Positions 1 through 64,000 of a DNA stretch of 64,000 nucleotides are shown here, in pieces. The notes under the pieces are model-generated. The model saw only the letters and a list, made by a program, of their open reading frames with translations. It was not told the origin of the DNA and ran no database searches. Position numbers and translations under genes: made by a program. The DNA is taken from positions 1 through 64,000 of the IMG/VR virus record IMGVR_UViG_3300048008_000449; one strand, written 5' to 3'. How positions within the stretch are numbered: the stretch's first letter is position 1; each line of letters opens with the position of its first letter.

Positions 1-2
1 AT

Positions 3-185
3 GTTCTAGATAACTTATCAACAGGTGATACATTCTATGTTGGTACAACATCAGGAACTTCAATGACAGTAACAGGTAATATTACTAAGACTCAAATCAG
101 TGGCGATTATTATGATTATTACTTTGATGTAAGTGTAGCACCATCAAGTACAACATACTTTTACGAATATACAGTAGTAGCATAA
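3..185 (+). CDS. 3' end of a gene running in from the left edge; Thr/Ser/Tyr/Val-rich, possibly a virion structural (tail/baseplate-like) protein
   Basis: Open frame 3-185 reads VLDNLSTGDTFYVGTTSGTSMTVTGNITKTQISGDYYDYYFDVSVAPSSTTYFYEYTVVA-stop; beta-strand-like composition; function is inferred only. Confidence 0.55.
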   Translation, partial: VLDNLSTGDTFYVGTTSGTSMTVTGNITKTQISGDYYDYYFDVSVAPSSTTYFYEYTVVA

Positions 186-193
186 TAAATAGA

Positions 194-1024
194 TTATAGA
201 TTTATAATTCTTTTAGCCATGCATAGGTCAGGCTTAACCAAGCTCTCATTTAATATATCAGCTTCAAAACATTGTAGCTTTGTACCAAACACAATTTGAT
301 GTGTTATCCATTGTGCATTAAAGAACCAAATGTCACCTGGATTAAAAGTAATATAATGTAATGGGTGGTGAAATTGATCCCATTGTTGTTCATTCCAAAC
401 ACATCTATTACGCATTTCAGTAATAAATGTATGTATATCGTTTTTGTTTAACTCACCTAAATTAAATTCATCTTTATAATCATAGTACATTTTTTCTAAG
501 TCAGGTCCAAAAGATAACACTCTAGGACGTTTCTTATCTAGTTGTACAAACATACGTATCTGTTGTTCATTGCCTGTATGTTGTTCATCTAGTTCGTCTA
601 GGTGTAGTTTATTTTCTACTAATGTATTGTATCTGTGACTGAGCATACGTTCGGTTGTTTTGTAATGTGGGAATAGCATATCAAATACTTCGTTCCAACC
701 TTGTTGTGATTGTTTATGCTTCTTATGAAACAAGTCTATTTGTTCCTCAGACCAATTACGTTCATCTCTTAATCTATTACGTTTTTTGATATGGCTGTTA
801 TACCATGGCATAATCCATTTATTATCGGGGATAGTCCAATCTGGTAAGTCGTTATAATAATCATAATCAAGTTGTGGAATAGTTAAGTTCTTAATAACCA
901 CTGGCCATCCGCTCTCAAATGCTTCGTATACCTTATAATTATCTGTTAAATCTTCTTTCTTTGCGTCAAACACATTGACAACAAAGTCGTCTCCTGCTAT
1001 AATATCTTTAGCGATTCGGGTCAT
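194..1024 (-). CDS. Kdo-hydroxylase (KdoO)-like Fe(II)/O2-dependent cupin hydroxylase
   Basis: Motifs LHLDE..QIRMFVQLD..RPRVLSFG and FNPGDIWFFNAQWITHQIVFG resemble the KdoO family LHxD..RILRVFxN..PRVW..G / F.PG..W..F.DQV.H pattern; start moved to the ATG at 1024 (GGAG RBS upstream) from the 1186 ORF-track start. Confidence 0.55.
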   Translation of the reverse strand: MTRIAKDIIAGDDFVVNVFDAKKEDLTDNYKVYEAFESGWPVVIKNLTIPQLDYDYYNDLPDWTIPDNKWIMPWYNSHIKKRNRLRDERNWSEEQIDLFHKKHKQSQQGWNEVFDMLFPHYKTTERMLSHRYNTLVENKLHLDELDEQHTGNEQQIRMFVQLDKKRPRVLSFGPDLEKMYYDYKDEFNLGELNKNDIHTFITEMRNRCVWNEQQWDQFHHPLHYITFNPGDIWFFNAQWITHQIVFGTKLQCFEADILNESLVKPDLCMAKRIINL

Positions 1025-1046
1025 ATGTACTCCATTATATATGTAG

Positions 1047-1060
1047 ATAAATATATTTAT
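1047..1060. promoter_or_regulatory. Perfect 14-bp palindrome ATAAATATATTTAT: two back-to-back T4-late-like (TATAAATA-type) motifs between divergent genes
   Basis: Read directly from the sequence; lies between the KdoO-like gene (-) and the first radical SAM gene (+). Confidence 0.5.
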
Positions 1061-1739
1061 GACAGTTGATAATGGTACATATGCTGGTTTAAATATAAAT
1101 TTTATGCGAGTTGGCAGAAGATTTAATGTTGATGCTAGTACCAGATGTAATTTATTATGCCCAGGTTGTACAAGAACACAAGACATGGCGGCTGGAAATC
1201 GTAATTGGGATATAACAGATTTAAAACTTGAATACTTACAAGCATTGTTACATCCTAGAAATAGAATTAGTTGTGTTACTTATAATGGTGCTCTTAGCGA
1301 TCCAATATACAGTGGTACAATGACAGAACAATTGGAATATATTAATACTTTAGAATTTAGACCCAGAGTAATTATTTCAACTAATGGCAGTGGACGTAAT
1401 GAAAAGTGGTGGAAACATTTTTCTAGTTTATTAAGAAAACAAGATTGGCTACAATTTAGCATTGACGGATTAGAAGATACTAATCACATATATAGAGTCA
1501 ATGCAAGATGGAATAGTATTATGGCAGGAGTAAAAACTGTCAGAGAAAATTGCAATGGAAGTCTATGGTGGAGATACGTAGTGTTTGAACACAATTATCA
1601 TCAAGTAGGTAAAGCTAAACAATTAGCTGAGGAGTTGGGATTTGATAAATTTCAACCAATGGTTGGTGATAGAAGAACTCCGGCACATATGTTATTAAAA
1701 AGTGCAACATGGCAAGAGATATTAAATGATATATCCTAG
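1059..1739 (+). CDS. Radical SAM protein, core only (SPASM domain encoded by the next gene)
   Basis: CNLLCPGC (CxxxCxxC), STNG, FSIDGLEDTNHIYR, VFEHNYHQV; paralogous to the N-terminal part of 3469-4530; true start may be slightly downstream. Confidence 0.9.
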   Translation: MTVDNGTYAGLNINFMRVGRRFNVDASTRCNLLCPGCTRTQDMAAGNRNWDITDLKLEYLQALLHPRNRISCVTYNGALSDPIYSGTMTEQLEYINTLEFRPRVIISTNGSGRNEKWWKHFSSLLRKQDWLQFSIDGLEDTNHIYRVNARWNSIMAGVKTVRENCNGSLWWRYVVFEHNYHQVGKAKQLAEELGFDKFQPMVGDRRTPAHMLLKSATWQEILNDIS

Positions 1740-2079
1740 ATGCAAAGTAGTAGGACCAAACGCTAACTCAGAAGCAATGTCAATGAGATTTGACGGCTAT
1801 GTTGTTCCATGTTGTCATATGAATAGTCAACATGCAATGGATAAGTTATCATTGTTCTTGGGTAAAGATGTAAAAAATATACACATTACAAGTGGACATA
1901 GTATAGATGAAATAAATACTAGCAAAGAATATAAACGTATTGAAGATAGTTGGAACACACCTACACCTTTTTCAATTTGTAAAAGTGCATGTGGTAGACC
2001 AGGTGAAATAGGTCCAGACATACATCGCACAGGAACACAATTCGTTCAAAAGACTTTAAACAAGGATACACATGAATAA
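1726..2079 (+). CDS. Stand-alone SPASM/Twitch Fe-S domain protein
   Basis: PRC..MSMRFDGYVVPCCHM..ICKSACG matches the C-terminal SPASM region of 3469-4530 (CPW..QIDPWGTVWPCCHV..CQRTCG). Confidence 0.8.
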   Translation: MIYPRCKVVGPNANSEAMSMRFDGYVVPCCHMNSQHAMDKLSLFLGKDVKNIHITSGHSIDEINTSKEYKRIEDSWNTPTPFSICKSACGRPGEIGPDIHRTGTQFVQKTLNKDTHE

Positions 2080-3139
2080 ATCAGTAAATGCATGGAGCGA
2101 GTTTCAACCGCTAAAAAAAGTAGTGCTTGGCGCTCCGTTTCCACCTGAAACATTTGATTGGCATAAGGACAAAGAGACTCGTGATGTTATGCGTCAGATC
2201 TTTACAGAAACAGCAGAGGACTTACAAGTGCTGGAGGGGATATTAAAGGGCAAAGGTATTGAAGTAATACGTCCAAAGAATATATTTACAATCACAGGTG
2301 AAGAACAGATTCAATTACCATGGATGCATTGTGGTTTTCCAAACCACCCATTAATGCCACGTGATACATTAATGCCATATGGTAATAGTATTTTTGAACT
2401 GTTTACAGGTAGCGATAATCGCTACTTTGAAAATCTCGCATATTACGATCATTGTAGTAAATGGTTTCGTGAAGGTGCAGATTGGGTTAGTATGCCAGGA
2501 GTACTAGTAGAGAGTGGTAAAAAATACGACCACTTTGTAAAAAACGATCGACTGCTTTATCATGCGGCTAATATGATAAAGTGTGGACGCCACGTTTTGT
2601 TTAGCCAACCTTACGAGGGAGACAATAAACGAGGCAGAGGAACGGCACTGGGCCGCGAATGGATTCAACGTGAAATAAAGTTGCGATATCCAGACACCCA
2701 ATTTTTGGACATACCAGTAGGAGGACACATCGACGGAAAAATAGCTCTACTAAAACCTGGCGTACTGATGACCTGGAATAAAAACTGGGTACCAGAAGAA
2801 ATGAAAAACTGGACTATTATTGAAGTAGATGATGACTTTGATATGCCCGAAGACTTTCAACAAACTCGTAAGCGTAGATTTCATAAAGAATATGTAAGCA
2901 AGTGGTTAGAGCATTGGGTAGGTTGTCCAGATGAAAGTGTGTTTGATGTTAATGTATTATCATTAGATGAAAGCACAGTTATTTGTACAGGAAAAAACGA
3001 ACAAGCATTTGCTGAAATGGAAGCACACGGCATTGAACCAATTTACTGGAATTTTAGACATCAGTATTTTTGGGATGGTGGCATTCACTGTTTAACAAGT
3101 GATATAGTTAGAGAAGGAGATTGTGAGAGTTATGTATAA
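2072..3139 (+). CDS. Amidinotransferase (arginine:glycine / inosamine-phosphate amidinotransferase family, pentein fold)
   Basis: NAWSEFQPLKKVVLG, PRD, GHIDG, GGIHCLTSD with the catalytic Asp/His/Cys pattern. Confidence 0.88.
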   Translation: MNKSVNAWSEFQPLKKVVLGAPFPPETFDWHKDKETRDVMRQIFTETAEDLQVLEGILKGKGIEVIRPKNIFTITGEEQIQLPWMHCGFPNHPLMPRDTLMPYGNSIFELFTGSDNRYFENLAYYDHCSKWFREGADWVSMPGVLVESGKKYDHFVKNDRLLYHAANMIKCGRHVLFSQPYEGDNKRGRGTALGREWIQREIKLRYPDTQFLDIPVGGHIDGKIALLKPGVLMTWNKNWVPEEMKNWTIIEVDDDFDMPEDFQQTRKRRFHKEYVSKWLEHWVGCPDESVFDVNVLSLDESTVICTGKNEQAFAEMEAHGIEPIYWNFRHQYFWDGGIHCLTSDIVREGDCESYV

Positions 3140-3476
3140 TCATTTAAAAAATTACATTGGAATATATCTATTAGCAATGGTATGTTTTCTAATATATGCA
3201 TCTGAACCAACAGATGAAATACCAGTTTGGATATGGTATCTTTTCATTCCAGTAGTTTTATGGAAAACGCCACCGTTTAATATTGGTGATTGGTTTTGGG
3301 GTAAAGTAGCAAGTTTTTGGATGTGGATATTGAAACCATTTACAAGATGGCAAAACACTTGGCCTACATGGGTAAAGTATGTGTTTGGTATTGTACTTAT
3401 TATATTGTTTGAAGAATATATTTTAAAGCCAGCAGGCTACACAATGTATCCTTGGAGAATAGATTTTAATGGCTGA
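3132..3476 (+). CDS. Small Trp-rich integral membrane protein, unknown function
   Basis: Several hydrophobic aromatic-rich segments; ATG at 3132 overlaps the upstream stop like neighbouring genes. Confidence 0.65.
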   Translation: MYNHLKNYIGIYLLAMVCFLIYASEPTDEIPVWIWYLFIPVVLWKTPPFNIGDWFWGKVASFWMWILKPFTRWQNTWPTWVKYVFGIVLIILFEEYILKPAGYTMYPWRIDFNG

Positions 3477-4530
3477 TATAATGGAATGGCATAAAAATGT
3501 TACTTCATTGCAGTTTGACATTAGTAGTCATTGCAATGCACGTTGCGGTGCATGTGTAAGAAACAAAGATGGCGGGGAAACTGAATCAAATTTAGAACTA
3601 GCACATTTTGATTTTGACTTATGGAAACGTATAGCATATGAAGATACTAAACGTTGGTATATACATAGACTAAATCTAAATGGAAATTGGGGCGATCCAA
3701 TGATGCATCCAAAATTAGTAGAAATGATGGAAGTATGGTTAGATGCACACCCAAGAAGTACACCATCAATTGCAACAAATGGAAGTATGAGAGGACCAAA
3801 GTTTTGGCATGACTTAGCTAGTGTAATGCATCACTTTCCAAATCATAAAGTAGACTTCTCAATTGATGGAATGGGAGACACACATAGCATATATCGTAGA
3901 CGTACAGACTTTAATAAAATTTGTGAAAATGTAAAATCGTTTTCCGAAGCAGGCGGGCATGCTACAATACAATTTACAATGTTTGAACATAACGAACATC
4001 AGCATAAAGAAGTTGAAGATTTAGCAAGGTCGTTAGGAGCAATGCAACTTGTTAAACGTAGAAGTCATTCTTCAAATATGGTTATAAAAGATAAAGATGA
4101 AGAATATAAAATAACAGCAACTGAAGGTATTCCAGAAGAAAGAATAAAATTAAAAGATGATAGAATTGAAAGTACAAATCCACACAAAGTACATATATTA
4201 GAAGCAAGTGATATGTATGATACTTATTTGAACACTTCAGAAAAACAAAAAACAAAATGTCCTTGGTACAATGCACAAGAGATTCAAATTGATCCTTGGG
4301 GTACAGTTTGGCCATGTTGTCATGTTAGTCTATTTGGAGTTCATTTAGAAAAGCATAATATTGCTAATGAAGTAGATGAAACATTTGTACAGGCTAGAAA
4401 AGATAATAATTTAAAAGATAGTTCTTTGTATGATATATTAAAGTCTGATTGGTATAACGAACATGTTAAGTTAAGCGTCAAAGGCGCAAAATGGAAAACA
4501 TGTCAACGAACATGTGGAGTTGAAGCATAA
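3469..4530 (+). CDS. Radical SAM protein with C-terminal SPASM/Twitch domain
   Basis: CNARCGAC, NGNWGDPM in place of GGEP, ATNG, FSIDG; C-terminal C..PCC..C...C. Confidence 0.92.
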   Translation: MADIMEWHKNVTSLQFDISSHCNARCGACVRNKDGGETESNLELAHFDFDLWKRIAYEDTKRWYIHRLNLNGNWGDPMMHPKLVEMMEVWLDAHPRSTPSIATNGSMRGPKFWHDLASVMHHFPNHKVDFSIDGMGDTHSIYRRRTDFNKICENVKSFSEAGGHATIQFTMFEHNEHQHKEVEDLARSLGAMQLVKRRSHSSNMVIKDKDEEYKITATEGIPEERIKLKDDRIESTNPHKVHILEASDMYDTYLNTSEKQKTKCPWYNAQEIQIDPWGTVWPCCHVSLFGVHLEKHNIANEVDETFVQARKDNNLKDSSLYDILKSDWYNEHVKLSVKGAKWKTCQRTCGVEA

Positions 4531-5780
4531 TGTATAAAAATCCTATGTTAGATGATCATAGATTCCCTACATGTTTAGCACCATGGAACGCATTAACTAT
4601 TAAGTGGGGCGGTGCAGTATTGCCTGACATTATTTACAATGGCAAGTTTGGAAACATTACAAGACAAACATTACCAGAGATATTAAACAGTGAAGAAGCA
4701 GTAGCATTGCGTAAGTCGCATGCAAGTAGAATAGTTCCAGAAGCATGTTTAGCATGTACCAAAAAAGAACAAAGCGGTAAAAGTCGTAGAATGTATTTTT
4801 GGGATAAACTTGATGTCGATGTTAAAAAAGGAAGTATTAAGAACACAGCAAACAGTAAGCCTGACATACGTTATTTAGATTTTACAATCAGTAATAAATG
4901 TAATTTAGCATGCATACATTGTAATCCTTTTGTAAGTACAGGGTGGACCAAAGATGGAAAGAAACTAAACAAAGAAAAGCCAGACTATTGGAAACAAGCA
5001 CAAATAGGATATCACGGTGTAGAAGATATGACATTCCTTGATAACTTGTTTGCTGATCCAGACTATTTTCGTAACCTACAGTGGGTAGCATTAAGAGGCG
5101 GAGAGCCATTGTATGATGAGAGTTGTAAAGCAATATTACAGTGGTTTATTGATCAAGGACTAGCAAAGAATATTATGCTAGACATTAGTACAAATGCTAC
5201 AGTTTTCGATGATGACTTTCAGGAGATATTTAAACACTTTAAGCATATTGAATTGCTTATCAGTATTGAAGCAGTAGATGAATTATACAGTGTAGTACGA
5301 GGAGGATCGTATACATTTAAAGAATTAGAAGAAAACATAGAAAAGTTTTATACATATCCTAACATTGAAGTTGTGTTTGCAGTAACAGTTATGTTAACAA
5401 ACGTATTTGGGTTAGACAAAGTATGGGACTGGTTTAAAGAAAAACACATGCATAGAGCAAGTATAAGCATGAGTAATGTTGTAGTTAATCCTACATATTT
5501 AAATATTGCATACATGCCAGATGTGTTAAAATATATTATGTATGATAAGCTATTGTCTATTCCAGATCAAAGCATTTGGCCTAAAGGCAGTTATCATGTA
5601 GACGAAATACATTACCAAACTGGAATACATGCTATCAGAGATGGATTACAAGTTGAGGTAAACGAAAAAGAACAAGAAAAGCAATGGGATTGGTTTGTCA
5701 AGTATACAAAAGACTTAGACAGATTACGTGGAACAAACACGTTTGAATTAATAAAGGAGTTAAAATTATATGAACAGTAA
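4530..5780 (+). CDS. Radical SAM protein with N-terminal SPASM/Twitch-like domain
   Basis: N-terminal CLAPWNAL..CLAC; CNLACIHC; GGEP; STNA; SIEA..YSVVRG. Confidence 0.93.
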   Translation: MYKNPMLDDHRFPTCLAPWNALTIKWGGAVLPDIIYNGKFGNITRQTLPEILNSEEAVALRKSHASRIVPEACLACTKKEQSGKSRRMYFWDKLDVDVKKGSIKNTANSKPDIRYLDFTISNKCNLACIHCNPFVSTGWTKDGKKLNKEKPDYWKQAQIGYHGVEDMTFLDNLFADPDYFRNLQWVALRGGEPLYDESCKAILQWFIDQGLAKNIMLDISTNATVFDDDFQEIFKHFKHIELLISIEAVDELYSVVRGGSYTFKELEENIEKFYTYPNIEVVFAVTVMLTNVFGLDKVWDWFKEKHMHRASISMSNVVVNPTYLNIAYMPDVLKYIMYDKLLSIPDQSIWPKGSYHVDEIHYQTGIHAIRDGLQVEVNEKEQEKQWDWFVKYTKDLDRLRGTNTFELIKELKLYEQ

Positions 5781-6708
5781 CCCAGATTTTGGTACCAGTG
5801 GCAACAGCGTCTGGAATCAACAATATTTTGATTTTTTAAATGAAACATTCTTTCCTAAAATTGATATCACTACAATTGCTGATGAATCAAATATTATGCT
5901 TGATAGATATCAAGGATGGATAGAAAGTAGTACATTAAATAAATTTAAAGGACTAGACGCATTTCCAATGCGTTATGCAAGCGTTGGTACTACGCAAGCG
6001 TTAGATTGGTGGCATTATTATTGTGCAGTTAACAACATGGATCTAAAAATGTTTAGAGGAGAGTACCCATATCATAGAGATGCATACTTACAAACTCATT
6101 TGGGTTGGGATGATTGTATTGAAGATTGTGGATTAATTGCAGGTGATGCAGTTGTAGTAAGTGTTCCATTTAGTGCAACAGGCAGACTTCCAATACAATG
6201 GGAAGACTTAATGAAAACATGTAACAGACTAAAGATTCCAGTGTTTGTTGATTGTGCATGGTTTGGAACTTGCTTTGGTATTACTGTTAACTTAGATGAA
6301 CCATGTATTAAAATGGTTGCATTTAGTACAACAAAAGGACTTAGTTGTGGTAACTGGCGTGCAGGTATTGTGTTTAGTAAAGTAAACGAAAAAGACTTTA
6401 AACGTGCTACTGATGGTAGCTTAGAAACACAAACAGATTGGAATCATGGTAATCATCTTAATACTGCTATTGCTAACAGATTAATGGCAGAGTTTTCACC
6501 AGATACTATTCCTAAAAAATATATGGCATCGCACATGGCAGTATGTAAACATTATGGATTAATTCCTACACAAACTGTACATATTGCAGAAGGTGCTCGT
6601 GGAACTGAATGGGACGTATTTCATAGAGATGAAACATACAATAGAATTAATATTTCAAAAGCATTGAAGCGACACAAGAACAAGGGAAACTTTTATGACA
6701 ACATATGA
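5770..6708 (+). CDS. PLP-dependent transferase (fold-type I, aminotransferase-like)
   Basis: VFVDCAWFG (DxA aromatic) and FSTTKGLSCGNWRAG (S.SK..G.R.G PLP-lysine motif). Confidence 0.75.
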   Translation: MNSNPDFGTSGNSVWNQQYFDFLNETFFPKIDITTIADESNIMLDRYQGWIESSTLNKFKGLDAFPMRYASVGTTQALDWWHYYCAVNNMDLKMFRGEYPYHRDAYLQTHLGWDDCIEDCGLIAGDAVVVSVPFSATGRLPIQWEDLMKTCNRLKIPVFVDCAWFGTCFGITVNLDEPCIKMVAFSTTKGLSCGNWRAGIVFSKVNEKDFKRATDGSLETQTDWNHGNHLNTAIANRLMAEFSPDTIPKKYMASHMAVCKHYGLIPTQTVHIAEGARGTEWDVFHRDETYNRINISKALKRHKNKGNFYDNI

Positions 6709-7147
6709 TGATCCTATTAACATAACAACTAAAGGACAATATCCAATTAGAGCCCATATGGTATTTAATAACATGGGTCCAGAAAACTGTGAAGATATCC
6801 TTTGGCAGAATGTAATAGATTCAACAAGTAATCTTGAAGGAAACGAAATAGGTGTAAGTGTAACACAGAGTTATCAATATACAAAGTTAAATGACGATCC
6901 AACTATTATGGTTAGATGGCAAGGTATTAAGACTACAAATGGTAATGAATTTAGAATTGGTCTAGGAAAAGGAATACCAGCAGATAAAAGAACACCACCT
7001 ATAATGTCTGGCAATATGAAAACCGGAGTGCAAGTCAATAGTACACTATCTATACAATCAGTAAAACTAGGTTGTGTAAATGGAGAGTTTGCAATTGAAA
7101 AAGATGGCAAATGGTATGCTATTCAAATAGGAGAAGCTATTGAATAA
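6695..7147 (+). CDS. Hypothetical beta-rich protein with no enzyme motif recognised
   Basis: 150-aa ORF overlapping both neighbours; no motif recognised. Confidence 0.7.
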   Translation: MTTYDDPINITTKGQYPIRAHMVFNNMGPENCEDILWQNVIDSTSNLEGNEIGVSVTQSYQYTKLNDDPTIMVRWQGIKTTNGNEFRIGLGKGIPADKRTPPIMSGNMKTGVQVNSTLSIQSVKLGCVNGEFAIEKDGKWYAIQIGEAIE

Positions 7148-8276
7148 ACTTCCTAGTAATGCTTGTGTGTATCCATTCAAAGCTGAAATGCTTATGCATG
7201 GACAACCTGCGACTCCTTGTTGTAGGTTTCATACTAGATTTTTAAAAGGAAAAGGTTTTAACGAAATACGTGAAACTATGATGCGTAATGAATGGCACCC
7301 AGGTTGTTATAAATGTAAATCAGATGAAGAAGTTAAAGGTAGCAGTATGAGAACTGAGGCTGACGAATTCTTTGATGACTTTACAGACACTGTACGTTTA
7401 GAGTACTTAGAAATAACAGTGGGTAGACTTTGCAATTTAGCATGTTTAAGTTGTGGAAGTGAATTCAGTCATACATGGGACAAAGACGAAATAGCATTGG
7501 GAATAAGTAGCGAAGACAAAATTAAAAAATTAAAAGAAGTACAAGAATATGATTTAGATAATTTAGATTTAAATAATTTAAAGCATGTTAAATTTATTAA
7601 AGTAACAGGTGGTGAACCATTTTTACACAAACAGTTTTTAAATCTTATAGTTAGGTTAGCGGACAGTGAACTAGCAGGACAAATTAGCTTAGAGATATTT
7701 ACAAATTGTACATGGTATCCAGCCAAACTTGAACTAGATGCATTAATGAAATTTAAACATATACAACTAAGTCCTAGCATAGATGGTGTAGGTAGTACAA
7801 ATGACTTACTACGTTACCCATCTAAGTGGGAAAAAATAGAAGCTACACTTGACAAGTGGATTGAACTTAGAGACGCTACAGGACGCTTAAATATAGCTAC
7901 AGCCACCACTGTAAGCGTTATTAACGCTCCACAGCTACATGAGTTTATACATTGGGCAAGAGTGCATAAAGGAATAGGAGTTATACTACAGACGGTATAT
8001 GAGCCACACTATATGAGTGTAGAGCATTGGCCAGATTGGTATAAACAAACATTAGATATGATTGTTGAACAGCAATTTTCAGGGTTCAACAAAAATGCAG
8101 GTAAATTTAAGACTGCATATAAACTTTTAAAGAAGCTATGCAAATCGCATAGTAAAAAAGACAATAGTATTATGTATAAGACAGAACTAAAACATATACT
8201 GAAACACCGAGGCCAAGACATTAGTATGGCACCAAAATTTAAGAATATATTAGAGTATCATGATAAACAAGGATAA
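7140..8276 (+). CDS. Radical SAM protein with N-terminal SPASM/Twitch-like domain
   Basis: ACVYPF..PCCRF..CYKC; CNLACLSC; TGGEPF; FTN; SIDG. Confidence 0.93.
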   Translation: MNKLPSNACVYPFKAEMLMHGQPATPCCRFHTRFLKGKGFNEIRETMMRNEWHPGCYKCKSDEEVKGSSMRTEADEFFDDFTDTVRLEYLEITVGRLCNLACLSCGSEFSHTWDKDEIALGISSEDKIKKLKEVQEYDLDNLDLNNLKHVKFIKVTGGEPFLHKQFLNLIVRLADSELAGQISLEIFTNCTWYPAKLELDALMKFKHIQLSPSIDGVGSTNDLLRYPSKWEKIEATLDKWIELRDATGRLNIATATTVSVINAPQLHEFIHWARVHKGIGVILQTVYEPHYMSVEHWPDWYKQTLDMIVEQQFSGFNKNAGKFKTAYKLLKKLCKSHSKKDNSIMYKTELKHILKHRGQDISMAPKFKNILEYHDKQG

Positions 8277-9519
8277 ACTAAAGAAAAGCAAAACATTCTG
8301 CATGCTACCGTTTATGCATATTTACGGAACAGCAGGCGGAGACATTGTGCCGTGTTGTGAGGCACAAGAAATCCCATTGAATAAACCAGGGGAGACAGCT
8401 CTTGAAAGCTGGAATAACGAAAACTATAAAGAGCTAAGACGGGCTTTGGCAGAGGACGAAAGACCAGAACGTTGTAATGTGTGCTGGCACTTAGAGGATA
8501 GCGGCATTGTAAGCAACCGTCAACAATGGGAAAAAGACAACTGGAAAGACTTCAGTGACAAAGTTAAAGTCAATGATGATTTCAGTGTTGATAATAAACC
8601 TATGTGGGTAGAACTTAAAGTAAGTAACTTTTGCAATTTAAAATGTATTATGTGCAGTACACATAGTAGTTATAAACGTGTAAAAGACTTAGATATTATT
8701 AAGAAGTATACAAAAGATGGCTACGAAACTAGACTTTTACGACCTACGGATTTATTCGCAAGTTTAAATGAATGGCCTGATCTATGGGATAATGTTCACA
8801 CACTACAATTTACAGGGGGTGAACCAATCATTAATCAAGAGCATTATGACTTACTAGAAGGAATACCCACAGAAGTTAAATCAAAAATTAAATTACGTTA
8901 TGCAACAAATATAAGTCATATTAAATTTAAAAAATACGACTTAGTTGAAATGTGGAGACAATTTAAACATGTTAACATTAAAGTAAGCATGGATGGCGTT
9001 GAAGAAGTATACAATTATATTAGACAAGATGGTGATTGGGATACAGTATATAACAATATGCTTGTTCTTAATGCAGAACCAACAATAGATCTTGCTGTTG
9101 GTATAACAGTGCAATCTCATAACATTTATCATATGCCAGAGTTTTATCAATTTTGGAAAGAAAGTCCAATTGAATTAAAGTTTATTACAGCCAACGTATT
9201 ACAAACGCCAAAGTATCTAAGACCAAACTTATGGCCTCAACCATATAGAACTAAAATAATTGATAGACTAAGAGAAGCATATGAATGGTATCCAGAAATG
9301 GAAAGGTTTATAACGTACATGGAAAATAATCCACCAGATGAATTAAACTATACCAAGATGAGAAAATATACTAGAGATCTTGAAAACAGGTATCCCAAAG
9401 ATACTACACTAAAGTCAATGATAAAAGATCATTTAGGAATAAAACTGGAAGGAATGGACGAGGTCGATCAGCGAGTGAAAGATCAAGAAGCAGCATTTTT
9501 TAAAGGATTCAAACGATGA
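8260..9519 (+). CDS. Radical SAM protein with N-terminal SPASM/Twitch-like domain
   Basis: FCMLPFMH..PCC..CNVC; CNLKCIMC; TGGEP; YATN; SMDG..YIR. Confidence 0.94.
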   Translation: MINKDKLKKSKTFCMLPFMHIYGTAGGDIVPCCEAQEIPLNKPGETALESWNNENYKELRRALAEDERPERCNVCWHLEDSGIVSNRQQWEKDNWKDFSDKVKVNDDFSVDNKPMWVELKVSNFCNLKCIMCSTHSSYKRVKDLDIIKKYTKDGYETRLLRPTDLFASLNEWPDLWDNVHTLQFTGGEPIINQEHYDLLEGIPTEVKSKIKLRYATNISHIKFKKYDLVEMWRQFKHVNIKVSMDGVEEVYNYIRQDGDWDTVYNNMLVLNAEPTIDLAVGITVQSHNIYHMPEFYQFWKESPIELKFITANVLQTPKYLRPNLWPQPYRTKIIDRLREAYEWYPEMERFITYMENNPPDELNYTKMRKYTRDLENRYPKDTTLKSMIKDHLGIKLEGMDEVDQRVKDQEAAFFKGFKR

Positions 9520-9656
9520 AAAATAAATTGCTAACAGAAATTAAAAATTTGGAACAAGTAATATATATTTCAGAACTAGAAAAAGTTTCAGATAAAACTA
9601 TGACTAACCTTAGAAATAAATTAACAAAATTACAAAAACAGGCAGAGAATGATTAA
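9516..9656 (+). CDS. 46-aa basic, coiled-coil-like small protein (absent from ORF track)
   Basis: MKNKLLTEIKNLEQVIYISELEKVSDKTMTNLRNKLTKLQKQAEND; fills the gap exactly, with an ATGA overlap upstream and an 8-nt overlap downstream. Confidence 0.6.
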   Translation: MKNKLLTEIKNLEQVIYISELEKVSDKTMTNLRNKLTKLQKQAEND

Positions 9657-10926
9657 AGGCCAAAAAGATTGGGATTATCAATTTGTAAGTGACTGTGAAA
9701 TAGTAAATGTGTTTATACCAAAAAACACACATCTCAGCGAACACGAAGAATTGAAACAAAAGCTACTGTTATTGCAACAAGTAGAATGTGATAATCACTT
9801 GACATCAAGCATAGTTAACTTGTATAATACTAGTAGTATTGACTGGATTAACCATGTTAGAAAAATGGGACACAAATATGTTGCATTTTGGTTTGATGGC
9901 TGTTGGCCTAAAACAGAAGGTATTGAGAAAAAGATACTAACCTATATAACTAGATTAGAAAAGAAAGATTGGATAACCGCAGTACATCCAAAATACTTAG
10001 ATAGTTTAATGTTACTGAATATAGACGAATTTATTGCATGGCCTGCTAAAGCACCTAACTTTGGAAACTATAAGTTTTGGGCAGAGAATTGGATAAGTGA
10101 CTGTACAGTAGAATTAAGTAAAACCATAGAAAGAAACATAGTAGTGGGTGCACCACAAACAGATCCAGAGAACTTTTTAAATGGACTAATGAATGAGAAA
10201 TATACAGATCATACTATTTCAAGAGGTGCAAGAGTAATTATAAAACGTAAAAATATACCAAGTAGTCCTGTATATTTTGTTAATACAGAGCCACTAGATG
10301 TTGACATTATTGAGCAAAATAAGGGTAAAATATACCAACAATATGTGGGTACAACTGCAGGTTTTAAACTGCTATATAACGCATATAACTACGGTTTTGA
10401 TTTACACAGTACAAAGTTCGTCTGGTACGATTTCGACGCACACAGCCTCAAATTTAAGCGTCTAATGGTGGAAAATTGGGACGGAATTGACTATCCAGCG
10501 TTTGTTGAACAGTTTTGTAGCAAGTATCCAGAAGCAAACTCATTATTGCTAAAAGATGCTAAAAAGCAATGGGCAAGTATTCTTGAACACTTTGGCGGAG
10601 AAAACAATTGGCTAGATTTTTGGTGTCAAGTTGGATGTATGGAACACGAATTTATTGAAGTAGATTTAATCAGCGGACACAAGCAAATAACAGACAAATT
10701 AGATAACGTTAGTACATTCTTTTGGACAAGCAACATATACAGTTATGTATTGCTAAAAGTAATGAGCGAACCATTTAAGTTAGAACGTAGTTTTGCTGAC
10801 TTAGTAACAAGATTACAAGAGATTGATAACTGTTGGTTCTTTGGAACAGATCCAAATGATAATAACTTAAATTGCAATGTAAAATCTATATTAGGTTATA
10901 GTACAAACGAAAGTATAGGAACGTAA
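9649..10926 (+). CDS. Uncharacterised two-domain enzyme-like protein, paralog of 10926-12326
   Basis: Shared blocks with the next ORF: YFVNTE/YILNTE, VWYDFD..KF...ENWDG.DY / IWADYS..KW...NEWNG.DF, FWTSNIY/LQCSNIF. Confidence 0.7.
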   Translation: MIKGQKDWDYQFVSDCEIVNVFIPKNTHLSEHEELKQKLLLLQQVECDNHLTSSIVNLYNTSSIDWINHVRKMGHKYVAFWFDGCWPKTEGIEKKILTYITRLEKKDWITAVHPKYLDSLMLLNIDEFIAWPAKAPNFGNYKFWAENWISDCTVELSKTIERNIVVGAPQTDPENFLNGLMNEKYTDHTISRGARVIIKRKNIPSSPVYFVNTEPLDVDIIEQNKGKIYQQYVGTTAGFKLLYNAYNYGFDLHSTKFVWYDFDAHSLKFKRLMVENWDGIDYPAFVEQFCSKYPEANSLLLKDAKKQWASILEHFGGENNWLDFWCQVGCMEHEFIEVDLISGHKQITDKLDNVSTFFWTSNIYSYVLLKVMSEPFKLERSFADLVTRLQEIDNCWFFGTDPNDNNLNCNVKSILGYSTNESIGT

Positions 10927-12326
10927 TGAAAATATTTATAAGAAGAAAAGAAATATGTCATATATCAGTCAGTGGTGTATTATGTAAAGAGTTAGAAGAA
11001 AAAGCATCTGACGATTATATTTCTATCTTAAAAACAGCAACTAATATAAATCTAAACCTTAGTACTGAATCGTCTTATATACATGATATTGAAGTGGACG
11101 CAGTATGGGATGCGTTTGAAAATTTAAGAGATCTTGGATTTAAAGTAGCAGTGTTATGGGCTGAAGGTAGTTGGCCTTGTGATCCTGATATAGATGATCA
11201 AATATTAGAATCAGTTGAGGAATGGGACAAAGAAGAATGGGGTTGTGCAGGACATATTTTAGATAGACCTGGAAAACGCAAGCCTACATTCCATCATCAG
11301 TGTGTTATTGTTAATTTACAAAAACAAACAGAAAGTATTCAATGTAGGATTCGTGAGTATGAAGCAAGTACAGAACACTTTCACGATGACTACACACCTA
11401 AATGGATTAAACCAACAGGAGCTTCTAACTTATATGAATATGTTCCTTCTAGTAGTTGGAGTTACGAAGAAGCAAAGAAACCATATAACTTGTTTAATTG
11501 TATATTGAGAACATCTCTAAAAAAAGGTTTAAAAGTTTTTAATATAGGATATAATATACGTAATTGTAAAGTATGTACATACCCTGAAGATGATATTAAA
11601 TGGACAGAAGAACAATTATTTAAAGAATACAGTGATCCAAAGATTATATATGATATAAAAGAAAACTATCCAGACAAGTTTTGTTTACTTGAAGCTAAGG
11701 TAATGTCTGAAACTTCTTTATATATTCTCAACACAGAATCAGTACCACATGTAATACAAGATGATATACAAGTAATGGTATGTCCGTGTAGTGGGTTACA
11801 TCAATTTAAATTTATAGAAAATAGTTTAGAGGTAATGGAAAAAGTTATTTGGGCAGACTATAGTTCTTATGCAGTTAAGTGGATGGAAATACTAATCAAC
11901 GAATGGAATGGGAAAGACTTTCATGACTTCTTTGAAACTAACAAACATAGACTTGATTATGATGGAATGTATGTATATGGACATGGTACATGGGAAAAGT
12001 TTTTAGATAGTTTTGATAGCAAAGAACAGTGGTTAAGTGTGTGGAATAAGATAAGAAATTTAGAGCATGATTTTAATGTAATAAATATTGTTAATGAAAG
12101 TAATAAAATAATAGAACTAATCCCACATGATAAGAATGTGTTATTACAATGTAGTAATATCTTCATGTATGAATCAAATTATTTTAACAAAGGATTAGAT
12201 ACAACATTTAATTCTATATCATATGTAAGAAGTGTACAAAACATTTCAAACAAAGTTTACTTGAATGGTGATTTTAATGGAAATTTTTATGATATGGTAA
12301 ACATAGGTAGGAGAAAATTTATATGA
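10926..12326 (+). CDS. Uncharacterised two-domain enzyme-like protein, paralog of 9649-10926
   Basis: See shared motif blocks; N-terminal GHILDR..FHHQCVIVNL is glycosyltransferase-like by eye (weak). Confidence 0.7.
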   Translation: MKIFIRRKEICHISVSGVLCKELEEKASDDYISILKTATNINLNLSTESSYIHDIEVDAVWDAFENLRDLGFKVAVLWAEGSWPCDPDIDDQILESVEEWDKEEWGCAGHILDRPGKRKPTFHHQCVIVNLQKQTESIQCRIREYEASTEHFHDDYTPKWIKPTGASNLYEYVPSSSWSYEEAKKPYNLFNCILRTSLKKGLKVFNIGYNIRNCKVCTYPEDDIKWTEEQLFKEYSDPKIIYDIKENYPDKFCLLEAKVMSETSLYILNTESVPHVIQDDIQVMVCPCSGLHQFKFIENSLEVMEKVIWADYSSYAVKWMEILINEWNGKDFHDFFETNKHRLDYDGMYVYGHGTWEKFLDSFDSKEQWLSVWNKIRNLEHDFNVINIVNESNKIIELIPHDKNVLLQCSNIFMYESNYFNKGLDTTFNSISYVRSVQNISNKVYLNGDFNGNFYDMVNIGRRKFI

Positions 12327-13096
12327 CAATGGTAGATATACGAGAGTATAGAAAATTACATATGTTTAAGCCAGTTGATGAAAGAACACAAGAACATTTC
12401 TCAGCATGGGAAGATGTTAAAAAGAATCCAGCATTGGCTGACGAAATACAATTACAACCAAAAGAAGACGATGCAGATTTTATTAGAGATAATACTAAAG
12501 TGCCTTGGGTTGAAATTAAATCAAAAGTATTTTTTCCAGCACCTAGTATAAAAGCTGAAGCACAACAACTATTACGTACAGAATGTTTTACATCTCATAG
12601 AGCAGATAATTCAGGAGGCTGGATGAGCTTGTGTGTTTATGGAATGAGTAGTGTACATACAAATAGTACACACGATTATCAACTGCCAGAGTTTGCAGAA
12701 AGAGATCTAAGTGACTGGACAGACATTGCAAAGTTTTGCCCTATTACAAAAGACTGGCTAGAAAATAATGGACTGTATGATAGATATACACGTGTTCGTT
12801 TTGTAGTAGTATTGCCCGGCGGCTGGATAAGTCCACATGCAGATGTAGATAGTAAAGTAGGACTTGGTGCTACTAATGTATCATTAAACAATCCAGACGG
12901 ATGTGGATTAGTAATGGAAGAATACGGAAAAATGCCATTTGAAGATGGTAACATATTTAAGATTAATACTGGATACGAACATGCAGTATACAATAACTCA
13001 GGGATGCCTAGATTTCATATGATATTAGATGGCGATGTGAGTGATTATCAAAGAAATGAAATAGACAAGAATTATGCCAAAATGTTTGATGTTTAA
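12323..13096 (+). CDS. Aspartyl/asparaginyl beta-hydroxylase-like 2OG-Fe(II) oxygenase
   Basis: RVRFVVVLPGGWISPHAD (HxD) and INTGYEHAVYN..RFHMI. Confidence 0.85.
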   Translation: MTMVDIREYRKLHMFKPVDERTQEHFSAWEDVKKNPALADEIQLQPKEDDADFIRDNTKVPWVEIKSKVFFPAPSIKAEAQQLLRTECFTSHRADNSGGWMSLCVYGMSSVHTNSTHDYQLPEFAERDLSDWTDIAKFCPITKDWLENNGLYDRYTRVRFVVVLPGGWISPHADVDSKVGLGATNVSLNNPDGCGLVMEEYGKMPFEDGNIFKINTGYEHAVYNNSGMPRFHMILDGDVSDYQRNEIDKNYAKMFDV

Positions 13097-14126
13097 ACAC
13101 GGAGTAACAATAGGTCCTGTCGGAAACGTCAGACCTTGTTGTATGTACATGAATCAAGATTTAGACAAGCGTTATAATGACGAAGGCTGGCGAGAAGAGT
13201 TTGACCAACTATATGAAGAAAGTCTTACTAAATGGTTGCCCAATTGTTACGAGTGTAAAGCAGAAGAAGACAGAGGCGAAAATAGTTTACGTATGGATGC
13301 TAACAGATGGTTTGAAGGCACAGAAGGAATTCAGTATTGGGATTTAAAATTGCATAACACATGCAATTTAACTTGTGTTATGTGCAATCCTGTTAGCAGT
13401 AGTAAGTGGCAAACACTAGTAAACAATAACCCTGAAGAAGAATGGCTTGGTGTTGTTAAAAAAGAAGCACAAATGAAAACTGGTTGGCATAAAGATATAT
13501 TGCCACTAATGATGGAACAACTTTATGATACAAAATATTTAAAATTTACAGGTGGCGAACCATTAATGATTCCACATGTAAGAAAGATTATTAAAAAATT
13601 ATATGACGAGGAAGTATCACCAGCGGTGCGTCTAAGTATTATTACTAATGGAACAATTCCATTAGATGCTGAAATGCTTAAAATGCTATTAACATTTAAG
13701 CGTGTACTGTTTATTGTAAGTGTTGACGGACTAGGCGAGAGATTTGAATATATCAGACAAGGATCAAATTGGCAAGAAGTTGAAAAGAATCTTCAACAGT
13801 TTAAAAAAATTGAAACAATGCACAACAACTTTGGATTGAAAATTAACTTCCTTCCAATGGCAGTTAATGCTGCTCAGCATGATGAGGCAGAACAATGGGC
13901 TAAGAAGAATAAATATGAATTTAGTCATAGTGTTGAAATATATAGACCAAAGTATTTGACATATGCTAGTTTAAATGCTAAACTAAGAGATAGATATAAT
14001 ATAACTTCGCATTACGAATATGACGAAGAACAATACCAACAGCTATTAAAACATATGGCTATAAAAGATAAGTTATCAGGCACTAACTTTAAGAGTGCTT
14101 GTCCGGAGTTTTTTGAAGATGAGTAA
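13074..14126 (+). CDS. Radical SAM protein with N-terminal SPASM/Twitch-like domain
   Basis: PKC..GNVRPCC..CYEC; CNLTCVMC; TGGEP; ITNG; SVDG..YIR. Confidence 0.93.
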   Translation: MPKCLMFKHGVTIGPVGNVRPCCMYMNQDLDKRYNDEGWREEFDQLYEESLTKWLPNCYECKAEEDRGENSLRMDANRWFEGTEGIQYWDLKLHNTCNLTCVMCNPVSSSKWQTLVNNNPEEEWLGVVKKEAQMKTGWHKDILPLMMEQLYDTKYLKFTGGEPLMIPHVRKIIKKLYDEEVSPAVRLSIITNGTIPLDAEMLKMLLTFKRVLFIVSVDGLGERFEYIRQGSNWQEVEKNLQQFKKIETMHNNFGLKINFLPMAVNAAQHDEAEQWAKKNKYEFSHSVEIYRPKYLTYASLNAKLRDRYNITSHYEYDEEQYQQLLKHMAIKDKLSGTNFKSACPEFFEDE

Positions 14127-15336
14127 AAAATTACCAAGTGATACATTTTGTGTATTACCATTCATGCATGCCGCGGTTAATCCTGGCGGCGGGTTTCGTG
14201 TTTGTTGTAACAGTAATCCTGCTAACAATAAAGTACTAAAGGATGATGGAAGTGGCAAAGCGTATAGAATATTTAAAGATGATATCAACGATGCATGGAA
14301 TAGTAAATGGTATAAAAATATTCGTAAGCAGTTTATTAACGGAGAACGTCCTGAAACATGTCAAAGATGTTTCCGTGAAGAAGATGCAGGCATAAGAAGT
14401 CCACGTACAGGATATAATGAAAAATGGTATAAAGATGATGTTAATGTAGCTGAAGAAATACCATTGGATATACGTTATGTAGATTTGCGTTTAGGTAATT
14501 TATGTAATTTAAAATGTAGAATGTGTAATCCATGGAGTAGTAGTATGTGGGTTAAAGACTGGAACAAAGTAACAGGACTTGCAGAACTTACACCAAACGA
14601 TCCATTAAGTGATGAAGAACTAGATTATATGGAAGTTATGAAAGTATGGCCTGATCGTAAACAAACAGGATTAAACTTTGTAGAGATTGCAGGAACTATT
14701 GAAGAAATTTATTTAACAGGCGGTGAACCTACGTTAGCAACAAGTCAATATGCATTATTTGATTATTGTATTGAAAACGATTTAGCAAGTGGTATTAAAT
14801 TAAAGTATAACACAAACTTAACAAATATACCACAAAAGATGATTGACTATTGGAGTCACTTCAAAGGTGTACAACTTAATACAAGTATTGACGCAACAGG
14901 TGACAGAGATAGATATGTTAGATATCCAAGTAGTTGGCCAAAAATAGAACAAACATTTGACAAGCTGTTAGCATTACCAAATGTAGCAATTCAGGTACAT
15001 TGTACAGTACAAGTATTAAATATGTGTGCTATGAGTGAATTGTTTGATTGGACTAGAAGTAAAGGCATACCTGACAAAGACATATATTTAAATATTCTTA
15101 ATCATCCAGAAATGTACAACATTCGTACATTACCTAAAGAATTAAAACAACTAGCAGAACAGCGTTTACAACCATATTTAGACATACCAAAAGTAGCAGA
15201 TACAATTAAGTATATGTGGGCTGAGGATTGGCACGAAAAACGTTGGAAGGAATTTGTTGATTTTAATATGAAAACAGATGAATTACAAAAAGGTGACTTA
15301 CTAACAGTAGCCCCAGAATTTAAGAATTTTGTTTAG
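14119..15336 (+). CDS. Radical SAM protein with N-terminal SPASM/Twitch-like domain
   Basis: FCVLPFMH..RVCC..CQRC; CNLKCRMC; TGGEP; YNTN; SID..YVRYPS.W; start set at ATG 14119. Confidence 0.94.
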   Translation: MSKKLPSDTFCVLPFMHAAVNPGGGFRVCCNSNPANNKVLKDDGSGKAYRIFKDDINDAWNSKWYKNIRKQFINGERPETCQRCFREEDAGIRSPRTGYNEKWYKDDVNVAEEIPLDIRYVDLRLGNLCNLKCRMCNPWSSSMWVKDWNKVTGLAELTPNDPLSDEELDYMEVMKVWPDRKQTGLNFVEIAGTIEEIYLTGGEPTLATSQYALFDYCIENDLASGIKLKYNTNLTNIPQKMIDYWSHFKGVQLNTSIDATGDRDRYVRYPSSWPKIEQTFDKLLALPNVAIQVHCTVQVLNMCAMSELFDWTRSKGIPDKDIYLNILNHPEMYNIRTLPKELKQLAEQRLQPYLDIPKVADTIKYMWAEDWHEKRWKEFVDFNMKTDELQKGDLLTVAPEFKNFV

Positions 15337-15338
15337 CC

Positions 15339-15345
15339 ATAAATA
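15339..15345 (+). promoter_or_regulatory. ATAAATA late-type promoter motif in the only clear intergenic gap of the cluster
   Basis: CATAAATAG followed by an AAGGAG RBS and the ATG at 15370. Confidence 0.5.
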
Positions 15346-15369
15346 GTGCTATAACAAGGAGACAATACA

Positions 15370-16035
15370 ATGGATAAATGGAGTGATATAATTTCTGCGA
15401 GAAGTACAACCTTTAGTTGGACTGATGAATTAATACCAAAAGAAGTAATACAAGAAGTATGTGAGGAAGTACATTTATTTTGCCCTAGTAAAAATAGAAA
15501 GATACCTTACATTGTAAACGTAATTAGAAATACAGATTACGATCAGCGTAAAGCCCTACACACAGGCTGTCATAGAAATACTGATCGTACTATAGAAGAA
15601 GACGGTGGTAACCCACAAGTGCTTGCTCCAACATTATTGGTGTTTAGTAAGCGTGACGTAACTGAAGCTGAAACAAAGTTTCAAACTATAGAAAAAAGAG
15701 TTGAAGATGGCATTGCTAATACAGATAACATTGAAATTGGTATGGCAGCATTATCATTCTTATACGGCTTAACATCAAGAGGATGGGATACAGGTTTGTG
15801 TCAGTGTGTTAGAAGTCGTAGTGGAACAGCAAGATTACTTGGAACCAACGGCTCTACTGATTTAATTATTGGTGTAGGTAAACGTAACACAGTAGATTCA
15901 GAAACAGGTGAAACAACAACTTGGCCTAAGTATATGGATCCACGTAACGATAAGCATCGTAAAATTCCATACCCATATGGAATTAGTCCTTATCCTAAAC
16001 CAAACTTTGACGATATATATAAAATAGAATTTTAA
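15370..16035 (+). CDS. Nitroreductase-family flavoprotein
   Basis: IISARSTTFSW, CPSKNRKIPY, DNIEIGMAA..LTSRGWDTGLCQC fit the nitroreductase R.S / PS..N.QP / D.GI..G..TC pattern. Confidence 0.75.
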   Translation: MDKWSDIISARSTTFSWTDELIPKEVIQEVCEEVHLFCPSKNRKIPYIVNVIRNTDYDQRKALHTGCHRNTDRTIEEDGGNPQVLAPTLLVFSKRDVTEAETKFQTIEKRVEDGIANTDNIEIGMAALSFLYGLTSRGWDTGLCQCVRSRSGTARLLGTNGSTDLIIGVGKRNTVDSETGETTTWPKYMDPRNDKHRKIPYPYGISPYPKPNFDDIYKIEF

Positions 16036-16048
16036 GTAAGTGAGATAA

Positions 16049-16612
16049 ATGAAAATAATCGCAACCGGTAATCCAGAATTTGGTGTTGCAAAAGCAATTG
16101 CTGAACGGTTTCCTGAAACAACCTTTGTCAATAGAACTGACTGGGGATATGATTTATGTCAAGATTCATATAAAAAGAAACTAGCAGAAAAGGCTCTTAA
16201 TTATGACGTCTTTATTAACTGTTCCGCACTATGGCAGTATCATCAAACTATGCTACTAGATGTAGTCTACAAAAATGCTTTAAAGAACCTTAAACGACTA
16301 CATATCGTGTCTTTGGGTAGTACAACTGACAGAGCCACCAAAGGTAGCGACTGGCATTATCAACAAGAAAAGAAGGCATTGCGTAGTACAAGCAATGCAT
16401 TGGGCTTAAAAAGCATATGGGCTGGTGGACCAAAAGTAAGTTATGTTACATTTGGAACACTGGAAAATAATGCACATAAGCATCCAGGAAGAACAGTAAT
16501 GAAACTAAACGAAGCCGTAGATATGATAGAATATGTAATTAATATGCCTTATCATTTAAACGTTAACGAACTAAGCATTGACCCAATGCAAACGGATTGG
16601 CCAAATGAATAA
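16049..16612 (+). CDS. Short-chain dehydrogenase/reductase (SDR)
   Basis: KIIATGNPEFGVAKAI Rossmann motif, INCS, SLGS, YQQEK (YxxxK). Confidence 0.8.
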   Translation: MKIIATGNPEFGVAKAIAERFPETTFVNRTDWGYDLCQDSYKKKLAEKALNYDVFINCSALWQYHQTMLLDVVYKNALKNLKRLHIVSLGSTTDRATKGSDWHYQQEKKALRSTSNALGLKSIWAGGPKVSYVTFGTLENNAHKHPGRTVMKLNEAVDMIEYVINMPYHLNVNELSIDPMQTDWPNE

Positions 16613-17780
16613 ATTTTGCTACATGCCTTGGCATGCAATCACGTTGAGTGCAAATGGTGATATTAAGCCATGCTGTCAATTTAGTAATAAAGGTCGTTTA
16701 CCTAATACACAACATGAAACTATTATGGAAAACTTTAATAGTGAACGTATGCAAGAACTACGTAAAGACTTTCTAAAAGGTGTACAACCTAGTGCTTGCA
16801 ATAGTTGTTGGGAGAGAGAAGATTTAGTAGGACAAAGTAGACGCCTGTGGTTTAATAAAAAGTTTATGAAGTTTGATGCTGATTTTATAAATGGCAATAC
16901 ACCTGATACATATGATGTACCAAATCCAAAGTTCTATCAAGCAGATATTAACTTATCAAATGTGTGTAATTTAAAATGCCGTATGTGTGGAAGTTGGGCA
17001 AGTAACAGTTGGTTCGAAGAAGAAATAGCGTTAGCTAAAATAGACAAGCGTTATGAAAAGAATGAAAGAGCAGTTCCATTACAACAATATGGATTAGAAG
17101 ACTTACGCAATATGCTACCTCATTTAAAAGATGTAAAGCGTATAGACTTTAAAGGCGGAGAGCCTATGATGGCTAAACATCATAATCAATTCTTACAATG
17201 GTTGATTGATGAAGATATGACTAACATTGAATTATTTTACACAACAAACGGAACAGTACAAAATCCTAAAATACTGAACTTGTTAAAACAGTTTAAACGT
17301 GTTAGTATATGTTTTAGTATAGAAGGTACTGGAGAACTATATAGATATATTAGAGGTGGCAAATACGAACTAGAAGATTTTGAATTCACACTATCAGAAT
17401 ATGATAAGTTACCAAATGTACAAATTATGTTTAATGTAACATTACAAAATTATAATGTATTTAACTTACCAGACTTGCATTTTTTCTTGCATGAAATGGA
17501 AGATAAATACGAGAGAGTAAGTGCTAACAGTAGTTTCACTACTATCTGTAACAAACCAGCATATTTAAGTCCAATGAACTTGCCAGATGATTTACGAGAT
17601 AAAGCAATTAAAAACTTATCCTTGTTTGAAGATTTTGACAAGTTAGTTGAGAGTATGAAAGCTAGAACATTTAATCCTGAACTATGGGATACATTTATTA
17701 ACTTTACAAACGACTTAGATAAAATGCGAGGAGATAGTGTAGTTAAAGCTGTACCTCAACTAAAGGAATATTTTAAATGA
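16605..17780 (+). CDS. Radical SAM protein with N-terminal SPASM/Twitch-like domain
   Basis: FCYMPWH..KPCC..CNSC; CNLKCRMC; GGEP; TTNG; SIEG..YIRG; start set at ATG 16605. Confidence 0.94.
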   Translation: MNKFCYMPWHAITLSANGDIKPCCQFSNKGRLPNTQHETIMENFNSERMQELRKDFLKGVQPSACNSCWEREDLVGQSRRLWFNKKFMKFDADFINGNTPDTYDVPNPKFYQADINLSNVCNLKCRMCGSWASNSWFEEEIALAKIDKRYEKNERAVPLQQYGLEDLRNMLPHLKDVKRIDFKGGEPMMAKHHNQFLQWLIDEDMTNIELFYTTNGTVQNPKILNLLKQFKRVSICFSIEGTGELYRYIRGGKYELEDFEFTLSEYDKLPNVQIMFNVTLQNYNVFNLPDLHFFLHEMEDKYERVSANSSFTTICNKPAYLSPMNLPDDLRDKAIKNLSLFEDFDKLVESMKARTFNPELWDTFINFTNDLDKMRGDSVVKAVPQLKEYFK

Positions 17781-18499
17781 GAAAACTTGTAGGTATTGAA
17801 GATAATCATGCACCTAAGGATGAGTTACTACGAGTAGAATGGAATTTAGGAAAACGTTGTAATTACAATTGTAGTTACTGTGGTAACGAACTACATAATA
17901 AAACAAGCGAGCATATGCCTTGGGAAGTTTATACTAATACAATAGATAAAATTGTAGAAGCAGCAATGGGCAAAAAGATTAAAATTAGTTTTACAGGCGG
18001 TGAGCCATTTGTACATCCAAAGTTTATTGATATGTTAAAGTATGCTAAAGAAAATGGTGTATATAGATGTAGTGTTACAACAAACGGAAGTCCACCACCT
18101 AAGATATATAAGAAAGCATTGCCATATTTACATTATGTTGTAATCAGTTATCATTTTGAATTTGCATATCATGAGAAAGTTATTAATAACATTACAGGTA
18201 TGTGGAAAGAGATACAAGAATATAGAGCTAAAGATGATTACAAAGGCATGCATGTTCATATTATGGCTTTACCAGGACACTTGCCACAATGGAAAGAAAT
18301 CATAGACGAATTAAAAGAATGTGGAGTTGAGTATACTATAAGAAAAATTAGACCACGTGTTAACATGGATCGTACAGGTTGGAATAAACCATATGCTGAC
18401 GGTATGTTAGGGCAACATCCTAAACACGAAGAAACAGAAAAGTTTGCAGGACAATATTATAGTAATGAAGAAGAGGAGTGGTTAAAAGTAAATGCCTGA
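17777..18499 (+). CDS. Radical SAM protein, core only (paralog of the N-terminal part of 23454-24629)
   Basis: VEWNLGKRCNYNCSYC, SFTGGEPF.HP, TTNG, SYHFE. Confidence 0.92.
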   Translation: MRKLVGIEDNHAPKDELLRVEWNLGKRCNYNCSYCGNELHNKTSEHMPWEVYTNTIDKIVEAAMGKKIKISFTGGEPFVHPKFIDMLKYAKENGVYRCSVTTNGSPPPKIYKKALPYLHYVVISYHFEFAYHEKVINNITGMWKEIQEYRAKDDYKGMHVHIMALPGHLPQWKEIIDELKECGVEYTIRKIRPRVNMDRTGWNKPYADGMLGQHPKHEETEKFAGQYYSNEEEEWLKVNA

Positions 18500-19799
18500 T
18501 ACTAATTATCATAGAGACATATACACCAGAAAACGAAAAGTTAAAGAATGGATGGCTGAACCTGGAAATAATTTTTGTGCATTGCCGTTTATTCATATGG
18601 CAATTGAAGCAGATGGGCAGGTAAGACCTTGTTGTATGGGAGATCCTTTTGACAATATTAATGTTTCAGGCGGTACAATAGAGAGTGCATATAATCACCC
18701 TGAAAGACAAGAATTTGTACAAGCATTTAAAGACAACAAACAACATCCAAAGTGTAATGTATGTTGGAATGCATCATATAGTATACGTAGTAGATATTCA
18801 TCAAATGACATGTCTATAAAATTTACTGAATCAGTAATGGAAGGCAATACCCCAGAAGCATCATTAAAATGGTTAGAAATTAAACCCGGAAACAGATGTA
18901 ATTTAAAATGTAGAATATGTGGGATACACAATAGCAGTACATGGACAAAAGATCATCATATTCTAAAAGAACACAAGAGCGTAAAATTTAAAGATTCATT
19001 TGCATTTAAATATACACAAAAATGTAATTGGGTCGATGATCCTAACTTCTGGAATGATATAAATCAGTTAGATGAAATACAAGATTTACACTTTATGGGT
19101 GGTGAACCTTTTATGGTATTAGAGCATTTTCAGTTACTTGAGAAATTAGTAGCTAGTCGAGATTGTAGTGATATCACTATTAGATATAATACAAATGGTA
19201 CTTATTATCCAACAGCAGAACAATGGAAATTGTATGAGAATTTTAGACAAGTAAAATTTCAAGTAAGTATTGATGATGTTGGTCCAAGATTTGAGTACGC
19301 TCGTAAAGAAGCAAAGTGGGATCTAGTAAAAGAAAATCTAAGAAAGTTTAGAGAAGCAAAACTATTATGCGAAGTTAAAGCAAAAAATGATCCCATCAAT
19401 TATCCAGTAACAAAAGTTAGAGCAAATTTAGACCCAACAGTAAGTATGTTTAATATATTTTACTTAGATGTTATTGAAGAAGAATTTAATAACATGGGTT
19501 GGCCTTTGGGAAGTCATGCAGATCATTATGTCTATAATGGACCAAATAATATAAGAAACTTGCCAGATGAATATAAACATATAATAACTGAAAAATATAA
19601 AGACACTAAAAGTACTTGGATACCAATGGCAGTAGATTATATGTGGACAGCCAAAAGTGATTATGAACAGTGGATGATGTTTGTAAAACAGACTAAAGAA
19701 ACAGACACAGTAAGAAATGAAAGTTTTAGTGATGTATATCCTGAATTTTATAATCTTATAAAAAGTGAATATGATAGGTATGAACCAATAGATGAATAA
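18492..19799 (+). CDS. Radical SAM protein with N-terminal SPASM/Twitch-like domain
   Basis: FCALPFIH..VRPCC..CNVC; CNLKCRIC; GGEPF; YNTNG; SIDD..FEYAR. Confidence 0.94.
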   Translation: MPDTNYHRDIYTRKRKVKEWMAEPGNNFCALPFIHMAIEADGQVRPCCMGDPFDNINVSGGTIESAYNHPERQEFVQAFKDNKQHPKCNVCWNASYSIRSRYSSNDMSIKFTESVMEGNTPEASLKWLEIKPGNRCNLKCRICGIHNSSTWTKDHHILKEHKSVKFKDSFAFKYTQKCNWVDDPNFWNDINQLDEIQDLHFMGGEPFMVLEHFQLLEKLVASRDCSDITIRYNTNGTYYPTAEQWKLYENFRQVKFQVSIDDVGPRFEYARKEAKWDLVKENLRKFREAKLLCEVKAKNDPINYPVTKVRANLDPTVSMFNIFYLDVIEEEFNNMGWPLGSHADHYVYNGPNNIRNLPDEYKHIITEKYKDTKSTWIPMAVDYMWTAKSDYEQWMMFVKQTKETDTVRNESFSDVYPEFYNLIKSEYDRYEPIDE

Positions 19800-20157
19800 T
19801 TTTAAAAATATAATAACACATTACAGTGATGGTACAAGTGAAGAAGATAATGTAAATAATGTAATGGCACGAGATGAAAATGATTTCCGTGGTTGGGAAT
19901 GTTGGGCTGGTGTACAAAATATTACAATAAGCAATACAGGTGATGTGTATAGAGCAATATGCAAAGTAGGAGGCAAACTAGGAAACATATATGATGGATT
20001 TGAAATGCCACTTGAAACAATTATTTGTAACAAGCCTAGATGTATATGTGCCGCTGATGTACAACTATCAAAAGCACAACCAGAGCATGTTACAAAATTA
20101 AGAGTAGGAAAAGATTGGATGGACGATGTTTATAGTTCGGGTATAAAAGATGAGTAA
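19792..20157 (+). CDS. Stand-alone SPASM-like domain protein
   Basis: FRGWECWAG..G.VYR..C..LGNI..GF..C...C.C.AD.Q.SK matches the C-terminus of 23454-24629 (FEGWECSSG..C..LGNI.TGF..C...C.SSADSKIPK). Confidence 0.82.
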   Translation: MNNFKNIITHYSDGTSEEDNVNNVMARDENDFRGWECWAGVQNITISNTGDVYRAICKVGGKLGNIYDGFEMPLETIICNKPRCICAADVQLSKAQPEHVTKLRVGKDWMDDVYSSGIKDE

Positions 20158-21457
20158 ACAAAGCAATTATGAAAAGTTCTACGAGAACGCTATAGGAAAA
20201 ATTGGCAAACTGCCAGTGGATAAAGAATCATTTTGTCCATTGCCATTTGTACATGTAAGCACTATGCCGCATGGAGAAGTTAAACTATGTTGTAGAGCAC
20301 AACCACCAAAGAATGGAAAAAATCCAAATGTTAAAGATGAAGATTTTAATCTAAAAGATTATTGGCACAGTGAGTATATGAATGAGATACGAGATTCCTT
20401 AATCACAGGTGAGAAACATCATCAGTGTAAAAATTGTTGGAAGATGGAAGATAATAACATTGTTAGTTTACGTATGAATAGATTAACAGATTTAATGGAA
20501 ACTCCATCAACCAGAAATGCAGTTGAAAAATATTTAGTAGATAGAGAAGTAGATTTTAAAATTCCACTGATAGAACTTAAACTAAGCAACGTATGTAATT
20601 TTAAATGTCGTATGTGTTGGCCAAAAGACAGTTCAAAGTGGATGCAAGATTGGGATAAAGTAAAACAATTCTATAATAAAAATGACAGAGAATATGTAGA
20701 TGAAATTGTAGACAGTAATGATTTACGTAAATCTAGAGTAATGAACTTGTATGAAAAAGATGAACATTTTGTTCCACAATTATTAGAAGTAATGGAAACT
20801 GTAGAAGAGATTGAATTTGCAGGCGGTGAGCCACTTATGGATCCTATTCATTATCGTGTATTAGACAGTATTCCACATCCAGAAAACGTTACATTAAAAT
20901 ACAGTACAAACCTAAGTATTATGAAAATGGGTAAACATAGTGTTATTGACTTATGGAAAAAATTTAAAAGCATTAAACTAACAATCAGTATTGATGGACA
21001 CAAAGAGCTTAATGCTAAAATAAGAAGAGGGTCTGATTGGGAACTATTAAAAAGTAACATTAACTTAGTTAAGAAAGAATTAACTAATATTGATGTTATC
21101 AAAGGAACTACATGTATTAGCGGAATGAATGCAAAAGAACTAGGCGAAACAGCTGAAGCTATTGTATTCGAATTAGGTATACACTGGCATACAAGCCGTG
21201 TACAATGGCCTGATTTCTTACATGCTAACGTATTACGCCCAACGGAGCTTCAAGGTGGAATAGACGGCTTAAAACGGGTATTTGATAGCTTAAACCTACC
21301 AGAAAGACGTATGGTAGGTAGACGCTTTATGTTTGAAACACATTTAAATGGTGCTATGCATTGGCTACAATCTTGTATTGACAATAACAAGCACGAAGAA
21401 AAATACGAAGCATTTTGTAAGTTTAATCAGACAATTACGGACATTGATGATGACTAA
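20150..21457 (+). CDS. Radical SAM protein with N-terminal SPASM/Twitch-like domain
   Basis: FCPLPFVH..KLCC..CKNC; CNFKCRMC; AGGEP; YSTN; SIDG. Confidence 0.94.
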   Translation: MSKQSNYEKFYENAIGKIGKLPVDKESFCPLPFVHVSTMPHGEVKLCCRAQPPKNGKNPNVKDEDFNLKDYWHSEYMNEIRDSLITGEKHHQCKNCWKMEDNNIVSLRMNRLTDLMETPSTRNAVEKYLVDREVDFKIPLIELKLSNVCNFKCRMCWPKDSSKWMQDWDKVKQFYNKNDREYVDEIVDSNDLRKSRVMNLYEKDEHFVPQLLEVMETVEEIEFAGGEPLMDPIHYRVLDSIPHPENVTLKYSTNLSIMKMGKHSVIDLWKKFKSIKLTISIDGHKELNAKIRRGSDWELLKSNINLVKKELTNIDVIKGTTCISGMNAKELGETAEAIVFELGIHWHTSRVQWPDFLHANVLRPTELQGGIDGLKRVFDSLNLPERRMVGRRFMFETHLNGAMHWLQSCIDNNKHEEKYEAFCKFNQTITDIDDD

Positions 21458-22496
21458 GAAGTTAGCAATATTTGGTAATAGCTTTGGAACGCAACTCGCA
21501 GACCCTGCAAAAAGAGTATGGGAGTTAATGCCAAGCAAAGAGAGAAAAATAGAATTTAGAAAAGCATGGTATAATGAAATGCCTAGCTGGATTAGAATGC
21601 TTAAAAATGAATATGATGTAGTGCATACATTTGCTGTTGGCAATACAGGTATAGATTATAGTTACTTACAATTTTTAAGATATCACAATGAGTATGATAC
21701 TGTAATATTCATAACAACACGAGCATGGACTCATTCACATATACAATATGGTAATCAAGTAGAGGAATGGCGAGGCGAAGCTTCTATACATGATATTGAT
21801 TTTATAAGACCCGAATGGATGTTAGATGAAAGACCAATTAATTGTTACAAAAAGTTCGCTGAAAAAATACTTAAATCAAATAATAAACCAACTGGTCCTG
21901 AAATGCCTATATATGATGAAGATGCAATAAACTTAATGAAAGTATATGTTGACTACGGTACACATGTTGTTCCCAAATTTCCATTTAGAGATCTGTTACA
22001 ATGGGCATCAATGATTGATAATATAATTAGAACTAGACCAGATGTTAAAATGATAAACACTAGTCCAGAAGAGTTTAATGATCTTGGAATTAAAATACCA
22101 ATTGGAAAAATACAAACTTTACATAGAATGGAAAATGATATTTTACTAGGCAAACATGCAGAGTATGAATTTAGAAAAGCTCAGGGTTTACCGTTAGATG
22201 AAGATGGGAAACTTGTTGCTGGATTAGATGATGCATTGCAACAGATGCCTGTTTTAAAATTGTACAGTGATGCTAGAGTAGGACACTTATCAACAGAAGC
22301 ACATAGGTTAATATATGCTGAAGTAAAAGATTTATTAGCATCCAACAATACTTGGTTAGATTTTGATTTAGATGCTATGGTTAAAAAACTTATGGAAATG
22401 AATTTAGATAAAAAGAGATATTTTGTTGCAGAACACAAAGACATTAAATCATGGGCTAAATATAATAACTTATGGATTGATGAGGAAGTAAAATGA
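21450..22496 (+). CDS. SGNH/GDSL-hydrolase-like protein
   Basis: IFGNSFG (block I), FAVGNTG (block II), DARVGHL (D..H); start set at ATG 21450 (21447 also possible). Confidence 0.55.
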   Translation: MTKKLAIFGNSFGTQLADPAKRVWELMPSKERKIEFRKAWYNEMPSWIRMLKNEYDVVHTFAVGNTGIDYSYLQFLRYHNEYDTVIFITTRAWTHSHIQYGNQVEEWRGEASIHDIDFIRPEWMLDERPINCYKKFAEKILKSNNKPTGPEMPIYDEDAINLMKVYVDYGTHVVPKFPFRDLLQWASMIDNIIRTRPDVKMINTSPEEFNDLGIKIPIGKIQTLHRMENDILLGKHAEYEFRKAQGLPLDEDGKLVAGLDDALQQMPVLKLYSDARVGHLSTEAHRLIYAEVKDLLASNNTWLDFDLDAMVKKLMEMNLDKKRYFVAEHKDIKSWAKYNNLWIDEEVK

Positions 22497-23464
22497 GTAT
22501 AGGAATTTTTGGCGATAGTTTTGCAAGGTGTAAAGTTCCATTAATGCATCCTTTAGACCCAAGTAATATTAAAACAGTAATACATACAAATGATGAATAT
22601 ATTAACTTCCAACAAAAAGTAGAAGCACTGATGCCAACTTGGGCTAAGTTATTACCAGATACTACAAATTTTGCAGCAGGCGGTACAGATTTATCTTGGA
22701 GTTTTTTAAAGTTTTTAGAACACCATGAAAAGTATGATAACATTATTTTTGTAGTTACATCGCCAAAAAGAATAACACTAAATGCTCCTCATATGTATGT
22801 GCCAAGTGACAGAGGAAGTAAATTTGGAGTAAATTTGATAACATCAGTAAGTGCTAATCAATCACTTCTTAAAAAAGAAAAGTTTTGTAATTCTGTAAAT
22901 GAAGAACATCTATATGTACGTGATGCTTACGATGCAATTAACAAATGGCAGACTCATATTCAACCAGAGTTTCCTGAAAGAGATTTCTTACATTACGGAA
23001 TATTAATTAATGAGTTGCAACGTATAAGACCAGATATTAAATTAATAAAAGCATTTTGTCACCCTACAGCAGATGATGAATGGAAGATGAAAGATTTTGG
23101 CAAAAAAAATTACTATCCATACAAGCATTTTGATAATATTCCACTTGACAATAAAGCTGAATACCTGCATAATATAGTAAAAGTTGAAGATTCTAATTAT
23201 TTTGAAGAACAAATAGCACAACCTAATAAATGGCATGATTGCAGATCAGGACATATAAGTATTACTTCGCATGTAATATTATATAAAATAATAACAAAGT
23301 GGTTAAAAACTAATGATACATGGCTTAACTTTGATATAGAAGAATTTAAAAATAATAAAGTAGATGCAAATGATAGCTTTATGGATAAAAGTAAATCGTT
23401 ACCAGAATGGCAAGATGCATTCCTACAAAGACGTATTAATGATGGAAAAATAAATGGAAGATAA
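22493..23464 (+). CDS. SGNH/GDSL-hydrolase-like protein, paralog of 21450-22496
   Basis: IFGDSFA, NFAAGGTD..WSF, DCRSGHI; shared FP.RD.L..RPD.K.I and WL.FD blocks. Confidence 0.6.
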   Translation: MSIGIFGDSFARCKVPLMHPLDPSNIKTVIHTNDEYINFQQKVEALMPTWAKLLPDTTNFAAGGTDLSWSFLKFLEHHEKYDNIIFVVTSPKRITLNAPHMYVPSDRGSKFGVNLITSVSANQSLLKKEKFCNSVNEEHLYVRDAYDAINKWQTHIQPEFPERDFLHYGILINELQRIRPDIKLIKAFCHPTADDEWKMKDFGKKNYYPYKHFDNIPLDNKAEYLHNIVKVEDSNYFEEQIAQPNKWHDCRSGHISITSHVILYKIITKWLKTNDTWLNFDIEEFKNNKVDANDSFMDKSKSLPEWQDAFLQRRINDGKINGR

Positions 23465-24629
23465 AGATTTAAAATGGAGTGAATATGATTTCACTAAAAC
23501 ACCGTACGATAAACTAGTACGTGTTGGACAACGAAATATGTTGTATAGAGACATGTTTACTGTTAGCTGGTTAATAGGAAGATTTTGTAATTACAATTGT
23601 AGTTATTGTTGGCCTTATGCTAGAAGTAGTAGAAAAGATCATAGACCAACTGAACTTAATTTAAAAACAATTGATGAGATTAAGCGTCAAGCACGTGAAA
23701 GAGGATTCAATAGTTTTCACTTTAGTTTAAGTGGGGGTGAGCCTACATTCCATCCTGGCTATTTAGATATGTTAAAACATTTAAGTGATGATGCACATAA
23801 TACAAATTATACAAGTGTGCATATGACTTCAAACTGTAGTCGTAATATGAAATGGTTTCAAACATATTGTGATTATGCTAGTAAGTTTCACAGAGCAAGT
23901 ATAACAGCAAGTTTACATGTTGAACACGTAAACACACCTGAAAAAATGCAAGACCTTGCAGACAAATTAATACTATGTCAAGAGCATGATGTACAAGTAA
24001 CAATTAATATGGTTATGGTACCTGCATTATTTGATGAATATTATGACAACGCATTATTCTTCCATAATCAAGGAATCAATGTTACACTAAAACCTCAATC
24101 AGATCCAACAGCAAGTAGAATTGTTGATGGTTATACAGATGAAATGAAAAGAAAATTACACAATGGTATGCCACAACGTAGTTACACTGAAGCTAAAGCA
24201 CAACAAAAGCAATTAGTAACTAGACCTAAGCCTACATTTAAAATTGACCCTGATGATCATTTCCGTAAACAGACAGCATCAGTTCCGTGGAACATGCAGG
24301 TGGAATTTAGAGATGATAAAGGTGATCCGTGGTATATGGATCAAGCTGAAAGATTTAATGCATTTAATTTTAATCAATTTGAAGGTTGGGAATGTAGTAG
24401 TGGATATCGTAGTATAATTATACGTGAACCAGATGGATCAGTTAAAAGGTCTTACTCATGTCATGATCAACCTTTAGGTAATATTGAAACTGGATTTAAA
24501 TTGTTTGATGGTCCAAAAGTATGTACTACAAAATCTTGTGTATCAAGTGCTGATAGTAAAATACCAAAACGAGCACCAGGAACAGCTATGCCCCTTTGGC
24601 CCGGTGATGATACTTTCTTTGAAGATTAA
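23454..24629 (+). CDS. Radical SAM protein with C-terminal SPASM-like domain
   Basis: SWLIGRFCNYNCSYC, SGGEPT.HP, TSN; C-terminal WEC..C..C...C. Confidence 0.93.
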   Translation: MEDKDLKWSEYDFTKTPYDKLVRVGQRNMLYRDMFTVSWLIGRFCNYNCSYCWPYARSSRKDHRPTELNLKTIDEIKRQARERGFNSFHFSLSGGEPTFHPGYLDMLKHLSDDAHNTNYTSVHMTSNCSRNMKWFQTYCDYASKFHRASITASLHVEHVNTPEKMQDLADKLILCQEHDVQVTINMVMVPALFDEYYDNALFFHNQGINVTLKPQSDPTASRIVDGYTDEMKRKLHNGMPQRSYTEAKAQQKQLVTRPKPTFKIDPDDHFRKQTASVPWNMQVEFRDDKGDPWYMDQAERFNAFNFNQFEGWECSSGYRSIIIREPDGSVKRSYSCHDQPLGNIETGFKLFDGPKVCTTKSCVSSADSKIPKRAPGTAMPLWPGDDTFFED

Positions 24630-25082
24630 TTATTTGATATTAGCCCAATGCTTTTTAGCATTTCCTGTATGATGAGCCCAACGTATAAACAGTCCTACTT
24701 CGCGACCGTTAGCCTCAATTTCCCAAGGTAGATCCCAATAGTCTGTTGTTTCTGGAACAAGTGTATCTTTCCATTTATAAAACTTTTTTTGTATTGCCGT
24801 ATCACTCATTTCGTTACGAGCATATTGCTTAACATGTACCATTTCGTGTGCAACAGTTTCAAGCATTCTACGCAACCCAACAGTATGATCAATTTCTAAT
24901 TCATACTCGCGAGCAGATTCACGTAGACAATAACCGTCGGCATCTGATCCTAATTTTTTGAGTTTAACTACTATGTCAAGAGTTTGCATTCGCGGCATTA
25001 ATTTCTTTATGCAGAATTCAACCATAGAACGTGCATATTCTTGTTTGGCTTTCGTGCCGCCTGTAATTTCAATGTCGTTCAT
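24630..25082 (-). CDS. Putative zinc metallopeptidase (HExxH), phage type
   Basis: TVAHEMVHVKQY and DLPWEIEA. Confidence 0.75.
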   Translation of the reverse strand: MNDIEITGGTKAKQEYARSMVEFCIKKLMPRMQTLDIVVKLKKLGSDADGYCLRESAREYELEIDHTVGLRRMLETVAHEMVHVKQYARNEMSDTAIQKKFYKWKDTLVPETTDYWDLPWEIEANGREVGLFIRWAHHTGNAKKHWANIK

Positions 25083-25093
25083 GTTACTAACCT

Positions 25094-25387
25094 TTACTGG
25101 CCCAAATAATCTTTTTTCAGTACTTCTAACTGTTCTTCTGCATTTGGGTATTTTTGTAACAAATCAAGTTCTAACTGTTCTTTACTTTCAACTGCATTTT
25201 CAGATTCAATCTTATCAGCAATATCATTAAACGCTTCGTAAAAATCGTTGTTGCTACGATATAAATTGTGAACATCCATATATGCATCAGCATCAACAAA
25301 ATTCCAGTTTATTGAACCGTCTTCGTTTTTGTTCTCATCTAACTCAATTGCTGATCTCATTGTTGACTCTAATATTGCATTAATCAT
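25094..25387 (-). CDS. Hypothetical acidic protein, first gene after a consensus sigma70 promoter
   Basis: 97-aa ORF with AAGG-containing leader; no motif recognised. Confidence 0.65.
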   Translation of the reverse strand: MINAILESTMRSAIELDENKNEDGSINWNFVDADAYMDVHNLYRSNNDFYEAFNDIADKIESENAVESKEQLELDLLQKYPNAEEQLEVLKKDYLGQ

Positions 25388-25418
25388 AGTGTATACCTTT
25401 TTGTTAACTTATACATAC

Positions 25419-25447
25419 ATTATAGCAAGAACTCTTGGTAATGTCAA
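25419..25447 (-). promoter_or_regulatory. Consensus sigma70 promoter TTGACA-17-TATAAT with palindromic spacer CAAGA-NN-TCTTG
   Basis: Counted from the sequence: -35 at 25442-25447, -10 at 25419-25424, inverted repeat at 25426-25437. Confidence 0.85.
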
Positions 25448-25461
25448 CCTTTTTGTTCAAC

Positions 25462-25487
25462 AAAAAACCCTTGTATTACAAGGGTTT
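25462..25487 (-). terminator. Intrinsic terminator-like hairpin
   Basis: AAACCCTTGTA-T-TACAAGGGTTT 11-bp inverted repeat followed by a T-run on the minus strand. Confidence 0.7.
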
Positions 25488-25520
25488 ATAAATTAAATGC
25501 ATATTTATTTAGCTGATTAT

Positions 25521-25619
25521 TTAAATTAAGTCGTTTTTAAGACAGTATATCCATGCCCTAGCTTGTTGTTTTGTGTATCCTTCTTTACGCATTAGTCTGT
25601 AAATACTTGGATAACACAT
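25521..25619 (-). CDS. Possible 32-aa small protein
   Basis: MCYPSIYRLMRKEGYTKQQARAWIYCLKNDLI fills the gap after 25623; not in ORF track. Confidence 0.35.
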   Translation of the reverse strand: MCYPSIYRLMRKEGYTKQQARAWIYCLKNDLI

Positions 25620-25622
25620 TTT

Positions 25623-26147
25623 CTACTGAGGATTGTCTGGATCTGAGTGTATTTCGTTAATAATACGTTGATCAACCCCTTGCAATTTAAGTGCTTTTCG
25701 TTTGGGAGGTAAGCTATCTCGTCTAATATTATCAAATGTAAATTCTTGTATATTAGTTAATAACCCATTTTTTTGCTCTGTTTCTTTAAATACTCCAGTG
25801 GCTGGTTTTCCATTTTCTGCTTGTTCACCCATAGTTTGCATCTTACGTGCATTGCTCTTTGAATAAGGCATTGTATAGTACTGTGGTTGAGGCTCACCAA
25901 CATGTCTAACTAGATAGTAAATGTGAGGCTTTTGAACTTCTGCCCATAGTACTTCTACTTCTCCTTTTGGTAAACTATTAACTGGAGTTCCTTGTAATGC
26001 ATATATTGAATAACCTGTATATAAGCTACTTACTAGTACCAAAGGAATTAATAAAAATACAAGAATTCTGTTTTTGTTAGTTTGTATAATAGCATACGTT
26101 GTTAGTACTGCTAAACAAAAAAGTAAAATTGTGGCTATATAAATCAT
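25623..26147 (-). CDS. Membrane-anchored protein (two N-terminal TM helices), third gene of the TolQ/MotA-like cassette
   Basis: Hydrophobic residues 1-50, soluble C-terminus; 1-nt overlap with the upstream gene. Confidence 0.7.
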   Translation of the reverse strand: MIYIATILLFCLAVLTTYAIIQTNKNRILVFLLIPLVLVSSLYTGYSIYALQGTPVNSLPKGEVEVLWAEVQKPHIYYLVRHVGEPQPQYYTMPYSKSNARKMQTMGEQAENGKPATGVFKETEQKNGLLTNIQEFTFDNIRRDSLPPKRKALKLQGVDQRIINEIHSDPDNPQ

Positions 26148-26746
26148 TATTGAACTGCTCCATTTGATGGCACTATATCTCTGAAGTGCTGAAATATTTC
26201 TGTAACTTTACCATCTTTATCTACATTGAAAGCTGGCAATCTTTGTACTTCTCTGAAACGAAGTAAGTTTCCAGTTATACTATAAACTTGTCTAAATGGG
26301 TTTACTTTCATTACAGTAACAGTATAATCAATTACATCTTCTTTCTTTGAATAAGCATGCACCGATACATAATAATCGCCCGGAACAATACCTCTTATTG
26401 TAGTCATTTCTCTGTTTGATTTTAAAGTACGTGTTACACCATCAATAAGAACTACATCATTTGTTGTACCTAAATCATCTCTGTCTAAGTGTAATGGCGT
26501 TAATTCTCTGTTTGCAAAACCTACAGGTTTGTTGCTATCGTGTTGTACCCATAAATCAACATCATCTACTGATTCTTGTTCCCATTCGAGTATAATAATA
26601 AACTCTGCTTTAACAGGTATATCTGCTTTTTTAGTAATAGGATTAATCAATAGAAAAGCAATAACGAATAGCATTACAAATCCAATAAGGACATTGAAAA
26701 GCAAGTCGTTGAATGCTAGGTTGGAAGTGGTTCTTCTGTTAGGCAT
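26147..26746 (-). CDS. ExbD/TolR/MotB-like single-TM protein with a beta-rich soluble domain
   Basis: AFNDLLFNVLIGFVMLFVIAFLLINP (TM helix with the Asp typical of MotB/ExbD), followed by a DVDLWV-containing domain. Confidence 0.6.
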   Translation of the reverse strand: MPNRRTTSNLAFNDLLFNVLIGFVMLFVIAFLLINPITKKADIPVKAEFIIILEWEQESVDDVDLWVQHDSNKPVGFANRELTPLHLDRDDLGTTNDVVLIDGVTRTLKSNREMTTIRGIVPGDYYVSVHAYSKKEDVIDYTVTVMKVNPFRQVYSITGNLLRFREVQRLPAFNVDKDGKVTEIFQHFRDIVPSNGAVQ

Positions 26747-27182
26747 TAGACTTTTGTTCTTGTACCATTACTTGAACTTTTACAAATAAACTTGCAACCA
26801 ATCCACATAATGTTGTTAGTAGAGCGGTGCTCATGCCCGCCGCCATGTCAATAATGACTTGCCTCATACTTTCAATATCGCCTGGATCAATTTGTGAGAA
26901 GCTACTGCCTAGCATAAGCATGAAACCTATGACGGTTCCAACCATACCAACAGTCATGCACGACTCACCAATAAACCATGCCATATCGTTATCGTCTATT
27001 TGTTTGTAACTTCTATAACCAACTAAACCTGAGGCAATTGTAAACATACCTAGGATAGCAAAGCTAAGTTTTGTAGAATCATTTTCTATAAGAAATTGGA
27101 TCGCTCCGAAGTAAAAAGCAATGCCGAGTGCGATAGTTTGCATCACTGCAACTAGCCACCAAATTAAGAATTTTTTATTCAT
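26739..27182 (-). CDS. MotA/TolQ/ExbB proton-channel family protein
   Basis: VGMVGTVIGFM and GMSTALLTTLCGLVAS match the LG.LGTV.G / G..TAL.TT..GL signatures. Confidence 0.82.
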   Translation of the reverse strand: MNKKFLIWWLVAVMQTIALGIAFYFGAIQFLIENDSTKLSFAILGMFTIASGLVGYRSYKQIDDNDMAWFIGESCMTVGMVGTVIGFMLMLGSSFSQIDPGDIESMRQVIIDMAAGMSTALLTTLCGLVASLFVKVQVMVQEQKSNA

Positions 27183-27202
27183 GGAATACTTCCCTTTATA
27201 TT

Positions 27203-27448
27203 TTAGTATTTATCTATATTAGAAGATAAACGTAGAAGCATTGCCTGTTTTGGTTCAAACAGTAAATATACCTCAACGAACGTAGAATCACATTCTTCTA
27301 ATTTAGTTGCTTTGCTATTGTTAACAAAGATAGTTCTTTTTGGTTGATATTTCATTACTATTTGCTTTACGTCTTCAAGGGTTCCTGAGACTTTGAAAGA
27401 TATTAATTCACCTATATACTCTAGGCCATGTTTAAATTTTGATTTCAT
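27203..27448 (-). CDS. Hypothetical protein
   Basis: 81-aa ORF overlapping the upstream gene. Confidence 0.55.
   Translation of the reverse strand: MKSKFKHGLEYIGELISFKVSGTLEDVKQIVMKYQPKRTIFVNNSKATKLEECDSTFVEVYLLFEPKQAMLLRLSSNIDKY
27207..27213 (-). promoter_or_regulatory. AGATAAATA late-type promoter motif upstream of the TolQ/MotA-like cassette
   Basis: TATTTAT on + strand 25 nt upstream of the ATG at 27182. Confidence 0.45.
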
Positions 27449-28358
27449 TACATAATATCTCTGTTAAAAAGTCGCTTTTAGTAAGTGTCTTTAGTCTTAC
27501 GTAATCGTCTTTGATTAACAAGTTATTATATAATTGCTCGTATAGTACATCATTACTTGTAATGTGTAACGAATTACACATGTATTTATAGTAATCAGTA
27601 CTGGTCGTTTTATTAGTAGAAAATAAAGTTTTTAAATCAAACACAATATTTTCAATTGGTAATAATTCATCTTCTTGTAGATCTACAACATTAAGAAATT
27701 GTTCTGTAAACTTGTGTGTTCCTTCTTCTATTGCATATTCTAGCCCTTGTTCTCTTGCCATAGTTATTAGTGCCGCTGGTTTATCTTTCATCCATTCTAT
27801 TACTGTAGATACATTTTTTGGATCAATTTCTTCTGCAAGTATATTAGTTAAATGTTCTATAGAACTAGCTTCTGGTAAGTTGAACCAATTTTTAAATCTC
27901 CCAATTTTCTTACCATCCATAACAGCAATGTTTCCATGTTGATATCGATGATTAGTATCAAATATTCTATATGCTTTTGGTTGATTAACAAAGTATATTT
28001 TTTGTTCAGTGTCTAATAAATTACCTATTGATATACTAGAAGGTAAACACCATTTAAAATCAGATTCTAATATTGGTTCGTTTTCAATATCTCTAAAATC
28101 TTGTAATGAGTTTTTTATATGATCTAAGTAGTTTGGAGATTTATGAAAGTTTCTAAAATCATCACTTATCTCAGGTAATCCACCAACTTCTCTTGTATAG
28201 TCAGCACCCTGTCTAATATAATAATTATTATAAGTTAGTTCATCAATTGGTTTAGGAAATATACCAGTGTCTGGTGAGTATGTTAGTATATGTTGAAATA
28301 TACTTGACTGTCCAACATGGTCTTCAAAGTTGACGTTAAGTAATAAATTATTTAGCAT
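27432..28358 (-). CDS. Hypothetical protein
   Basis: Long ORF; start set at ATG 28358 overlapping the clamp-loader stop; no motif recognised. Confidence 0.7.
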   Translation of the reverse strand: MLNNLLLNVNFEDHVGQSSIFQHILTYSPDTGIFPKPIDELTYNNYYIRQGADYTREVGGLPEISDDFRNFHKSPNYLDHIKNSLQDFRDIENEPILESDFKWCLPSSISIGNLLDTEQKIYFVNQPKAYRIFDTNHRYQHGNIAVMDGKKIGRFKNWFNLPEASSIEHLTNILAEEIDPKNVSTVIEWMKDKPAALITMAREQGLEYAIEEGTHKFTEQFLNVVDLQEDELLPIENIVFDLKTLFSTNKTTSTDYYKYMCNSLHITSNDVLYEQLYNNLLIKDDYVRLKTLTKSDFLTEILCNEIKI

Positions 28359-29277
28359 TAAGTGTTCTTGCAATTTCTATCATTGTAGCACTTAGATTAA
28401 TTTCTGGATCTGCTACCTGAGTATGTTTAATCATACCCTCTCTTATTGCTAGTACACAACTATCGTATGTAAAATCGTCGTTTGTATATAAATCTAAATT
28501 CTTGTATAACCAAGTAAAAATTTCATTGTATTCATCAGCTCTTGCACTCTTAACAATTAGTTTACGTGCATCTTGAATCTTGCCAGCCTTAAACAGTTCT
28601 ACCATATTAATACGCCATTCGCTTGTACTACCGCCATCTTCTGGTAGTAACAATTTGTTATCTACAATAGTCATTTGTACTGTATTAATAGTCTTACGTA
28701 AATCAGGATAATTAGCACGAACCATTGCATCTAATGTATCAATGTCAAACTCTACTGCATTGTCTGCAAGTATTTCGCCTACTCTTACTGTAAAATCTGT
28801 TTGATCTAATTGTTCAATATGAAAACCTTGACATCTACTATGCAATGCAGGAATAATCATGTTAGGATAATTGCAAGTTAAAATAAATCTTACACTTGCA
28901 TGATACTGTTCCATTACTCCACGTAATGCCGCTTGTCCTTCAGGACTAATATGATCTGCCTCATCAAGTAGAATAACTTTAAATTCACCCCAAGGCATAG
29001 TTTCACTAAACGCACTAATACGTTTGCGAATCATTTCAACGCCATTATCTCTTGATGCGTTAATGTATAAAACATCAGCATTCTCAACATTAAGTTCTTT
29101 GATTAATACTTTTGCTAGTGTAGTTTTACCTGTGCCAGGACTACCGCTGAATAACAAATGTGGAATACCACCATCGTCAATCCAGTTCTGCACTTGTTTA
29201 CGTTGTGCATCATCTCTAAACACATAAGTACCAACCGTTTCAGGACGATACTTTTCTACCCATAATTCTTTAGCCAT
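28348..29277 (-). CDS. Sliding-clamp loader AAA+ subunit (RFC small subunit / T4 gp44-like)
   Basis: LWVEKYRP, PHLLFSGSPGTGKTT, ILLDEAD, SRC. Confidence 0.93.
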   Translation of the reverse strand: MAKELWVEKYRPETVGTYVFRDDAQRKQVQNWIDDGGIPHLLFSGSPGTGKTTLAKVLIKELNVENADVLYINASRDNGVEMIRKRISAFSETMPWGEFKVILLDEADHISPEGQAALRGVMEQYHASVRFILTCNYPNMIIPALHSRCQGFHIEQLDQTDFTVRVGEILADNAVEFDIDTLDAMVRANYPDLRKTINTVQMTIVDNKLLLPEDGGSTSEWRINMVELFKAGKIQDARKLIVKSARADEYNEIFTWLYKNLDLYTNDDFTYDSCVLAIREGMIKHTQVADPEINLSATMIEIARTLNAK

Positions 29278-29299
29278 TAGTCTTCCTTATTAAAGTTAT

Positions 29300-29328
29300 A
29301 TTATACTTGGTTTTCATTAAAAAGTCAA
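29300..29328 (-). promoter_or_regulatory. sigma70 promoter TTGACT-17-TATAAT upstream of the clamp loader
   Basis: -35 at 29323-29328, -10 at 29300-29305, counted from the sequence. Confidence 0.8.
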
Positions 29329-29332
29329 CTTG

Positions 29333-29566
29333 TTACTTGATAATGCCATTTTCCCAATTCTCTGCACAATCTTCTGCATAACGTTTACTGTGTCCAACAA
29401 TTGGTCTCTCTTCAACCAATGTGTTGTCTTGATACATCTTAACAACGTAATGTGTCTCTTCAACAATCTCTGCATGTCTATTATTTGTTGTTTTTGAAAA
29501 ACCTATTGTACTATCAGCCACTGCTTGTAGCTTACTAGCTCTTTTTCCTTTTCTTCCGGTTGCCAC
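29333..29566 (-). CDS. Hypothetical protein
   Basis: 77-aa ORF; C-terminal HSKRYAEDCAENW resembles a recurrent phage small-protein ending (by eye). Confidence 0.65.
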   Translation of the reverse strand: MATGRKGKRASKLQAVADSTIGFSKTTNNRHAEIVEETHYVVKMYQDNTLVEERPIVGHSKRYAEDCAENWENGIIK

Positions 29567-29819
29567 TTTGTTCTCCTTTTATTTCTTTTGGATTTAATAG
29601 ATTAACTGCGTTTGGGAATATTTTATCCGTGAGGTCTAAAACTAATATTAGCATTAATACTCCCCAACCTAACGGACCTGCGAAAAACAGCCAGCATATA
29701 ATATGCCAATCTTTAGCTTCCTTGCCAACTGTATATTTTGCTAATGCCATAACTGCTATAAACCATAGTAGCATTACTACTATAGAAACTGCGACATCAA
29801 TAAAAAACATGTAATTCAT
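29535..29819 (-). CDS. Small membrane protein
   Basis: Two hydrophobic segments and a basic tail. Confidence 0.55.
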   Translation of the reverse strand: MNYMFFIDVAVSIVVMLLWFIAVMALAKYTVGKEAKDWHIICWLFFAGPLGWGVLMLILVLDLTDKIFPNAVNLLNPKEIKGEQSGNRKKRKKS

Positions 29820-29822
29820 ATT

Positions 29823-30035
29823 TTACCACCATCCTAATGTTCTGCCATTTCCTGCAATAATTAGACAACATGTTAATACATGCAATACTATCCAGAACGT
29901 TCTGAAAGCTAGTGCCTTCACTACATCTGATTGTGTAATTGGCAAAAATTCAGGCTTATCATCATCATTGAGACCAATTGGCATTCCAACTGTTCTCGCC
30001 CAAACTTTTAAAAATCTTCTTTGTCCACTCATCAA
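29823..30035 (-). CDS. Small membrane protein
   Basis: 70-aa ORF, ATGA overlap with prs, C-terminal hydrophobic helix. Confidence 0.6.
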
Positions 30036-30979
30036 ATTTTATGTGTAAACAAACTGCTTACACTTTCTTCATTACTGACACGTCTAATAGCTTCACCAAA
30101 CATAGTTGATACACTTACTACTCGTGTCTTTTTACAATCATCTGGACAAGAAAATTTAATGCTATCTGTAATAACAAGTTCTTCCAATACACTATTCTCA
30201 ACTTTATGACATGCTTCGCCAGTTAGTACTCCATGTGTAATATATGCTCGTACACTTAATGCACCAGCGTCCATGATTGCTTTTGCGGCGTTACATAGTG
30301 TTCCACCACTGTCAATAATATCGTCAACTAGAATTGCATGACAACCTTTAACATCACCAATAAGTCCCATTACTTCACTTTCGCCTGCTTTGGGTCTACG
30401 TTTGTCCACAATAGCAATATCGCCTCCAAACATATCAGCAAATTTTCTAGCACGTACTGTACCACCTGCGTCTGGTGAAACAAATACTGTACCTTTTTCT
30501 ATTTCTACATTATACTTAATATCTTTTGCAAACGCAATACGACTTGTTAAGTCATCAACAGGAATATCAAAAAAGCCTTGTATCTGTCCTGCATGTAAAT
30601 CCATTGTAAGGATTCTATCTGCACCTGCTTGTGTAATAAGATTTGCAACTAGTTTTGCAGTAATTGGTGTACGGCTAGCACTCTTACGATCTTGTCGTGC
30701 ATAACCAAAGTATGGAATAACTGCCGTAATACGACTGGCACTGCTACGCTTAGCCGCATCAATCATAATCATTAATTCCATTAAATTGTCGTTCACAGGT
30801 GTGCTTGTGCTTTGTATAATAAAAACATCTTCGCCACGTATATTTTCTAAAAATTCTACACTACATTCGCCATCAGCAAAAGTTTTAATTTCAGCAGGTA
30901 CAATTGTAGCAAAACAATGAGAAGCAATTTTCTCTGCCATTTCAGTATTACTATTTCCTGCAATAATCTTCATCTTCAT
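30032..30979 (-). CDS. prs: Ribose-phosphate pyrophosphokinase (PRPP synthetase)
   Basis: [45 protein letters not shown]. Confidence 0.96.
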
Positions 30980-31016
30980 CTAGTCTCCAACTCTTGATTA
31001 ATAATTATATATACTT

Positions 31017-31045
31017 AATATATATTAGAATTCATAAAAAGTCAA
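31017..31045 (-). promoter_or_regulatory. sigma70-like promoter TTGACT-17-TATATT upstream of prs
   Basis: -35 at 31040-31045, -10 at 31017-31022. Confidence 0.6.
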
Positions 31046-31047
31046 CA

Positions 31048-31431
31048 TTAAATTTTAAGCATTAATGCCATTATGTCAATAACATCGCTTGGTCTCGCAT
31101 AGTACTCTTTTTCTATCCATCCTTGTTTAACACTTATTTCAGGACAGTCAAATGAGTGATCACCATTTCCGTTATTAAAAGTACAGTAATTCCATACTCT
31201 GCATACAACTGGTAAGTGTGTCATTCCCATTCGAGGTAAGAGATATATTCTATGATTGCCCGTGTCTAGTCTAACTTTACGACTGTAAACTCCTACGCCT
31301 AATATTATGGGTTCTAAAATTCCATTTTTCGAAATGTCTTCCATTAAAGCAAGATCATCATTTGGGCTAGGCGTAGGGTTTTTCCATTGTGTTAAGAGTT
31401 GTACAGGCATTTGCTGTATGAACTCTTTCAT
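31048..31431 (-). CDS. ParB/Sulfiredoxin-like domain protein
   Basis: ISKNGILEPIIL..RLDTGNHRI..GM..LPV. Confidence 0.65.
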   Translation of the reverse strand: MKEFIQQMPVQLLTQWKNPTPSPNDDLALMEDISKNGILEPIILGVGVYSRKVRLDTGNHRIYLLPRMGMTHLPVVCRVWNYCTFNNGNGDHSFDCPEISVKQGWIEKEYYARPSDVIDIMALMLKI

Positions 31432-31432
31432 C

Positions 31433-32071
31433 TTAATATGTGTCTACGATTTGATCTGCAATGCCGTGCTTCACTGCTTCTTCGGCTGTTAACCAAACAT
31501 CTTGTGCTGGTAACAATATTTCACGGATTTTCTTTTCTGTTAAACCAGTACATCTTTTATAATGTTCTAGCATACGTTCACTTGAAAGTTCAAACTCTTT
31601 AATACGAGCAAATAGTTCGTGTTCTTTACCACCTGATCCCCAACTGTATTGATGTGATAAGATACTTGTGTTTCTAGTTAGTACACGTTTACCTTTTTCA
31701 CCTGCCATAAATGCAAGTACACCACATGAAGCAATCATACCAAGTCCTACTGTTCTAACTGGAATAGCAGAACCTTTCATAGTATCAATTAAACCAAATG
31801 CGGCATGTACACTTCCACCTGGACTGTTGATAATAAGTGTAAGTTCCTTTGGTCTTTCACTGTCTGGTAATAAATTCTTTTCAATAATCCAGTTGACAAT
31901 TGGTTTTGTTGTTTCGTATGTAAAAGCTTCAGCAAAGTAATGTACACCTGCATCCCACATCATTTGTCCTGGTTGTTTTGGTGGGCCCATTGGTGGTCCC
32001 TTTGGTGATGCATTTTCTTCTAATGCGGCACCCATTTCTCCTATCGCCTTTTGTAATTTATCGATATTCAT
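31433..32071 (-). CDS. clpP: ClpP-like serine protease (peptidase S14)
   Basis: LIINSPGGSV, GMIASCG (catalytic Ser), ILSHQ (His), WLTAEEAVKHGIAD. Confidence 0.9.
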   Translation of the reverse strand: MNIDKLQKAIGEMGAALEENASPKGPPMGPPKQPGQMMWDAGVHYFAEAFTYETTKPIVNWIIEKNLLPDSERPKELTLIINSPGGSVHAAFGLIDTMKGSAIPVRTVGLGMIASCGVLAFMAGEKGKRVLTRNTSILSHQYSWGSGGKEHELFARIKEFELSSERMLEHYKRCTGLTEKKIREILLPAQDVWLTAEEAVKHGIADQIVDTY

Positions 32072-32096
32072 TTTAATTTATTTCCTTAATATTTAA

Positions 32097-32474
32097 TTAT
32101 AGTTTGTGTCTAGTCGTGTCATTGGATGGACGTTTTGGAATTGATTTAGCATATACTTCAAGACTTTTATCGTCTCTTGGATCAGTATCTGATAATGCTA
32201 AACAATCTTTATTGTCAAGTAGGTAAATTTTTTCTTCATTGCCTACATCCATACCATTGCTCCATCGTCCGTGATCAACAAGGACGAAATTGTCTTTTTG
32301 TATCCAATCGATTCCTTCACCAACACTGTACACTTTAAACCAACGTGGTCTAACTGCGGCTTCTGTTGCATCTTTTTCAGTAATAATAATTCCACCTGCT
32401 GTAGTTTTTTCAGTGCCAGGCTTATCAATCATTTCTGCCAGAATCTTATTTTTCATTGCTCTAATAGTTCTCAT
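32097..32474 (-). CDS. groES: GroES-like co-chaperonin (phage gp31-type role)
   Basis: EKTTAGGIII mobile loop, VYSVGEG; no groEL nearby. Confidence 0.8.
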   Translation of the reverse strand: MRTIRAMKNKILAEMIDKPGTEKTTAGGIIITEKDATEAAVRPRWFKVYSVGEGIDWIQKDNFVLVDHGRWSNGMDVGNEEKIYLLDNKDCLALSDTDPRDDKSLEVYAKSIPKRPSNDTTRHKL

Positions 32475-32482
32475 TATATTTC

Positions 32483-32875
32483 CTATTTTGCTTCGATGTC
32501 TTCCATACTTCCGTCACTATACTCAACTTCAAAATATTGAGTGCCGTCTTCTCTAGTACGAGCTTTACGACCAACTTCAGTTACTTTAGGCTTCTTGGGT
32601 TTTTCCTGTTTGTCAACAGGCTCTTTAGTTTCAATGTTGACATGTTGTTTCTCATCTTCTTTGATACTAATATTTTTGCTGTCTGCACCTGGTACATTAT
32701 CTTTGTAGAATTCTTTTGCAATTTTTTCTCGAGGAATTGTTACTTGGTTTCTATTGTCAATAATATCACCACGAGCATTCAAGTTCATATTACTTACTGC
32801 TCTTGTTTTTTCGTGTTTTGCCGCAAGTGCCGCCATATCTAATGTACGCCCTTTGGCTGTTTTTACTGTTTTCAT
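32483..32875 (-). CDS. Hypothetical phage protein
   Basis: KTAKGRTLDM..N.NARGD.I N-terminus; charged C-terminus. Confidence 0.7.
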   Translation of the reverse strand: MKTVKTAKGRTLDMAALAAKHEKTRAVSNMNLNARGDIIDNRNQVTIPREKIAKEFYKDNVPGADSKNISIKEDEKQHVNIETKEPVDKQEKPKKPKVTEVGRKARTREDGTQYFEVEYSDGSMEDIEAK

Positions 32876-33378
32876 TTTAAAAACTCCTTGATATCAAGTT
32901 CATATTTAATGCTATCTATACGATGTATACCTAGCAAGTATAGACAGTAGCTAGCTACACTACTACCTCTTCCTACTCCTAGTACAATGTTATGTTGTTC
33001 ACATATGTTTGCTAAGTAAAGCAAGAATTTCAGCACTATTATCATACCTCGCTTATCGTATTCAATAAGCTCTTTATATACCCTGTCACGTTGTTGTGCT
33101 GAACTACAACGTTCCATTAACCATTCATGGATATTTATGTCGTAATATTCTGACGGCATATTCCATTTATTTAGGCAATCTTCTACATATGTATCACTGT
33201 TACTTTCGTAACTAGCTTTGATTATTCTATCTAAATCGAATGTTTGACACCATTCGTTATATGTATTTATGGGCTCTATATCGTCCATTATTACATTATC
33301 AAATTGTTTGCCAGTTAATACCCCATGCACTAAGTCTTCTTCAGTCATAACGTATTGTTTATTTTTATTCATATGCAT
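32872..33378 (-). CDS. dnaE: DNA polymerase III alpha-subunit fragment (GRGS region only)
   Basis: VLGVGRGSSVASYCLYLLGIHRIDSIKYELDIKEFLK corresponds to DnaE GPGRGSAAGSLVAY.LGIT..DP..Y.L.FERFL; ends before the PDIDxD catalytic motif; start may be 33372. Confidence 0.8.
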   Translation of the reverse strand: MHMNKNKQYVMTEEDLVHGVLTGKQFDNVIMDDIEPINTYNEWCQTFDLDRIIKASYESNSDTYVEDCLNKWNMPSEYYDINIHEWLMERCSSAQQRDRVYKELIEYDKRGMIIVLKFLLYLANICEQHNIVLGVGRGSSVASYCLYLLGIHRIDSIKYELDIKEFLK

Positions 33379-33384
33379 CCTACT

Positions 33385-33413
33385 ATTATATTACTTTTTC
33401 TTGTAAAAGTCAA
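33385..33413 (-). promoter_or_regulatory. sigma70 promoter TTGACT-17-TATAAT whose -35 lies inside the 3' end of the upstream CDS
   Basis: -35 at 33408-33413, -10 at 33385-33390. Confidence 0.7.
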
Positions 33414-33699
33414 GCATTTCATCTATTGATTCCGTCGGAGGTGGTAAGTCTAAATCACCTATTTCTAATGATGTTCCATCTTCCTCCATTTTACCATCTT
33501 TTGATTTTAGTAATGCTGTCTGTGATAACTGCATTTTATGATCTCTAATCAAATCAATAAACAAATTAATCTGATCAAGTATTCCACCACTCATTTGAGC
33601 TTTACTAGCCGCTAGTACTTTTTTAAGCATTTGTTTTTCAAACTCAATAGTTTCTTCTAACGTAAGCTGTTCTAATGGTTTACCTTGATAGTCAATCAT
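33391..33699 (-). CDS. Hypothetical protein
   Basis: 102-aa ORF, ATGA overlap with rpiB. Confidence 0.65.
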   Translation of the reverse strand: MIDYQGKPLEQLTLEETIEFEKQMLKKVLAASKAQMSGGILDQINLFIDLIRDHKMQLSQTALLKSKDGKMEEDGTSLEIGDLDLPPPTESIDEMLDFYKKK

Positions 33700-34145
33700 C
33701 TCAACATATCCACACGTTCTTGATGTCTACCACCTTCAAATTTAGTGGTAAAAAATTTAGTAATAATTTTTTTAGCTTTAGGCAAACTAGTGAAGTCTGC
33801 ACCTAAACAAAGTATATTTGCATCGTTGTGTAGTCTAGACATTTCAGCTTCTTTTTCTGTTCTACATACAACAGCTCTACAACGTGGTACTCGGTTGGCT
33901 GCGATTGATACACCATAACCTGATCCACAAATTATTATTCCAGTATTCATCAATTTACTAGAAATATCTCTGGCTACAATTGATGCTATTTTTGGATAGT
34001 CAACTTTTTTATTTTCATATGGACCGCTATCAGCAAATACTGATATATCAAATCTTGGGTCCTTGTCAATTGGTGTTAACCATTTAGATATTTCATTTTT
34101 TAATTCATATCCTCTATGGTCTGATCCAATTACTAGATCGATCAT
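33696..34145 (-). CDS. rpiB: Ribose-5-phosphate isomerase B
   Basis: IGSDHRG, VDYP, GIIICGSG.GVSIAANR, HNDANILCLG, FEGGRHQERV. Confidence 0.95.
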   Translation of the reverse strand: MIDLVIGSDHRGYELKNEISKWLTPIDKDPRFDISVFADSGPYENKKVDYPKIASIVARDISSKLMNTGIIICGSGYGVSIAANRVPRCRAVVCRTEKEAEMSRLHNDANILCLGADFTSLPKAKKIITKFFTTKFEGGRHQERVDMLR

Positions 34146-34564
34146 ATATCACCGTCTTTTCTATTCTCACTATAATGAGCATCAAATGATCCACCTGGGT
34201 AACGTTTTTCAAGTTTTTTAACATTTTCTGCAATAACTTCATTAGGGTCAATTCCTAATGCACTACAACTGTTCATCCAATACCACATAATATCGCCAAG
34301 CTCTCGCATAGCGTGATACTGTGTGTCTTCATCCATAGGCTTACCTTGGAATACACACTTCTTTACAATTTCCATAAACTCGCCACCTTCAGCACTGATG
34401 CCAATAGCACCTGTCATAAGTTGTGCCATGTTTACTTTCATTTTGCTTTCAGTTGTTTCAATCTCAACAATACGATTATACATCTGCATACTTGAGAGTG
34501 ATTCATTGCTTGTTACTTCTCGTACAAAATCTTTGTACTTGTTTAGATCAATCTGCTTGGTCAT
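34142..34564 (-). CDS. mazG: MazG-like nucleoside triphosphate pyrophosphohydrolase
   Basis: GISAEGGEFMEIVKK, ELGDIMWY, N..KL..RYP. Confidence 0.88.
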   Translation of the reverse strand: MTKQIDLNKYKDFVREVTSNESLSSMQMYNRIVEIETTESKMKVNMAQLMTGAIGISAEGGEFMEIVKKCVFQGKPMDEDTQYHAMRELGDIMWYWMNSCSALGIDPNEVIAENVKKLEKRYPGGSFDAHYSENRKDGDI

Positions 34565-34573
34565 TTTACTTCC

Positions 34574-34972
34574 TTAATTTTTTGTTGCGTCAGTTACTTC
34601 TGGTAATTTAAATGCGTTTGCATTTTCTTCTACTTTTTCCATGTCAAAGTTAATGCTTTCTCCACAACCACAACTACTTGCCGCTGATGGATTAACAATT
34701 TCTAACATAGTACCCATAAGGTCTTGTTTAAGTTCAAGTGTTGTGCCTACTAAAAACATAATACTTGAGCTGTCAACTGCCATCTTTTTTCCGTTATCCA
34801 TAATTATAACATGATCTGCTTTCGTGTCAAGTTCTGATTCTTCTTTTAGTTTCCATTCGTAACTAAAACCTGCACACCCACCTCCACGTAAACCTAATAC
34901 TGGAATCTTATTATCATTTGATTCACTTATACCTGTTAAGTGATTCATAGCTTTTTCTGTAATTTTAATCAT
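34574..34972 (-). CDS. iscA: HesB/IscA/SufA A-type Fe-S carrier protein
   Basis: GGGCAGFSY and NPSA..SCGCGES (three conserved Cys). Confidence 0.9.
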   Translation of the reverse strand: MIKITEKAMNHLTGISESNDNKIPVLGLRGGGCAGFSYEWKLKEESELDTKADHVIIMDNGKKMAVDSSSIMFLVGTTLELKQDLMGTMLEIVNPSAASSCGCGESINFDMEKVEENANAFKLPEVTDATKN

Positions 34973-35496
34973 TCTTTTGCTCCGTACAATTGGACCACGG
35001 GTAAATTATCGAGGCCCTTGTTGAGATATTCCAAGTTAACAAGTGTTACTGCCCCAATAACTTGGGCACCTGTTTGCTCAACCAATCTCTTAGTAGCTAA
35101 CATGCTACCTCCGGTTGCTATTAGGTCATCTGCAATTAATACTCTGCTAGTATGACCAAGTATACCTTCTTGTAATGTTAGTGTATCACTTCCATATTCA
35201 AGTTCGTATGTTTCTTCTAATAGTACTCCTGGGTATTTAGCACCTTTTTTACGAACCATTGTAAAAGGTAATAACATTTCTTGAGCAAGTGCTGAACCTA
35301 TTACAAATCCTCTACTCTCAATACCCACAATATGAGTAATGTACGACCCATCAAAATCTTCTTCGCATTGTGTTGCTAGAGATCTTACACAATCTCCCCA
35401 TACGTTACTACTAAACAAACTATTTAAGTCGTAAAAGTTTATACCTTCGACAGGATAATCTGGTACTGTTCTTATAAAATTTTTAATCTGTTTCAT
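34969..35496 (-). CDS. apt: Adenine phosphoribosyltransferase
   Basis: PDYP..GI.F.D, GIESRGF, VRKKG, YELEYG, DDLIATGGS. Confidence 0.94.
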   Translation of the reverse strand: MKQIKNFIRTVPDYPVEGINFYDLNSLFSSNVWGDCVRSLATQCEEDFDGSYITHIVGIESRGFVIGSALAQEMLLPFTMVRKKGAKYPGVLLEETYELEYGSDTLTLQEGILGHTSRVLIADDLIATGGSMLATKRLVEQTGAQVIGAVTLVNLEYLNKGLDNLPVVQLYGAKE

Positions 35497-35767
35497 CTAT
35501 TGTATCCACATGTATTCCTTTTACCCAATGATACCACTCACGCCATTTACGTTTTGCACTTACATGGGTTGGGTCTTTTGCCCAGTCTGCGACATCTTCT
35601 CTACTCTTCCAAGTCGTAATTGTAATTTCAATGTCGCCAATTTCTTCACTTGTTAAACTAATAAAACCAGGATGCTTTTCACCCAAGTCTCTAACTCTAG
35701 TTACGTAGTCTTTATATTCGTCATTAAAGTTTTTAATTTTTGCTATAAAGAATACTTTTACTGCCAT
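35483..35767 (-). CDS. Antibiotic biosynthesis monooxygenase (ABM) domain protein, heme-degrading HmoA/IsdG-like group
   Basis: PGFIS..ITITTWKS.E.V..W..DP.H..AK....EWY. Confidence 0.7.
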   Translation of the reverse strand: MAVKVFFIAKIKNFNDEYKDYVTRVRDLGEKHPGFISLTSEEIGDIEITITTWKSREDVADWAKDPTHVSAKRKWREWYHWVKGIHVDTIDETD

Positions 35768-35952
35768 TACATTACATGCTTTTTAAGTTTATCCATAATA
35801 GCACTGAACTCAGAAATCTCTTCGTTTAGTTCAGCAATTTCTTCATTAAGATCAGCAATACGAATTTCGCTGTCTTCAATTTTACGCTGTCTATCACGTA
35901 CCTTACGTTCTCTATCACGAATCTTTTTCTTATATGTATTTAACTCTGCCAT
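35767..35952 (-). CDS. Small coiled-coil protein
   Basis: Heptad-like charged repeats (RDRERKVRDRQRK, LNEEIAELNEEISE). Confidence 0.65.
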   Translation of the reverse strand: MAELNTYKKKIRDRERKVRDRQRKIEDSEIRIADLNEEIAELNEEISEFSAIMDKLKKHVM

Positions 35953-35954
35953 AA

Positions 35955-36299
35955 TTACTCCTGTTCCGGTGGATGAAAATCGTCTTCATTTGGAAAATCA
36001 TAATACCCACTAGGGTCTGAAGTGTAGTATGGATCGTTATACATAGGATCGTCTTCACTTGTAACACCTTTAATTTCAGGAATGAAATGCATTAGTGTTG
36101 ACTCAACACCTTGTTTAAGTGTTTCAGTACTACTAGCACAACCACTACAACTTCCACTCATCTGAGTGTGAAGAATTCCTGTTTCTTCATTAAAGTTAAT
36201 TATATTAATTTGCCCACCATGTTGTGCTACATTTGGATTAATATATTCTTCCATAACTTTATCAATTTGTTCAAGCAACTCTTCTTTAGACTTACTCAT
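35955..36299 (-). CDS. NifU C-terminal domain protein (NfuA-like Fe-S carrier)
   Basis: I.P.V..HGG.I, MSGSCSGCASS..TLKQGVE (CxxC). Confidence 0.92.
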   Translation of the reverse strand: MSKSKEELLEQIDKVMEEYINPNVAQHGGQINIINFNEETGILHTQMSGSCSGCASSTETLKQGVESTLMHFIPEIKGVTSEDDPMYNDPYYTSDPSGYYDFPNEDDFHPPEQE

Positions 36300-36444
36300 A
36301 TTTGTACCTCGTTTTTCTAATATCCATCATATGGATACTACGTTCAATTTTATCTTCTTTACGTCTAGCAAATTTGTAACCAGCAAAAAAAGATAGTGCC
36401 ATTACTGCTCCAATAGCTAGCAAGTGCCATACTAAAAATGTCAT
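36292..36444 (-). CDS. 50-aa single-TM protein (absent from ORF track)
   Basis: MTFLVWHLLAIGAVMALSFFAGYKFARRKEDK..; GGAG RBS; overlaps both neighbours. Confidence 0.6.
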   Translation of the reverse strand: MTFLVWHLLAIGAVMALSFFAGYKFARRKEDKIERSIHMMDIRKTRYKYE

Positions 36445-36608
36445 ACTGTTTCTCCTTTGGTTATCACCTCTTCAATTCGGTGATGTGGATATGCCTTCGG
36501 GCGTATCTCTTTAATCTTTTCTAAATATTTCTGTGCTTCTGTTTCTGAATGAAATCGTGCAACAGAAATTTCGTCGTGTATTCTAGGTGTATAAATTATA
36601 TCGTACAT
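36441..36608 (-). CDS. Small hypothetical protein
   Basis: Start set at MYDII (36608) after an AAGG RBS. Confidence 0.55.
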   Translation of the reverse strand: MYDIIYTPRIHDEISVARFHSETEAQKYLEKIKEIRPKAYPHHRIEEVITKGETV

Positions 36609-36618
36609 ATTATTTCCT

Positions 36619-37182
36619 TTATAAAACGTGTTCATGTTCAATGATATGCCAATACATTAATGCTTCATAGCCAAACCATAATCCAAATACTAAAAATGCA
36701 AAACGTGTAACTTTAAATAACACATGAGCTGATACTTTATTTTTAATTAATGGAAACATTCCAACGACTATTGCAATTGCAACTGATGCAGACATCCAAC
36801 TGTATAGTGTATTGTTACTTGCCATAAACATAAACATAAATATCTCAGAACTTTCTCTAGCAAAAATAACAAAGATTGTAACTAATGCGGCGATACTAGT
36901 ACCTGATCCCATTTTTTGAATACTATCAACAATTTGCTGTCCCATTGTGTGTGAAGTAAAATATAAGTAAATCATCATTGCTGATAAAAACCCATACATT
37001 AACCATTCATAAGGTTCTAGCAAGTTTCCTAGTTGCCAACCTAATACAAATCCTACAATAATTCCAGCAATAGCAGATGCATACATGCTCCAATTTAATT
37101 TGATGAATGTTGTAATCATCAATGTTATAAACATTATCTCTAATGCTTCTCTTCCTACTAATATAAACGGTGCAATAAGCAT
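36619..37182 (-). CDS. FTR1/EfeU-family iron permease (short)
   Basis: Two RExxE motifs (GREALE, ARESSE) in a highly hydrophobic protein; start set at ATG 37182 after AGGAG. Confidence 0.8.
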   Translation of the reverse strand: MLIAPFILVGREALEIMFITLMITTFIKLNWSMYASAIAGIIVGFVLGWQLGNLLEPYEWLMYGFLSAMMIYLYFTSHTMGQQIVDSIQKMGSGTSIAALVTIFVIFARESSEIFMFMFMASNNTLYSWMSASVAIAIVVGMFPLIKNKVSAHVLFKVTRFAFLVFGLWFGYEALMYWHIIEHEHVL

Positions 37183-37183
37183 G

Positions 37184-37528
37184 TTAATCTCCTTCTCCTG
37201 GTTTTTCAGATAGTAATTCACGTTTGTTTGGTTTATCTTTCCATTCTGCAGCATCTGCAGGTGGATCTTTCATTGTAGTTATGTTTGGCCATTTTTCAGA
37301 CATATCGGTATTGACTTTCATCCAATAGGCTAGTTCTGTGCCTTCGATAGCACCATCAGCAACAATTGCATCTACTGGACATTCGGGTTCACATACACCA
37401 CAGTCAATACATTCATCTGGATTTATTACTAGAAAGTTTTCACCTTCATAGAAACAATCAACAGGACAAACTTCAACGCAGTCAGTATGTTTACATTTAA
37501 TACAATTTTCTGTTACTAAATATGTCAT
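37184..37528 (-). CDS. fdxA: 7Fe (3Fe-4S/4Fe-4S) ferredoxin, FdxA type
   Basis: [38 protein letters not shown]. Confidence 0.95.
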
Positions 37529-37825
37529 TTATACTCCTAAAATTAATCTTGTATCTTCGCTCATTTTATCTGGTCCAAAAGGCGGATCAAATGTTATTTT
37601 AACATCGCATGTTTCGACGTTATCTACTTTTGTTACTGCTTCGTGGACTTCCGCTATGATCTCGTCTGCGGCAGGACAGAACGCACTAGTTAATGTCATA
37701 ACAATATCAACGTGTGCTTTATTAATATTTATTTCATAAATTAAACCCAAATCATATACGTTTATACTGATCTCTGGGTCATATACTACTTTTAAATTTT
37801 CAATAATCTTTTCTTTATCTATCAT
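37529..37825 (-). CDS. DUF59 / SufT-like Fe-S cluster assembly protein
   Basis: VYDPEISINVYDLGLIY, MTLTSAFCP, TFDPP..P; start set at ATG 37825. Confidence 0.9.
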   Translation of the reverse strand: MIDKEKIIENLKVVYDPEISINVYDLGLIYEININKAHVDIVMTLTSAFCPAADEIIAEVHEAVTKVDNVETCDVKITFDPPFGPDKMSEDTRLILGV

Positions 37826-38802
37826 ATATTTTCTATTAGTGGTTTTATTCTTTTCTTTAATTGTTTCGCCCATAACACATGGCCTTTTTCATTAAGGTGA
37901 TTACATTTACATTGATGCGACATAGATATTGGTCCATCAACTTGTAGCCATCCTCCTTCATCGGATGTTCCATCAAGACAATTAAGTCGTTCTCTTATTG
38001 ATTGATCAAAGTTAATAAGGTGATCAAATAATGTACTAGTATCACCTAGCATCATTTTTCCAATCTTGTACCAAATACTTCTAGCATCAAGTGATTCCCA
38101 TAAAAATTCTACACCAGAACTGACAGCTATGTTTTTAATAGCTTCTATCTTTATCAGATCATCTAAACAAGCCGCTGGCCCCATTCCATCAAGTATGTGT
38201 ACTTGTTTATAAGTGTCTAATATTTTTTTAGCATATGCTATCTCACTAGGAGTTAATGGATGCTCTAAAGGTTGCCAAAACTTCTTTGTTACACCTCTTC
38301 TCCAATCCTGCATACTAGCAGATTGATATAATGCATTGCATATATCATTATCACCCCAATGATCAACTAGACCTCTGCCCCAACGTTCATTTAGTTGTAA
38401 ATAAGATTCCAATGAAGCTCTACCAAATTGATTATTACTACCTGTTTTTGGGTCAGTAAATACATAAGGTCTATTAGCAACAGAATTATAAGGTACTGCA
38501 CTTTGTCCATTAAGAAGTCTAGCTTCTAATACCATTAATTTACAGTTTGGATCTTTAAGTACACCTCTAGTAACCAACTCGTTTGTTGCTTGTAATAGTT
38601 CTGAGTTATTACACCCAGGTAAACCTATCTTAATACATTCTAATCCTAGTTGTTGAGCTACCTGTTCGTGAGCAGTTTTTCCACTTATTACGCCGTCCTC
38701 ATAATCGTCACAACATCCAAAAGTGTGACTAGTACCTAATGCTACCATAAACGGCTTATTAGGTACTACCAAAGGTGGTTTATTGTCTAGCTTTCTACTC
38801 AT
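37822..38802 (-). CDS. SGNH-hydrolase-like protein
   Basis: ALGTSHTFG, GLPGCNN, CNHLNEKGH. Confidence 0.6.
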   Translation of the reverse strand: MSRKLDNKPPLVVPNKPFMVALGTSHTFGCCDDYEDGVISGKTAHEQVAQQLGLECIKIGLPGCNNSELLQATNELVTRGVLKDPNCKLMVLEARLLNGQSAVPYNSVANRPYVFTDPKTGSNNQFGRASLESYLQLNERWGRGLVDHWGDNDICNALYQSASMQDWRRGVTKKFWQPLEHPLTPSEIAYAKKILDTYKQVHILDGMGPAACLDDLIKIEAIKNIAVSSGVEFLWESLDARSIWYKIGKMMLGDTSTLFDHLINFDQSIRERLNCLDGTSDEGGWLQVDGPISMSHQCKCNHLNEKGHVLWAKQLKKRIKPLIENI

Positions 38803-39257
38803 TATTGAGAACTTGGTGAGTAGATAGCACTGTTTGCACCATGCTCACTACACTCTGCTGATTCACACCAGCAACGATCATCACTCATTTCTCGTATAAG
38901 TTTATCTGCAAATGCCCATGCATGTTCTGCAAACTTTTCTGCACCAACTCCGTCAAACAATCTAATTTCTGCTAAGTTCATAGCATCAAGTTCTTTGAAC
39001 TTCTCAAGATGGGGATCGTTTTTGTCTAAGCATAATTTATGATCAAAATGATCTTCAAGCCATGCTTTCAAAGGTTTTAATCCTCCAAAGTCAACTGCCC
39101 AGTTTTTATTATCTAATTCACTGCATCCAAATGTAAATTTAAATGCTAATGAATAGCCATGAATCAAACTACAATGTGAATGATCAGCATGTGGTTGACG
39201 AAATACTGCACTTAGTCCAATATTATGTCCGTATGTTTTTGTGCTTAAATAAGCCAT
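38802..39257 (-). CDS. queD: 6-carboxy-5,6,7,8-tetrahydropterin synthase / 6-pyruvoyl-tetrahydropterin synthase (QueD-like)
   Basis: HSHCSLIHGY, VDFGGLK.LK.WL...FDH, E..ANSA. Confidence 0.85.
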   Translation of the reverse strand: MAYLSTKTYGHNIGLSAVFRQPHADHSHCSLIHGYSLAFKFTFGCSELDNKNWAVDFGGLKPLKAWLEDHFDHKLCLDKNDPHLEKFKELDAMNLAEIRLFDGVGAEKFAEHAWAFADKLIREMSDDRCWCESAECSEHGANSAIYSPSSQ

Positions 39258-39280
39258 ATCTTATCTCCTATATAATATCA

Positions 39281-39320
39281 GCGGCAGAATGTTTTGAGAG
39301 GGTTGACGCCTAAGACCTCA
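39281..39320 (-). ncRNA. Candidate preQ1-I-like riboswitch aptamer in the queD leader
   Basis: UGAGG-UCUUAGGCGUCAAC-CCUC-U-CAAAACAUUCUGCCGC: short P1 stem, loop starting UC and ending AAC, A-rich 3' tail, possible GGCG/UGCC pseudoknot; recognised by eye only. Confidence 0.45.
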
Positions 39321-39326
39321 TTTATG

Positions 39327-39533
39327 TTATGCGTTTTTTAAGTTAATAGCTGATAAACCTTTAGGTGTTTCAGCAACTTCAAAAACAAGTTCATCACCTT
39401 CATTAAGACTGTTAAGTCCTGATGCTGTTATAGCTGATGAATGCACGAATACGTCTTTTTCGCTATCGTGTCTAGTAATGAATCCGTAGCCTTTAGTAGC
39501 ATTGAACCATTTTACTTTTCCTGTTATAGTCAT
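39327..39533 (-). CDS. cspA: Cold-shock protein
   Basis: [24 protein letters not shown] (RNP1/RNP2). Confidence 0.95.
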
Positions 39534-39563
39534 ATTATCCTTTATTTGTTATTTAAGTACATG

Positions 39564-40313
39564 TTACACTAGTTCTGTAGTTTTGTCAAGAGCATATCTA
39601 ATGTGTTGCCTAACTACTTTTGCTGGTGTTGCATCTCGTTTATGCAATACTTTGTGATTATTATATACCAACAGTTGTTTTGGAGCCCAATTATGAGAAT
39701 ACATGTGTTGTTCTTTGTATATCTCTTTTTGTAATTGCGGTTCTAACTCTGTTTCCGTATATGCTTCGCTGTAAAAGTAATATGGGCCATAATCATCTTC
39801 CCATACTAAATCATGTGTCGCTCTATTAAACCTTCTCCAGGCTCTTTCTTGTAACTTACTTTTAAAATTATAAGGATACTCTTCCTGACTCATGTACTTC
39901 GTAATACTGTTGACGCATTTTACGCCTTTTGCTTGTTCTTTTAAACTGTCACTGCTATCTTTATATACGCCTTGCATATCTAAGTAGTGTGTTTGACTAG
40001 ATCCCTTGTCAGCACGTATACAATACAATCCAACAAATGGATGTATTGAATCGCTGTAAGCTCTATCTTGGTGCCAAAGCATATCTGTTGCATGATTTAG
40101 CTTTTCACCTTTTTCATCTTCAATACCAATTGTAACTTTTTTACGACCATACATATCTTGATCTAAAAGTTTACCAAACTTGTCAATGGTTTGTTCATCA
40201 GCACCTTCAATACATATGATACCATATGCACCATTTTGAAAATCATTAACTAAAGTAGGAGTTATATCATCTACTTTTATGTTATGTAAGAATTTATATT
40301 TTTCTATAGTCAT
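39564..40313 (-). CDS. TauD/TfdA-family 2OG-dependent dioxygenase
   Basis: LWHQDRAY (HxD), H.W..K.L..YNN.KVLHKR. Confidence 0.82.
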   Translation of the reverse strand: MTIEKYKFLHNIKVDDITPTLVNDFQNGAYGIICIEGADEQTIDKFGKLLDQDMYGRKKVTIGIEDEKGEKLNHATDMLWHQDRAYSDSIHPFVGLYCIRADKGSSQTHYLDMQGVYKDSSDSLKEQAKGVKCVNSITKYMSQEEYPYNFKSKLQERAWRRFNRATHDLVWEDDYGPYYFYSEAYTETELEPQLQKEIYKEQHMYSHNWAPKQLLVYNNHKVLHKRDATPAKVVRQHIRYALDKTTELV

Positions 40314-40857
40314 TTGTTAACGGATTCTCTCCTCTCCATATTATATGTTGCCAGCATTCGTCACCATCACATGGTGCAGTTTGCCATTCATAATCTTCTA
40401 GTACCCAATCTTTGTACTTACAATTATAATTTAATCCTTTATGTAGATTACGCATCACTTTAAAATTTCCATGTTCTCTACTTATAAAGTGTTTGGTTAA
40501 GCCTTGAGATATTGCATAATCTACTTGTTGATCTGCATGTTCTGCGGTAAATGTACTTAGCCCTTTTACATGGTACTTATGAATACGTAGTCCTTTTTGT
40601 GCTACATTAAGTTTTTTACTTGTATAATATCTACTTAATACTCTAACACCGTTATTATAAAAATCTCTCGTTCTTGCTACACTACCTGCAATTGGATCGC
40701 CCTCATCATCCCATGTTACACTGTAACATAAATTTTCTTCACTGCTTAAACTTTCTATCTCATAATTATGAGGCATTCTATTCAATGAATCTTTTAATGA
40801 TTCTTCAAATAATGTAATAAGTTCTAGAGGGATCCAATCAGTAGTTTCTGTATGCAT
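40294..40857 (-). CDS. GNAT-like acyltransferase-fold protein
   Basis: PIAGSV..NGVRVLSRYY pattern; weak. Confidence 0.4.
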   Translation of the reverse strand: MHTETTDWIPLELITLFEESLKDSLNRMPHNYEIESLSSEENLCYSVTWDDEGDPIAGSVARTRDFYNNGVRVLSRYYTSKKLNVAQKGLRIHKYHVKGLSTFTAEHADQQVDYAISQGLTKHFISREHGNFKVMRNLHKGLNYNCKYKDWVLEDYEWQTAPCDGDECWQHIIWRGENPLTNDYRKI

Positions 40858-41798
40858 TATTCTTCTTTAAGAAATTTATAATTAAACGCAATACGATAAA
40901 GTAATCTATCACCTTTGACTGCATTACGTGCATGGTAACTCATAAACTGATCGTTAATAATTAAGTCACCTTCTTTCCAATGATGATGGTACATATACTG
41001 TGGTTGAAATAGATGTTTATGCAATGCATCCAATAATGGTTTTGCTTCTTGCAATGTAATTTCTTCACCAGTTTCTTTATTACGTAATTTACGCATTACA
41101 CCAAAGTGTCCTGTATAAATTGCTTTAGGACTATTGTCCTGATCCCACCAGCCTGGTATTGTTCTAAATGGATGTTGTACAATTAATGGTTTCCAACTAC
41201 CACGTACAGGATTAAGTTCGTTTTTACCTTTACGTCCTGTGCTTTTTAAATTACCTTCAAATATAGCAAGTAATTCATCCATGCCTTTGTTTAAACTGTC
41301 GTCATCAAATTGGTATATGCTATTGTCTTTATCAAACTGTGCCCAATATTCAAAATTATCAGCAGTATCTTTTAGCTCTTGTGGTAAGTCTTCGTATGCT
41401 TGCTTGCTGTTTAGATAACTTGTAACAACTTGTTCACCTGGACGAACACAATAGAAAGCAATACAACTTTCAATAACATGTTTCCAATGACGCCAGTTGC
41501 CGTTGTTGTGCCAACCTAATTCGCTTTCAGGAAATAATCCAACAAACTTTCCATCTTTGTCTTTTTCATTTGTAACACGGCTAATACCTGGATAATCTTT
41601 GTGTTCAAAGTAAACATCAAATCCTGCTTTCTTTGGACTATATAGTTTTCCAATGCTAGTAGCACCATCTAATAATTCTTGTTCGTGTAAATTAGCACCT
41701 GGTATATACGCAATAACATCTTTTGGTTGATTACGGCATACTTCATGCCAGTTATTTGGATCTCTCATATCCAAATTGTATTCTACGGGTTTAAACAT
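40857..41798 (-). CDS. TauD/TfdA-family 2OG-dependent dioxygenase
   Basis: ELGWHNNG, HHWKEGDLIINDQFMSYHARN..GDRLLYRI. Confidence 0.85.
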   Translation of the reverse strand: MFKPVEYNLDMRDPNNWHEVCRNQPKDVIAYIPGANLHEQELLDGATSIGKLYSPKKAGFDVYFEHKDYPGISRVTNEKDKDGKFVGLFPESELGWHNNGNWRHWKHVIESCIAFYCVRPGEQVVTSYLNSKQAYEDLPQELKDTADNFEYWAQFDKDNSIYQFDDDSLNKGMDELLAIFEGNLKSTGRKGKNELNPVRGSWKPLIVQHPFRTIPGWWDQDNSPKAIYTGHFGVMRKLRNKETGEEITLQEAKPLLDALHKHLFQPQYMYHHHWKEGDLIINDQFMSYHARNAVKGDRLLYRIAFNYKFLKEE

Positions 41799-41800
41799 TT

Positions 41801-42523
41801 TTACCTCTTTATTAATTTAATAAACCAAGCACCTGGGTCCCATTGCCACAGTGTCTTGCCGATACGCCAGTTTCTAGAATCTTCGTGATGGTTTTTATGC
41901 CATCCTTCTCCAGCGGTTAATATATTTGCAACCCAACTATTTTTAGGGTTACCATTTTCTGTGTGTGGGATTAAATTTACAAGTCCATATCCATGGAATG
42001 CAAATACTACTGGCATACAAAATCCAAATAAAAATAACATAGGATTTATGAACAACAATAATATTGCTATTAGTGTTATTAGTAAAAAATAGTTATCATG
42101 GAAGAATTTTGTATCCGGAGTAATTAATCCTTTAATCATTTTTCTTTCTATAGTAACATCGTTGCCCCATTGACTAGTATATACCTTAAAGAAACCTTTA
42201 AGTGTTGGACTATGTGGGTCTTTGTTAGTGTCAGTATAAGCATGGTGCATTCTATGTGTGCTAGCCCATGTTAATACAGGACCAGGATTTGCGAACATTC
42301 CTAGTACCTGTACATAATATCTATACCAATTTGGTGCTTCAAACGATCCATGACTAAAGTATCTATGATACCCTGCACTGATTGCTGAAGCGGCAATAAA
42401 TTGCCACCAAATGAAACTTAAGATTAGCATCCAAAGTTCACCATATATAAATGCTGGTATGAGCATTAAGTGGCAGATTGCATGTATTGAAAGAAGTTTA
42501 TGTGTTGTTGATATCTTCTTCAT
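41801..42523 (-). CDS. Membrane fatty acid desaturase (delta-9 acyl-CoA/acyl-lipid type)
   Basis: His boxes HRYFSH, HRMHH and GEGWHKNHH; DPHSP; WDP. Confidence 0.93.
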   Translation of the reverse strand: MKKISTTHKLLSIHAICHLMLIPAFIYGELWMLILSFIWWQFIAASAISAGYHRYFSHGSFEAPNWYRYYVQVLGMFANPGPVLTWASTHRMHHAYTDTNKDPHSPTLKGFFKVYTSQWGNDVTIERKMIKGLITPDTKFFHDNYFLLITLIAILLLFINPMLFLFGFCMPVVFAFHGYGLVNLIPHTENGNPKNSWVANILTAGEGWHKNHHEDSRNWRIGKTLWQWDPGAWFIKLIKR

Positions 42524-42546
42524 GCTTTACCTTTATAAATTAGTTG

Positions 42547-42819
42547 TTAGATAGTTTCTTCTGAAATAACAGTTGAAGTATAGTTTCTATCTTCTATTTC
42601 TGATGCAAACGCTTCTCTGTGAGCAGTAGCGTTAGCTTCGTCAATATAAGTTAAAACAATACGTACACCGTTACCAGCTTCATTCACGTCCATAGTTCCA
42701 GCAGTAATATACTGATCATTATACAATCCGCATCTACCATGTTCTGCAATCCATTCTTCAATGTTTGCATAAGTATTTGAATTGTTAGTGACTAGATCTG
42801 CAGTTTTTCTAAAAGCCAT
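42547..42819 (-). CDS. 90-aa acidic protein at the head of the desaturase/TauD operon
   Basis: Start MAFRKT at 42819 after a strong GAGGAG RBS; no enzyme motif. Confidence 0.7.
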   Translation of the reverse strand: MAFRKTADLVTNNSNTYANIEEWIAEHGRCGLYNDQYITAGTMDVNEAGNGVRIVLTYIDEANATAHREAFASEIEDRNYTSTVISEETI

Positions 42820-42852
42820 TTGTTTTCTCCTCACATCTTCTGATGTATTTCT

Positions 42853-42919
42853 ATTATATTACATTATTTATGACATTATGTCAATCAGATCTTGACAGAT
42901 AAATAAGTATGTATATAAT
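42853..42919. promoter_or_regulatory. Divergent promoter region with inverted TTGACA boxes, each followed by an ATAAATA motif
   Basis: (+) TTGACA 42892-42897, 16 nt, TATAAT 42914-42919, with ATAAATA inside the spacer; (-) TTGACA 42879-42884 with ATAAATA at 42865-42871. Confidence 0.65.
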
Positions 42920-42925
42920 AGTAAC

Positions 42926-43438
42926 ATGCTAGTAAAACAAGATCCAGGTAAAAGAGACATAGAATTCTTCGGTTATATATGCGAAGATATGGGCTATATG
43001 AACAATGCTAATTTAGATGCAATGAAATATGATTGGTGTAAGAAGCACAACGGCGAATGGTGGGCGGCTTATCACAATGATGTAATTGTATCAATGGCGG
43101 GTTGTCATAAGTTTCATGATGGTCATAGAATGTTGTTCAGGGGAGTACAAACAATGCCTGCACAGACTGGATTAAGTAAAAATCATATGACTAGTATTCC
43201 ATGGAAATGGATATTACCTGAGCAAATAAAATGGGCTCAAAGTTCAGAAGAACAGCCTGCATATATTACAACAAATGTTGAGAATGATGCAAGTGGAAAA
43301 ATGAATAGAACAGATAGATTATTTCATCTGTTAGCTAAACAAGGAATAGTAAGTTTTTATACTGAAGAAGAAATATACGGAACAAAACAATCAGTATGGA
43401 AATTAAACTTAGAAAAATATTATGAAACATTGGTTTGA
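42926..43438 (+). CDS. GNAT-like acyltransferase-fold protein
   Basis: WWAAYHNDVIVSMAGCH..RMLFRG pattern; weak. Confidence 0.4.
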   Translation: MLVKQDPGKRDIEFFGYICEDMGYMNNANLDAMKYDWCKKHNGEWWAAYHNDVIVSMAGCHKFHDGHRMLFRGVQTMPAQTGLSKNHMTSIPWKWILPEQIKWAQSSEEQPAYITTNVENDASGKMNRTDRLFHLLAKQGIVSFYTEEEIYGTKQSVWKLNLEKYYETLV

Positions 43439-43712
43439 TTGGAAACATTTAAGAGTAGCAGAATATCTAAATGGAACAAAACGTGATAATGCTATTGTGC
43501 TTTACTTTAAGCACATGTACATAGGTTTTAGAGAAGCAGGTAAACAGTTGTTTATGTGTATTGCTAGTATCATACATGCAATATTTCCTCCATTATTTAA
43601 TTTTAAATTATTAGAAATGGTAATTAATCAAGCAATAGGATTACACAAGTTTTTGCCTCAACATCCAGACTGGAAGAAATTAAAAGATGAACTTAATAAA
43701 AATAATAAATGA
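43422..43712 (+). CDS. Small protein resembling DUF6356
   Basis: YF.HM..F..A..L....AS.IHA.FP.LF pattern recalled for that family. Confidence 0.5.
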   Translation: MKHWFDWKHLRVAEYLNGTKRDNAIVLYFKHMYIGFREAGKQLFMCIASIIHAIFPPLFNFKLLEMVINQAIGLHKFLPQHPDWKKLKDELNKNNK

Positions 43713-44364
43713 TGGCACAACAATTAATACTAGCGGAACTACTGGTCCAAGTAAACCAATTTGGCAAAGTGCTGAAAAGATATACTTTGCAAATAGAGCC
43801 GCAGTAAAATGTCAGAAGTTAAATAAGTTTAGTAAAGTATATACAGTATGTACATTAGATCACGCAGGTGGATTATTTGCACAAACAATACCAGCTATAG
43901 CAGTTGATGCAGACGTATATATAGAACCATTTAATGCATTTACTTGGGTTAAAAAAATTATGGACTATACACATTCGCACCTAACACCTAATATGGCTAG
44001 AGCTGTTATGGCTACTAAAACATTTAGTAAACTTGATTTAACTGGCATAACAATTATGTGTGGAAGTGATAGAGTGCATAGTAGTATTATTAAAGCATTT
44101 ATAGCACAAGGTGCTACGTTTATTGCCAATTGGGGCATGAGTGAAGTAGGACCAGTTGCTATTAACAAAACATTTAACAAAGGTGATGTTGTAGATCATA
44201 CAGAAAGTATTATGGGAGATACAACCTATTGTGAAACTAAAATTGTAGATGGAGAGTTATATGTCAAAGGATATATTTGTGTATATGATGATTGGTTTGC
44301 AACAGGCGACTTAGTAGAATACAAGGATGATATTTACTGGTACCTAGGGAGAAAAAATGCGTAA
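43687..44364 (+). CDS. Truncated AMP-binding (ANL superfamily) adenylating enzyme
   Basis: TSGTTG.SK P-loop, NWGMSEVGP, FATGDL, GR; only 225 aa, with no C-terminal subdomain. Confidence 0.78.
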   Translation: MNLIKIINDGTTINTSGTTGPSKPIWQSAEKIYFANRAAVKCQKLNKFSKVYTVCTLDHAGGLFAQTIPAIAVDADVYIEPFNAFTWVKKIMDYTHSHLTPNMARAVMATKTFSKLDLTGITIMCGSDRVHSSIIKAFIAQGATFIANWGMSEVGPVAINKTFNKGDVVDHTESIMGDTTYCETKIVDGELYVKGYICVYDDWFATGDLVEYKDDIYWYLGRKNA

Positions 44365-45112
44365 GCTAGAAAACAAACATGTATTTGTTAGCTTTGAACC
44401 AGGAGCAAGTGGACATAGACTAGCAAGAGTATTAGCTACCATGCCATGTATGCATTGGTATAGCTGTGAAGAAAATGGAATTAATCCATGGAATGTTGGC
44501 AAAGTAAATGATTATAGTGGACAACGTAAAACAAGTAGATACCATTTTGATCGTATAACACCAAAAGGTAAATTGCCGCCAACACATGATTATGTAGAAA
44601 AGTATCTTCCTAATGAGAAACAATATTATAAATTGTTTGATCAATTATTTAAAGAGAATGGTGGAGAAGATATTATCAATGATGGTAAGCGTGTGTTATA
44701 TTGTACACATAGTATGCCTAATAAGATATTAGAATACTTTCCTAACAGTATTGTTTTTAATATTATACATGATCCAAAAACTATAACAGATCGTTACATG
44801 CAGACTACTGCAAAGTTTCCTGGATATGTAAAGCATTATGGTGTAGTGCCAGAAGATAATGAATATTTACAATTTTTAAAAATATTACATTCAAGAAAGA
44901 ATGATTTAACTGTAGCAGACATATGGGCATTTGAACGTAAGAAAAAATTCTATTCAGAAGCATTAGAAGAAAAACTTAAAAAAGAAATATATGCTAAGAT
45001 GTTTTCAAATAGTATTTTTAGGAAAGCAATAGACGATCCTAGAGTGTTTAACACTACAACAAAGTTTAATTATAAAGAAATAAAAAGGTATTTAGATGAT
45101 AGACTTCAGTAA
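44357..45112 (+). CDS. Hypothetical protein, sulfotransferase/P-loop-like N-terminus
   Basis: VFVSFEPGASGHRLARVL resembles a 5'-PSB loop; weak. Confidence 0.4.
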   Translation: MRKLENKHVFVSFEPGASGHRLARVLATMPCMHWYSCEENGINPWNVGKVNDYSGQRKTSRYHFDRITPKGKLPPTHDYVEKYLPNEKQYYKLFDQLFKENGGEDIINDGKRVLYCTHSMPNKILEYFPNSIVFNIIHDPKTITDRYMQTTAKFPGYVKHYGVVPEDNEYLQFLKILHSRKNDLTVADIWAFERKKKFYSEALEEKLKKEIYAKMFSNSIFRKAIDDPRVFNTTTKFNYKEIKRYLDDRLQ

Positions 45113-45800
45113 CGTAATTTTTATAACTGGTGCACCTGGTAGTAAATGGAGTGCGGTTAGTTGGGTGTTAAGTGAATCACCATTTCTTAATGTAAGTATT
45201 ACAGATAGAACAGAAGAAAGATTAATGGTACACGATGCCATCTATGGTGGAGTAAGACACACGGGTGTTTACTTTGGACCAGGAAATGAACTTGGAAAGC
45301 AATTTCATAAAATTAATACACTTACAAGACAAGAAGTTTTTGATGAAATTAAACAAGCATGGGCAGAATGGGATGAAGAAAAAACTTACATTGTACGTTG
45401 TCATCAATTCATTTATAATTGGGATTGGATGATTGAAAACTTTCCAGAAGCAAAGTTTGTTACTGTATCCAGGCCTCCTGAAATGTGTGTACAAGGTTGG
45501 ACTAGTGTAGGTGGAATTGATACTCCATATCCACATTATAAAGAGTTTTACAAAACACAAGAAAATGCAATAGAACAAATTAAACTAGAATCAAGATTAG
45601 CACATAAAGCATTTCATGATCATCACATGGATGTTCATGTTGCAAGTCCTGGTCATTTCTTTAAAGAATTTTTATTAGATCCAGAACCAGAAACTGGACT
45701 AGATAGATATATTAAACATTTAGAAGGATATAATTGGGGTGCTAAAGATCCGCTTATGCAGTTAAAACATGACGTGTTGATCGGCTACCTAAATTTCTAA
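45096..45800 (+). CDS. Hypothetical protein, sulfotransferase/P-loop-like N-terminus
   Basis: IFITGAPGSKWSAV; later AKFVTVSRPP; weak. Confidence 0.45.
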   Translation: MIDFSNVIFITGAPGSKWSAVSWVLSESPFLNVSITDRTEERLMVHDAIYGGVRHTGVYFGPGNELGKQFHKINTLTRQEVFDEIKQAWAEWDEEKTYIVRCHQFIYNWDWMIENFPEAKFVTVSRPPEMCVQGWTSVGGIDTPYPHYKEFYKTQENAIEQIKLESRLAHKAFHDHHMDVHVASPGHFFKEFLLDPEPETGLDRYIKHLEGYNWGAKDPLMQLKHDVLIGYLNF

Positions 45801-46602
45801 TAACATCAACAACTTTATCTTTTTCAAAGTTAAATTGACACGATCCAATTTGGATATGATCATTTCTTAAATCTTCCCAAGCATCAATAACATAACTTCT
45901 CCAAGAAGACTTGTGGTCTAAAAATTCATCACCTTCACTGAATCTCATAAATTTCCAATCAGTATCTGTATTGATATGTTTCCATTGCCATTCGTGATCG
46001 TAATGATGTGTTCTTATACAATCATTTTCAGTTTTTGGAAACGCTGAATATGTTTCTATTCCTAGTTTAATTGGAACACCTGTACTCCACATTTGAAACT
46101 CTTTATATGCTTCGTACTTGGTTGTTATTTTAAAACATTCACCTGGTGGAATAAATGCAGGTTCATCGAAATGAGTATATATACATTTAATACTTTCAAA
46201 TCCACATAACCATAATGCAATAAGTCTTCCACTACCTGGATGTACTCTATATCTATTAAACCAAGGTTCGTGTATAATTTGTGGATAGAATCTTAATTCT
46301 TCGTATTGTATACATTCAGTAAGATAAAATATTTTACTAACATCTTCCATAACATCTCTATCTTGCATATCATTATTTGTTACTTCGGATTCGTGGAATT
46401 CTAAGATTTGTTCAAATGGTAAACTTCTAAAATATTCTAACATCCTAACAATTTCGTACATAGGGTTATGTAGTATATCCCAATTGACGTAACTAGACGC
46501 AAGATAACCGCCCTTACGCTCGTGATCGTTTATCCAATGTTGTAACATATAGTCTTGTGCAAGATCTTTTAAACCTGGGTAATATCGTGGGTCTACTGGC
46601 AT
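45754..46602 (-). CDS. Hypothetical protein
   Basis: Long ORF with a VHPGSGR motif; start set at ATG 46602. Confidence 0.65.
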   Translation of the reverse strand: MPVDPRYYPGLKDLAQDYMLQHWINDHERKGGYLASSYVNWDILHNPMYEIVRMLEYFRSLPFEQILEFHESEVTNNDMQDRDVMEDVSKIFYLTECIQYEELRFYPQIIHEPWFNRYRVHPGSGRLIALWLCGFESIKCIYTHFDEPAFIPPGECFKITTKYEAYKEFQMWSTGVPIKLGIETYSAFPKTENDCIRTHHYDHEWQWKHINTDTDWKFMRFSEGDEFLDHKSSWRSYVIDAWEDLRNDHIQIGSCQFNFEKDKVVDVIRNLGSRSTRHVLTA

Positions 46603-47300
46603 AGTATACCAGCCATATTGGTATGCCATTCTTCACCAGGATGATCATCATCTCTAGCTTTAGAGAATTCTTCTTTTGATAATGTGTTTATTGTACATTG
46701 ATGTAATTCTATATTATTAGCTTTACAAAAATATTCTACTAACTGTTTGTTCTTTTGATAATTATATTCGTCTGCTTTATCATTCATTAATGTTGCATAC
46801 GAACTTATCCACGTTGGTGATTTTAATTCTTGTCTAATTGCTTGTTTTGATAAATTTTTAAACTTATGAAGACCGCCGTCATCTTCTATATGTTCTCGTC
46901 TTTCTTTAAAAGTCCACATCACATATATATGTTTTGGATTAAATGTTTTACAATAAGAAATAGCTAGCCTTGCTATTTTATCATTACTAGCACCATTCTG
47001 TCCAAGATTTGTTACGTCTATTAACTGAGGCCAGCAAGTGTTTACTCCATAACCAAATGTATAACTACAACCAAATGCCGCATCAACGTTTTCATCAGGA
47101 ACTATTTCACCTCTATAACGCCAATCATTAATATAATATTCAACACTATCTTCAGTATAGCCATTGGCTATTCCTTGTTCTTTTTCTCCGTCATCTAACC
47201 AATTTCTTTTACCAGGATTATCATGGCCTAGTGTAAAAACACTAAACCATTTGTCTGTAAGATATCGAGATTCTTGAAACTGTTCTGGAAGTCTTTTCAA
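46593..47300 (-). CDS. SGNH-hydrolase-like protein
   Basis: AFGCSYTFG, NLGQNGASND.I, DDDHPG..WH. Confidence 0.7.
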   Translation of the reverse strand: MKRLPEQFQESRYLTDKWFSVFTLGHDNPGKRNWLDDGEKEQGIANGYTEDSVEYYINDWRYRGEIVPDENVDAAFGCSYTFGYGVNTCWPQLIDVTNLGQNGASNDKIARLAISYCKTFNPKHIYVMWTFKERREHIEDDGGLHKFKNLSKQAIRQELKSPTWISSYATLMNDKADEYNYQKNKQLVEYFCKANNIELHQCTINTLSKEEFSKARDDDHPGEEWHTNMAGILCQ

Positions 47301-47963
47301 TTATTGTCCCCAACGATAGAATATATGAGTACCTACTTGTGTAATCCTTGCCATACCTCTATCATTAATCCAATTTGGTTTTACATAATCTGCATGATAA
47401 TGTGTTGCACCTTCAGTAATGTCTACTGTAAATGTTTGGTCACCATATACACCAGTACTTATGTCAAGTACTAACTTAGCAATATCTGTAGCAAGATAAA
47501 CTGCTTCTTCGTTGTACATTATATCAGCTTTACCATCACAGTACCAACTGAATTGACATTTGTTTTTGATAGGAAAATATACTGCATCATTTTCATCTGG
47601 AGTCTGCTTAGTTTTCCAACTTTCTTTAACAGGTCCTTGATGTACTACACCACAAACTGTATCTGGATAACGTGGATCTGAAACACGATTCATAACAACC
47701 ATTGTAGTTGCATACATTCCTGCATAACCATCGTTACGTGCTTCAAAATACATATTTTCAACTAGACATTGTAAATCGTATTTGTCATATGGACCTTCAA
47801 GGAAAGTATCCATTAAGTATGCATCCGAGTCAAGTACTTCGTATTCTGGAAGTACACCTGTTGTATCAGCTTTAGCTGGCCATATACCAGTTGCAAAAAA
47901 GCCTATTGACATAACAACTGCTACGTTCATAAAAGTTCCGATAATGTTAGCTAGTACTCTCAT
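47301..47963 (-). CDS. Cell wall hydrolase (SleB / Hydrolase_2 family) with N-terminal anchor
   Basis: CL..N.YFEAR, VVMNRV...YP.TVCGVV.Q, CQFSWYCDG, GATHYHA.YV.P.W, G.HIFYR. Confidence 0.92.
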   Translation of the reverse strand: MRVLANIIGTFMNVAVVMSIGFFATGIWPAKADTTGVLPEYEVLDSDAYLMDTFLEGPYDKYDLQCLVENMYFEARNDGYAGMYATTMVVMNRVSDPRYPDTVCGVVHQGPVKESWKTKQTPDENDAVYFPIKNKCQFSWYCDGKADIMYNEEAVYLATDIAKLVLDISTGVYGDQTFTVDITEGATHYHADYVKPNWINDRGMARITQVGTHIFYRWGQ

Positions 47964-47997
47964 ATTTCTGCCTCTTTCTTTGTTAATTTATACACAT

Positions 47998-48026
47998 ATT
48001 ATAGCAAGATATCTTGGTGTTGTCAA
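47998..48026 (-). promoter_or_regulatory. Consensus sigma70 promoter TTGACA-17-TATAAT with a perfect CAAGATATCTTG palindrome in the spacer
   Basis: -35 at 48021-48026, -10 at 47998-48003, palindrome at 48005-48016. Confidence 0.85.
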
Positions 48027-48029
48027 CCT

Positions 48030-48203
48030 TTATTCTTCTATTTCTGGTTTTTCTAGGCATACAAATACGTTGGAAGTATTGGACTTTTCACTAGAGACAA
48101 CTAAACTTGCAACTTGACATGATTTTTCATCAGCAAATTGACCTATTTCGATTACTTTATAACTGCCTTGGGCTGTAAGCATTACCAACACCAGAAACCA
48201 CAT
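48030..48203 (-). CDS. 57-aa putative secreted/membrane small protein (absent from ORF track)
   Basis: MWFLVLVMLTAQG..F...SC........VC; overlaps the upstream stop. Confidence 0.6.
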   Translation of the reverse strand: MWFLVLVMLTAQGSYKVIEIGQFADEKSCQVASLVVSSEKSNTSNVFVCLEKPEIEE

Positions 48204-48679
48204 TAGATGTATTCCTTTTTGTTATCTGTAACTTTCATTACACATTTACCTTTAGTAAGATTATCAATATTACCAACAAACTTACCAACTAGGTGTTCAT
48301 ATTTAGTTCCTTTTTGAAACCCACCAACAATGTAGCCTCGTTTCATATACCAGTCTCCTGATTTACCTTTACGAATAACATTATCTAAATACAATGTATC
48401 TTGTCCTTCAGGATCATATCTTTTTTGATCCTTAACATACTCTGATTCATAATCATCTTCAACTGCGGTAACATCAAATATTGTTTCTTCAAACATTTCA
48501 TTTGTAACAGTAATAAGATCAGCAACTTCGTATGCAACATCAATATGCTCACCGGGTGCTTCTACAATATATCTTGAACCACTTTTGTTTTTCCAATATG
48601 GGCTATCTACACCATGCTTATAATCATCATCGTGTGCGGCATAGTTTTCTCTAACTTGAGTTTCAATTAAGTATTTCAT
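48203..48679 (-). CDS. Hypothetical phage protein
   Basis: Start MKYLIETQVRENY at 48679 after AAGGAG. Confidence 0.7.
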   Translation of the reverse strand: MKYLIETQVRENYAAHDDDYKHGVDSPYWKNKSGSRYIVEAPGEHIDVAYEVADLITVTNEMFEETIFDVTAVEDDYESEYVKDQKRYDPEGQDTLYLDNVIRKGKSGDWYMKRGYIVGGFQKGTKYEHLVGKFVGNIDNLTKGKCVMKVTDNKKEYI

Positions 48680-49026
48680 TATACAGTCTCCTTTACTGTT
48701 AAAGTTATGTTTTGTTCTGCACATGCATCATAAATCTTCTGTTCCATAATAGGAGCAATTACACGTTCAATTTGATCAAAATCACCTGGGTGGTGATAAT
48801 CACCTTGACTAAAAGGTAACATTAAATCATGTTTTTGTAAACCCATGCATTTTAAACTTTTACCTTTGTTTCCTAAACCATTATTAAAGATATCATGTAC
48901 AACGTTTTGTGCTTTACGAAACTGATCTAGTTTACGATTCTTAACAGGATTAACACAAGGACCATCTAATGGAATTAACTCATTAAGTGCATCTACTGCT
49001 GGTTCTAAATTTTTACATACCCACAT
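48679..49026 (-). CDS. Hypothetical phage protein
   Basis: Start MWVC at 49026 after AGGAG. Confidence 0.7.
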   Translation of the reverse strand: MWVCKNLEPAVDALNELIPLDGPCVNPVKNRKLDQFRKAQNVVHDIFNNGLGNKGKSLKCMGLQKHDLMLPFSQGDYHHPGDFDQIERVIAPIMEQKIYDACAEQNITLTVKETV

Positions 49027-49059
49027 ATTATATCTCCTAATTTCTAACTTTATATATAC

Positions 49060-49088
49060 AGTATACAGTAAGATATCTTGCTTGTCAA
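49060..49088 (-). promoter_or_regulatory. sigma70 promoter TTGACA-17-TATACT with AAGATATCTT palindrome in the spacer
   Basis: -35 at 49083-49088, -10 at 49060-49065, palindrome at 49070-49079. Confidence 0.8.
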
Positions 49089-49111
49089 CCAGATAAAACA
49101 AAAAAAGTCAT

Positions 49112-49140
49112 AAAAAAACCCTTATAAAACAAGGGTTTTT
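49112..49140 (-). terminator. Terminator-like hairpin, near copy of the 25462-25487 hairpin
   Basis: AAAAACCCTT..AAGGGTTTTT inverted repeat with a T-run on the minus strand. Confidence 0.65.
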
Positions 49141-49157
49141 AAATTAATTTAATTTTT

Positions 49158-50117
49158 TTATAGTCCGTTTGGAACAATAATGTAATGAATTGATAAAACT
49201 ACACCCACAGATGCACCTAGTCCAATCATCATTTTAAAGAAGTCTTTTGTTACCAATGGGAATACACTTTTAAACTTTTCCTTGCCTGTTATAGTTGCCA
49301 TAGCAAGTTCACGTCCACATAGTAGTCCTACAAATACCCATGTTGTTGACATTGGAATATCATTTAGTTCTTTAAAGAAGAACAAGATTAACCAATATAC
49401 ACCATCAATAATTGTGGCACTTCTTACATAACGAGTGTTATGTTTTTCAATTACTATATTTTGTATTTTACCTCCACCTTCACGGAACATAAATGCAAGT
49501 CCTACAACAAAGACAATGCTCACTAGAATCATTAGATCCCATGGAACTTGTCTTGGAAGGAATACTGCAATGTTAGCCATGTCATGACTTAGCCAAGTAA
49601 ACCACAGGAAGCCTGTTGTTACCCATTGTGCTATTCGCCATGCTTTTTTATGTTCTTCTTTAACAGGCTTTGCTTCGTCTAGTAGTTTAGTAACTCCTAT
49701 CCAAATAACGTATGCCGCAACTGCCGCAACTGCATAACCCATCATGCTTTTCATAAGCATCTTCTCTAGTACAAAGGTACTTGCAAAAGCACTTAATACT
49801 AGAAAACTAGTACTAACTGGTACTCCTATACGTGTAAGTATTAATAGTAATCCTGGCGCCATAGCATGGTACCATTGTATCTCTTGAAATGGAATTTTGT
49901 TTAATCGTCCGTAACTAATATCTCCGCCATTAGTGTACCAACCATACCATAATGTATAAAGGAGAACTGCTGACGCCGCTCCCCACATTACTTTCCAATT
50001 GAATTTTTCGTTGTTTGATGCAATCCAAGTACCAAGAGTTTGTACTGAATCATTTGCAATTACTGAATAGCCGGCAAATAGAAATCCTATTGCCATCCAT
50101 AGTGTGAGTGCGTCCAT
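49158..50117 (-). CDS. Multi-pass membrane transporter, PiT/phosphate-sulfate permease-like
   Basis: Internal repeat signatures ANDSVQTLGTWIASN and SHDMANIAVFLP; PVSTS/PMSTT motifs; many TM helices. Confidence 0.6.
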   Translation of the reverse strand: MDALTLWMAIGFLFAGYSVIANDSVQTLGTWIASNNEKFNWKVMWGAASAVLLYTLWYGWYTNGGDISYGRLNKIPFQEIQWYHAMAPGLLLILTRIGVPVSTSFLVLSAFASTFVLEKMLMKSMMGYAVAAVAAYVIWIGVTKLLDEAKPVKEEHKKAWRIAQWVTTGFLWFTWLSHDMANIAVFLPRQVPWDLMILVSIVFVVGLAFMFREGGGKIQNIVIEKHNTRYVRSATIIDGVYWLILFFFKELNDIPMSTTWVFVGLLCGRELAMATITGKEKFKSVFPLVTKDFFKMMIGLGASVGVVLSIHYIIVPNGL

Positions 50118-50133
50118 AATTTTCTCCTTTATT

Positions 50134-50193
50134 GCTTGACAGCTTTACCCTGTCGCTCACAATGTTAGTTTAATTACTAACAAAATTATTTAT
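50134..50193 (-). promoter_or_regulatory. Structured leader of the permease gene: ATAAATA motif plus two hairpins before the RBS
   Basis: TGTTAGT/ACTAACA stem (50163-50182) and GACAG-7nt-CTGTC stem (50138-50154), directly upstream of AAAGGAG. Confidence 0.45.
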
Positions 50194-50489
50194 TAACCCC
50201 AGTCTTTGAAGTTACCATCGTCCTCGTTATCGTCGTAACCTTGTAAATATTCATAAATTTCTTGTGCTGTCATATTAGCTTCTTCAACTTTATCTGAGTT
50301 ATGAGTATCCTCAGTATAATAATGAGGACGTTTCCCACGCCGATAATAACTGTCAGCACTTCCTCTGTCGTATGGCCCACCATGCCGTTGACATGGTGTA
50401 ACTATTTTCTCAACTAATACGTCTATATCATGTCCTAGTTGTTGCATTGTATATCCCATGAATCTAAATTTGATGATTCCATTAAACAC
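50193..50489 (-). CDS. Hypothetical phage protein
   Basis: RHGGPYDRGSADSYY motif; start uncertain. Confidence 0.65.
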   Translation of the reverse strand: MFNGIIKFRFMGYTMQQLGHDIDVLVEKIVTPCQRHGGPYDRGSADSYYRRGKRPHYYTEDTHNSDKVEEANMTAQEIYEYLQGYDDNEDDGNFKDWG

Positions 50490-51004
50490 ATCTCTTCAAA
50501 ACTATCACATTCAAATTCCCACCATTTAAGAGTTTTGTTTGGAATACCTGTAAAATTAGGTTCGCCAATATGACAAGTTTTTTGTTCAATAACAATTGAA
50601 ATTGCTGAACGTAAATGATTGAATGCCCAATTTGGTATATAAAAGTAATGAAACTTTTTAAGTAATTTATTATATGCAATTACTCTAAGGTCTCCAGTTT
50701 TTGTATTAACATTTCGAACTTCAAAACTGTTCATCCATTGACCTTTTGCTTTGTTATTATTTCGAGCACTACTGGTTACAGTTTTAGCATCAGACCCATC
50801 GCAAAAGTCACGCCCATGAGTACTATCTCCTTTAAAGTTTCCTATTGTTGCCATAGCTATTTCTGCAATAGTTTCACGTTGCATAATACCCATTTTTGTA
50901 AATTCAATCAGATGTTTCTCTTGTGCTTTTTTTAAATTCATATATGGAAGCAATTCTTTTACAAACAGAATGTCGTATTGAATTGCATTGTCGGTAGTAG
51001 CCAT
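50435..51004 (-). CDS. Hypothetical protein, possible PD-(D/E)xK nuclease
   Basis: GRDFCDGSDAK could be a nuclease motif; weak. Confidence 0.35.
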   Translation of the reverse strand: MATTDNAIQYDILFVKELLPYMNLKKAQEKHLIEFTKMGIMQRETIAEIAMATIGNFKGDSTHGRDFCDGSDAKTVTSSARNNNKAKGQWMNSFEVRNVNTKTGDLRVIAYNKLLKKFHYFYIPNWAFNHLRSAISIVIEQKTCHIGEPNFTGIPNKTLKWWEFECDSFEEMCLMESSNLDSWDIQCNN

Positions 51005-51039
51005 TTAATATCTCCTCTAATTATTTAGCCTACCCTTTT

Positions 51040-51069
51040 AGTGTAACACTAAGAAGTCTTACCTGTCAA
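51040..51069 (-). promoter_or_regulatory. sigma70-like promoter TTGACA-18-TACACT with TAAGA-NN-TCTTA palindrome in the spacer
   Basis: -35 at 51064-51069, palindrome at 51050-51061. Confidence 0.65.
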
Positions 51070-51077
51070 CCTTTTAA

Positions 51078-51647
51078 TTATAGATTTTTGTAAAATGATT
51101 TTTTATATAAACATGCTATTATATCTTGTAATAGTCTAACGTATTTAGGTCCTTGCTCGCTCCAAGATGCTAAGTATGGTACAAGATTAATTGGATCTGA
51201 TTGTTTTGATATTGTATTTTGAAATTCTAATTCATCTCTGAATTCTTGATATGCTGGGTGATTTTCTAATATAAAGAAATAATGTTCTATACTTTCACAC
51301 CAGTTATTATAACTTCTAACACCCCACGGTGCATCTGGTGCACCTTTTGCTTTTAGTTGAGGTTCGTTTGGATTCCAAGTTCTAACGCCAAACAATGCAT
51401 TGCCTTCTAAAGCAAATCTACTTTTACCCCACGCACTTTCATGTGCGGCTTGTGCTATTATTAGTTCTAGTGGAATTTGTTTTGATTTTGGATATGTTGA
51501 TTTATTGGCATATATTGATTCAACACAATGTTTAATCTTATACGCAAAGTCTTTATTAGTTATTTCTGCCGCATTTACTGTTTGTGTAAACAATAATGCT
51601 ATTGCTAATAATACTTTAATCACTAAGTATTTAACTTTTATGAACAT
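51078..51647 (-). CDS. Glucosaminidase-domain (Bax/FlgJ-like) peptidoglycan hydrolase with signal/anchor
   Basis: IIAQAAHESAWGKSRFA..GNALFG. Confidence 0.85.
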   Translation of the reverse strand: MFIKVKYLVIKVLLAIALLFTQTVNAAEITNKDFAYKIKHCVESIYANKSTYPKSKQIPLELIIAQAAHESAWGKSRFALEGNALFGVRTWNPNEPQLKAKGAPDAPWGVRSYNNWCESIEHYFFILENHPAYQEFRDELEFQNTISKQSDPINLVPYLASWSEQGPKYVRLLQDIIACLYKKSFYKNL

Positions 51648-51655
51648 ATAGTTAT

Positions 51656-51684
51656 ATTATACTATAAAATAGACAAGATGTCTA
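51656..51684 (-). promoter_or_regulatory. sigma70-like promoter TAGACA-17-TATAAT with a TAGACA-AGA-TGTCTA inverted repeat
   Basis: -35 at 51679-51684, -10 at 51656-51661. Confidence 0.65.
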
Positions 51685-51690
51685 TGGTCT

Positions 51691-51716
51691 AAAAACCCAG
51701 TAAATACTAGGCTTTT
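51691..51716 (-). terminator. Possible terminator after the DNA polymerase gene
   Basis: AAAAGCCTAGTA-TT-TACTGGGTTTTT imperfect hairpin with T-run at the polymerase stop. Confidence 0.45.
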
Positions 51717-54408
51717 ACCATTCAAACAAGTTAGTAAACGTAGTTTTAGCCGCGGCTTTGTCTAAACCCCAATCTAACACACCAAGTAAGTTTTCTAGCT
51801 TCTTAGTAACTACTACTTCTTCCATGTGATCATCATCAAACGGAAGATCTTTAAACCATTCAGGAAGCCTTGTTTCATCTGTAGGATATCCTACACTTGT
51901 AAAGCCCATTGGATTATCTTTTAATCTACAAACAATAGTTTTCATGCCATCTGTAATTTCTACTGCATAATTGTCACTGTTAATTTGTCTTAGCTTATTC
52001 CAATTCAATGCGGCTGTTACATGTCCAGGCATTGCTGGCTTTTTAACATCTTTAACACTTTTACCATTGTCATGTGCTCTTTTACGATCTTTATCATACT
52101 TTGCCATTTTACCACGATATGCTGTTAAATTATTAACACGTTTAGGACTACCTTTTTGCCAACTTGGCTTTTCACGATACTCTTTACGAAACTCAATAAT
52201 CTTCTCAAGTATATCTTGTTCTTCAGCATCTGTTAGTACTTCAAGCAATACATCTTTTAAAAAGTCTTGCATCCATGCTGGTGTATCACTACGTTTTAAG
52301 TCTAGTCCCATAGCTTTAATGTAACCAGCTTTACCGTCAACATCTTCACGTTTACCTTCATTATCAAACACTAGCATTGCATAACGTTTCTTTGTAATAA
52401 ACAATCCACTGCTTCCAACCATTTCTCTACCTGCGGCAATAATACTACCTAAATCTAATGTAGTATGAAATGTTCTGCTCATAAAACCAGGAAATGTTTT
52501 GTTTACTTCTTCGCAAATTGCATCATAGTAATCAATGATGTTATCCTTATCCCAATTAATTTCATTATTTTTAATCTGGTCTTTTAGTATGGGATATGAA
52601 CTAAAGTAAGTAGAATCTGTATCACCGTAAACAATTGCTTTGCCTTGATGATCATATTCGCCTGCAATAATTTTATTAAGTTCTGCGGCCATATGTTTTG
52701 CAATACAACGACCTGTTAGTGTTGTACTTTGTCCTAGCCTACTATCAAAAAATCTACTACCAGGATTAAGTAACGCACCATATAAACTGTTCAAGTTAAT
52801 CTTTTTAACCAACTGTCGCTTATCCCAATATGCAAACTTGTCGCCACCTTCTTCACGTGCATCACGTGCTTTGGCTTGTAGCTCTTTACGTTCAGCATAC
52901 CAACGTTCTAGCAAGCCAGGAATAATACCTTTTTTCTCGTATGTGAAGATTGTGCCATTTGCACTAATAATCCAAGGTTGTCCACTGTTAAACACAATTT
53001 CATATATCTCTGCGCCAGTGGCTTCAAAACTAGTTCCATCTTCAAAATCTAAATGTAATATTTCTTCAATGTCTTTGTTAATAACAAGTTCATATTCATG
53101 TGTTGCAAAACGACCTTCCCATGCTTCAGCAACTGTCTTTGCATTCTCAATCATTTCTTTTGTATATGTGTGTCGCACTTGCCCAATAATGGTTTCTGTA
53201 CTCATATTACAACTGCGAATAATACTAGGGTATAGACTGTTTAAGTCAATACTGCCGACCCACTTATGCAAACCTTTTTTAGGTGTAGCAACATAAGCAC
53301 CTGCCGCCTGTGTAGTGTCTTTGTCATAACGTTTATCAGGAACAATAAGTCCTTGTGAATGTGCTTCATTAATAATAGCTTGGTCTGTTTGTGCAACCGC
53401 ACCCATTGTTGTTTGTAGTAGTACAGTATTAGAATGTGCTAGTACGTTTGCTAAGTCAATAAACTGTAGCTTCTTATCTAGCTTTACAAGCAAGTCAACG
53501 TCTTGCCTAGAATATGCAATAAACTTTTCAAAGTCATTGTTATACAATTGATCCAATGTACCTTCATAATCTACTTTACGGTCACCTAGTTCATATTCAC
53601 CAATAGCATCCAAACTATAACTGTGCATCTCATGATATGTATACTTACGATACAACTGCATGTAATCCATGTGTACACGCCCAATAGTATCATATGTTTC
53701 CTGTGTTGCACCAAAACGTTCAAACTCACGTTGTTTAGGAAGTTTATCCCATAGACAAAAACGCCTTGTATGGCTTTTACTTAATACACGTGCTACACGA
53801 TTAACTAGATAAGGAATATCAAATCCCTCACTGTTCCATCCACTTAAAATATCTGCATCGTCAATAAGATCTAAAAATGCTTCAAGCATTTCACGTTCAG
53901 TTTTAAATAGCATAGTATTTTCAAACTTGTTAGTAACTTCTTCTGCTTGATCAAACGTCATAGTTTTAGGACCAATAGCAAGACAAATTGTTGCATTCAT
54001 CCAAGTATTGTGTAAACTAATTGCTGTTACTGCATTAAACGGATCTTCTGGTGGTGCAAATCCTGCTTCTTTGTTAAAGTCTGTCTCAATATCAAAGAAA
54101 CAAATATTTAGATCTGGCGTTGCACTAGGATCATAATTTTCAGCGAATGTTTTAAATATAACATTAACATCACTTTCATATAGACCTTTATGTCCGTTAA
54201 TCTTTTTTTCTGTGTTAAATTTTTTACTTGTGTTGCAAACAACACGTTCTAGTTTTTCACCAAAGATACTTGTGTATTTCCCACGTTGATCTTTATAATA
54301 GAATGTATACTTGGCGGGAATTTCTTTATATTCTCGCTTTCCGTTTATACGTTCTACAACGTGTACAATGTCTCTATCTCTGTCGTGAAATGCGTCTACG
54401 TAACTCAT
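51715..54408 (-). CDS. Family B DNA polymerase (phage replicative)
   Basis: FDIETD (ExoI), DLNSLYPS (A), KINLNSLYG (B), YGDTDS (C), KKRYA; no intein seen. Confidence 0.97.
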   Translation of the reverse strand: MSYVDAFHDRDRDIVHVVERINGKREYKEIPAKYTFYYKDQRGKYTSIFGEKLERVVCNTSKKFNTEKKINGHKGLYESDVNVIFKTFAENYDPSATPDLNICFFDIETDFNKEAGFAPPEDPFNAVTAISLHNTWMNATICLAIGPKTMTFDQAEEVTNKFENTMLFKTEREMLEAFLDLIDDADILSGWNSEGFDIPYLVNRVARVLSKSHTRRFCLWDKLPKQREFERFGATQETYDTIGRVHMDYMQLYRKYTYHEMHSYSLDAIGEYELGDRKVDYEGTLDQLYNNDFEKFIAYSRQDVDLLVKLDKKLQFIDLANVLAHSNTVLLQTTMGAVAQTDQAIINEAHSQGLIVPDKRYDKDTTQAAGAYVATPKKGLHKWVGSIDLNSLYPSIIRSCNMSTETIIGQVRHTYTKEMIENAKTVAEAWEGRFATHEYELVINKDIEEILHLDFEDGTSFEATGAEIYEIVFNSGQPWIISANGTIFTYEKKGIIPGLLERWYAERKELQAKARDAREEGGDKFAYWDKRQLVKKINLNSLYGALLNPGSRFFDSRLGQSTTLTGRCIAKHMAAELNKIIAGEYDHQGKAIVYGDTDSTYFSSYPILKDQIKNNEINWDKDNIIDYYDAICEEVNKTFPGFMSRTFHTTLDLGSIIAAGREMVGSSGLFITKKRYAMLVFDNEGKREDVDGKAGYIKAMGLDLKRSDTPAWMQDFLKDVLLEVLTDAEEQDILEKIIEFRKEYREKPSWQKGSPKRVNNLTAYRGKMAKYDKDRKRAHDNGKSVKDVKKPAMPGHVTAALNWNKLRQINSDNYAVEITDGMKTIVCRLKDNPMGFTSVGYPTDETRLPEWFKDLPFDDDHMEEVVVTKKLENLLGVLDWGLDKAAAKTTFTNLFEW

Positions 54409-55709
54409 TCAGGGCTAATCCAATATTTTTCTAATTGTGGTATGTATTTAAGTATACTTGTTTTTCTGTGTTTGTCAAGTAATTCTGTTGTCTTACAGAA
54501 GAATTTCCAATTGTCTTTATCTTCTTCTGTGTAAGGTTTTTTAAGTAAATGTACTACTCCTCTCAGAACATGGTCTTTTGCATCATCCCATCTAGTGAAA
54601 CATTGTTCTTCAATCCAACTTGCTAGCCATAATCTATATTCTATATCTGGGTGTACTTGTAAACAAAGATAAATTGGAGCAACAAGAGCGGCATTAAAAC
54701 CAGTAAGATCATTTAACTTACTTTTCCCATGATGTTCGTGTTCCCATAACCATTCAATATAAGGTTTGATATTATACATATTAAGTAACTGTGGAGTGTA
54801 AGAAAGACCCATATGGAATATTTTACTACAGTCAAGTATTCTTTGTTGAATCATTTCACCTTTGTATTTTCCAATAGTTCCAACTGCTGGTCTTATATAT
54901 TCATATACATCACCAATAGCATCTAAACTTACTACAAGTCTAGTATTAAGTTTTTTTAATTTTTCAGTTTTTTCTTCATCAAGCAAAGTTAAGTTTGTTA
55001 CAATTTTTAAATCACCTTCGTAACCATGTTCAACTAACTTATCTACCATATGCCAAAACTCTGGTTGAAAAAACGGTTCACCACCACTACATTCAATTAG
55101 TTTACATTCAAGAAATGTTTCTAGATTCTCGTCAACAACACGAGCTGGAACTACGTATTGTTTTTGTTCCATTCTTGTTCCTGCTACTGCTCTATCAACT
55201 TCTTGTATACTATCCATATTTTTTAACAAATAGTTAACATCTTTGTACCAACCTGTGCTACGTTTTGGACTACACATAGTACATCTAAGATTACATGCAT
55301 TACTAAAATCTATTGAAAATTTATTAATACCTTCGTAATGTCTTGGCTTTCTAGGGTCATTCCATTCATGCTGTGAGCCAAATCTATGACTCCATCCTGA
55401 TTTGTTTTCTGATTTTTGACAACGTCCACATCCGTCAGGCCATACGTTTTCTTTTGTATTAGCCCTTACTTCTGCTGACTGTGAATTAAAAAAGAAATCT
55501 CTTGCGTTAATATCTTTTATATTTCCAAATAAACCTTTTCTATATTGACAACAGAATCCGTAATCACCAAAGTTATCAACATGTACTTCGTTATGAGGAG
55601 CAACACAATAAGTATTATTAAGGTCAGCTTTCCAATGAACCAAAGAATCATCTGGTACATTCTCATAAGGCATTATCATTCTATTTCTTGGCTTATTATC
55701 TTTTTTCAA
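54405..55709 (-). CDS. Radical SAM protein with N-terminal SPASM/Twitch-like domain, outside the main cluster
   Basis: YCVAPHNE..FCC..CGRC; CNLRCTMC; SGGEPF; VTN; SLD..YEYIR. Confidence 0.92.
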   Translation of the reverse strand: MKKDNKPRNRMIMPYENVPDDSLVHWKADLNNTYCVAPHNEVHVDNFGDYGFCCQYRKGLFGNIKDINARDFFFNSQSAEVRANTKENVWPDGCGRCQKSENKSGWSHRFGSQHEWNDPRKPRHYEGINKFSIDFSNACNLRCTMCSPKRSTGWYKDVNYLLKNMDSIQEVDRAVAGTRMEQKQYVVPARVVDENLETFLECKLIECSGGEPFFQPEFWHMVDKLVEHGYEGDLKIVTNLTLLDEEKTEKLKKLNTRLVVSLDAIGDVYEYIRPAVGTIGKYKGEMIQQRILDCSKIFHMGLSYTPQLLNMYNIKPYIEWLWEHEHHGKSKLNDLTGFNAALVAPIYLCLQVHPDIEYRLWLASWIEEQCFTRWDDAKDHVLRGVVHLLKKPYTEEDKDNWKFFCKTTELLDKHRKTSILKYIPQLEKYWISPE

Positions 55710-56808
55710 AAACGTATACTCCTTCGAATTTTTCCCTACCAGCTAGTTTATCGTTACCTACACCTGGTCTAGTATTCAACATCATTTTAATTGTGCCCGT
55801 ATGCTTGAACCCAACTTTTTCAGCTGTTTCAATCCATCTTTCCACAATATGGTATTCCTTGTTTCCGTACGATTTGTAGTCTGCGATGTTCGATGCAAAC
55901 GTACCATCTGATCGTAATCCTCTTCTGATATTCTGCATAGTAGGTTCCACATACCCTTCAAACCATTCATCAAGTGTTGTGTACTTAACCATGCATTGTG
56001 TTTCTTCGTCACTGTACTTCTCCAAGTTAAAGTACGGTGGGCTACTAAACGCTAAATCAATATCTTCACACTGATAATCTTCAGAACCAGAACATATAAA
56101 TTCTCCGTCAGCACCTAATAGTTCATTTAAATAATTTAAATACTTGATTGTTTCAGTATTAGGATCCGTACCTATGTATTTATAGTTTAAATTACTACTA
56201 CTAATACCCAAGAGACGACCGCCATAACCACAAGAGTAATCATAAATGCGGCCCCACAAAACCGGACATAAGCGTTCTGCCAACGCTCGGGCGTGTTGAG
56301 GTTTAAAGTTCTGCACGTTTTCTCCCGTAACAAGTTCCAATGAACGGCGTAATGCAGTAGGATATACAAGGCGATTCCCATCCCTAAACTCAAAGCATAT
56401 TCTGATAGCCCTGCGTAATTTAGCATCATCGTAAAATCTATCCTTTAATGAATTTGATCCTCTACCTTTTGGTTCGGCTGTTTGCATATTGGTAAAGATG
56501 AATCTGTTAATAGTTTGGCCTGCGTTGTTTCCGAGTCCAATTCGTTCAGCCTGCACACCGTTATATGACTTGGAACGAAACCCTCTGATTTCTTCTCTGA
56601 GACCTTTTTCGGTGTAATATATAATAGGGACGATACCACGATTACGGTAGAGATTAAAAACAGTATCGATAGTTCTTTCAGGATTTGCTTCATATGTCTC
56701 TTTCGTATGTTTATCAAATTCTGGGTACAGGTCTTCATATCCTGTAAACACATCAGCGAAGATGTGCTCTGGTTTAATACCCCAGAATTGATAAATTGTT
56801 TCTAACAC
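55696..56808 (-). CDS. DNA methyltransferase (N6-adenine / N4-cytosine type)
   Basis: YDYSCGYGGRLLG (motif I) and FSSPPYF (motif IV). Confidence 0.85.
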   Translation of the reverse strand: MLETIYQFWGIKPEHIFADVFTGYEDLYPEFDKHTKETYEANPERTIDTVFNLYRNRGIVPIIYYTEKGLREEIRGFRSKSYNGVQAERIGLGNNAGQTINRFIFTNMQTAEPKGRGSNSLKDRFYDDAKLRRAIRICFEFRDGNRLVYPTALRRSLELVTGENVQNFKPQHARALAERLCPVLWGRIYDYSCGYGGRLLGISSSNLNYKYIGTDPNTETIKYLNYLNELLGADGEFICSGSEDYQCEDIDLAFSSPPYFNLEKYSDEETQCMVKYTTLDEWFEGYVEPTMQNIRRGLRSDGTFASNIADYKSYGNKEYHIVERWIETAEKVGFKHTGTIKMMLNTRPGVGNDKLAGREKFEGVYVFEKR

Positions 56809-57065
56809 TAATCAGCTCTGCCAACGCTCTCAAGTATTGTTTCGAGAGTATCAAAATCATCTCTATGTTTATGAAACTCTGCCTTGTGTGCAATTTTAAT
56901 TGCCTTGTTTAGTACTGCTGGCTTAATGCCCATTTCTTCTGCAATATGCTTAACCGTATCTTTTAGACCTTCGTTAAGTGTTTCTACTTCAGTCATAACT
57001 TGTACGCCTTCTTGCATAAGGTTTTTTAGTTTAGCAACGTCTTCCGTTCCAAATGTAATGCTCAT
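56808..57065 (-). CDS. Small dsDNA-binding protein, phage DsbA / GapR (DUF2312)-like
   Basis: Helical ..E...L.E..K......AE..GI....LNK.I..A.K pattern. Confidence 0.6.
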   Translation of the reverse strand: MSITFGTEDVAKLKNLMQEGVQVMTEVETLNEGLKDTVKHIAEEMGIKPAVLNKAIKIAHKAEFHKHRDDFDTLETILESVGRAD

Positions 57066-57095
57066 AGATTATCTCCTATTTTTGTAATTGTATAT

Positions 57096-57124
57096 ATAAT
57101 ACACTCTTATGTTGGAGTTGTCAA
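57096..57124 (-). promoter_or_regulatory. sigma70 promoter TTGACA-17-TATTAT upstream of dsbA-like/MTase/rSAM/polymerase
   Basis: -35 at 57119-57124, -10 at 57096-57101. Confidence 0.7.
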
Positions 57125-57961
57125 TTGATATCTGAGTGTATTTGAGGCTCGTTCAACTATCACATCTATATTAGAAGCATGATGTCTTACTGCATCTAAT
57201 CCTGCTAGTGCTAGTAACTTTTTGCTTTGTAATGTAGGCATTTGATGTTGATTGTATTGAAATAAGTAACTTATTGCTTTTAGTTTATTGTTAACATCGT
57301 TTACTTTAATATTCCACTCTTTATAACTATTACGTTGCAAGTATTCTTTTACCCATTGTTTTAAATTTTTATTATGAAATATTTTTAAAGCATTAAATGT
57401 ATCTGCTGGATCACCTAGCCAATCATGCATCTCTAATACTACATCAGCATGTTCTGCCCACATTTCATCTTGGTTGATATATTGATTATAAAGATATTTC
57501 CAAGTACTGTCAATACTAGTAAATGCATTCATTTCATCACTGTATTCACGTTTTAAAAATAAGTCTAAATACAAGTAACTATTAGTACCCATTGTTGTTG
57601 TTATTACAGTTATAGGAAGATTATGTTTATTTTTATATTCTATAATCTCTTTTGTATTTTTAGCATGTGTAAATAGTGCTACACTTTTTCCTGTTCCTAA
57701 AGACTCCCATACTCTACATAATGTACTTAATGAACTTACATCCATTTGTTCATTATTTCTAATGTCAGGAGTATATGTTTCTACATATGTATCGGGAATG
57801 TTCCACCAGTCATTTATTGTTAATGCATCATTAAAATTTGTACCTTTTTCAGTATGGTACACATTATTATGAACTACATTATAACATGCTGGGCTTTGAT
57901 TAATTATGTAAGTTAAGGCACTCGCACAAATTGCACTACGAGTACAGACAAGGTATATCAT
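57107..57961 (-). CDS. Hypothetical protein, possibly sulfotransferase-like fold
   Basis: IYLVCTRSAICASAL N-terminus and ..DWL.DP..T pattern; weak. Confidence 0.4.
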   Translation of the reverse strand: MIYLVCTRSAICASALTYIINQSPACYNVVHNNVYHTEKGTNFNDALTINDWWNIPDTYVETYTPDIRNNEQMDVSSLSTLCRVWESLGTGKSVALFTHAKNTKEIIEYKNKHNLPITVITTTMGTNSYLYLDLFLKREYSDEMNAFTSIDSTWKYLYNQYINQDEMWAEHADVVLEMHDWLGDPADTFNALKIFHNKNLKQWVKEYLQRNSYKEWNIKVNDVNNKLKAISYLFQYNQHQMPTLQSKKLLALAGLDAVRHHASNIDVIVERASNTLRYQLTTPT

Positions 57962-57976
57962 ATTGTTTATCTTCTT

Positions 57977-58258
57977 TTAACGTTTGCCTTCAAGGAACTT
58001 AATACGTTTTTCTAAATCTTCAATCTTTTTTGTAAGTTTTGGATTGGCTGCTTTCCATGCATCTGGATTATGTTTGAACCATGTCCAACCCCATCGGTTG
58101 ATTAGGAAGTCTAATGTTGCTTCCCATTTGTTAATTGCCCAAAAAGCTATGTATGTATCTTTAATCCAGTATACAAATAATGCACCAAATATGCTACCAA
58201 CTATAGCTGTGTAAATCCACAACCTGTCTGTAACCATTTGTACAATTATATCCCACAT
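57977..58258 (-). CDS. Small membrane protein with C-terminal coiled coil
   Basis: N-terminal TM helix; KKIEDLEKRI tail. Confidence 0.65.
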   Translation of the reverse strand: MWDIIVQMVTDRLWIYTAIVGSIFGALFVYWIKDTYIAFWAINKWEATLDFLINRWGWTWFKHNPDAWKAANPKLTKKIEDLEKRIKFLEGKR

Positions 58259-59328
58259 TATGCGTTAGCCTTATTAAGTGTTAACTGTGCCCATTGTTCT
58301 CTACCTGCACCAGCTTGTGTTGGAATAACACTGATACTAGTTGATGCTGCGTGTCCGCCTCTTCTAAATGCAATTAAATCATTTTCGTTTTTAATCATTG
58401 CAAATTTTTGATTTGGAAAACTACATAATAGTAATGCATCAAAATCGTCTCTATTTTTGTACCATAAGAAGTTTGCTTTTAAATAAGCATCTTCAATTTC
58501 AATTGGATTATCTGTTTTAGCAAATGCTTGTATAATTGGATCTGCAAAACCTTCTAAGTCCATCTTTAGTAGTTCTGTCATAATTGCTGTTCTAAGTTTT
58601 ACACTGTCTGGTTGATTTAATGGTAAGTCTTGTGCTAGAGCTGGAATAAATTTACCTAATCCTAAACTACCACCTTTACCACCAATTGATGCTATAACTG
58701 TTGGAATTCTATCTGCGTATTTGTCAATTACTGTACGTTTAGCTTTTTGTGATCCGCCACCGTAACCAATACGTCCACCAGTGCTAGATACTGCTGATTT
58801 TAATTCAACTTTACCAATACCTTCTATTTCTAAATCACCTTCACCTGACGCTAATCTAATTTTGTTACTTAGACATGCAAGTGCATATTCACCTGGTCCT
58901 TTTTGCTTCTTACCTGTTCCATAATTTTTAAGTTCATGAAAAACTTTAATAGCGGCTGGGTGTGTGAATATTGCTGAGAACGAAACTAATGGTGAATTAA
59001 GTTTTGATACATCAACTACTCCACCTTTTTCTAATTGAGAAATCATCTCATTCATTGATTTAAAATCACTATCAGCTGATGCAATAATTTTAGTTAAGTC
59101 TTGCATAACTAAAGTTTTTTCTTTATCACTTAATGGTTCATCTGCTAATGGTGCTGCAAAACCTGCTTGAATATTATCTCCAATTTGACCACTATTTAAT
59201 AGTTTATAAATTCTATCTAATAATTTAGCGTCCTCGTCATTATCTGCTCTAAGGCCGGATATTCTAGATACAATAATTTCTTTTTCTTTATCTAAATCAT
59301 CATATTCAAATAAGTTTCTAAGTCTCAT
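58258..59328 (-). CDS. Late protein with head-protein-like leader and putative PD-(D/E)xK nuclease domain
   Basis: MRLRNLFE N-terminus; GPGEYAL..GDLEIEGIGKVELKS (E..GD..ELK). Confidence 0.5.
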   Translation of the reverse strand: MRLRNLFEYDDLDKEKEIIVSRISGLRADNDEDAKLLDRIYKLLNSGQIGDNIQAGFAAPLADEPLSDKEKTLVMQDLTKIIASADSDFKSMNEMISQLEKGGVVDVSKLNSPLVSFSAIFTHPAAIKVFHELKNYGTGKKQKGPGEYALACLSNKIRLASGEGDLEIEGIGKVELKSAVSSTGGRIGYGGGSQKAKRTVIDKYADRIPTVIASIGGKGGSLGLGKFIPALAQDLPLNQPDSVKLRTAIMTELLKMDLEGFADPIIQAFAKTDNPIEIEDAYLKANFLWYKNRDDFDALLLCSFPNQKFAMIKNENDLIAFRRGGHAASTSISVIPTQAGAGREQWAQLTLNKANA

Positions 59329-59352
59329 AATAAATTCCTCTTTTATATACTA

Positions 59353-59997
59353 CTATTTATAATAAAACCCAATTTGTCCGCTATCTAAATTTCCGTTAGC
59401 GTCATCTTCGCATTTCTTAAAAATGTAGCCCATATGCTCATATTCCATGAACATTTGTTGATCTTCGTGTGCCCATATAGGTATTACTTCTACTGCCCAT
59501 TTAGGATAACCTATATTATGCCTTAAATGAACTTCTATAATTTTACCACCTTTAAAATCAATGTTAATGTGTTTAGCTGAACTTAGTCCATCAACCCAAC
59601 TTGGTAAATCATAGTCAGGAAAGGGTTCTACCTTTTCCCATTTGTTAAACGCTGAAAGACTTCTCGAATGATGTATGCCTCTCATTGCTTGCTGTGGATA
59701 TATTTCTCCTTTACGGAATGTATAGTCCACACTAACTAAATCGCCTTCAAAATATTCACACCAAAAATGTCCTGGTGTATTAATAGTCTGACCTTTTTCA
59801 AGTTCTACTATTTTTGCTGAAACTCCCATATTACTTAAATTCATAATAGGTCTTTCAACATACATTCCTGTACTTGGTACAGGAACAGTGTCAGGCCCAC
59901 AACTATAACCTAGCTTTTGACTTAATTCTAGTTTATTGTAGACCCACCTTAAGGCAGGATATGCCTGCCAACTATCTGCGTTTTTTGGTTCGCTCAT
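59353..59997 (-). CDS. ATP-grasp-like protein
   Basis: VYNKL.LS..LGY.CGP, RP..NL..MG, CEYFEG...SVDY, INI.F.GGKIIEVHLR.N. Confidence 0.55.
   Translation of the reverse strand: MSEPKNADSWQAYPALRWVYNKLELSQKLGYSCGPDTVPVPSTGMYVERPIMNLSNMGVSAKIVELEKGQTINTPGHFWCEYFEGDLVSVDYTFRKGEIYPQQAMRGIHHSRSLSAFNKWEKVEPFPDYDLPSWVDGLSSAKHINIDFKGGKIIEVHLRHNIGYPKWAVEVIPIWAHEDQQMFMEYEHMGYIFKKCEDDANGNLDSGQIGFYYK
59354..59361 (-). promoter_or_regulatory. Full T4 late consensus TATAAATA
   Basis: TATTTATA on +, upstream of GAGG RBS and ATG 59328. Confidence 0.6.
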
Positions 59998-60178
59998 TTT
60001 TTATTCCAGTGCAATTACTACACCTGCAACTATCACATACTTTTATCATACGTAATTCGCCGCCATCACAAGCATAGTCTTTAACCTGTTCCCAACGTGA
60101 AGTTCCACAATGTGTTGGATGACCGCAGTTTTGGCAAGAGCCGTTTGTATGTTCTGCTATCTTCCTTGTGAATTCCAT
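59972..60178 (-). CDS. Small Cys-rich zinc-binding protein
   Basis: CQNCGHPTHCG and CDSCRCSNC. Confidence 0.65.
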   Translation of the reverse strand: MEFTRKIAEHTNGSCQNCGHPTHCGTSRWEQVKDYACDGGELRMIKVCDSCRCSNCTGIKNERTKKRR

Positions 60179-60271
60179 TGGTTTACAGTTTCGCCATCTT
60201 CAACTGATGTTGTGTGTTTGCTTCTAGAAATGTTTCGATAAGTTTTTTAGTCATTCACTAATTTCTTTCGT

Positions 60272-60520
60272 CTATTTAATAGATTTCCAAAGTTGATTAA
60301 CTAGTTTATCTTTAGTTAATCTTCTGTCAAGCTCAATACCATATACTCTGCCAACTTCTTCAAGTTTAGCTTTAGTCATGCTTGATAGTTCTTTTTTGTT
60401 TTTAAAAGACGGTTTTACTACTAGTGGTTTTGTTTCTGTTTTCTTTTTAACTTCTTTAACTTCATCAGTTAGTACTAATGGCTTTTCAGAAGAAAAAATA
60501 TTCTTTATCCATTTAAACAT
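60272..60520 (-). CDS. Small basic protein with Rho-N/HeH-like C-terminal motif
   Basis: MTKAKLEEVGRVYGIELDRRLTKDKLV; start set at 60520. Confidence 0.6.
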   Translation of the reverse strand: MFKWIKNIFSSEKPLVLTDEVKEVKKKTETKPLVVKPSFKNKKELSSMTKAKLEEVGRVYGIELDRRLTKDKLVNQLWKSIK

Positions 60521-60534
60521 AGTATTTCCTTTTA

Positions 60535-62154
60535 TTATTTGCGTTTTTGAATCCAATCAGTTATACGTAATCGTCTTTCTGACTTAGCGGATTCGTCTTG
60601 TTGTTGAGTCATGAATTTAATAACGGCAGCTTTAGCTCCATCTGGTACATTGTTATGGTAATCTTCAGAATCCATATCATATACACTAATGTCTTTATCA
60701 CTAAATGGGCTTCCGCCTTGGTGTTCATGTCCTACATGTATCTCATTAGATTTCTTAGATTTAATTCCGCTTCCATCTGTGTCAGCATAATCTAATCTAC
60801 TATCTAAACCTAATACATCAACTTCTTTTGGATCTGCTTTTACTACATTTTTAAAAGATGTTAAATCAGCTCTTTTATGCCCACCACCGGTAACAGTACC
60901 AGTATTACGATAATCTACTTTAAAGTATTCACCGTTTGGGGCTCTAATGTAGTCTGTGTTTGGTGCATACAGATCTAATTCATTAATTTGTTTTTCATTT
61001 TCTGTCGCAGCTCTAAAAATCTTTTCTTTTAATTTTCCTGCATGCTTAGATGCATATATTGCTTTTGGTGTTTTTTTTGATTTTGGTCTGCTTGGTGGTG
61101 TTGATGTTGGTGGATCCATCATTGGTTTTGGTGATGTTGTAGGTGGTGGTGCTGGGTCTGGTTCACTCGGTTGTGATGGTGATTTTGGTGATGGTGTTGG
61201 ATCCATAAATTTAGGCATCTTACGTTTTAGATGACGACTTGGTTCGCTAGGTTGATTTGGTTTGTTATTTTCAACAAATACTTGTACCATATCATCGCCA
61301 TTACGTAGTCCGCCTTTTTTAACTTTTACGTTTTCTTTGCCGTATTTCTTTTCAGCTTCTTCTGGAGACATACTAGTTTGTTTCCAACGCTTTTCTGCTT
61401 CTCTAACTGCACTACGCAAACCTGATTCGTATTGTACACTTTCGTATTCACCTGGCATAGCCATGTCTTTTGATCCTGCCCATTTTGCTAAACGTGCCGC
61501 TAACTGTGCTGCTTCTTCTCTAGAAAGTTGAACATAACCTTCAGAGCCAGTAAGTTGTATTGCTATTCCGTCTTTACTTGCGAATTGCTTTACACTAACG
61601 TCTCCGATGTTACCCATTTCAGTACCTTCATCTAATTCTGCACCTTCATCTAATTCTGCACGTTTTAAAAAGTCTTGAATTACATCTGCATGTAAACTTG
61701 TTAATAGTTCATGCATTACTTTTTCATAACCATGCTTTTCAATCATATCATATACAGGTTGTGTATAATACCCACCTGCTTCGTTGGTTTGACGTTTTTC
61801 AGATGCACAATCATCACATGTAGTAATGTCGCCATCTGTTTCGGATGCAATCCATTCACAGTCCGCACATCCTTCTGTACCTTCATTTGCTTTTTCTGCT
61901 TTTGATGCATGTACTGCTTTACGCTGTGCATCTGATTTATATTTGCCTTCTAACATTGGGTAATACTTTTTAACAATAGCATTACGTGCTTCTATTTCAT
62001 CTGGGTTAATATGTCCACGTTCATAATGGTCTTTTTGAATTTGTGCCATTAATTTTTGTTCTTCGGGTGTACCGAATTCGTTTGCTAATGCAATACCGTT
62101 TTCTGTGTGGTAATTGTTATCTTCATTATCTAAGTATTGCTCTTTGCTAAACAT
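60535..62154 (-). CDS. Large modular acidic protein with Pro-rich insert; putative internal head protein
   Basis: Segments bounded by (L/N)EG/EA/ES, KSDAQRKAVHASK module, Pro-rich block; function inferred. Confidence 0.6.
   Translation of the reverse strand: MFSKEQYLDNEDNNYHTENGIALANEFGTPEEQKLMAQIQKDHYERGHINPDEIEARNAIVKKYYPMLEGKYKSDAQRKAVHASKAEKANEGTEGCADCEWIASETDGDITTCDDCASEKRQTNEAGGYYTQPVYDMIEKHGYEKVMHELLTSLHADVIQDFLKRAELDEGAELDEGTEMGNIGDVSVKQFASKDGIAIQLTGSEGYVQLSREEAAQLAARLAKWAGSKDMAMPGEYESVQYESGLRSAVREAEKRWKQTSMSPEEAEKKYGKENVKVKKGGLRNGDDMVQVFVENNKPNQPSEPSRHLKRKMPKFMDPTPSPKSPSQPSEPDPAPPPTTSPKPMMDPPTSTPPSRPKSKKTPKAIYASKHAGKLKEKIFRAATENEKQINELDLYAPNTDYIRAPNGEYFKVDYRNTGTVTGGGHKRADLTSFKNVVKADPKEVDVLGLDSRLDYADTDGSGIKSKKSNEIHVGHEHQGGSPFSDKDISVYDMDSEDYHNNVPDGAKAAVIKFMTQQQDESAKSERRLRITDWIQKRK
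61624..61659. repeat. Perfect 18-bp tandem duplication (AELDEG x2)
   Basis: ACCTTCATCTAATTCTGC repeated twice. Confidence 0.9.
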
Positions 62155-62155
62155 A

Positions 62156-63283
62156 TTATTTCACCTTCTTCTTTGCTTTGCTCAATGCATTTTTGAAAAG
62201 ATCTTTTGCTACAACTTGTAACTCATCTGTTCTCTTTTCATCAAATTCCATACCTTCGGTAATATCTGAATCTGCATGAGATTTATATTTGTATCTTGGA
62301 TCGCCTGCTTTATATCTTTGCCAAGCTGGAGTATTTAACTCTTTATCAGCCGGAGTAACTACTAACGCATCATGTTCTTCTTTTCTTTTGCTTGATGCTT
62401 TAGCAACACTTGAATCTTCTTCAACTCCATTTACGTTATCCCAAAAATCAGCTGCCGCTTCGCCGCCGCCTAATTGGTCTGCGTATTCTCTAACAAAATC
62501 TTCTTTATCCATATCTTCTGCATTATCGTGTAACATATTCTTCATTTGTCCTTCATTAACATCTTTGTCTAATGCTCTGAAGTCATCATATGTTAAAAAC
62601 ATATCACGGTCTGAATCGTAATAGCTACCTTCTTTTGGATCATAATAAACTACTTTTCCTGATTTTGTAGGAAATGGTCCTTCTAATCCATCACGCTCTT
62701 GATATTTGTCTGTATCCATTGGAGGTAAGATTGAATACCCTTCTTCCATATGTGGAGGAACTTCTGCATGTGAATGCATATGTGGTTGTATTCCTTCTGG
62801 TTCAACTTCAGCTTTCATGGCATTGTATTCAGTGTAACGACTCACTGCATCAATATCTTTACTTGCTTGTGCTATTTTACTTTGTACCCATGGTTCTAAA
62901 TCGTCTCTATCGTCAATTATTCCATGTAACTTAATAGCATCACGTGCTAAGAAATATAGTTGTGAACGAGCCATAAACCCGTCATCGTCATCTGCGTCAA
63001 GCACGCCTTCTGCTACCATACCTACTGGTGTTTTTGGTGTAATTTTTTTCTTCTTACTTAATGATTCTTCTACATCTAAATGTGCAACTGCACCGTAGAT
63101 TCCTTCTTCTAATGATTCGTATACATTACTTAGATTGGCTCTAATATCATCAAGCCAAGCTATGTCTCCACCTATTTCTGCAATAGCTTGTTCTAGTCTG
63201 CTGTCTTTTTTAAAAACTTTTTCTAGTTTATTAATCTGATCCATCGCAAGACTGAAAGTATTTTCAATTTTTTGATTATTCAT
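62156..63283 (-). CDS. Modular acidic protein; putative internal head protein
   Basis: MARSQL..LH..I.D.DDLEPWVQSKI..A and GLEGPF....GKVVYYDPKEG.YYD modules recurrent in large-phage head-region proteins (recalled). Confidence 0.6.
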   Translation of the reverse strand: MNNQKIENTFSLAMDQINKLEKVFKKDSRLEQAIAEIGGDIAWLDDIRANLSNVYESLEEGIYGAVAHLDVEESLSKKKKITPKTPVGMVAEGVLDADDDDGFMARSQLYFLARDAIKLHGIIDDRDDLEPWVQSKIAQASKDIDAVSRYTEYNAMKAEVEPEGIQPHMHSHAEVPPHMEEGYSILPPMDTDKYQERDGLEGPFPTKSGKVVYYDPKEGSYYDSDRDMFLTYDDFRALDKDVNEGQMKNMLHDNAEDMDKEDFVREYADQLGGGEAAADFWDNVNGVEEDSSVAKASSKRKEEHDALVVTPADKELNTPAWQRYKAGDPRYKYKSHADSDITEGMEFDEKRTDELQVVAKDLFKNALSKAKKKVK

Positions 63284-63288
63284 AGTCG

Positions 63289-63591
63289 TTACCTTTTTTC
63301 AATGCCACGACTGTTCTTACCGCCGCGTTTTCTGATTGTTTCTAATTCTTTATATGTATTAGTGATTGCTGTAATAAATCCTTGTACTAAACCTTTATTA
63401 AGATTATATTCTACATTATCCCAATTTCCCATTTTAGCCATCTCTGCCATTTCAGTGAACATACGTTCTACTTTTTGCTCTAAAGACTTTAAATTCATTC
63501 TACCATATCCTTGTACCAATACTTCTGGGTTATTTGGATCTTCTGGATTTTTAGAATAAATCTCTTCTTTTGCTAGCTGAGATTCTCTCAT
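63289..63591 (-). CDS. Hypothetical late protein
   Basis: 100-aa ORF; PNNPEVLVQGYGR. Confidence 0.65.
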   Translation of the reverse strand: MRESQLAKEEIYSKNPEDPNNPEVLVQGYGRMNLKSLEQKVERMFTEMAEMAKMGNWDNVEYNLNKGLVQGFITAITNTYKELETIRKRGGKNSRGIEKR

Positions 63592-63794
63592 CTTTTTATT
63601 ACCTTCACTGTTTCAGTGTAACCGACACTTTGCTTTTTATGTTTACCGTCACCTAAGTATCCTTTTGGATCAACTGCTTTTCTAGCATCTTTTTTCTTAG
63701 TTCCGGGTGTCATAGGAAACGATATGCTGGCAAAATTACCAGACATTGTATCGCCGCCATCGGCATCTTCGGTTATTATATCATATATTTTCAT
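63588..63794 (-). CDS. Small late protein with MKIYDIITE head-protein-like leader
   Basis: 68-aa ORF right after an ATAAATA motif. Confidence 0.6.
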   Translation of the reverse strand: MKIYDIITEDADGGDTMSGNFASISFPMTPGTKKKDARKAVDPKGYLGDGKHKKQSVGYTETVKVIKR

Positions 63795-63799
63795 ACAAG

Positions 63800-63806
63800 T
63801 ATTTAT
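63800..63806 (-). promoter_or_regulatory. AGATAAATA late-type promoter motif
   Basis: TATTTAT on +, just upstream of ATG 63794. Confidence 0.5.
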
Positions 63807-63825
63807 CTAATTAATATCAAAAGTC

Positions 63826-64000
63826 TTAGTAATTGAGTGTCGCACTCATTAACTTAACAACATTCTCCCATGTTTTAGGAATATTCATCACTAAATGCAT
63901 GCTGTTGTCCTTCCAACTATGTGTTCTGTGTGTTTTACGTGTGTCTATGTAGTATACACCACCAGCTTTAATAGGCCATATATGCCCATCTGTATGCCAT
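63826..64000 (-). CDS. 3' end of a cupin oxygenase-like gene (AspH-like), running in from the right edge
   Basis: ..WPIKAGGVYYIDTRKTHRTHSW..SMHLVMNI..-stop. Confidence 0.55.
   Translation of the reverse strand, partial: WHTDGHIWPIKAGGVYYIDTRKTHRTHSWKDNSMHLVMNIPKTWENVVKLMSATLNY

What the first reader, a model, noticed from the sequence alone, without database searches (positions are those of the whole stretch)
37822..47300. Second tailoring island: TauD x2, desaturase, GNAT-like x2, minimal ANL, sulfotransferase-like x2, SGNH x2
Seen: two divergent operons around 42.85-42.92 kb encoding acyl-activating, desaturating, hydroxylating and transferase-like enzymes. Inference: a pathway making a modified acyl group (activated, desaturated, hydroxylated, transferred, possibly sulfated) that may be attached to the product of the rSAM cluster or to virion or host-surface molecules.
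Basis: partly seen in the sequence, partly recalled or inferred. Interest (0 to 1): 0.6.

Follow-up and report, generated by a model that had tools for sequence, protein, structure and literature searches.

The report
Phage accessory enzyme cassettes beside rSAM cluster
A large marine phage carries two back-to-back early operons of acyl-activating, acyl-transferring, oxidising and sulfotransferase-like enzymes; in related phages these travel as separate cassettes at the end of a big radical-SAM gene cluster, and the core pair (a stripped-down adenylating enzyme plus a tiny membrane protein) also occurs in SAR11-type ocean bacteria.

Summary
Pfam supports two TauD dioxygenases, a Delta9-type membrane desaturase and a 225-aa ANL core. 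That core starts at the P-loop, ends at the hinge, and lacks both the N-terminal ~170 residues and the C-terminal domain. Predicted structures support a GNAT fold for the 170-aa protein (strongly) and a sulfotransferase/P-loop fold for the 251-aa protein (moderately). The second GNAT-like and second sulfotransferase-like calls rest on profile comparisons. The two SGNH calls rest on motifs only.

Divergent sigma70-like promoters sit at 42.86-42.92 kb. A third unit (cell-wall hydrolase, SGNH-like, 291 aa) has its own promoter.

This is not one fixed pathway. Related contigs show two separable cassettes: GNAT-DUF6356-ANL-sulfotransferase-like, and desaturase-TauD-GNAT-like-TauD. Each recurs directly downstream of the last rSAM gene of the neighbouring cluster.

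The DUF6356/short-ANL pair also lies in SAR11, OM43 and gammaproteobacterial chromosomes (short ANL also in SAR116).

The substrate is unknown. Acyl activation and transfer onto the rSAM cluster's product is the best-supported reading, at moderate confidence.

The parts
42892..42919 (+). Perfect sigma70-type promoter-like site (TTGACA-16-TATAAT), 6 nt upstream of the GNAT/ANL operon
   Evidence: It is one of 7 perfect sites in the window against 0.25 expected. Another lies at 975-1003, ahead of the rSAM cluster.
42856..42884 (-). Promoter-like site (10 of 12 matches) facing the orf95/desaturase operon
   Evidence: On its own this is a consensus match only.
42926..43438 (+). 170-aa GNAT-fold protein (fam3), first gene of the plus operon
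   Evidence: Model pLDDT 89.7. Foldseek hits 94 PDB chains at E<=1e-3; every listed top match is a GNAT. VIA Z 12.5 to PA3270-type GNATs, NatB and RimI. Pfam Acetyltransf_1 only E 0.013, below cut-off. 24 metagenomic relatives, none with a name beyond 'hypothetical protein'.
43422..43712 (+). 96-aa DUF6356 protein with one hydrophobic segment and three invariant histidines; overlaps the ANL start
   Evidence: Pfam DUF6356 E 3e-5, at the gathering score. Hydropathy segment 43-61. H9, H31 and H52 are invariant in phage and bacterial members. It lies immediately upstream of the short ANL in SAR11, OM43 and gammaproteobacterial chromosomes.
43687..44364 (+). 225-aa truncated ANL (adenylate-forming) core running from the P-loop to the hinge
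   Evidence: Pfam AMP-binding 53.3 bits, profile positions 170-378 of 384. Best NCBIfam matches are the middle third of long-chain fatty-acid-CoA ligases. Motifs A3, HAGG, NWGM(S/T)E, TGD and GR are conserved in 18 aligned members. More than 595 clusters, all about 225-246 aa.
44357..45112 (+). 251-aa sulfotransferase/P-loop-fold protein (fam1)
   Evidence: Model pLDDT 92.7. Foldseek top hits are the CurM ST domain, Schistosoma and Alicyclobacillus sulfotransferases, and TPST2. Atlas by shape: every named row is Sulfotransfer_3, TM 0.55-0.58. VIA Z 8-9.5 does not separate sulfotransferases from NMP kinases or MiaA.
45096..45800 (+). 234-aa sulfotransferase-like protein (fam4); a paralog lies at genome 185415-186131
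   Evidence: Pfam Sulfotransfer_3 E 0.006, below cut-off. hhalign to fam1 E 1.1e-4, prob 57%, aligning the P-loop and the following strand motif. Paralog found.
42547..42834 (-). 95-aa ORF of unknown function, first gene of the minus operon; it travels with the ANL cassette
   Evidence: Homologs lie beside the ANL cassette in L005, L007 and L018. Covered by exact contigs from all four metatranscriptome runs laid. No family match.
41801..42523 (-). 240-aa Delta9 (SCD/DesC)-type membrane desaturase
   Evidence: Pfam FA_desaturase E 9e-11. Human SCD1 4zyo E 2e-12, with the HxxxxH, HxxHH and HxxHH boxes aligned. Two hydrophobic hairpins.
40857..41798 (-). 313-aa TauD/TfdA-family dioxygenase whose metal motif reads H-x-N instead of H-x-D
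   Evidence: Pfam TauD E 1.6e-20. Aligned to WHAD of 6l86. WH(N/S)NGN is conserved in 6 homologs down to 33% identity, including phage Mosig.
40294..40857 (-). 187-aa protein, distant relative of the 170-aa GNAT-fold family
   Evidence: hhalign A7 vs A1: E 4e-4, prob 34%, 73 columns. Always lies between the two TauD genes.
39564..40313 (-). 249-aa TauD/TfdA dioxygenase with canonical H-x-D...H...R
   Evidence: Pfam E 4.8e-19. PDB 5j92 alignment.
39327..39533 (-). 68-aa cold-shock domain protein
   Evidence: Pfam CSD E 2e-24. In L125 and L131 its homolog sits between DUF6356 and the ANL.
38802..39257 (-). 151-aa PTPS/QueD-like protein
   Evidence: Pfam PTPS E 1e-13. No QueC or GTP cyclohydrolase I in the record.
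37822..38802 (-). 326-aa SGNH-like protein (motif level only)
   Evidence: Conserved GTSHTxG, GLxGxNN and CxCxHxNxxG blocks. hhalign to the 235-aa family aligns blocks I and III, E 0.0023. No Pfam, PHROG or NCBIfam match.
35955..37873 (-). Iron and Fe-S support genes downstream in the same orientation: NifU-like (35955-36299), FTR1-like (36619-37254), ferredoxin (37184-37528), FeS_assembly_P (37529-37873)
   Evidence: The NifU homolog lies between the anchor rSAM gene and the GNAT in L125, L128 and L131.
45754..47963 (-). Third, convergent unit: cell-wall hydrolase (47301-47963), 235-aa SGNH-like (46593-47300), 291-aa rare protein (45754-46629). A perfect promoter-like site lies at 47998-48026.
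   Evidence: Hydrolase_2 E 1.5e-20. SGNH blocks GCSYTFG, GASND and DxDH. Atlas lead to Lipase_GDSL, score 0.93. The 291-aa family has 26 representatives in 1.84 billion proteins. Promoter site. The unit is conserved with L005 and L018.
23454..24629 (+). Last rSAM gene of the upstream cluster (1-24.6 kb). It serves as the anchor after which both cassettes sit in relatives.
   Evidence: Pfam Radical_SAM E 8e-14. Synteny.

Best explanation
The region is a mosaic accessory island of a large marine T4-like phage. It holds three units with sigma70-like promoter sites and two separable enzyme cassettes that belong functionally to the neighbouring multi-rSAM/SPASM cluster.

Cassette A is GNAT-fold protein, DUF6356, short ANL, and two sulfotransferase-fold proteins.
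- The ANL core keeps every ATP-binding motif of the N-terminal domain.
- It lacks the C-terminal domain that ANL enzymes need for thioester formation.
- It therefore most likely forms an acyl-adenylate at the membrane, anchored by or working with DUF6356.
- A GNAT-fold transferase then probably passes the acyl group to an amine, and the P-loop/sulfotransferase-fold proteins decorate the product.

Cassette B is a Delta9-type di-iron desaturase, TauD (H-x-N), a GNAT-like protein, and TauD (H-x-D). It supplies O2-dependent desaturation and hydroxylation plus a second transferase. The adjacent ferredoxin, NifU, FeS_assembly_P and FTR1-like genes would provide electrons and iron.

The acceptor is most likely the peptide or metabolite made by the rSAM cluster.

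Shown here: gene content, folds, promoter-like sites, cassette mobility, linkage to the rSAM cluster, cellular homologs. Inferred: all chemistry, the order of steps, the substrate, and that the promoter-like sites mean early expression.
For: - Families and folds.
- ANL motif conservation and length across more than 595 clusters.
- All plus-operon genes overlap by 8-26 nt.
- The same class of perfect sigma70-like promoter precedes the rSAM cluster (975-1003) and cassette A (42892-42919).
- Cassette A lies directly after the anchor rSAM gene in L006, L007, L125, L128 and L131. In the last three the NifU homolog is inside the cassette; the CSD homolog is too in L125 and L131.
- Cassette B lies directly after the anchor in L020. 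Desaturase homologs lie within 10 kb of it in L120 and L122-L124.
- The desaturase sits beside TauD-like, 187-aa-like and rSAM genes in L021, and in the same island as TauD and rSAM genes in pelagiphage Mosig.
- The whole island is collinear in a relative at 60-90% identity (L018/L036).
- Each cassette carries a member of the same odd GNAT-like family.
- Exact short contigs from four marine metatranscriptome runs lie on genes of both operons.
Against: - The two cassettes occur without each other (L005, L020).
- The ANL occurs alone next to UvsY/UvsW in L009-L012.
- In SAR11, OM43 and gammaproteobacterial chromosomes the ANL occurs with DUF6356 but without a GNAT or sulfotransferase-like gene; SAR116 chromosomes carry the short ANL without those genes.
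- No carrier protein, AMP-binding_C or APS kinase was found in the record.
- An ANL without the C-terminal lysine domain may adenylate poorly.
- The GNAT-fold protein shows no recognisable acyl-CoA pyrophosphate-binding motif (by inspection).
- The 251-aa fold does not separate sulfotransferase from nucleotide kinase by Z-score.
- RNA-library contigs can come from contaminating DNA.
- Anchor-gene loci also exist with neither cassette nearby (L116, L118, L121, L126, L127, L129, L130).
Confidence: 0.45

Rival explanations
1. The genes are independent auxiliary metabolic genes with no shared pathway. The desaturase adjusts host membrane fluidity as cyanophage vFADs do. The cold-shock protein, PTPS and TauD enzymes each act on host metabolism. 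The DUF6356/ANL pair is a borrowed host gene pair doing whatever it does in SAR11-type cells. Adjacency reflects only a hypervariable dumping ground.
For: - DesC-like desaturases carried by cyanophages were shown active on C16 lipids in yeast (PMC5776448).
- Hypervariable accessory islands with rSAM cassettes are described in pelagimyophages (PMC7029224).
- The cassettes are separable.
- TauD2 sits alone beside UvsW in L037 and L038.
- The ANL sits alone in L009-L012.
- ANL and DUF6356 have chromosomal homologs in another context.
- Phage and cellular ANLs interleave on the tree.
Against: - The same cassettes attach repeatedly to the same anchor rSAM gene in contigs only 74-78% identical in that gene.
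- Gene overlaps within operons are tight.
- The desaturase-TauD-187aa-TauD order is kept down to 55-93% identity, and partly at 26-48%.
- GNAT-like paralogs occur in both cassettes.
Confidence: 0.25
2. The island remodels host membrane lipids. SGNH-like enzymes free or move acyl chains. The membrane-tethered ANL re-activates fatty acids. GNAT-like N-acyltransferases make aminolipid-type head groups. The desaturase, the TauD enzymes and the Asp/Asn-hydroxylase-like enzymes desaturate and hydroxylate them, and the sulfotransferase-like proteins sulfate them.
For: - The best ANL family matches are long-chain fatty-acid ligases.
- DUF6356 has a hydrophobic segment and the desaturase is an integral membrane acyl desaturase.
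- SGNH-like motifs are present.
- Sigma70-like promoter sites are compatible with early, host-directed action.
- From general knowledge, as a lead only: ornithine-lipid pathways use a GNAT-like N-acyltransferase (OlsB) and an Asp/Asn-hydroxylase-family hydroxylase (OlsC), and SAR11 makes phosphorus-free aminolipids.
Against: - No match of the GNAT-fold proteins to OlsB-type families at E<=0.1.
- A dozen rSAM-SPASM enzymes, a class typical of peptide modification, are not explained.
- The SGNH calls are unverified.
- No lipid-synthesis genes were identified in the island.
Confidence: 0.2
3. The enzymes modify phage virion proteins, such as tail fibres, or the host surface for recognition. This would parallel the host recognition cluster of pelagimyophages.
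For: - In phage Mosig the analogous island (rSAM, TauD, desaturase, acetyltransferase, Asp/Asn hydroxylases) abuts tail-fibre genes.
- L021 has a tail-fibre-neighbour homolog nearby.
- The host recognition cluster is described in PMC7029224.
- The top structural neighbours of the GNAT model include protein N-terminal acetyltransferases.
Against: - In this genome the island lies next to replication genes (DNA polymerase at 51715-54408), not tail fibres.
- It is preceded by sigma70-like rather than late-type promoter sites.
- No structural genes lie in the island.
Confidence: 0.1

Closest known systems
ANL superfamily acyl-CoA synthetases and fatty acyl-AMP ligases (FadD, MenE; Pfam PF00501)
   Same: The P-loop (A3), HxGG, GxGxTE-like, TGD and GR-hinge motifs are conserved. 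The best family matches are long-chain fatty-acid ligases.
   Different: The protein is only 225 aa. It lacks the first ~170 residues and the whole C-terminal subdomain with the A10 lysine. No such domain was found elsewhere in the record. It always pairs with or neighbours a small DUF6356 protein in bacteria and in many phages. No PDB relative is detectable by sequence.
GNAT acyltransferases: structural neighbours PA3270, RimI/NatB, NcdE acyltransferase domain. From memory only: GNATs that lipidate ribosomal peptides.
   Same: The full GNAT topology is predicted with high confidence: Z 12.5, 151 of 170 residues aligned.
   Different: Sequence identity is 5-16%. It falls below the Pfam threshold. 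There is no evident Q/RxxGxG/A CoA-binding motif. It has its own invariant set (R68, FRG, D121-S-G, Q155, W158). The donor and acceptor are unknown.
PAPS-dependent sulfotransferases (CurM/OLS ST domains, TPST, Sulfotransfer_3)
   Same: The fold ranks closest to these in Foldseek and in Atlas shape search. P-loop-like and following-strand motifs lie in equivalent places.
   Different: TM is only 0.38-0.58. Z-scores tie with NMP kinases and MiaA. The loop lacks the usual Lys/Arg-Ser-Gly-Thr pattern. No APS kinase was found in the record. Cofactor binding is untested.
Cyanophage DesC-like lipid desaturases (vFAD; PMC5776448) and stearoyl-CoA desaturase
   Same: The three histidine boxes and two hydrophobic hairpins are present. 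It is phage-borne.
   Different: It is short (240 aa). In the phage collection it matched only pelagiphage Mosig (31%) and an Acinetobacter phage (27%). It is embedded in a TauD/GNAT-like block that attaches to rSAM clusters, rather than standing alone.
Hypervariable accessory islands (host recognition cluster) of pelagimyophages and cyanomyophages with rSAM cassettes (PMC7029224); the Mosig island
   Same: These are mosaic islands, variable cassette by cassette, with rSAM, Asp/Asn hydroxylase, TauD, desaturase and acetyltransferase genes.
   Different: Here the island lies beside the replication module in a much larger phage. CheckV rates the 205-kb record 56% complete. The DNA polymerase is nearest to 350-490-kb jumbo phages. 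The island carries the ANL/DUF6356/sulfotransferase-like cassette, which was not found in the cultured-phage collection searched.
TauD/TfdA Fe(II)/2-oxoglutarate dioxygenases
   Same: Both proteins pass the Pfam threshold. The distal His and Arg are present.
   Different: One clade has a conserved H-x-N in place of the H-x-D/E carboxylate ligand. From memory, carboxylate loss is the hallmark of Fe/2OG halogenases (H-x-A/G), but I know of no described Asn variant.

Membership tests
ANL superfamily (PF00501) | Score above the Pfam gathering threshold | tested here: met
   53.3 bits against 29.9
ANL superfamily (PF00501) | Core motifs A3 (S/T-S-G-T-T-G-x-P-K), A5 (G-x-G-x-T-E type), A7 (T-G-D), A8 (G-R hinge) | tested here: met
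   Invariant or nearly so in 18 aligned phage members
ANL superfamily (PF00501) | Two-domain architecture with a ~110-aa C-terminal subdomain carrying the A10 lysine | tested here: not met
   The ORF ends 3 residues after the GR hinge. Family members are all about 225-246 aa. No AMP-binding_C in the record.
ANL superfamily (PF00501) | Full N-terminal domain (profile positions 1-170) | tested here: not met
   The match starts at profile position 170. The upstream 170-aa ORF is a GNAT fold, not the missing part.
ANL superfamily (PF00501) | Carboxylate adenylation activity | not testable with these tools
   Needs an ATP-PPi exchange or hydroxamate assay
GNAT superfamily | GNAT fold (beta1-alpha1-alpha2-beta2-4-alpha3-beta5-alpha4-beta6-7) | tested here: met
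   170-aa protein: Foldseek prob 1.0; VIA Z 12.5, rmsd 3.1 A, 151 residues aligned
GNAT superfamily | Pfam Acetyltransf family score above threshold | tested here: not met
   16.2 bits against 20.7. The 187-aa protein has no hit.
GNAT superfamily | Acyl-CoA pyrophosphate-binding motif Q/R-x-x-G-x-G/A at beta4-alpha3 | tested here: inconclusive
   By inspection of A1 and the model, a long low-confidence loop (residues 76-90) replaces the usual motif
GNAT superfamily (187-aa protein) | Homology to a protein with a demonstrated GNAT fold | tested here: inconclusive
   hhalign E 4e-4 but probability 34%, 73 columns.
Sulfotransferase (PAPS-dependent) | Sulfotransferase fold | tested here: inconclusive
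   251-aa protein: Foldseek top hits and all named Atlas shape hits are sulfotransferases. VIA Z 8-9.5 ties them with NMP kinases and MiaA.
Sulfotransferase (PAPS-dependent) | Pfam Sulfotransfer family score above threshold | tested here: not met
   234-aa: 17.3 bits against 27. 251-aa: no hit.
Sulfotransferase (PAPS-dependent) | 5'-phosphosulfate-binding loop with catalytic Lys/Arg, and the 3'-phosphate-binding motif | tested here: inconclusive
   Loops FEPGxxGH and TGAPGSKWS, and strands IIHDP and SRPPE, lie in the expected places but are not canonical
Sulfotransferase (PAPS-dependent) | PAPS binding and sulfuryl transfer | not testable with these tools
   No APS kinase in the 205-kb record. 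The host could supply PAPS.
SGNH/GDSL hydrolase | Conserved blocks I (G-x-S-x-x-x-G), III (G-x-N-D) and V (D-x-x-H) | tested here: met
   235-aa: GCSYTFG, GASND, DxDH. 326-aa: GTSHTxG, GLxGxNN, H in CxCxHxNxxG without the Asp.
SGNH/GDSL hydrolase | Significant family or structure match | tested here: not met
   No Pfam, PHROG or NCBIfam hit at E<=0.1. No PDB profile hit. Only an Atlas feature lead at 0.93, which the tool itself flags as probably unreliable. Not folded.
TauD/TfdA dioxygenase | Pfam threshold | tested here: met
   69.7 and 74.6 bits against 27
TauD/TfdA dioxygenase | 2-His-1-carboxylate facial triad | tested here: not met
   Met in 39564-40313 (WHQD...H). Not met in 40857-41798, where a conserved Asn replaces the carboxylate.
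Delta9 (SCD/DesC) membrane desaturase | Three histidine boxes, hydrophobic hairpins, Pfam threshold | tested here: met
   HRYFSH, HRMHH and HKNHH aligned to SCD1. 42.4 bits against 29.7. Hydropathy.
Delta9 (SCD/DesC) membrane desaturase | Regiospecific desaturation of an acyl-lipid or acyl-CoA | not testable with these tools
   Needs heterologous expression and fatty-acid analysis, as in PMC5776448

The most novel reading that the evidence does not exclude
The short ANL and DUF6356 form a previously undescribed minimal two-part adenylating system. One part is an ANL core stripped of both its N-terminal subdomain and its C-terminal lid. The other is a small histidine-rich membrane protein. The DUF6356/short-ANL pair is found in SAR11, OM43 and gammaproteobacterial chromosomes, the short ANL also in SAR116, and both in many marine T4-like and jumbo phages. 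Phages have combined it with a private GNAT-like family and sulfotransferase-fold proteins. The combination would build an acylated, and possibly sulfated and oxidised, derivative of the product of a multi-rSAM pathway early in infection.
Probability: 0.2. Interest if true: 0.8.

Novelty: new variant of a known kind. Interest (0 to 1): 0.55.

Why it matters
Marine T4-like phages devote tens of kilobases to hypervariable islands full of rSAM, 2OG-oxygenase and transferase genes. Their products are unknown.

This work shows the islands are built from defined cassettes that dock at one end of an rSAM cluster. That gives concrete, small gene sets (4-5 genes) to express together.

The short ANL with DUF6356 is abundant: more than 595 clusters at 90% identity. 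It is shared between some of the ocean's most numerous bacteria and their likely phages, and it is uncharacterised. An ANL working without either terminal subdomain would change what is considered the minimal adenylating unit.

The conserved H-x-N TauD clade is a further testable oddity of Fe/2OG chemistry.

Tried and rejected
- The 170-aa ORF as the missing N-terminal part of the ANL: rejected, since it folds as a GNAT.
- A trans-encoded ANL C-domain, a carrier protein, or PAPS synthesis in the genome: none found in the 205-kb record. The record is only about 56% complete, so this is not proof of absence.
- PTPS as part of a 7-deazaguanine pathway: no QueC or FolE found.
- Binding of DUF6356 to the ANL: complex prediction gave no verdict (score 0.00). 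This counts neither for nor against.
- Megablast of the region against cultured phages: no match. tblastn of the ANL against the same collection: no match.
- PDB sequence or profile searches for the GNAT family, both sulfotransferase-like families, the ANL and the 235-aa SGNH-like family: nothing significant.
- PHROGs and NCBIfam on the unknown proteins: nothing beyond the ANL.
- hhalign of two genes of the third island (genome 186.9-188.5 kb) against the ANL and GNAT profiles: no relation.
- 291-aa protein: the exhaustive search found only 26 representatives. Only weak ParB_N/Noc similarity, E 0.07-0.11. Function left open.
- Viral-contig scans for the two SGNH-like proteins returned only close relatives, so no deep profiles could be built.

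Full report
CONTEXT. The window is the first 64 kb of a 204,772-bp IMG/VR virus record that CheckV rates 56% complete. GC content is about 33%. Its family-B DNA polymerase (51715-54408) is closest, at 44-48% identity, to 350-490-kb jumbo myoviruses. Relatives of the region carry T4-type gp23, UvsY and UvsW genes. The stretch occurs in many seawater metagenomes. Window positions 1-24.6 kb (+ strand) hold at least twelve radical-SAM genes, most with a SPASM domain. That cluster also has an aminotransferase-like, an Asp/Asn beta-hydroxylase-like and a nitroreductase-like gene.

WHAT IS IN 37.8-47.3 KB. There are sixteen ORFs in three units.

Unit 1 is on the minus strand, read from 42834 downwards:
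- a 95-aa ORF;
- a 240-aa Delta9-type desaturase;
- a 313-aa TauD;
- a 187-aa protein;
- a 249-aa TauD;
- a cold-shock protein;
- PTPS;
- a 326-aa protein.

Unit 2 is on the plus strand from 42926: a 170-aa protein, a 96-aa DUF6356, the 225-aa ANL, a 251-aa protein and a 234-aa protein. Every junction overlaps by 8-26 nt.

Unit 3 is on the minus strand from 47963: a cell-wall hydrolase, a 235-aa protein and a 291-aa protein. It converges on unit 2.

PROMOTERS. The 91-bp gap at 42835-42925 holds a perfect TTGACA-16-TATAAT site facing unit 2 and a 10/12 site facing unit 1. Perfect sites of this kind occur 7 times in the window against 0.25 expected. One lies at 975-1003, ahead of the rSAM cluster. 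Another lies at 47998-48026, ahead of unit 3. By analogy with T4-like early promoters (general knowledge), this suggests host-RNA-polymerase, early expression. That is an inference.

FAMILY AND FOLD TESTS.
- Both TauD proteins and the desaturase pass Pfam thresholds.
- The desaturase aligns all three histidine boxes with human SCD1 at E 2e-12. It has two hydrophobic hairpins.
- The ANL matches only profile positions 170-378 of 384, and only the middle third of fatty-acid-CoA ligases.
- An alignment of 18 ANL members shows the P-loop, HAGG, NWGM(S/T)E, TGD and GR motifs conserved. The protein ends at the hinge.
- The 170-aa protein, folded with 22 homologs (pLDDT 89.7), is a GNAT: Foldseek prob 1.0; VIA Z 12.5, rmsd 3.1 A, 151 residues aligned.
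- The 187-aa protein aligns to that family by hhalign at E 4e-4, prob 34%.
- The 251-aa protein (pLDDT 92.7) is nearest to sulfotransferases in Foldseek (CurM ST E 8e-4; TPST2). In the Atlas shape search all named rows are Sulfotransfer_3. VIA Z-scores of 8-9.5 tie these with NMP kinases and MiaA.
- The 234-aa protein has a sub-threshold Sulfotransfer_3 hit and aligns with the 251-aa family at E 1e-4.
- The two SGNH calls rest on conserved blocks I, III and V, a mutual hhalign of blocks I and III and one Atlas lead. No library or PDB match supports them.

SYNTENY.
- The whole island is collinear at 60-90% protein identity in a 138-kb contig (L018/L036), and at about 90% identity in L003.
- The 184-kb contig of L005 keeps units 2 and 3 and the 95-aa ORF, but lacks the desaturase/TauD/PTPS/CSD block.
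- In L020 the order is anchor rSAM gene (74% identical to 23454-24629), desaturase, TauD, 187-aa protein, TauD, all on one strand.
- In L006 and L007, and in L125, L128 and L131 (one on a 307-kb contig), the same anchor is followed on the same strand by GNAT, (DUF6356), ANL and the 251-aa homolog. The 234-aa homologs are adjacent. In L125, L128 and L131 a NifU homolog sits inside the run; in L125 and L131 a cold-shock homolog does too.
- Desaturase homologs lie within 10 kb of the anchor in L120 and L122-L124.
- In L021 the desaturase sits beside TauD-like, 187-aa-like and rSAM genes, and in cultured pelagiphage Mosig it lies in the same island as TauD and rSAM genes.
- Other anchor loci have neither cassette within the fetched stretch.
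- In this genome an 18-kb minus-strand block separates the rSAM cluster from cassette A.

I read these facts as two mobile cassettes that dock at the 3' end of the rSAM cluster.

THE ANL PAIR IS ALSO CELLULAR.
- The short ANL family has more than 595 clusters at 90% identity, all about 225-246 aa. No cultured-phage hit was found.
- A scan of species-representative genomes found 62 loci. About 50 share only the ANL with this phage and look chromosomal. They include a complete Pelagibacter genome (L098), other SAR11, SAR116, OM43/Methylophilaceae and Gammaproteobacteria.
- In SAR11 the conserved order is SDR, DUF6356 (82-85 aa), short ANL, glucose/sorbosone dehydrogenase. A photolyase-related gene lies next to it.
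- DUF6356 directly precedes the ANL in SAR11, OM43 and some Gammaproteobacteria, as it does in the phage. It has three invariant histidines and one hydrophobic segment.
- On a quick ML tree, phage and bacterial ANLs interleave, and starred branches force at least 4 label changes.
- A second DUF6356 gene heads a third small island at genome 185.4-188.7 kb. That island ends in a paralog of the 234-aa protein.

EXPRESSION. Exact 151-264-nt contigs from four marine metatranscriptome runs (three studies) lie on the desaturase, the 95-aa ORF, the GNAT, DUF6356, the ANL and both sulfotransferase-like genes. None lies on 45736-46700. Such contigs cannot show strand or level and may derive from DNA, so this is weak support for transcription.

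HOW IT MOST LIKELY WORKS. Shown: the parts list, the folds, the cassette structure and the linkage to the rSAM cluster. Inferred:
- The ANL core binds ATP and a carboxylate and makes an acyl-adenylate.
- Without a C-terminal domain it cannot perform the domain-alternation step that makes thioesters (established ANL mechanism, general knowledge). The adenylate would therefore be consumed by a partner.
- The co-transcribed GNAT-fold protein is the obvious candidate to transfer the acyl group to an amine.
- The P-loop/sulfotransferase-fold proteins would modify the product.
- Cassette B adds di-iron and Fe/2OG oxidations and a second transferase. The ferredoxin, NifU, FeS_assembly_P and FTR1-like genes would supply electrons and iron to these enzymes and to the rSAM enzymes.
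- The acceptor is most likely the rSAM cluster's product.

I put about 0.45 on this reading. The rivals are independent AMGs (0.25), host-lipid remodelling (0.2) and virion or surface modification (0.1). They are set out in their own sections.

COMPARISON AND NOVELTY. Hypervariable islands with rSAM cassettes are described for pelagimyophages (PMC7029224). DesC-like desaturases are described for cyanophages (PMC5776448). Four things appear undescribed in the library searched:
- the doubly truncated ANL with its DUF6356 partner, shared with SAR11-type cells. DUF6356 occurs in one unrelated paper, and one phrase search found no paper on an ANL lacking the C-terminal domain;
- the private GNAT-like family present in both cassettes;
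- the docking of both cassettes at one rSAM anchor gene;
- the conserved H-x-N TauD clade.

I therefore rate it a new variant of a known kind.

LIMITS. The record is incomplete. Only two proteins could be folded. All chemistry is inferred. 

Noticed in passing
window 40857-41798 (-): This TauD clade, including the phage Mosig homolog at 33% identity, has a conserved WH(N/S)NGN. An Asn sits where the Fe-binding Asp/Glu of the H-x-D/E motif should be. The neighbouring TauD (39564-40313) is canonical.
   Followed up: partly
window 975-1003, 9799-9828, 25419-25447, 34803-34830, 42892-42919, 47998-48026, 57485-57513: Seven perfect TTGACA-N15-18-TATAAT sites against 0.25 expected by shuffling. Several sit just upstream of operon starts (rSAM cluster, GNAT/ANL operon, cell-wall hydrolase unit). 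They are probably a class of early phage promoters.
   Followed up: partly
window 35955-37873 (-): An iron and Fe-S support set: NifU-like, FTR1-like iron permease fragment, a ferredoxin with DUF3470, and FeS_assembly_P. In L125, L128 and L131 the NifU homolog lies between the last rSAM gene and the GNAT.
   Followed up: partly
window 1-24629 (+): Most rSAM enzymes of the cluster have the SPASM domain at the N-terminus, ahead of the rSAM core. This is a permuted order. One pair looks split into separate ORFs: rSAM at 1059-1739 and SPASM at 1726-2079.
   Followed up: no
genome 184982-188720 (locus L109): A third related island. On the minus strand it has a second DUF6356 gene (E 2.5e-8), three unknown ORFs (192, 317 and 269 aa) and a paralog of the 234-aa sulfotransferase-like protein. 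A NUDIX gene lies beside it. Homologs of these genes adjoin the ANL cassette in L007, L103 and L107.
   Followed up: partly
window 45754-46629 (-): The 291-aa protein belongs to a very small family: 26 representatives among 1.84 billion proteins. It has an invariant R-x-H-P-G-S-G-R motif. Similarity to ParB N-terminal domain and Noc is only weak (E 0.07-0.11).
   Followed up: partly
window 42547-42834 (-): The 95-aa ORF has no family match. It accompanies the ANL cassette rather than the desaturase block in L005, L007 and L018. It is the part most consistently covered by metatranscriptome contigs. It could be a small partner or a substrate protein.
   Followed up: no
L098 7099-9765 (Pelagibacter complete genome) and about 25 other SAR11 loci: A conserved chromosomal operon: SDR, DUF6356, short ANL, glucose/sorbosone dehydrogenase. 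It lies divergent from a photolyase-related gene. Its function in SAR11 is unknown.
   Followed up: partly
L025 6387-8681: In a distant phage contig, a 330-aa ANL-like protein (24% identity to the short ANL) lies two genes upstream of a desaturase homolog (34%). This is an independent ANL-desaturase neighbourhood.
   Followed up: no
window 38802-39257 and 39327-39533 (-): A stand-alone PTPS/QueD-like gene, with no QueC or GTP cyclohydrolase I in the record, lies next to a cold-shock protein gene. The cold-shock homolog is inserted between DUF6356 and the ANL in L125 and L131.
   Followed up: partly
L009-L012, L037, L038: In other T4-like marine phages the short ANL, or the H-x-N TauD, sits alone next to the UvsY/UvsW genes: the ANL between a gp3-like gene and UvsY, the TauD one ORF upstream of UvsW. 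The same insertion spot hosts different single accessory genes.
   Followed up: no

Follow-up and report, generated by a model that had tools for sequence, protein, structure and literature searches.

Does the short leader that separates a cold-shock gene from a queD-like gene in a marine phage carry a riboswitch, and if so, does it belong to the preQ1-I class? The question arises on a stretch of 64,000 nucleotides (hereafter, the window), positions 1 to 64,000 of the 204,772-base IMG/VR virus record IMGVR_UViG_3300048008_000449, where a reading made from the sequence alone had proposed a preQ1-I-like element with a longer loop, giving feedback control of a phage deazapurine or pterin pathway, possibly with altered ligand specificity. 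The analysis shows that the leader is one copy of a strongly conserved RNA pseudoknot of about 45 nt, found almost only in phages and, wherever a downstream ORF could be read, in front of queD-family genes. It looks like an undescribed riboswitch related in shape to preQ1-I but is not a recognizable member of that family.

The leader between cspA and queD

The minus strand of 39320-39255 reads UGAGG UCUUAGGCGUCAAC CCUC U CAAAACA UUCUGCCGCU GAUAUUAUAU AGGAG AUAAGAU AUG, and the part given in the sequence-only reading (39320-39281) is exactly as quoted there, so that its observation is confirmed. The spacer between the two genes is 69 nt long. The 22-mer GAGGUCUUAGGCGUCAACCCUC is unique in the window even with 3 mismatches allowed, 0 matches being expected. 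The statement that CAAAACA occurs in the T. tengcongensis preQ1-I aptamer is correct, as judged by the sequence printed in PMC10639078. The second helix, which makes the element a pseudoknot, had not been seen in that reading. The features of the region are collected in Table 1.

Taken as a single sequence, the leader is unremarkable: the MFE is -9 kcal/mol, no better than in shuffles (z = +1.5), and the predicted fold does not even contain the P1 stem. The evidence that it is more than chance comes entirely from comparison with other copies. A search with the Rfam preQ1 covariance models, put forward in advance as a check, failed. No Rfam 15 family reaches its gathering score anywhere in the window, and nothing hits the site at E<=10 when 1 kb or the 91-nt leader is searched, nor is there any hit at E<=10 in 20 diverse copies. 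The PreQ1 model RF00522 (gathering threshold 39 bits), run alone over the whole virus record at E<=10, lists nine chance matches of 8.6-15.2 bits, none of them at the site. By this criterion the finding would have been dropped. A blastn comparison of the region and of two other copies with cultured phages likewise gave only chance hits.

Table 1. Features of the cspA-queD region, in coordinates of the window.
Position	Strand	Feature	Observations
39561..39589	-	Sigma-70-like promoter (TTGACA-17-TAACAT) upstream of cspA; likely start of a cspA-leader-queD transcript	Consensus scan, 10 of 12 matches; metatranscriptome contigs identical or close to the window end at 39544 and 39570, and no RNA contig covers 39584-39624 in four runs; suggestive only
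39327..39533	-	CspA/CspE-family cold-shock gene directly upstream of the motif	Pfam CSD E 2.3e-24; NCBIfam CspE/CspA models E 1e-24
39277..39321	-	Whole conserved RNA motif (H-type pseudoknot)	Covariance model R1, built from 115 versions: 50.2 bits, E 1.4e-9; single hit in the 204,772-base record
39316..39319	-	P1 5' strand, GAGG	In most other copies a fifth A-U pair is added; here U39320 faces U39297. Alignment A1 pairs 3-29, 4-28, 5-27 and 6-26; types seen GC/AU/UA, AU/UA/CG and GC/CG; no unpaired cells
39311..39315	-	L1, UCUUA	First base never G in any copy (column 7: A82/U24/C9/G0); C39314 invariant (column 8: C in 115 of 115); U39313 nearly invariant (column 9: U in 100 of 101)
39304..39310	-	P2 5' strand, GGCG-U-CA; U39306 is the conserved mismatch	A1 pairs 17-47 to 20-44, 22-42 and 23-41; pair 23-41, the junction pair of P2, is AU 70, GC 44, unpaired 1; pairs 18-46 and 19-45 show 5-6 pair types with 2-3 unpaired cells of 115; highest mutual information in the alignment
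39302..39303	-	L2; C39302 is an invariant unpaired C immediately 5' of the P1 3' strand, the position of the specificity cytosine in preQ1-I (PMC11625349)	Column 25: C in 115 of 115, and in 37 of 37 of the protein-anchored set; A39303 variable but never G (column 24: A50/U42/C23/G0)
39298..39301	-	P1 3' strand, CCUC	As for the P1 5' strand
39287..39297	-	L3, UCAAAACAUUC; A-rich tail ending in the invariant A-N-U-C	Columns 33-35: A in at least 108 of 109; A37, U39 and C40 invariant in both A1 and A3; a shorter 7-nt form of L3 exists in other phages
39280..39286	-	P2 3' strand, UG-C-CGCU (the switching segment); C39284 faces U39306	A natural variant in RNA contigs and in L010 (one of the collected copies) changes G39310 to A, turning G.U39280 into A-U
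39253..39282	-	Alternative hairpin; 39282-39274 pairs with 39260-39253, which includes the AUG; Shine-Dalgarno sequence in the loop; shares G39282, C39281 and U39280 with P2	Weak in this copy; part of the MFE fold; duplex test not significant (z = +0.24); the equivalent helix is clear in other copies
39265..39269	-	Shine-Dalgarno sequence AGGAG	10 nt after P2 and 7 nt before the AUG at 39257-39255; across 115 copies the spacer from P2 is 3-26 nt, median 10
38802..39257	-	PTPS/QueD-family gene (151 aa) with C-x3-HGY in place of C-x3-HGH	PF01242 E 1e-13; TIGR03367 QueD 34 bits, below its cut-off; aligns to the solved QueD 7v0f with HGY against HGH
37822..38802	-	326-aa ORF whose start overlaps the queD stop by one base; probably co-regulated with queD	No Pfam or NCBIfam match; no known family

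A conserved H-type pseudoknot

A search of IMG/VR with the QueD-like protein gave the 80 closest loci, 78-100% identical, and in 68 of them the sequence just upstream of the gene is a version of the same motif. The differences between versions are compensatory. P1 is GAGG/CCUC, GUGG/CCAC, GACG/CGUC, GCGG/CCGC, AAGG/CCUU or UAGG/CCUA, while the 3' part of the loop (N4-7, then U, C, R) pairs with the tail (Y, G, C, then N4-7), as in GGCG-U-CA/UG-C-CGCU in the window, GACUU-U-CA/UG-C-AAGUC, AGGG-A-U-CG/CG-C-C-CCCU and GUGU-U-CG/CG-C-ACAC. The element is therefore an H-type pseudoknot, with P1 of 4-5 bp and P2 of 6-9 bp holding a conserved U.C mismatch.

Covariation among homologous leaders, the other comparative test proposed beforehand, is strong. 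In a MAFFT alignment of 115 distinct versions from IMG/VR phage contigs (A1), scored for P1 (5 pairs) plus P2 (9 pairs), 89.1% of cells are paired against 67.3% after shuffling partners, and the covariation score is 0.507 against 0.144, a value reached by none of 500 shuffles; registers slid by 1-3 columns give 33-58% paired. P1 pair 4-28 is AU in 80 sequences, UA in 34 and CG in one, with none unpaired, and the column pairs with the highest mutual information are the proposed base pairs. Two thirds of these sequences were retrieved with a DNA pattern that fixes some of the "invariant" columns by construction, and the count was therefore repeated on the 37 distinct versions obtained through the protein alone (A3), with the same result (89.2% against 67.1%, and 0.496 against 0.143, 0 of 500 shuffles). 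The invariant positions are also the same, namely the top G-C pair of P1, C in L1, U and C-G in P2, the unpaired C before the P1 3' strand, and A-N-U-C at the end of L3. Since the sequences are related by descent, the shuffle statistics overstate independence and are not probabilities, but the number of independent pair types and the slid-register controls do not depend on that. A search for tertiary covariation between loop columns and the junction pair revealed nothing convincing. An attempt to pair the conserved CAAACUU(A/G)CU segment with the conserved SD-spacer of one subgroup, by inspection of the sequences, gave no consistent helix.

Distribution and gene association

A gene-blind pattern taken from the conserved core (TCRNCCNNCTNNAAAYAYTCYGC) was scanned over IMG/VR and found at least 120 viral stretches. 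Of the first 120, 114 also have a P1, the R-Y pair and at least 3 further P2 pairs, and each of these with a readable downstream ORF precedes a PTPS/QueD-family protein 27-81% identical to that of the window; with the protein-anchored loci included, identity runs from 27% to 100%. The set includes canonical C-x3-HGH QueD types, several C-x3-HGY subfamilies and a 306-aa form. The identical pattern, scanned over one genome for each of 185,579 prokaryote species, also gave at least 120 hits, but only 1 of the first 120 passes the structural test, and it lies on a 5.5 kb contig of a "Bacteroidetes" bin that looks like phage. The covariance model built on A1 finds one copy per locus in 913,626 bases of 100 motif-bearing loci and nothing elsewhere in them. 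It finds nothing in the 12 close QueD loci that lack the motif, nor in four cultured-phage QueD loci, which have no leader. Neither a metagenome scan nor a further protein homology search was made.

In 56 of 112 distinct upstream contexts, a near-consensus TTGACA-N16-18-TATAAT promoter scoring at least 10 of 12 ends 5-20 nt before P1, against 1 of 109 control windows, and there the RNA begins at or just before the pseudoknot. In the window there is no such promoter, and the motif, which lies just after the cspA stop codon, is probably transcribed together with cspA. Marine metatranscriptome contigs span queD, the leader and cspA and stop at 39544-39570, although contigs cannot prove a single transcript and this is only suggestive.

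The queD-like gene and its pathway

The closest cultured relatives of the window's protein are at most 53% identical and are phage QueD genes sitting inside queE/queC/folE/dpdA clusters, which make 7-deazaguanine DNA modifications (PMC10516641; this paper does not mention riboswitches). In the motif-bearing contigs, a queE of the type found in Synechococcus phage BUCT-ZZ01 follows queD in about 23 loci, a phosphoribosyltransferase gene occurs in 12-15 loci and folE in 6, while no queC or dpdA was seen within the short flanks examined. In the 204 kb of the window's own phage (CheckV completeness 56%), no folE, queC, tgt/dpdA, BUCT-ZZ01-type queE or phosphoribosyltransferase gene was found, and a 240-aa radical SAM ORF is not a clear QueE (36 bits against a cut-off of 260). 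The window's enzyme has HGY where solved QueD has HGH, so that its exact reaction is open. Structure prediction was not used.

A possible expression platform

The start codon lies 14-38 nt after P2, and the Shine-Dalgarno sequence is so close behind P2 that no room is left for a terminator. In many copies, the P2 3' strand and the few bases after it are complementary to the initiation region: AAGUCAUC with GAUGACUU, UGCCAUC with GAUGGCA, UGUCAUA with UAUGACA, UGUCAUU with AAUGGCA, and ACUCC or CCUC with the Shine-Dalgarno sequence. Across 115 copies, this complementarity exceeds that to shuffled initiation regions (mean z of -1.15, with 69 copies below -1 and 3 above +1). In a subset of 49 sequences, the helix GUCAUC/GAUGRC is 88% paired and shows compensatory changes at the -1 position (CG 43, UA 3, AU 1) and at codon 2; this subset was chosen after the fact for containing CAU, and only its flanking pairs are informative.

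The strand cannot be in P2 and in the alternative helix at once, which suggests a translational ON switch. However, a general anti-SD function of the aptamer is not supported: masking the aptamer raises SD accessibility from 0.47 to 0.65, but shuffled aptamers pair with the ribosome-binding site even more than the native one (0.36 against 0.24). With a clear alternative helix in many copies, a weak one in the window and no support from the shuffled-aptamer control, the observations do not settle whether mutually exclusive pairing operates here. In any case, an ON switch before a biosynthetic gene is unusual.

Interpretation

The leader is best explained as a phage-specific, cis-acting RNA that serves as the aptamer of an undescribed riboswitch class controlling translation of queD-family genes, a reading held with moderate confidence, slightly better than even. 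What the comparison itself demonstrates is the two helices P1 and P2, the invariant unpaired bases (C39314, C39302, A39290, U39288, C39287 and the U39306.C39284 mismatch), the strict position in front of queD-family genes, and the location at the very 5' end of the transcript in about half of the contexts. The rest is inference. A small ligand with a guanine-like face would bind at the P1/P2 junction opposite the invariant C, sandwiched between the helices, as preQ1 does in preQ1-I, and the absence of G at both positions flanking the junction fits such a pocket, because a G there could fill it. The ligand would be a 7-deazapurine of the queD/queE pathway such as preQ1, preQ0, CDG or 7-deazaguanine, or else a pterin or GTP-derived precursor, but it is a guess; there are no binding or expression data, and neither ligand binding nor its selectivity, including selectivity for preQ1, was assayed. 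Binding would lock P2 and free the ribosome-binding site. Against this reading stand the weak single-sequence fold and the lack of significant anti-start complementarity in the window's own copy, and the absence of folE, queC, tgt/dpdA or a clear queE from the 204 kb of this phage that were examined. Two generic marks of a riboswitch are present, a conserved, covarying structure with invariant unpaired bases and a consistent cis position in the leaders of genes of one pathway across divergent genes and contexts.

The interpretation offered by the sequence-only reading is thus partly supported. It is right in kind, for the element is riboswitch-like, with an inferred preQ1-I-like pocket, and is linked to a 7-deazapurine or pterin pathway, with the P1 stem, the C before the P1 3' strand and the A-rich tail which that reading had named. 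It is wrong in detail, for the element is not simply a preQ1-I aptamer with a longer loop, and it is probably not a feedback OFF switch. The identity of the ligand, including the altered specificity which that reading allowed for, was not tested.

Among the alternatives, a true but very divergent preQ1-I riboswitch, binding preQ1 or preQ0 through the conserved C and repressing queD as ordinary end-product feedback, seems unlikely. It would account for the fold type, for the invariant C preceded by A or U in 80% of copies, for the A-rich L3, for the string CCCUCUAUAAA shared letter for letter between many phage copies and the B. subtilis aptamer (PMC10639078), and for the association with 7-deazaguanine pathway genes, but it is opposed by the failed model searches, by the differences in architecture given below and by the alternative pairing, which predicts ON, not OFF. 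A ligand-independent leader pseudoknot, either a binding site for a phage or host protein or a fixed element that sets translation efficiency or mRNA stability of queD, is also doubtful, though slightly less so. Pseudoknots at the 5' end of leaders with regulatory protein partners exist in T4-like phages, the motif often begins at the first bases of the transcript, its invariant loop bases could be tertiary or protein contacts rather than a ligand pocket, and the expression platform is weak in some copies, including that of the window. On the other hand, the motif travels with queD-family genes across subfamilies only 27-45% identical to each other and across unrelated upstream contexts and promoters, which fits a self-contained sensor tied to the pathway better than a partner protein that would have to be present in all these phages; no candidate protein partner is conserved beside it, and the position of the invariant C and the lack of G at the flanking positions fit a pocket for a G-like ligand. 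A chance hairpin or an intrinsic terminator of cspA, which the unstable single-sequence fold and the position just after cspA might suggest, is already refuted by compensatory changes in two helices and by the promoter-proximal copies; moreover, P1 is only 4 bp and is followed by UCAAAACA rather than a U tract, and no terminator was called at the site.

A more far-reaching version of the favored reading is possible but tentative. According to it, this is a new riboswitch class confined to uncultured, mostly marine phages, which senses a guanine-faced intermediate of the phage 7-deazaguanine DNA-modification pathway, or its pterin or GTP-derived precursor, and switches queD translation ON by pulling an anti-start strand into a pseudoknot; it would be a phage-borne metabolite sensor that times DNA hypermodification. 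Few riboswitches are known that belong to phages rather than to their hosts. The element is abundant in marine viromes, its comparative support is of the kind used to nominate riboswitch candidates, and it is tied to the pathway that phages use to replace guanine in their DNA with 7-deazaguanines and so evade restriction. No description of the motif was found in Rfam 15 or in full-text literature searches, which does not exclude a description elsewhere. If it binds a pathway metabolite, it would show how phages regulate DNA hypermodification, and it would add a compact new aptamer, possibly for CDG, 7-deazaguanine or a pterin, which no known riboswitch senses, demonstrating either divergence from preQ1-I or convergence on the same pocket design.

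Comparison with known systems

The marks of the preQ1-I family (RF00522, types I-III) are an H-type pseudoknot, a specificity C preceded by U (type I) or A (types II and III), U or UU above the P1 5' strand, an A-rich tail, and a Shine-Dalgarno sequence partly or wholly in P2, or a terminator (PMC11625349). The phage motif shares the fold type, a P1 of about 5 bp that is often AGAGG/CCUCU as in B. subtilis, the unpaired invariant C (preceded by A in 43% of copies, U in 37% and C in 20%, CC not being a described type), an A-rich L3 beginning (A/U)UAAA, and the location in front of 7-deazaguanine pathway genes. It differs in having no covariance-model match and a length of 39-50 nt instead of about 34. 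Its P2 lies at the 3' end of the loop rather than in the 5' half, is two to three times longer than the 3-4 bp of preQ1-I, and abuts the C, with an L2 of 1 nt instead of 3-6 nt. L1, short in preQ1-I, is 3-12 nt long and starts H-C-U instead of U/UU, so that the lengths of L1 and L2 are the reverse of those in preQ1-I; L3 is 11 nt (7 nt in a subtype) instead of about 6-8 nt and ends in its own invariant A-N-U-C. The Shine-Dalgarno sequence is outside P2, the predicted logic is ON, and the motif occurs in phage contigs and was essentially absent from the cellular genomes sampled. It is therefore not filed as a member of preQ1-I, although a pocket of the same design remains the most economical reading.

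The preQ1-II (RF01054) and preQ1-III (RF02680) riboswitches are likewise pseudoknotted sensors of a 7-deazaguanine linked to queuosine genes, and class III keeps its expression platform apart from the pocket (PMC11625349), but both are HLout pseudoknots of about 60-100 nt upstream of queT transporters, and neither gave a covariance-model match. Other H-type pseudoknot riboswitches (SAM-II, SAM-V, guanidine-III, NAD+-II, fluoride) are small classical pseudoknots in which loop bases line the grooves and the ligand stabilizes the second helix; their conserved sequences and gene associations differ, and none of their Rfam models matches. In translational ON riboswitches such as the Vibrio vulnificus add adenine riboswitch, one aptamer strand can pair either within the aptamer or with the initiation region, so that ligand binding frees the start site, but they have a three-way junction fold, a different ligand pocket and bacterial hosts. 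Finally, the T4 gene 32 mRNA leader pseudoknot is also an H-type pseudoknot at the 5' end of a phage mRNA leader that regulates translation; it is, however, bound by its own gene product, a single-strand-binding protein, and no such logic is apparent for a T-fold enzyme.

Variants of the Leader Motif

The second IMG/VR contig L009 (IMGVR_UViG_3300046750_000365, 79,713 b) is identical to the window over cspA, the leader, and queD, while L010 represents a close strain with the substitution G39310A, which turns a G.U pair of P2 into A-U, and with a change in the variable part of L3. Among the other motif-bearing IMG/VR loci (designated L with a number), L021, L040, L041, L060, L064, L066, L077, and L079 form a subtype in which L3 comprises 7 nt (CUAAUUC) instead of 11 nt, and P1 is AAGG/CCUU or UAGG/CCUA. 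In some of them, CCCAUA after P2 is complementary to UAUGGG at the start codon. The variant copy in L090 bears an insertion of about 11 nt (ACUUGAGGGUG) between the YG-C and the distal P2 3′ strand (GCCUU), and the covariance model matches only its core (27 bits).

One subgroup (L100, L104, L110, L111, L161, and about 30 more loci) is distinguished by the region between P2 and the start codon, having a conserved CAUCAAACUU(A/G)CU(A/C) after P2 and a conserved GGAG(A/G)C(A/U)AGAGAUGGC around the start. The two blocks change together between clades, but no consistent pairing was found between them.

In four marine metatranscriptome runs, no contig covers 39584-39624, and contigs identical or close to the window end at 39544 and 39570, just downstream of a promoter-like site. 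The DNA itself is found in seawater metagenomes of many studies.

Genes of the Virus Record and of the Motif-Bearing Loci

The virus record (G000) holds 19 Pfam Radical_SAM matches, 17 of them over the cut-off. Most of these are ORFs of 350-445 aa with a SPASM/twitch domain placed N-terminal to the radical SAM core, and one matches NCBIfam N_Twi_rSAM at 317 bits. Twelve lie in one plus-strand block, together with an aminotransferase-like ORF. This is an extraordinary load of radical SAM paralogs for a phage. Around the queD gene lie an Fe-S assembly protein (PF01883), a 7Fe-type ferredoxin with DUF3470, two TauD-family 2OG/Fe(II) dioxygenases, and a membrane ORF with desaturase-like histidine boxes, which may be an Fe-S and redox support set for the radical SAM enzymes.

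Coordinates of the features in the window, in the virus record, and in locus L090
Feature	Sequence	Position	Strand
Radical SAM ORFs	window	1059-24629	+
Radical SAM ORFs	window	54891-55307	-
Radical SAM ORFs	G000	65617-97577	
Fe-S and redox genes around queD	window	37184-37873	-
Fe-S and redox genes around queD	window	39564-42523	-
QueD-like protein gene with C-x3-HGY	window	38802-39257	-
Region of metatranscriptome contig ends and of no contig coverage	window	39544-39624	
Promoter-like site	window	39589-39561	
Variant copy with insertion (and flanks)	L090	7482-7504	-

The contigs L092, L098, L105, L125, L142, L154, L182, and others carry, along with the motif, queD with queE, a phosphoribosyltransferase gene, and sometimes folE, while no queC or dpdA was detected within the flanks fetched. 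This is the gene set of phages that stop at CDG or 7-deazaguanine. The QueD-like proteins behind the motif, in the window and in most motif-bearing loci, have C-x3-HGY where canonical QueD has C-x3-HGH, a zinc ligand, and only a few (L196, L201) keep HGH. All score below the NCBIfam QueD cut-off. The activity of these enzymes should not be assumed, since a QueD paralog (DpdL) with a different reaction has been described (PMC10516641).
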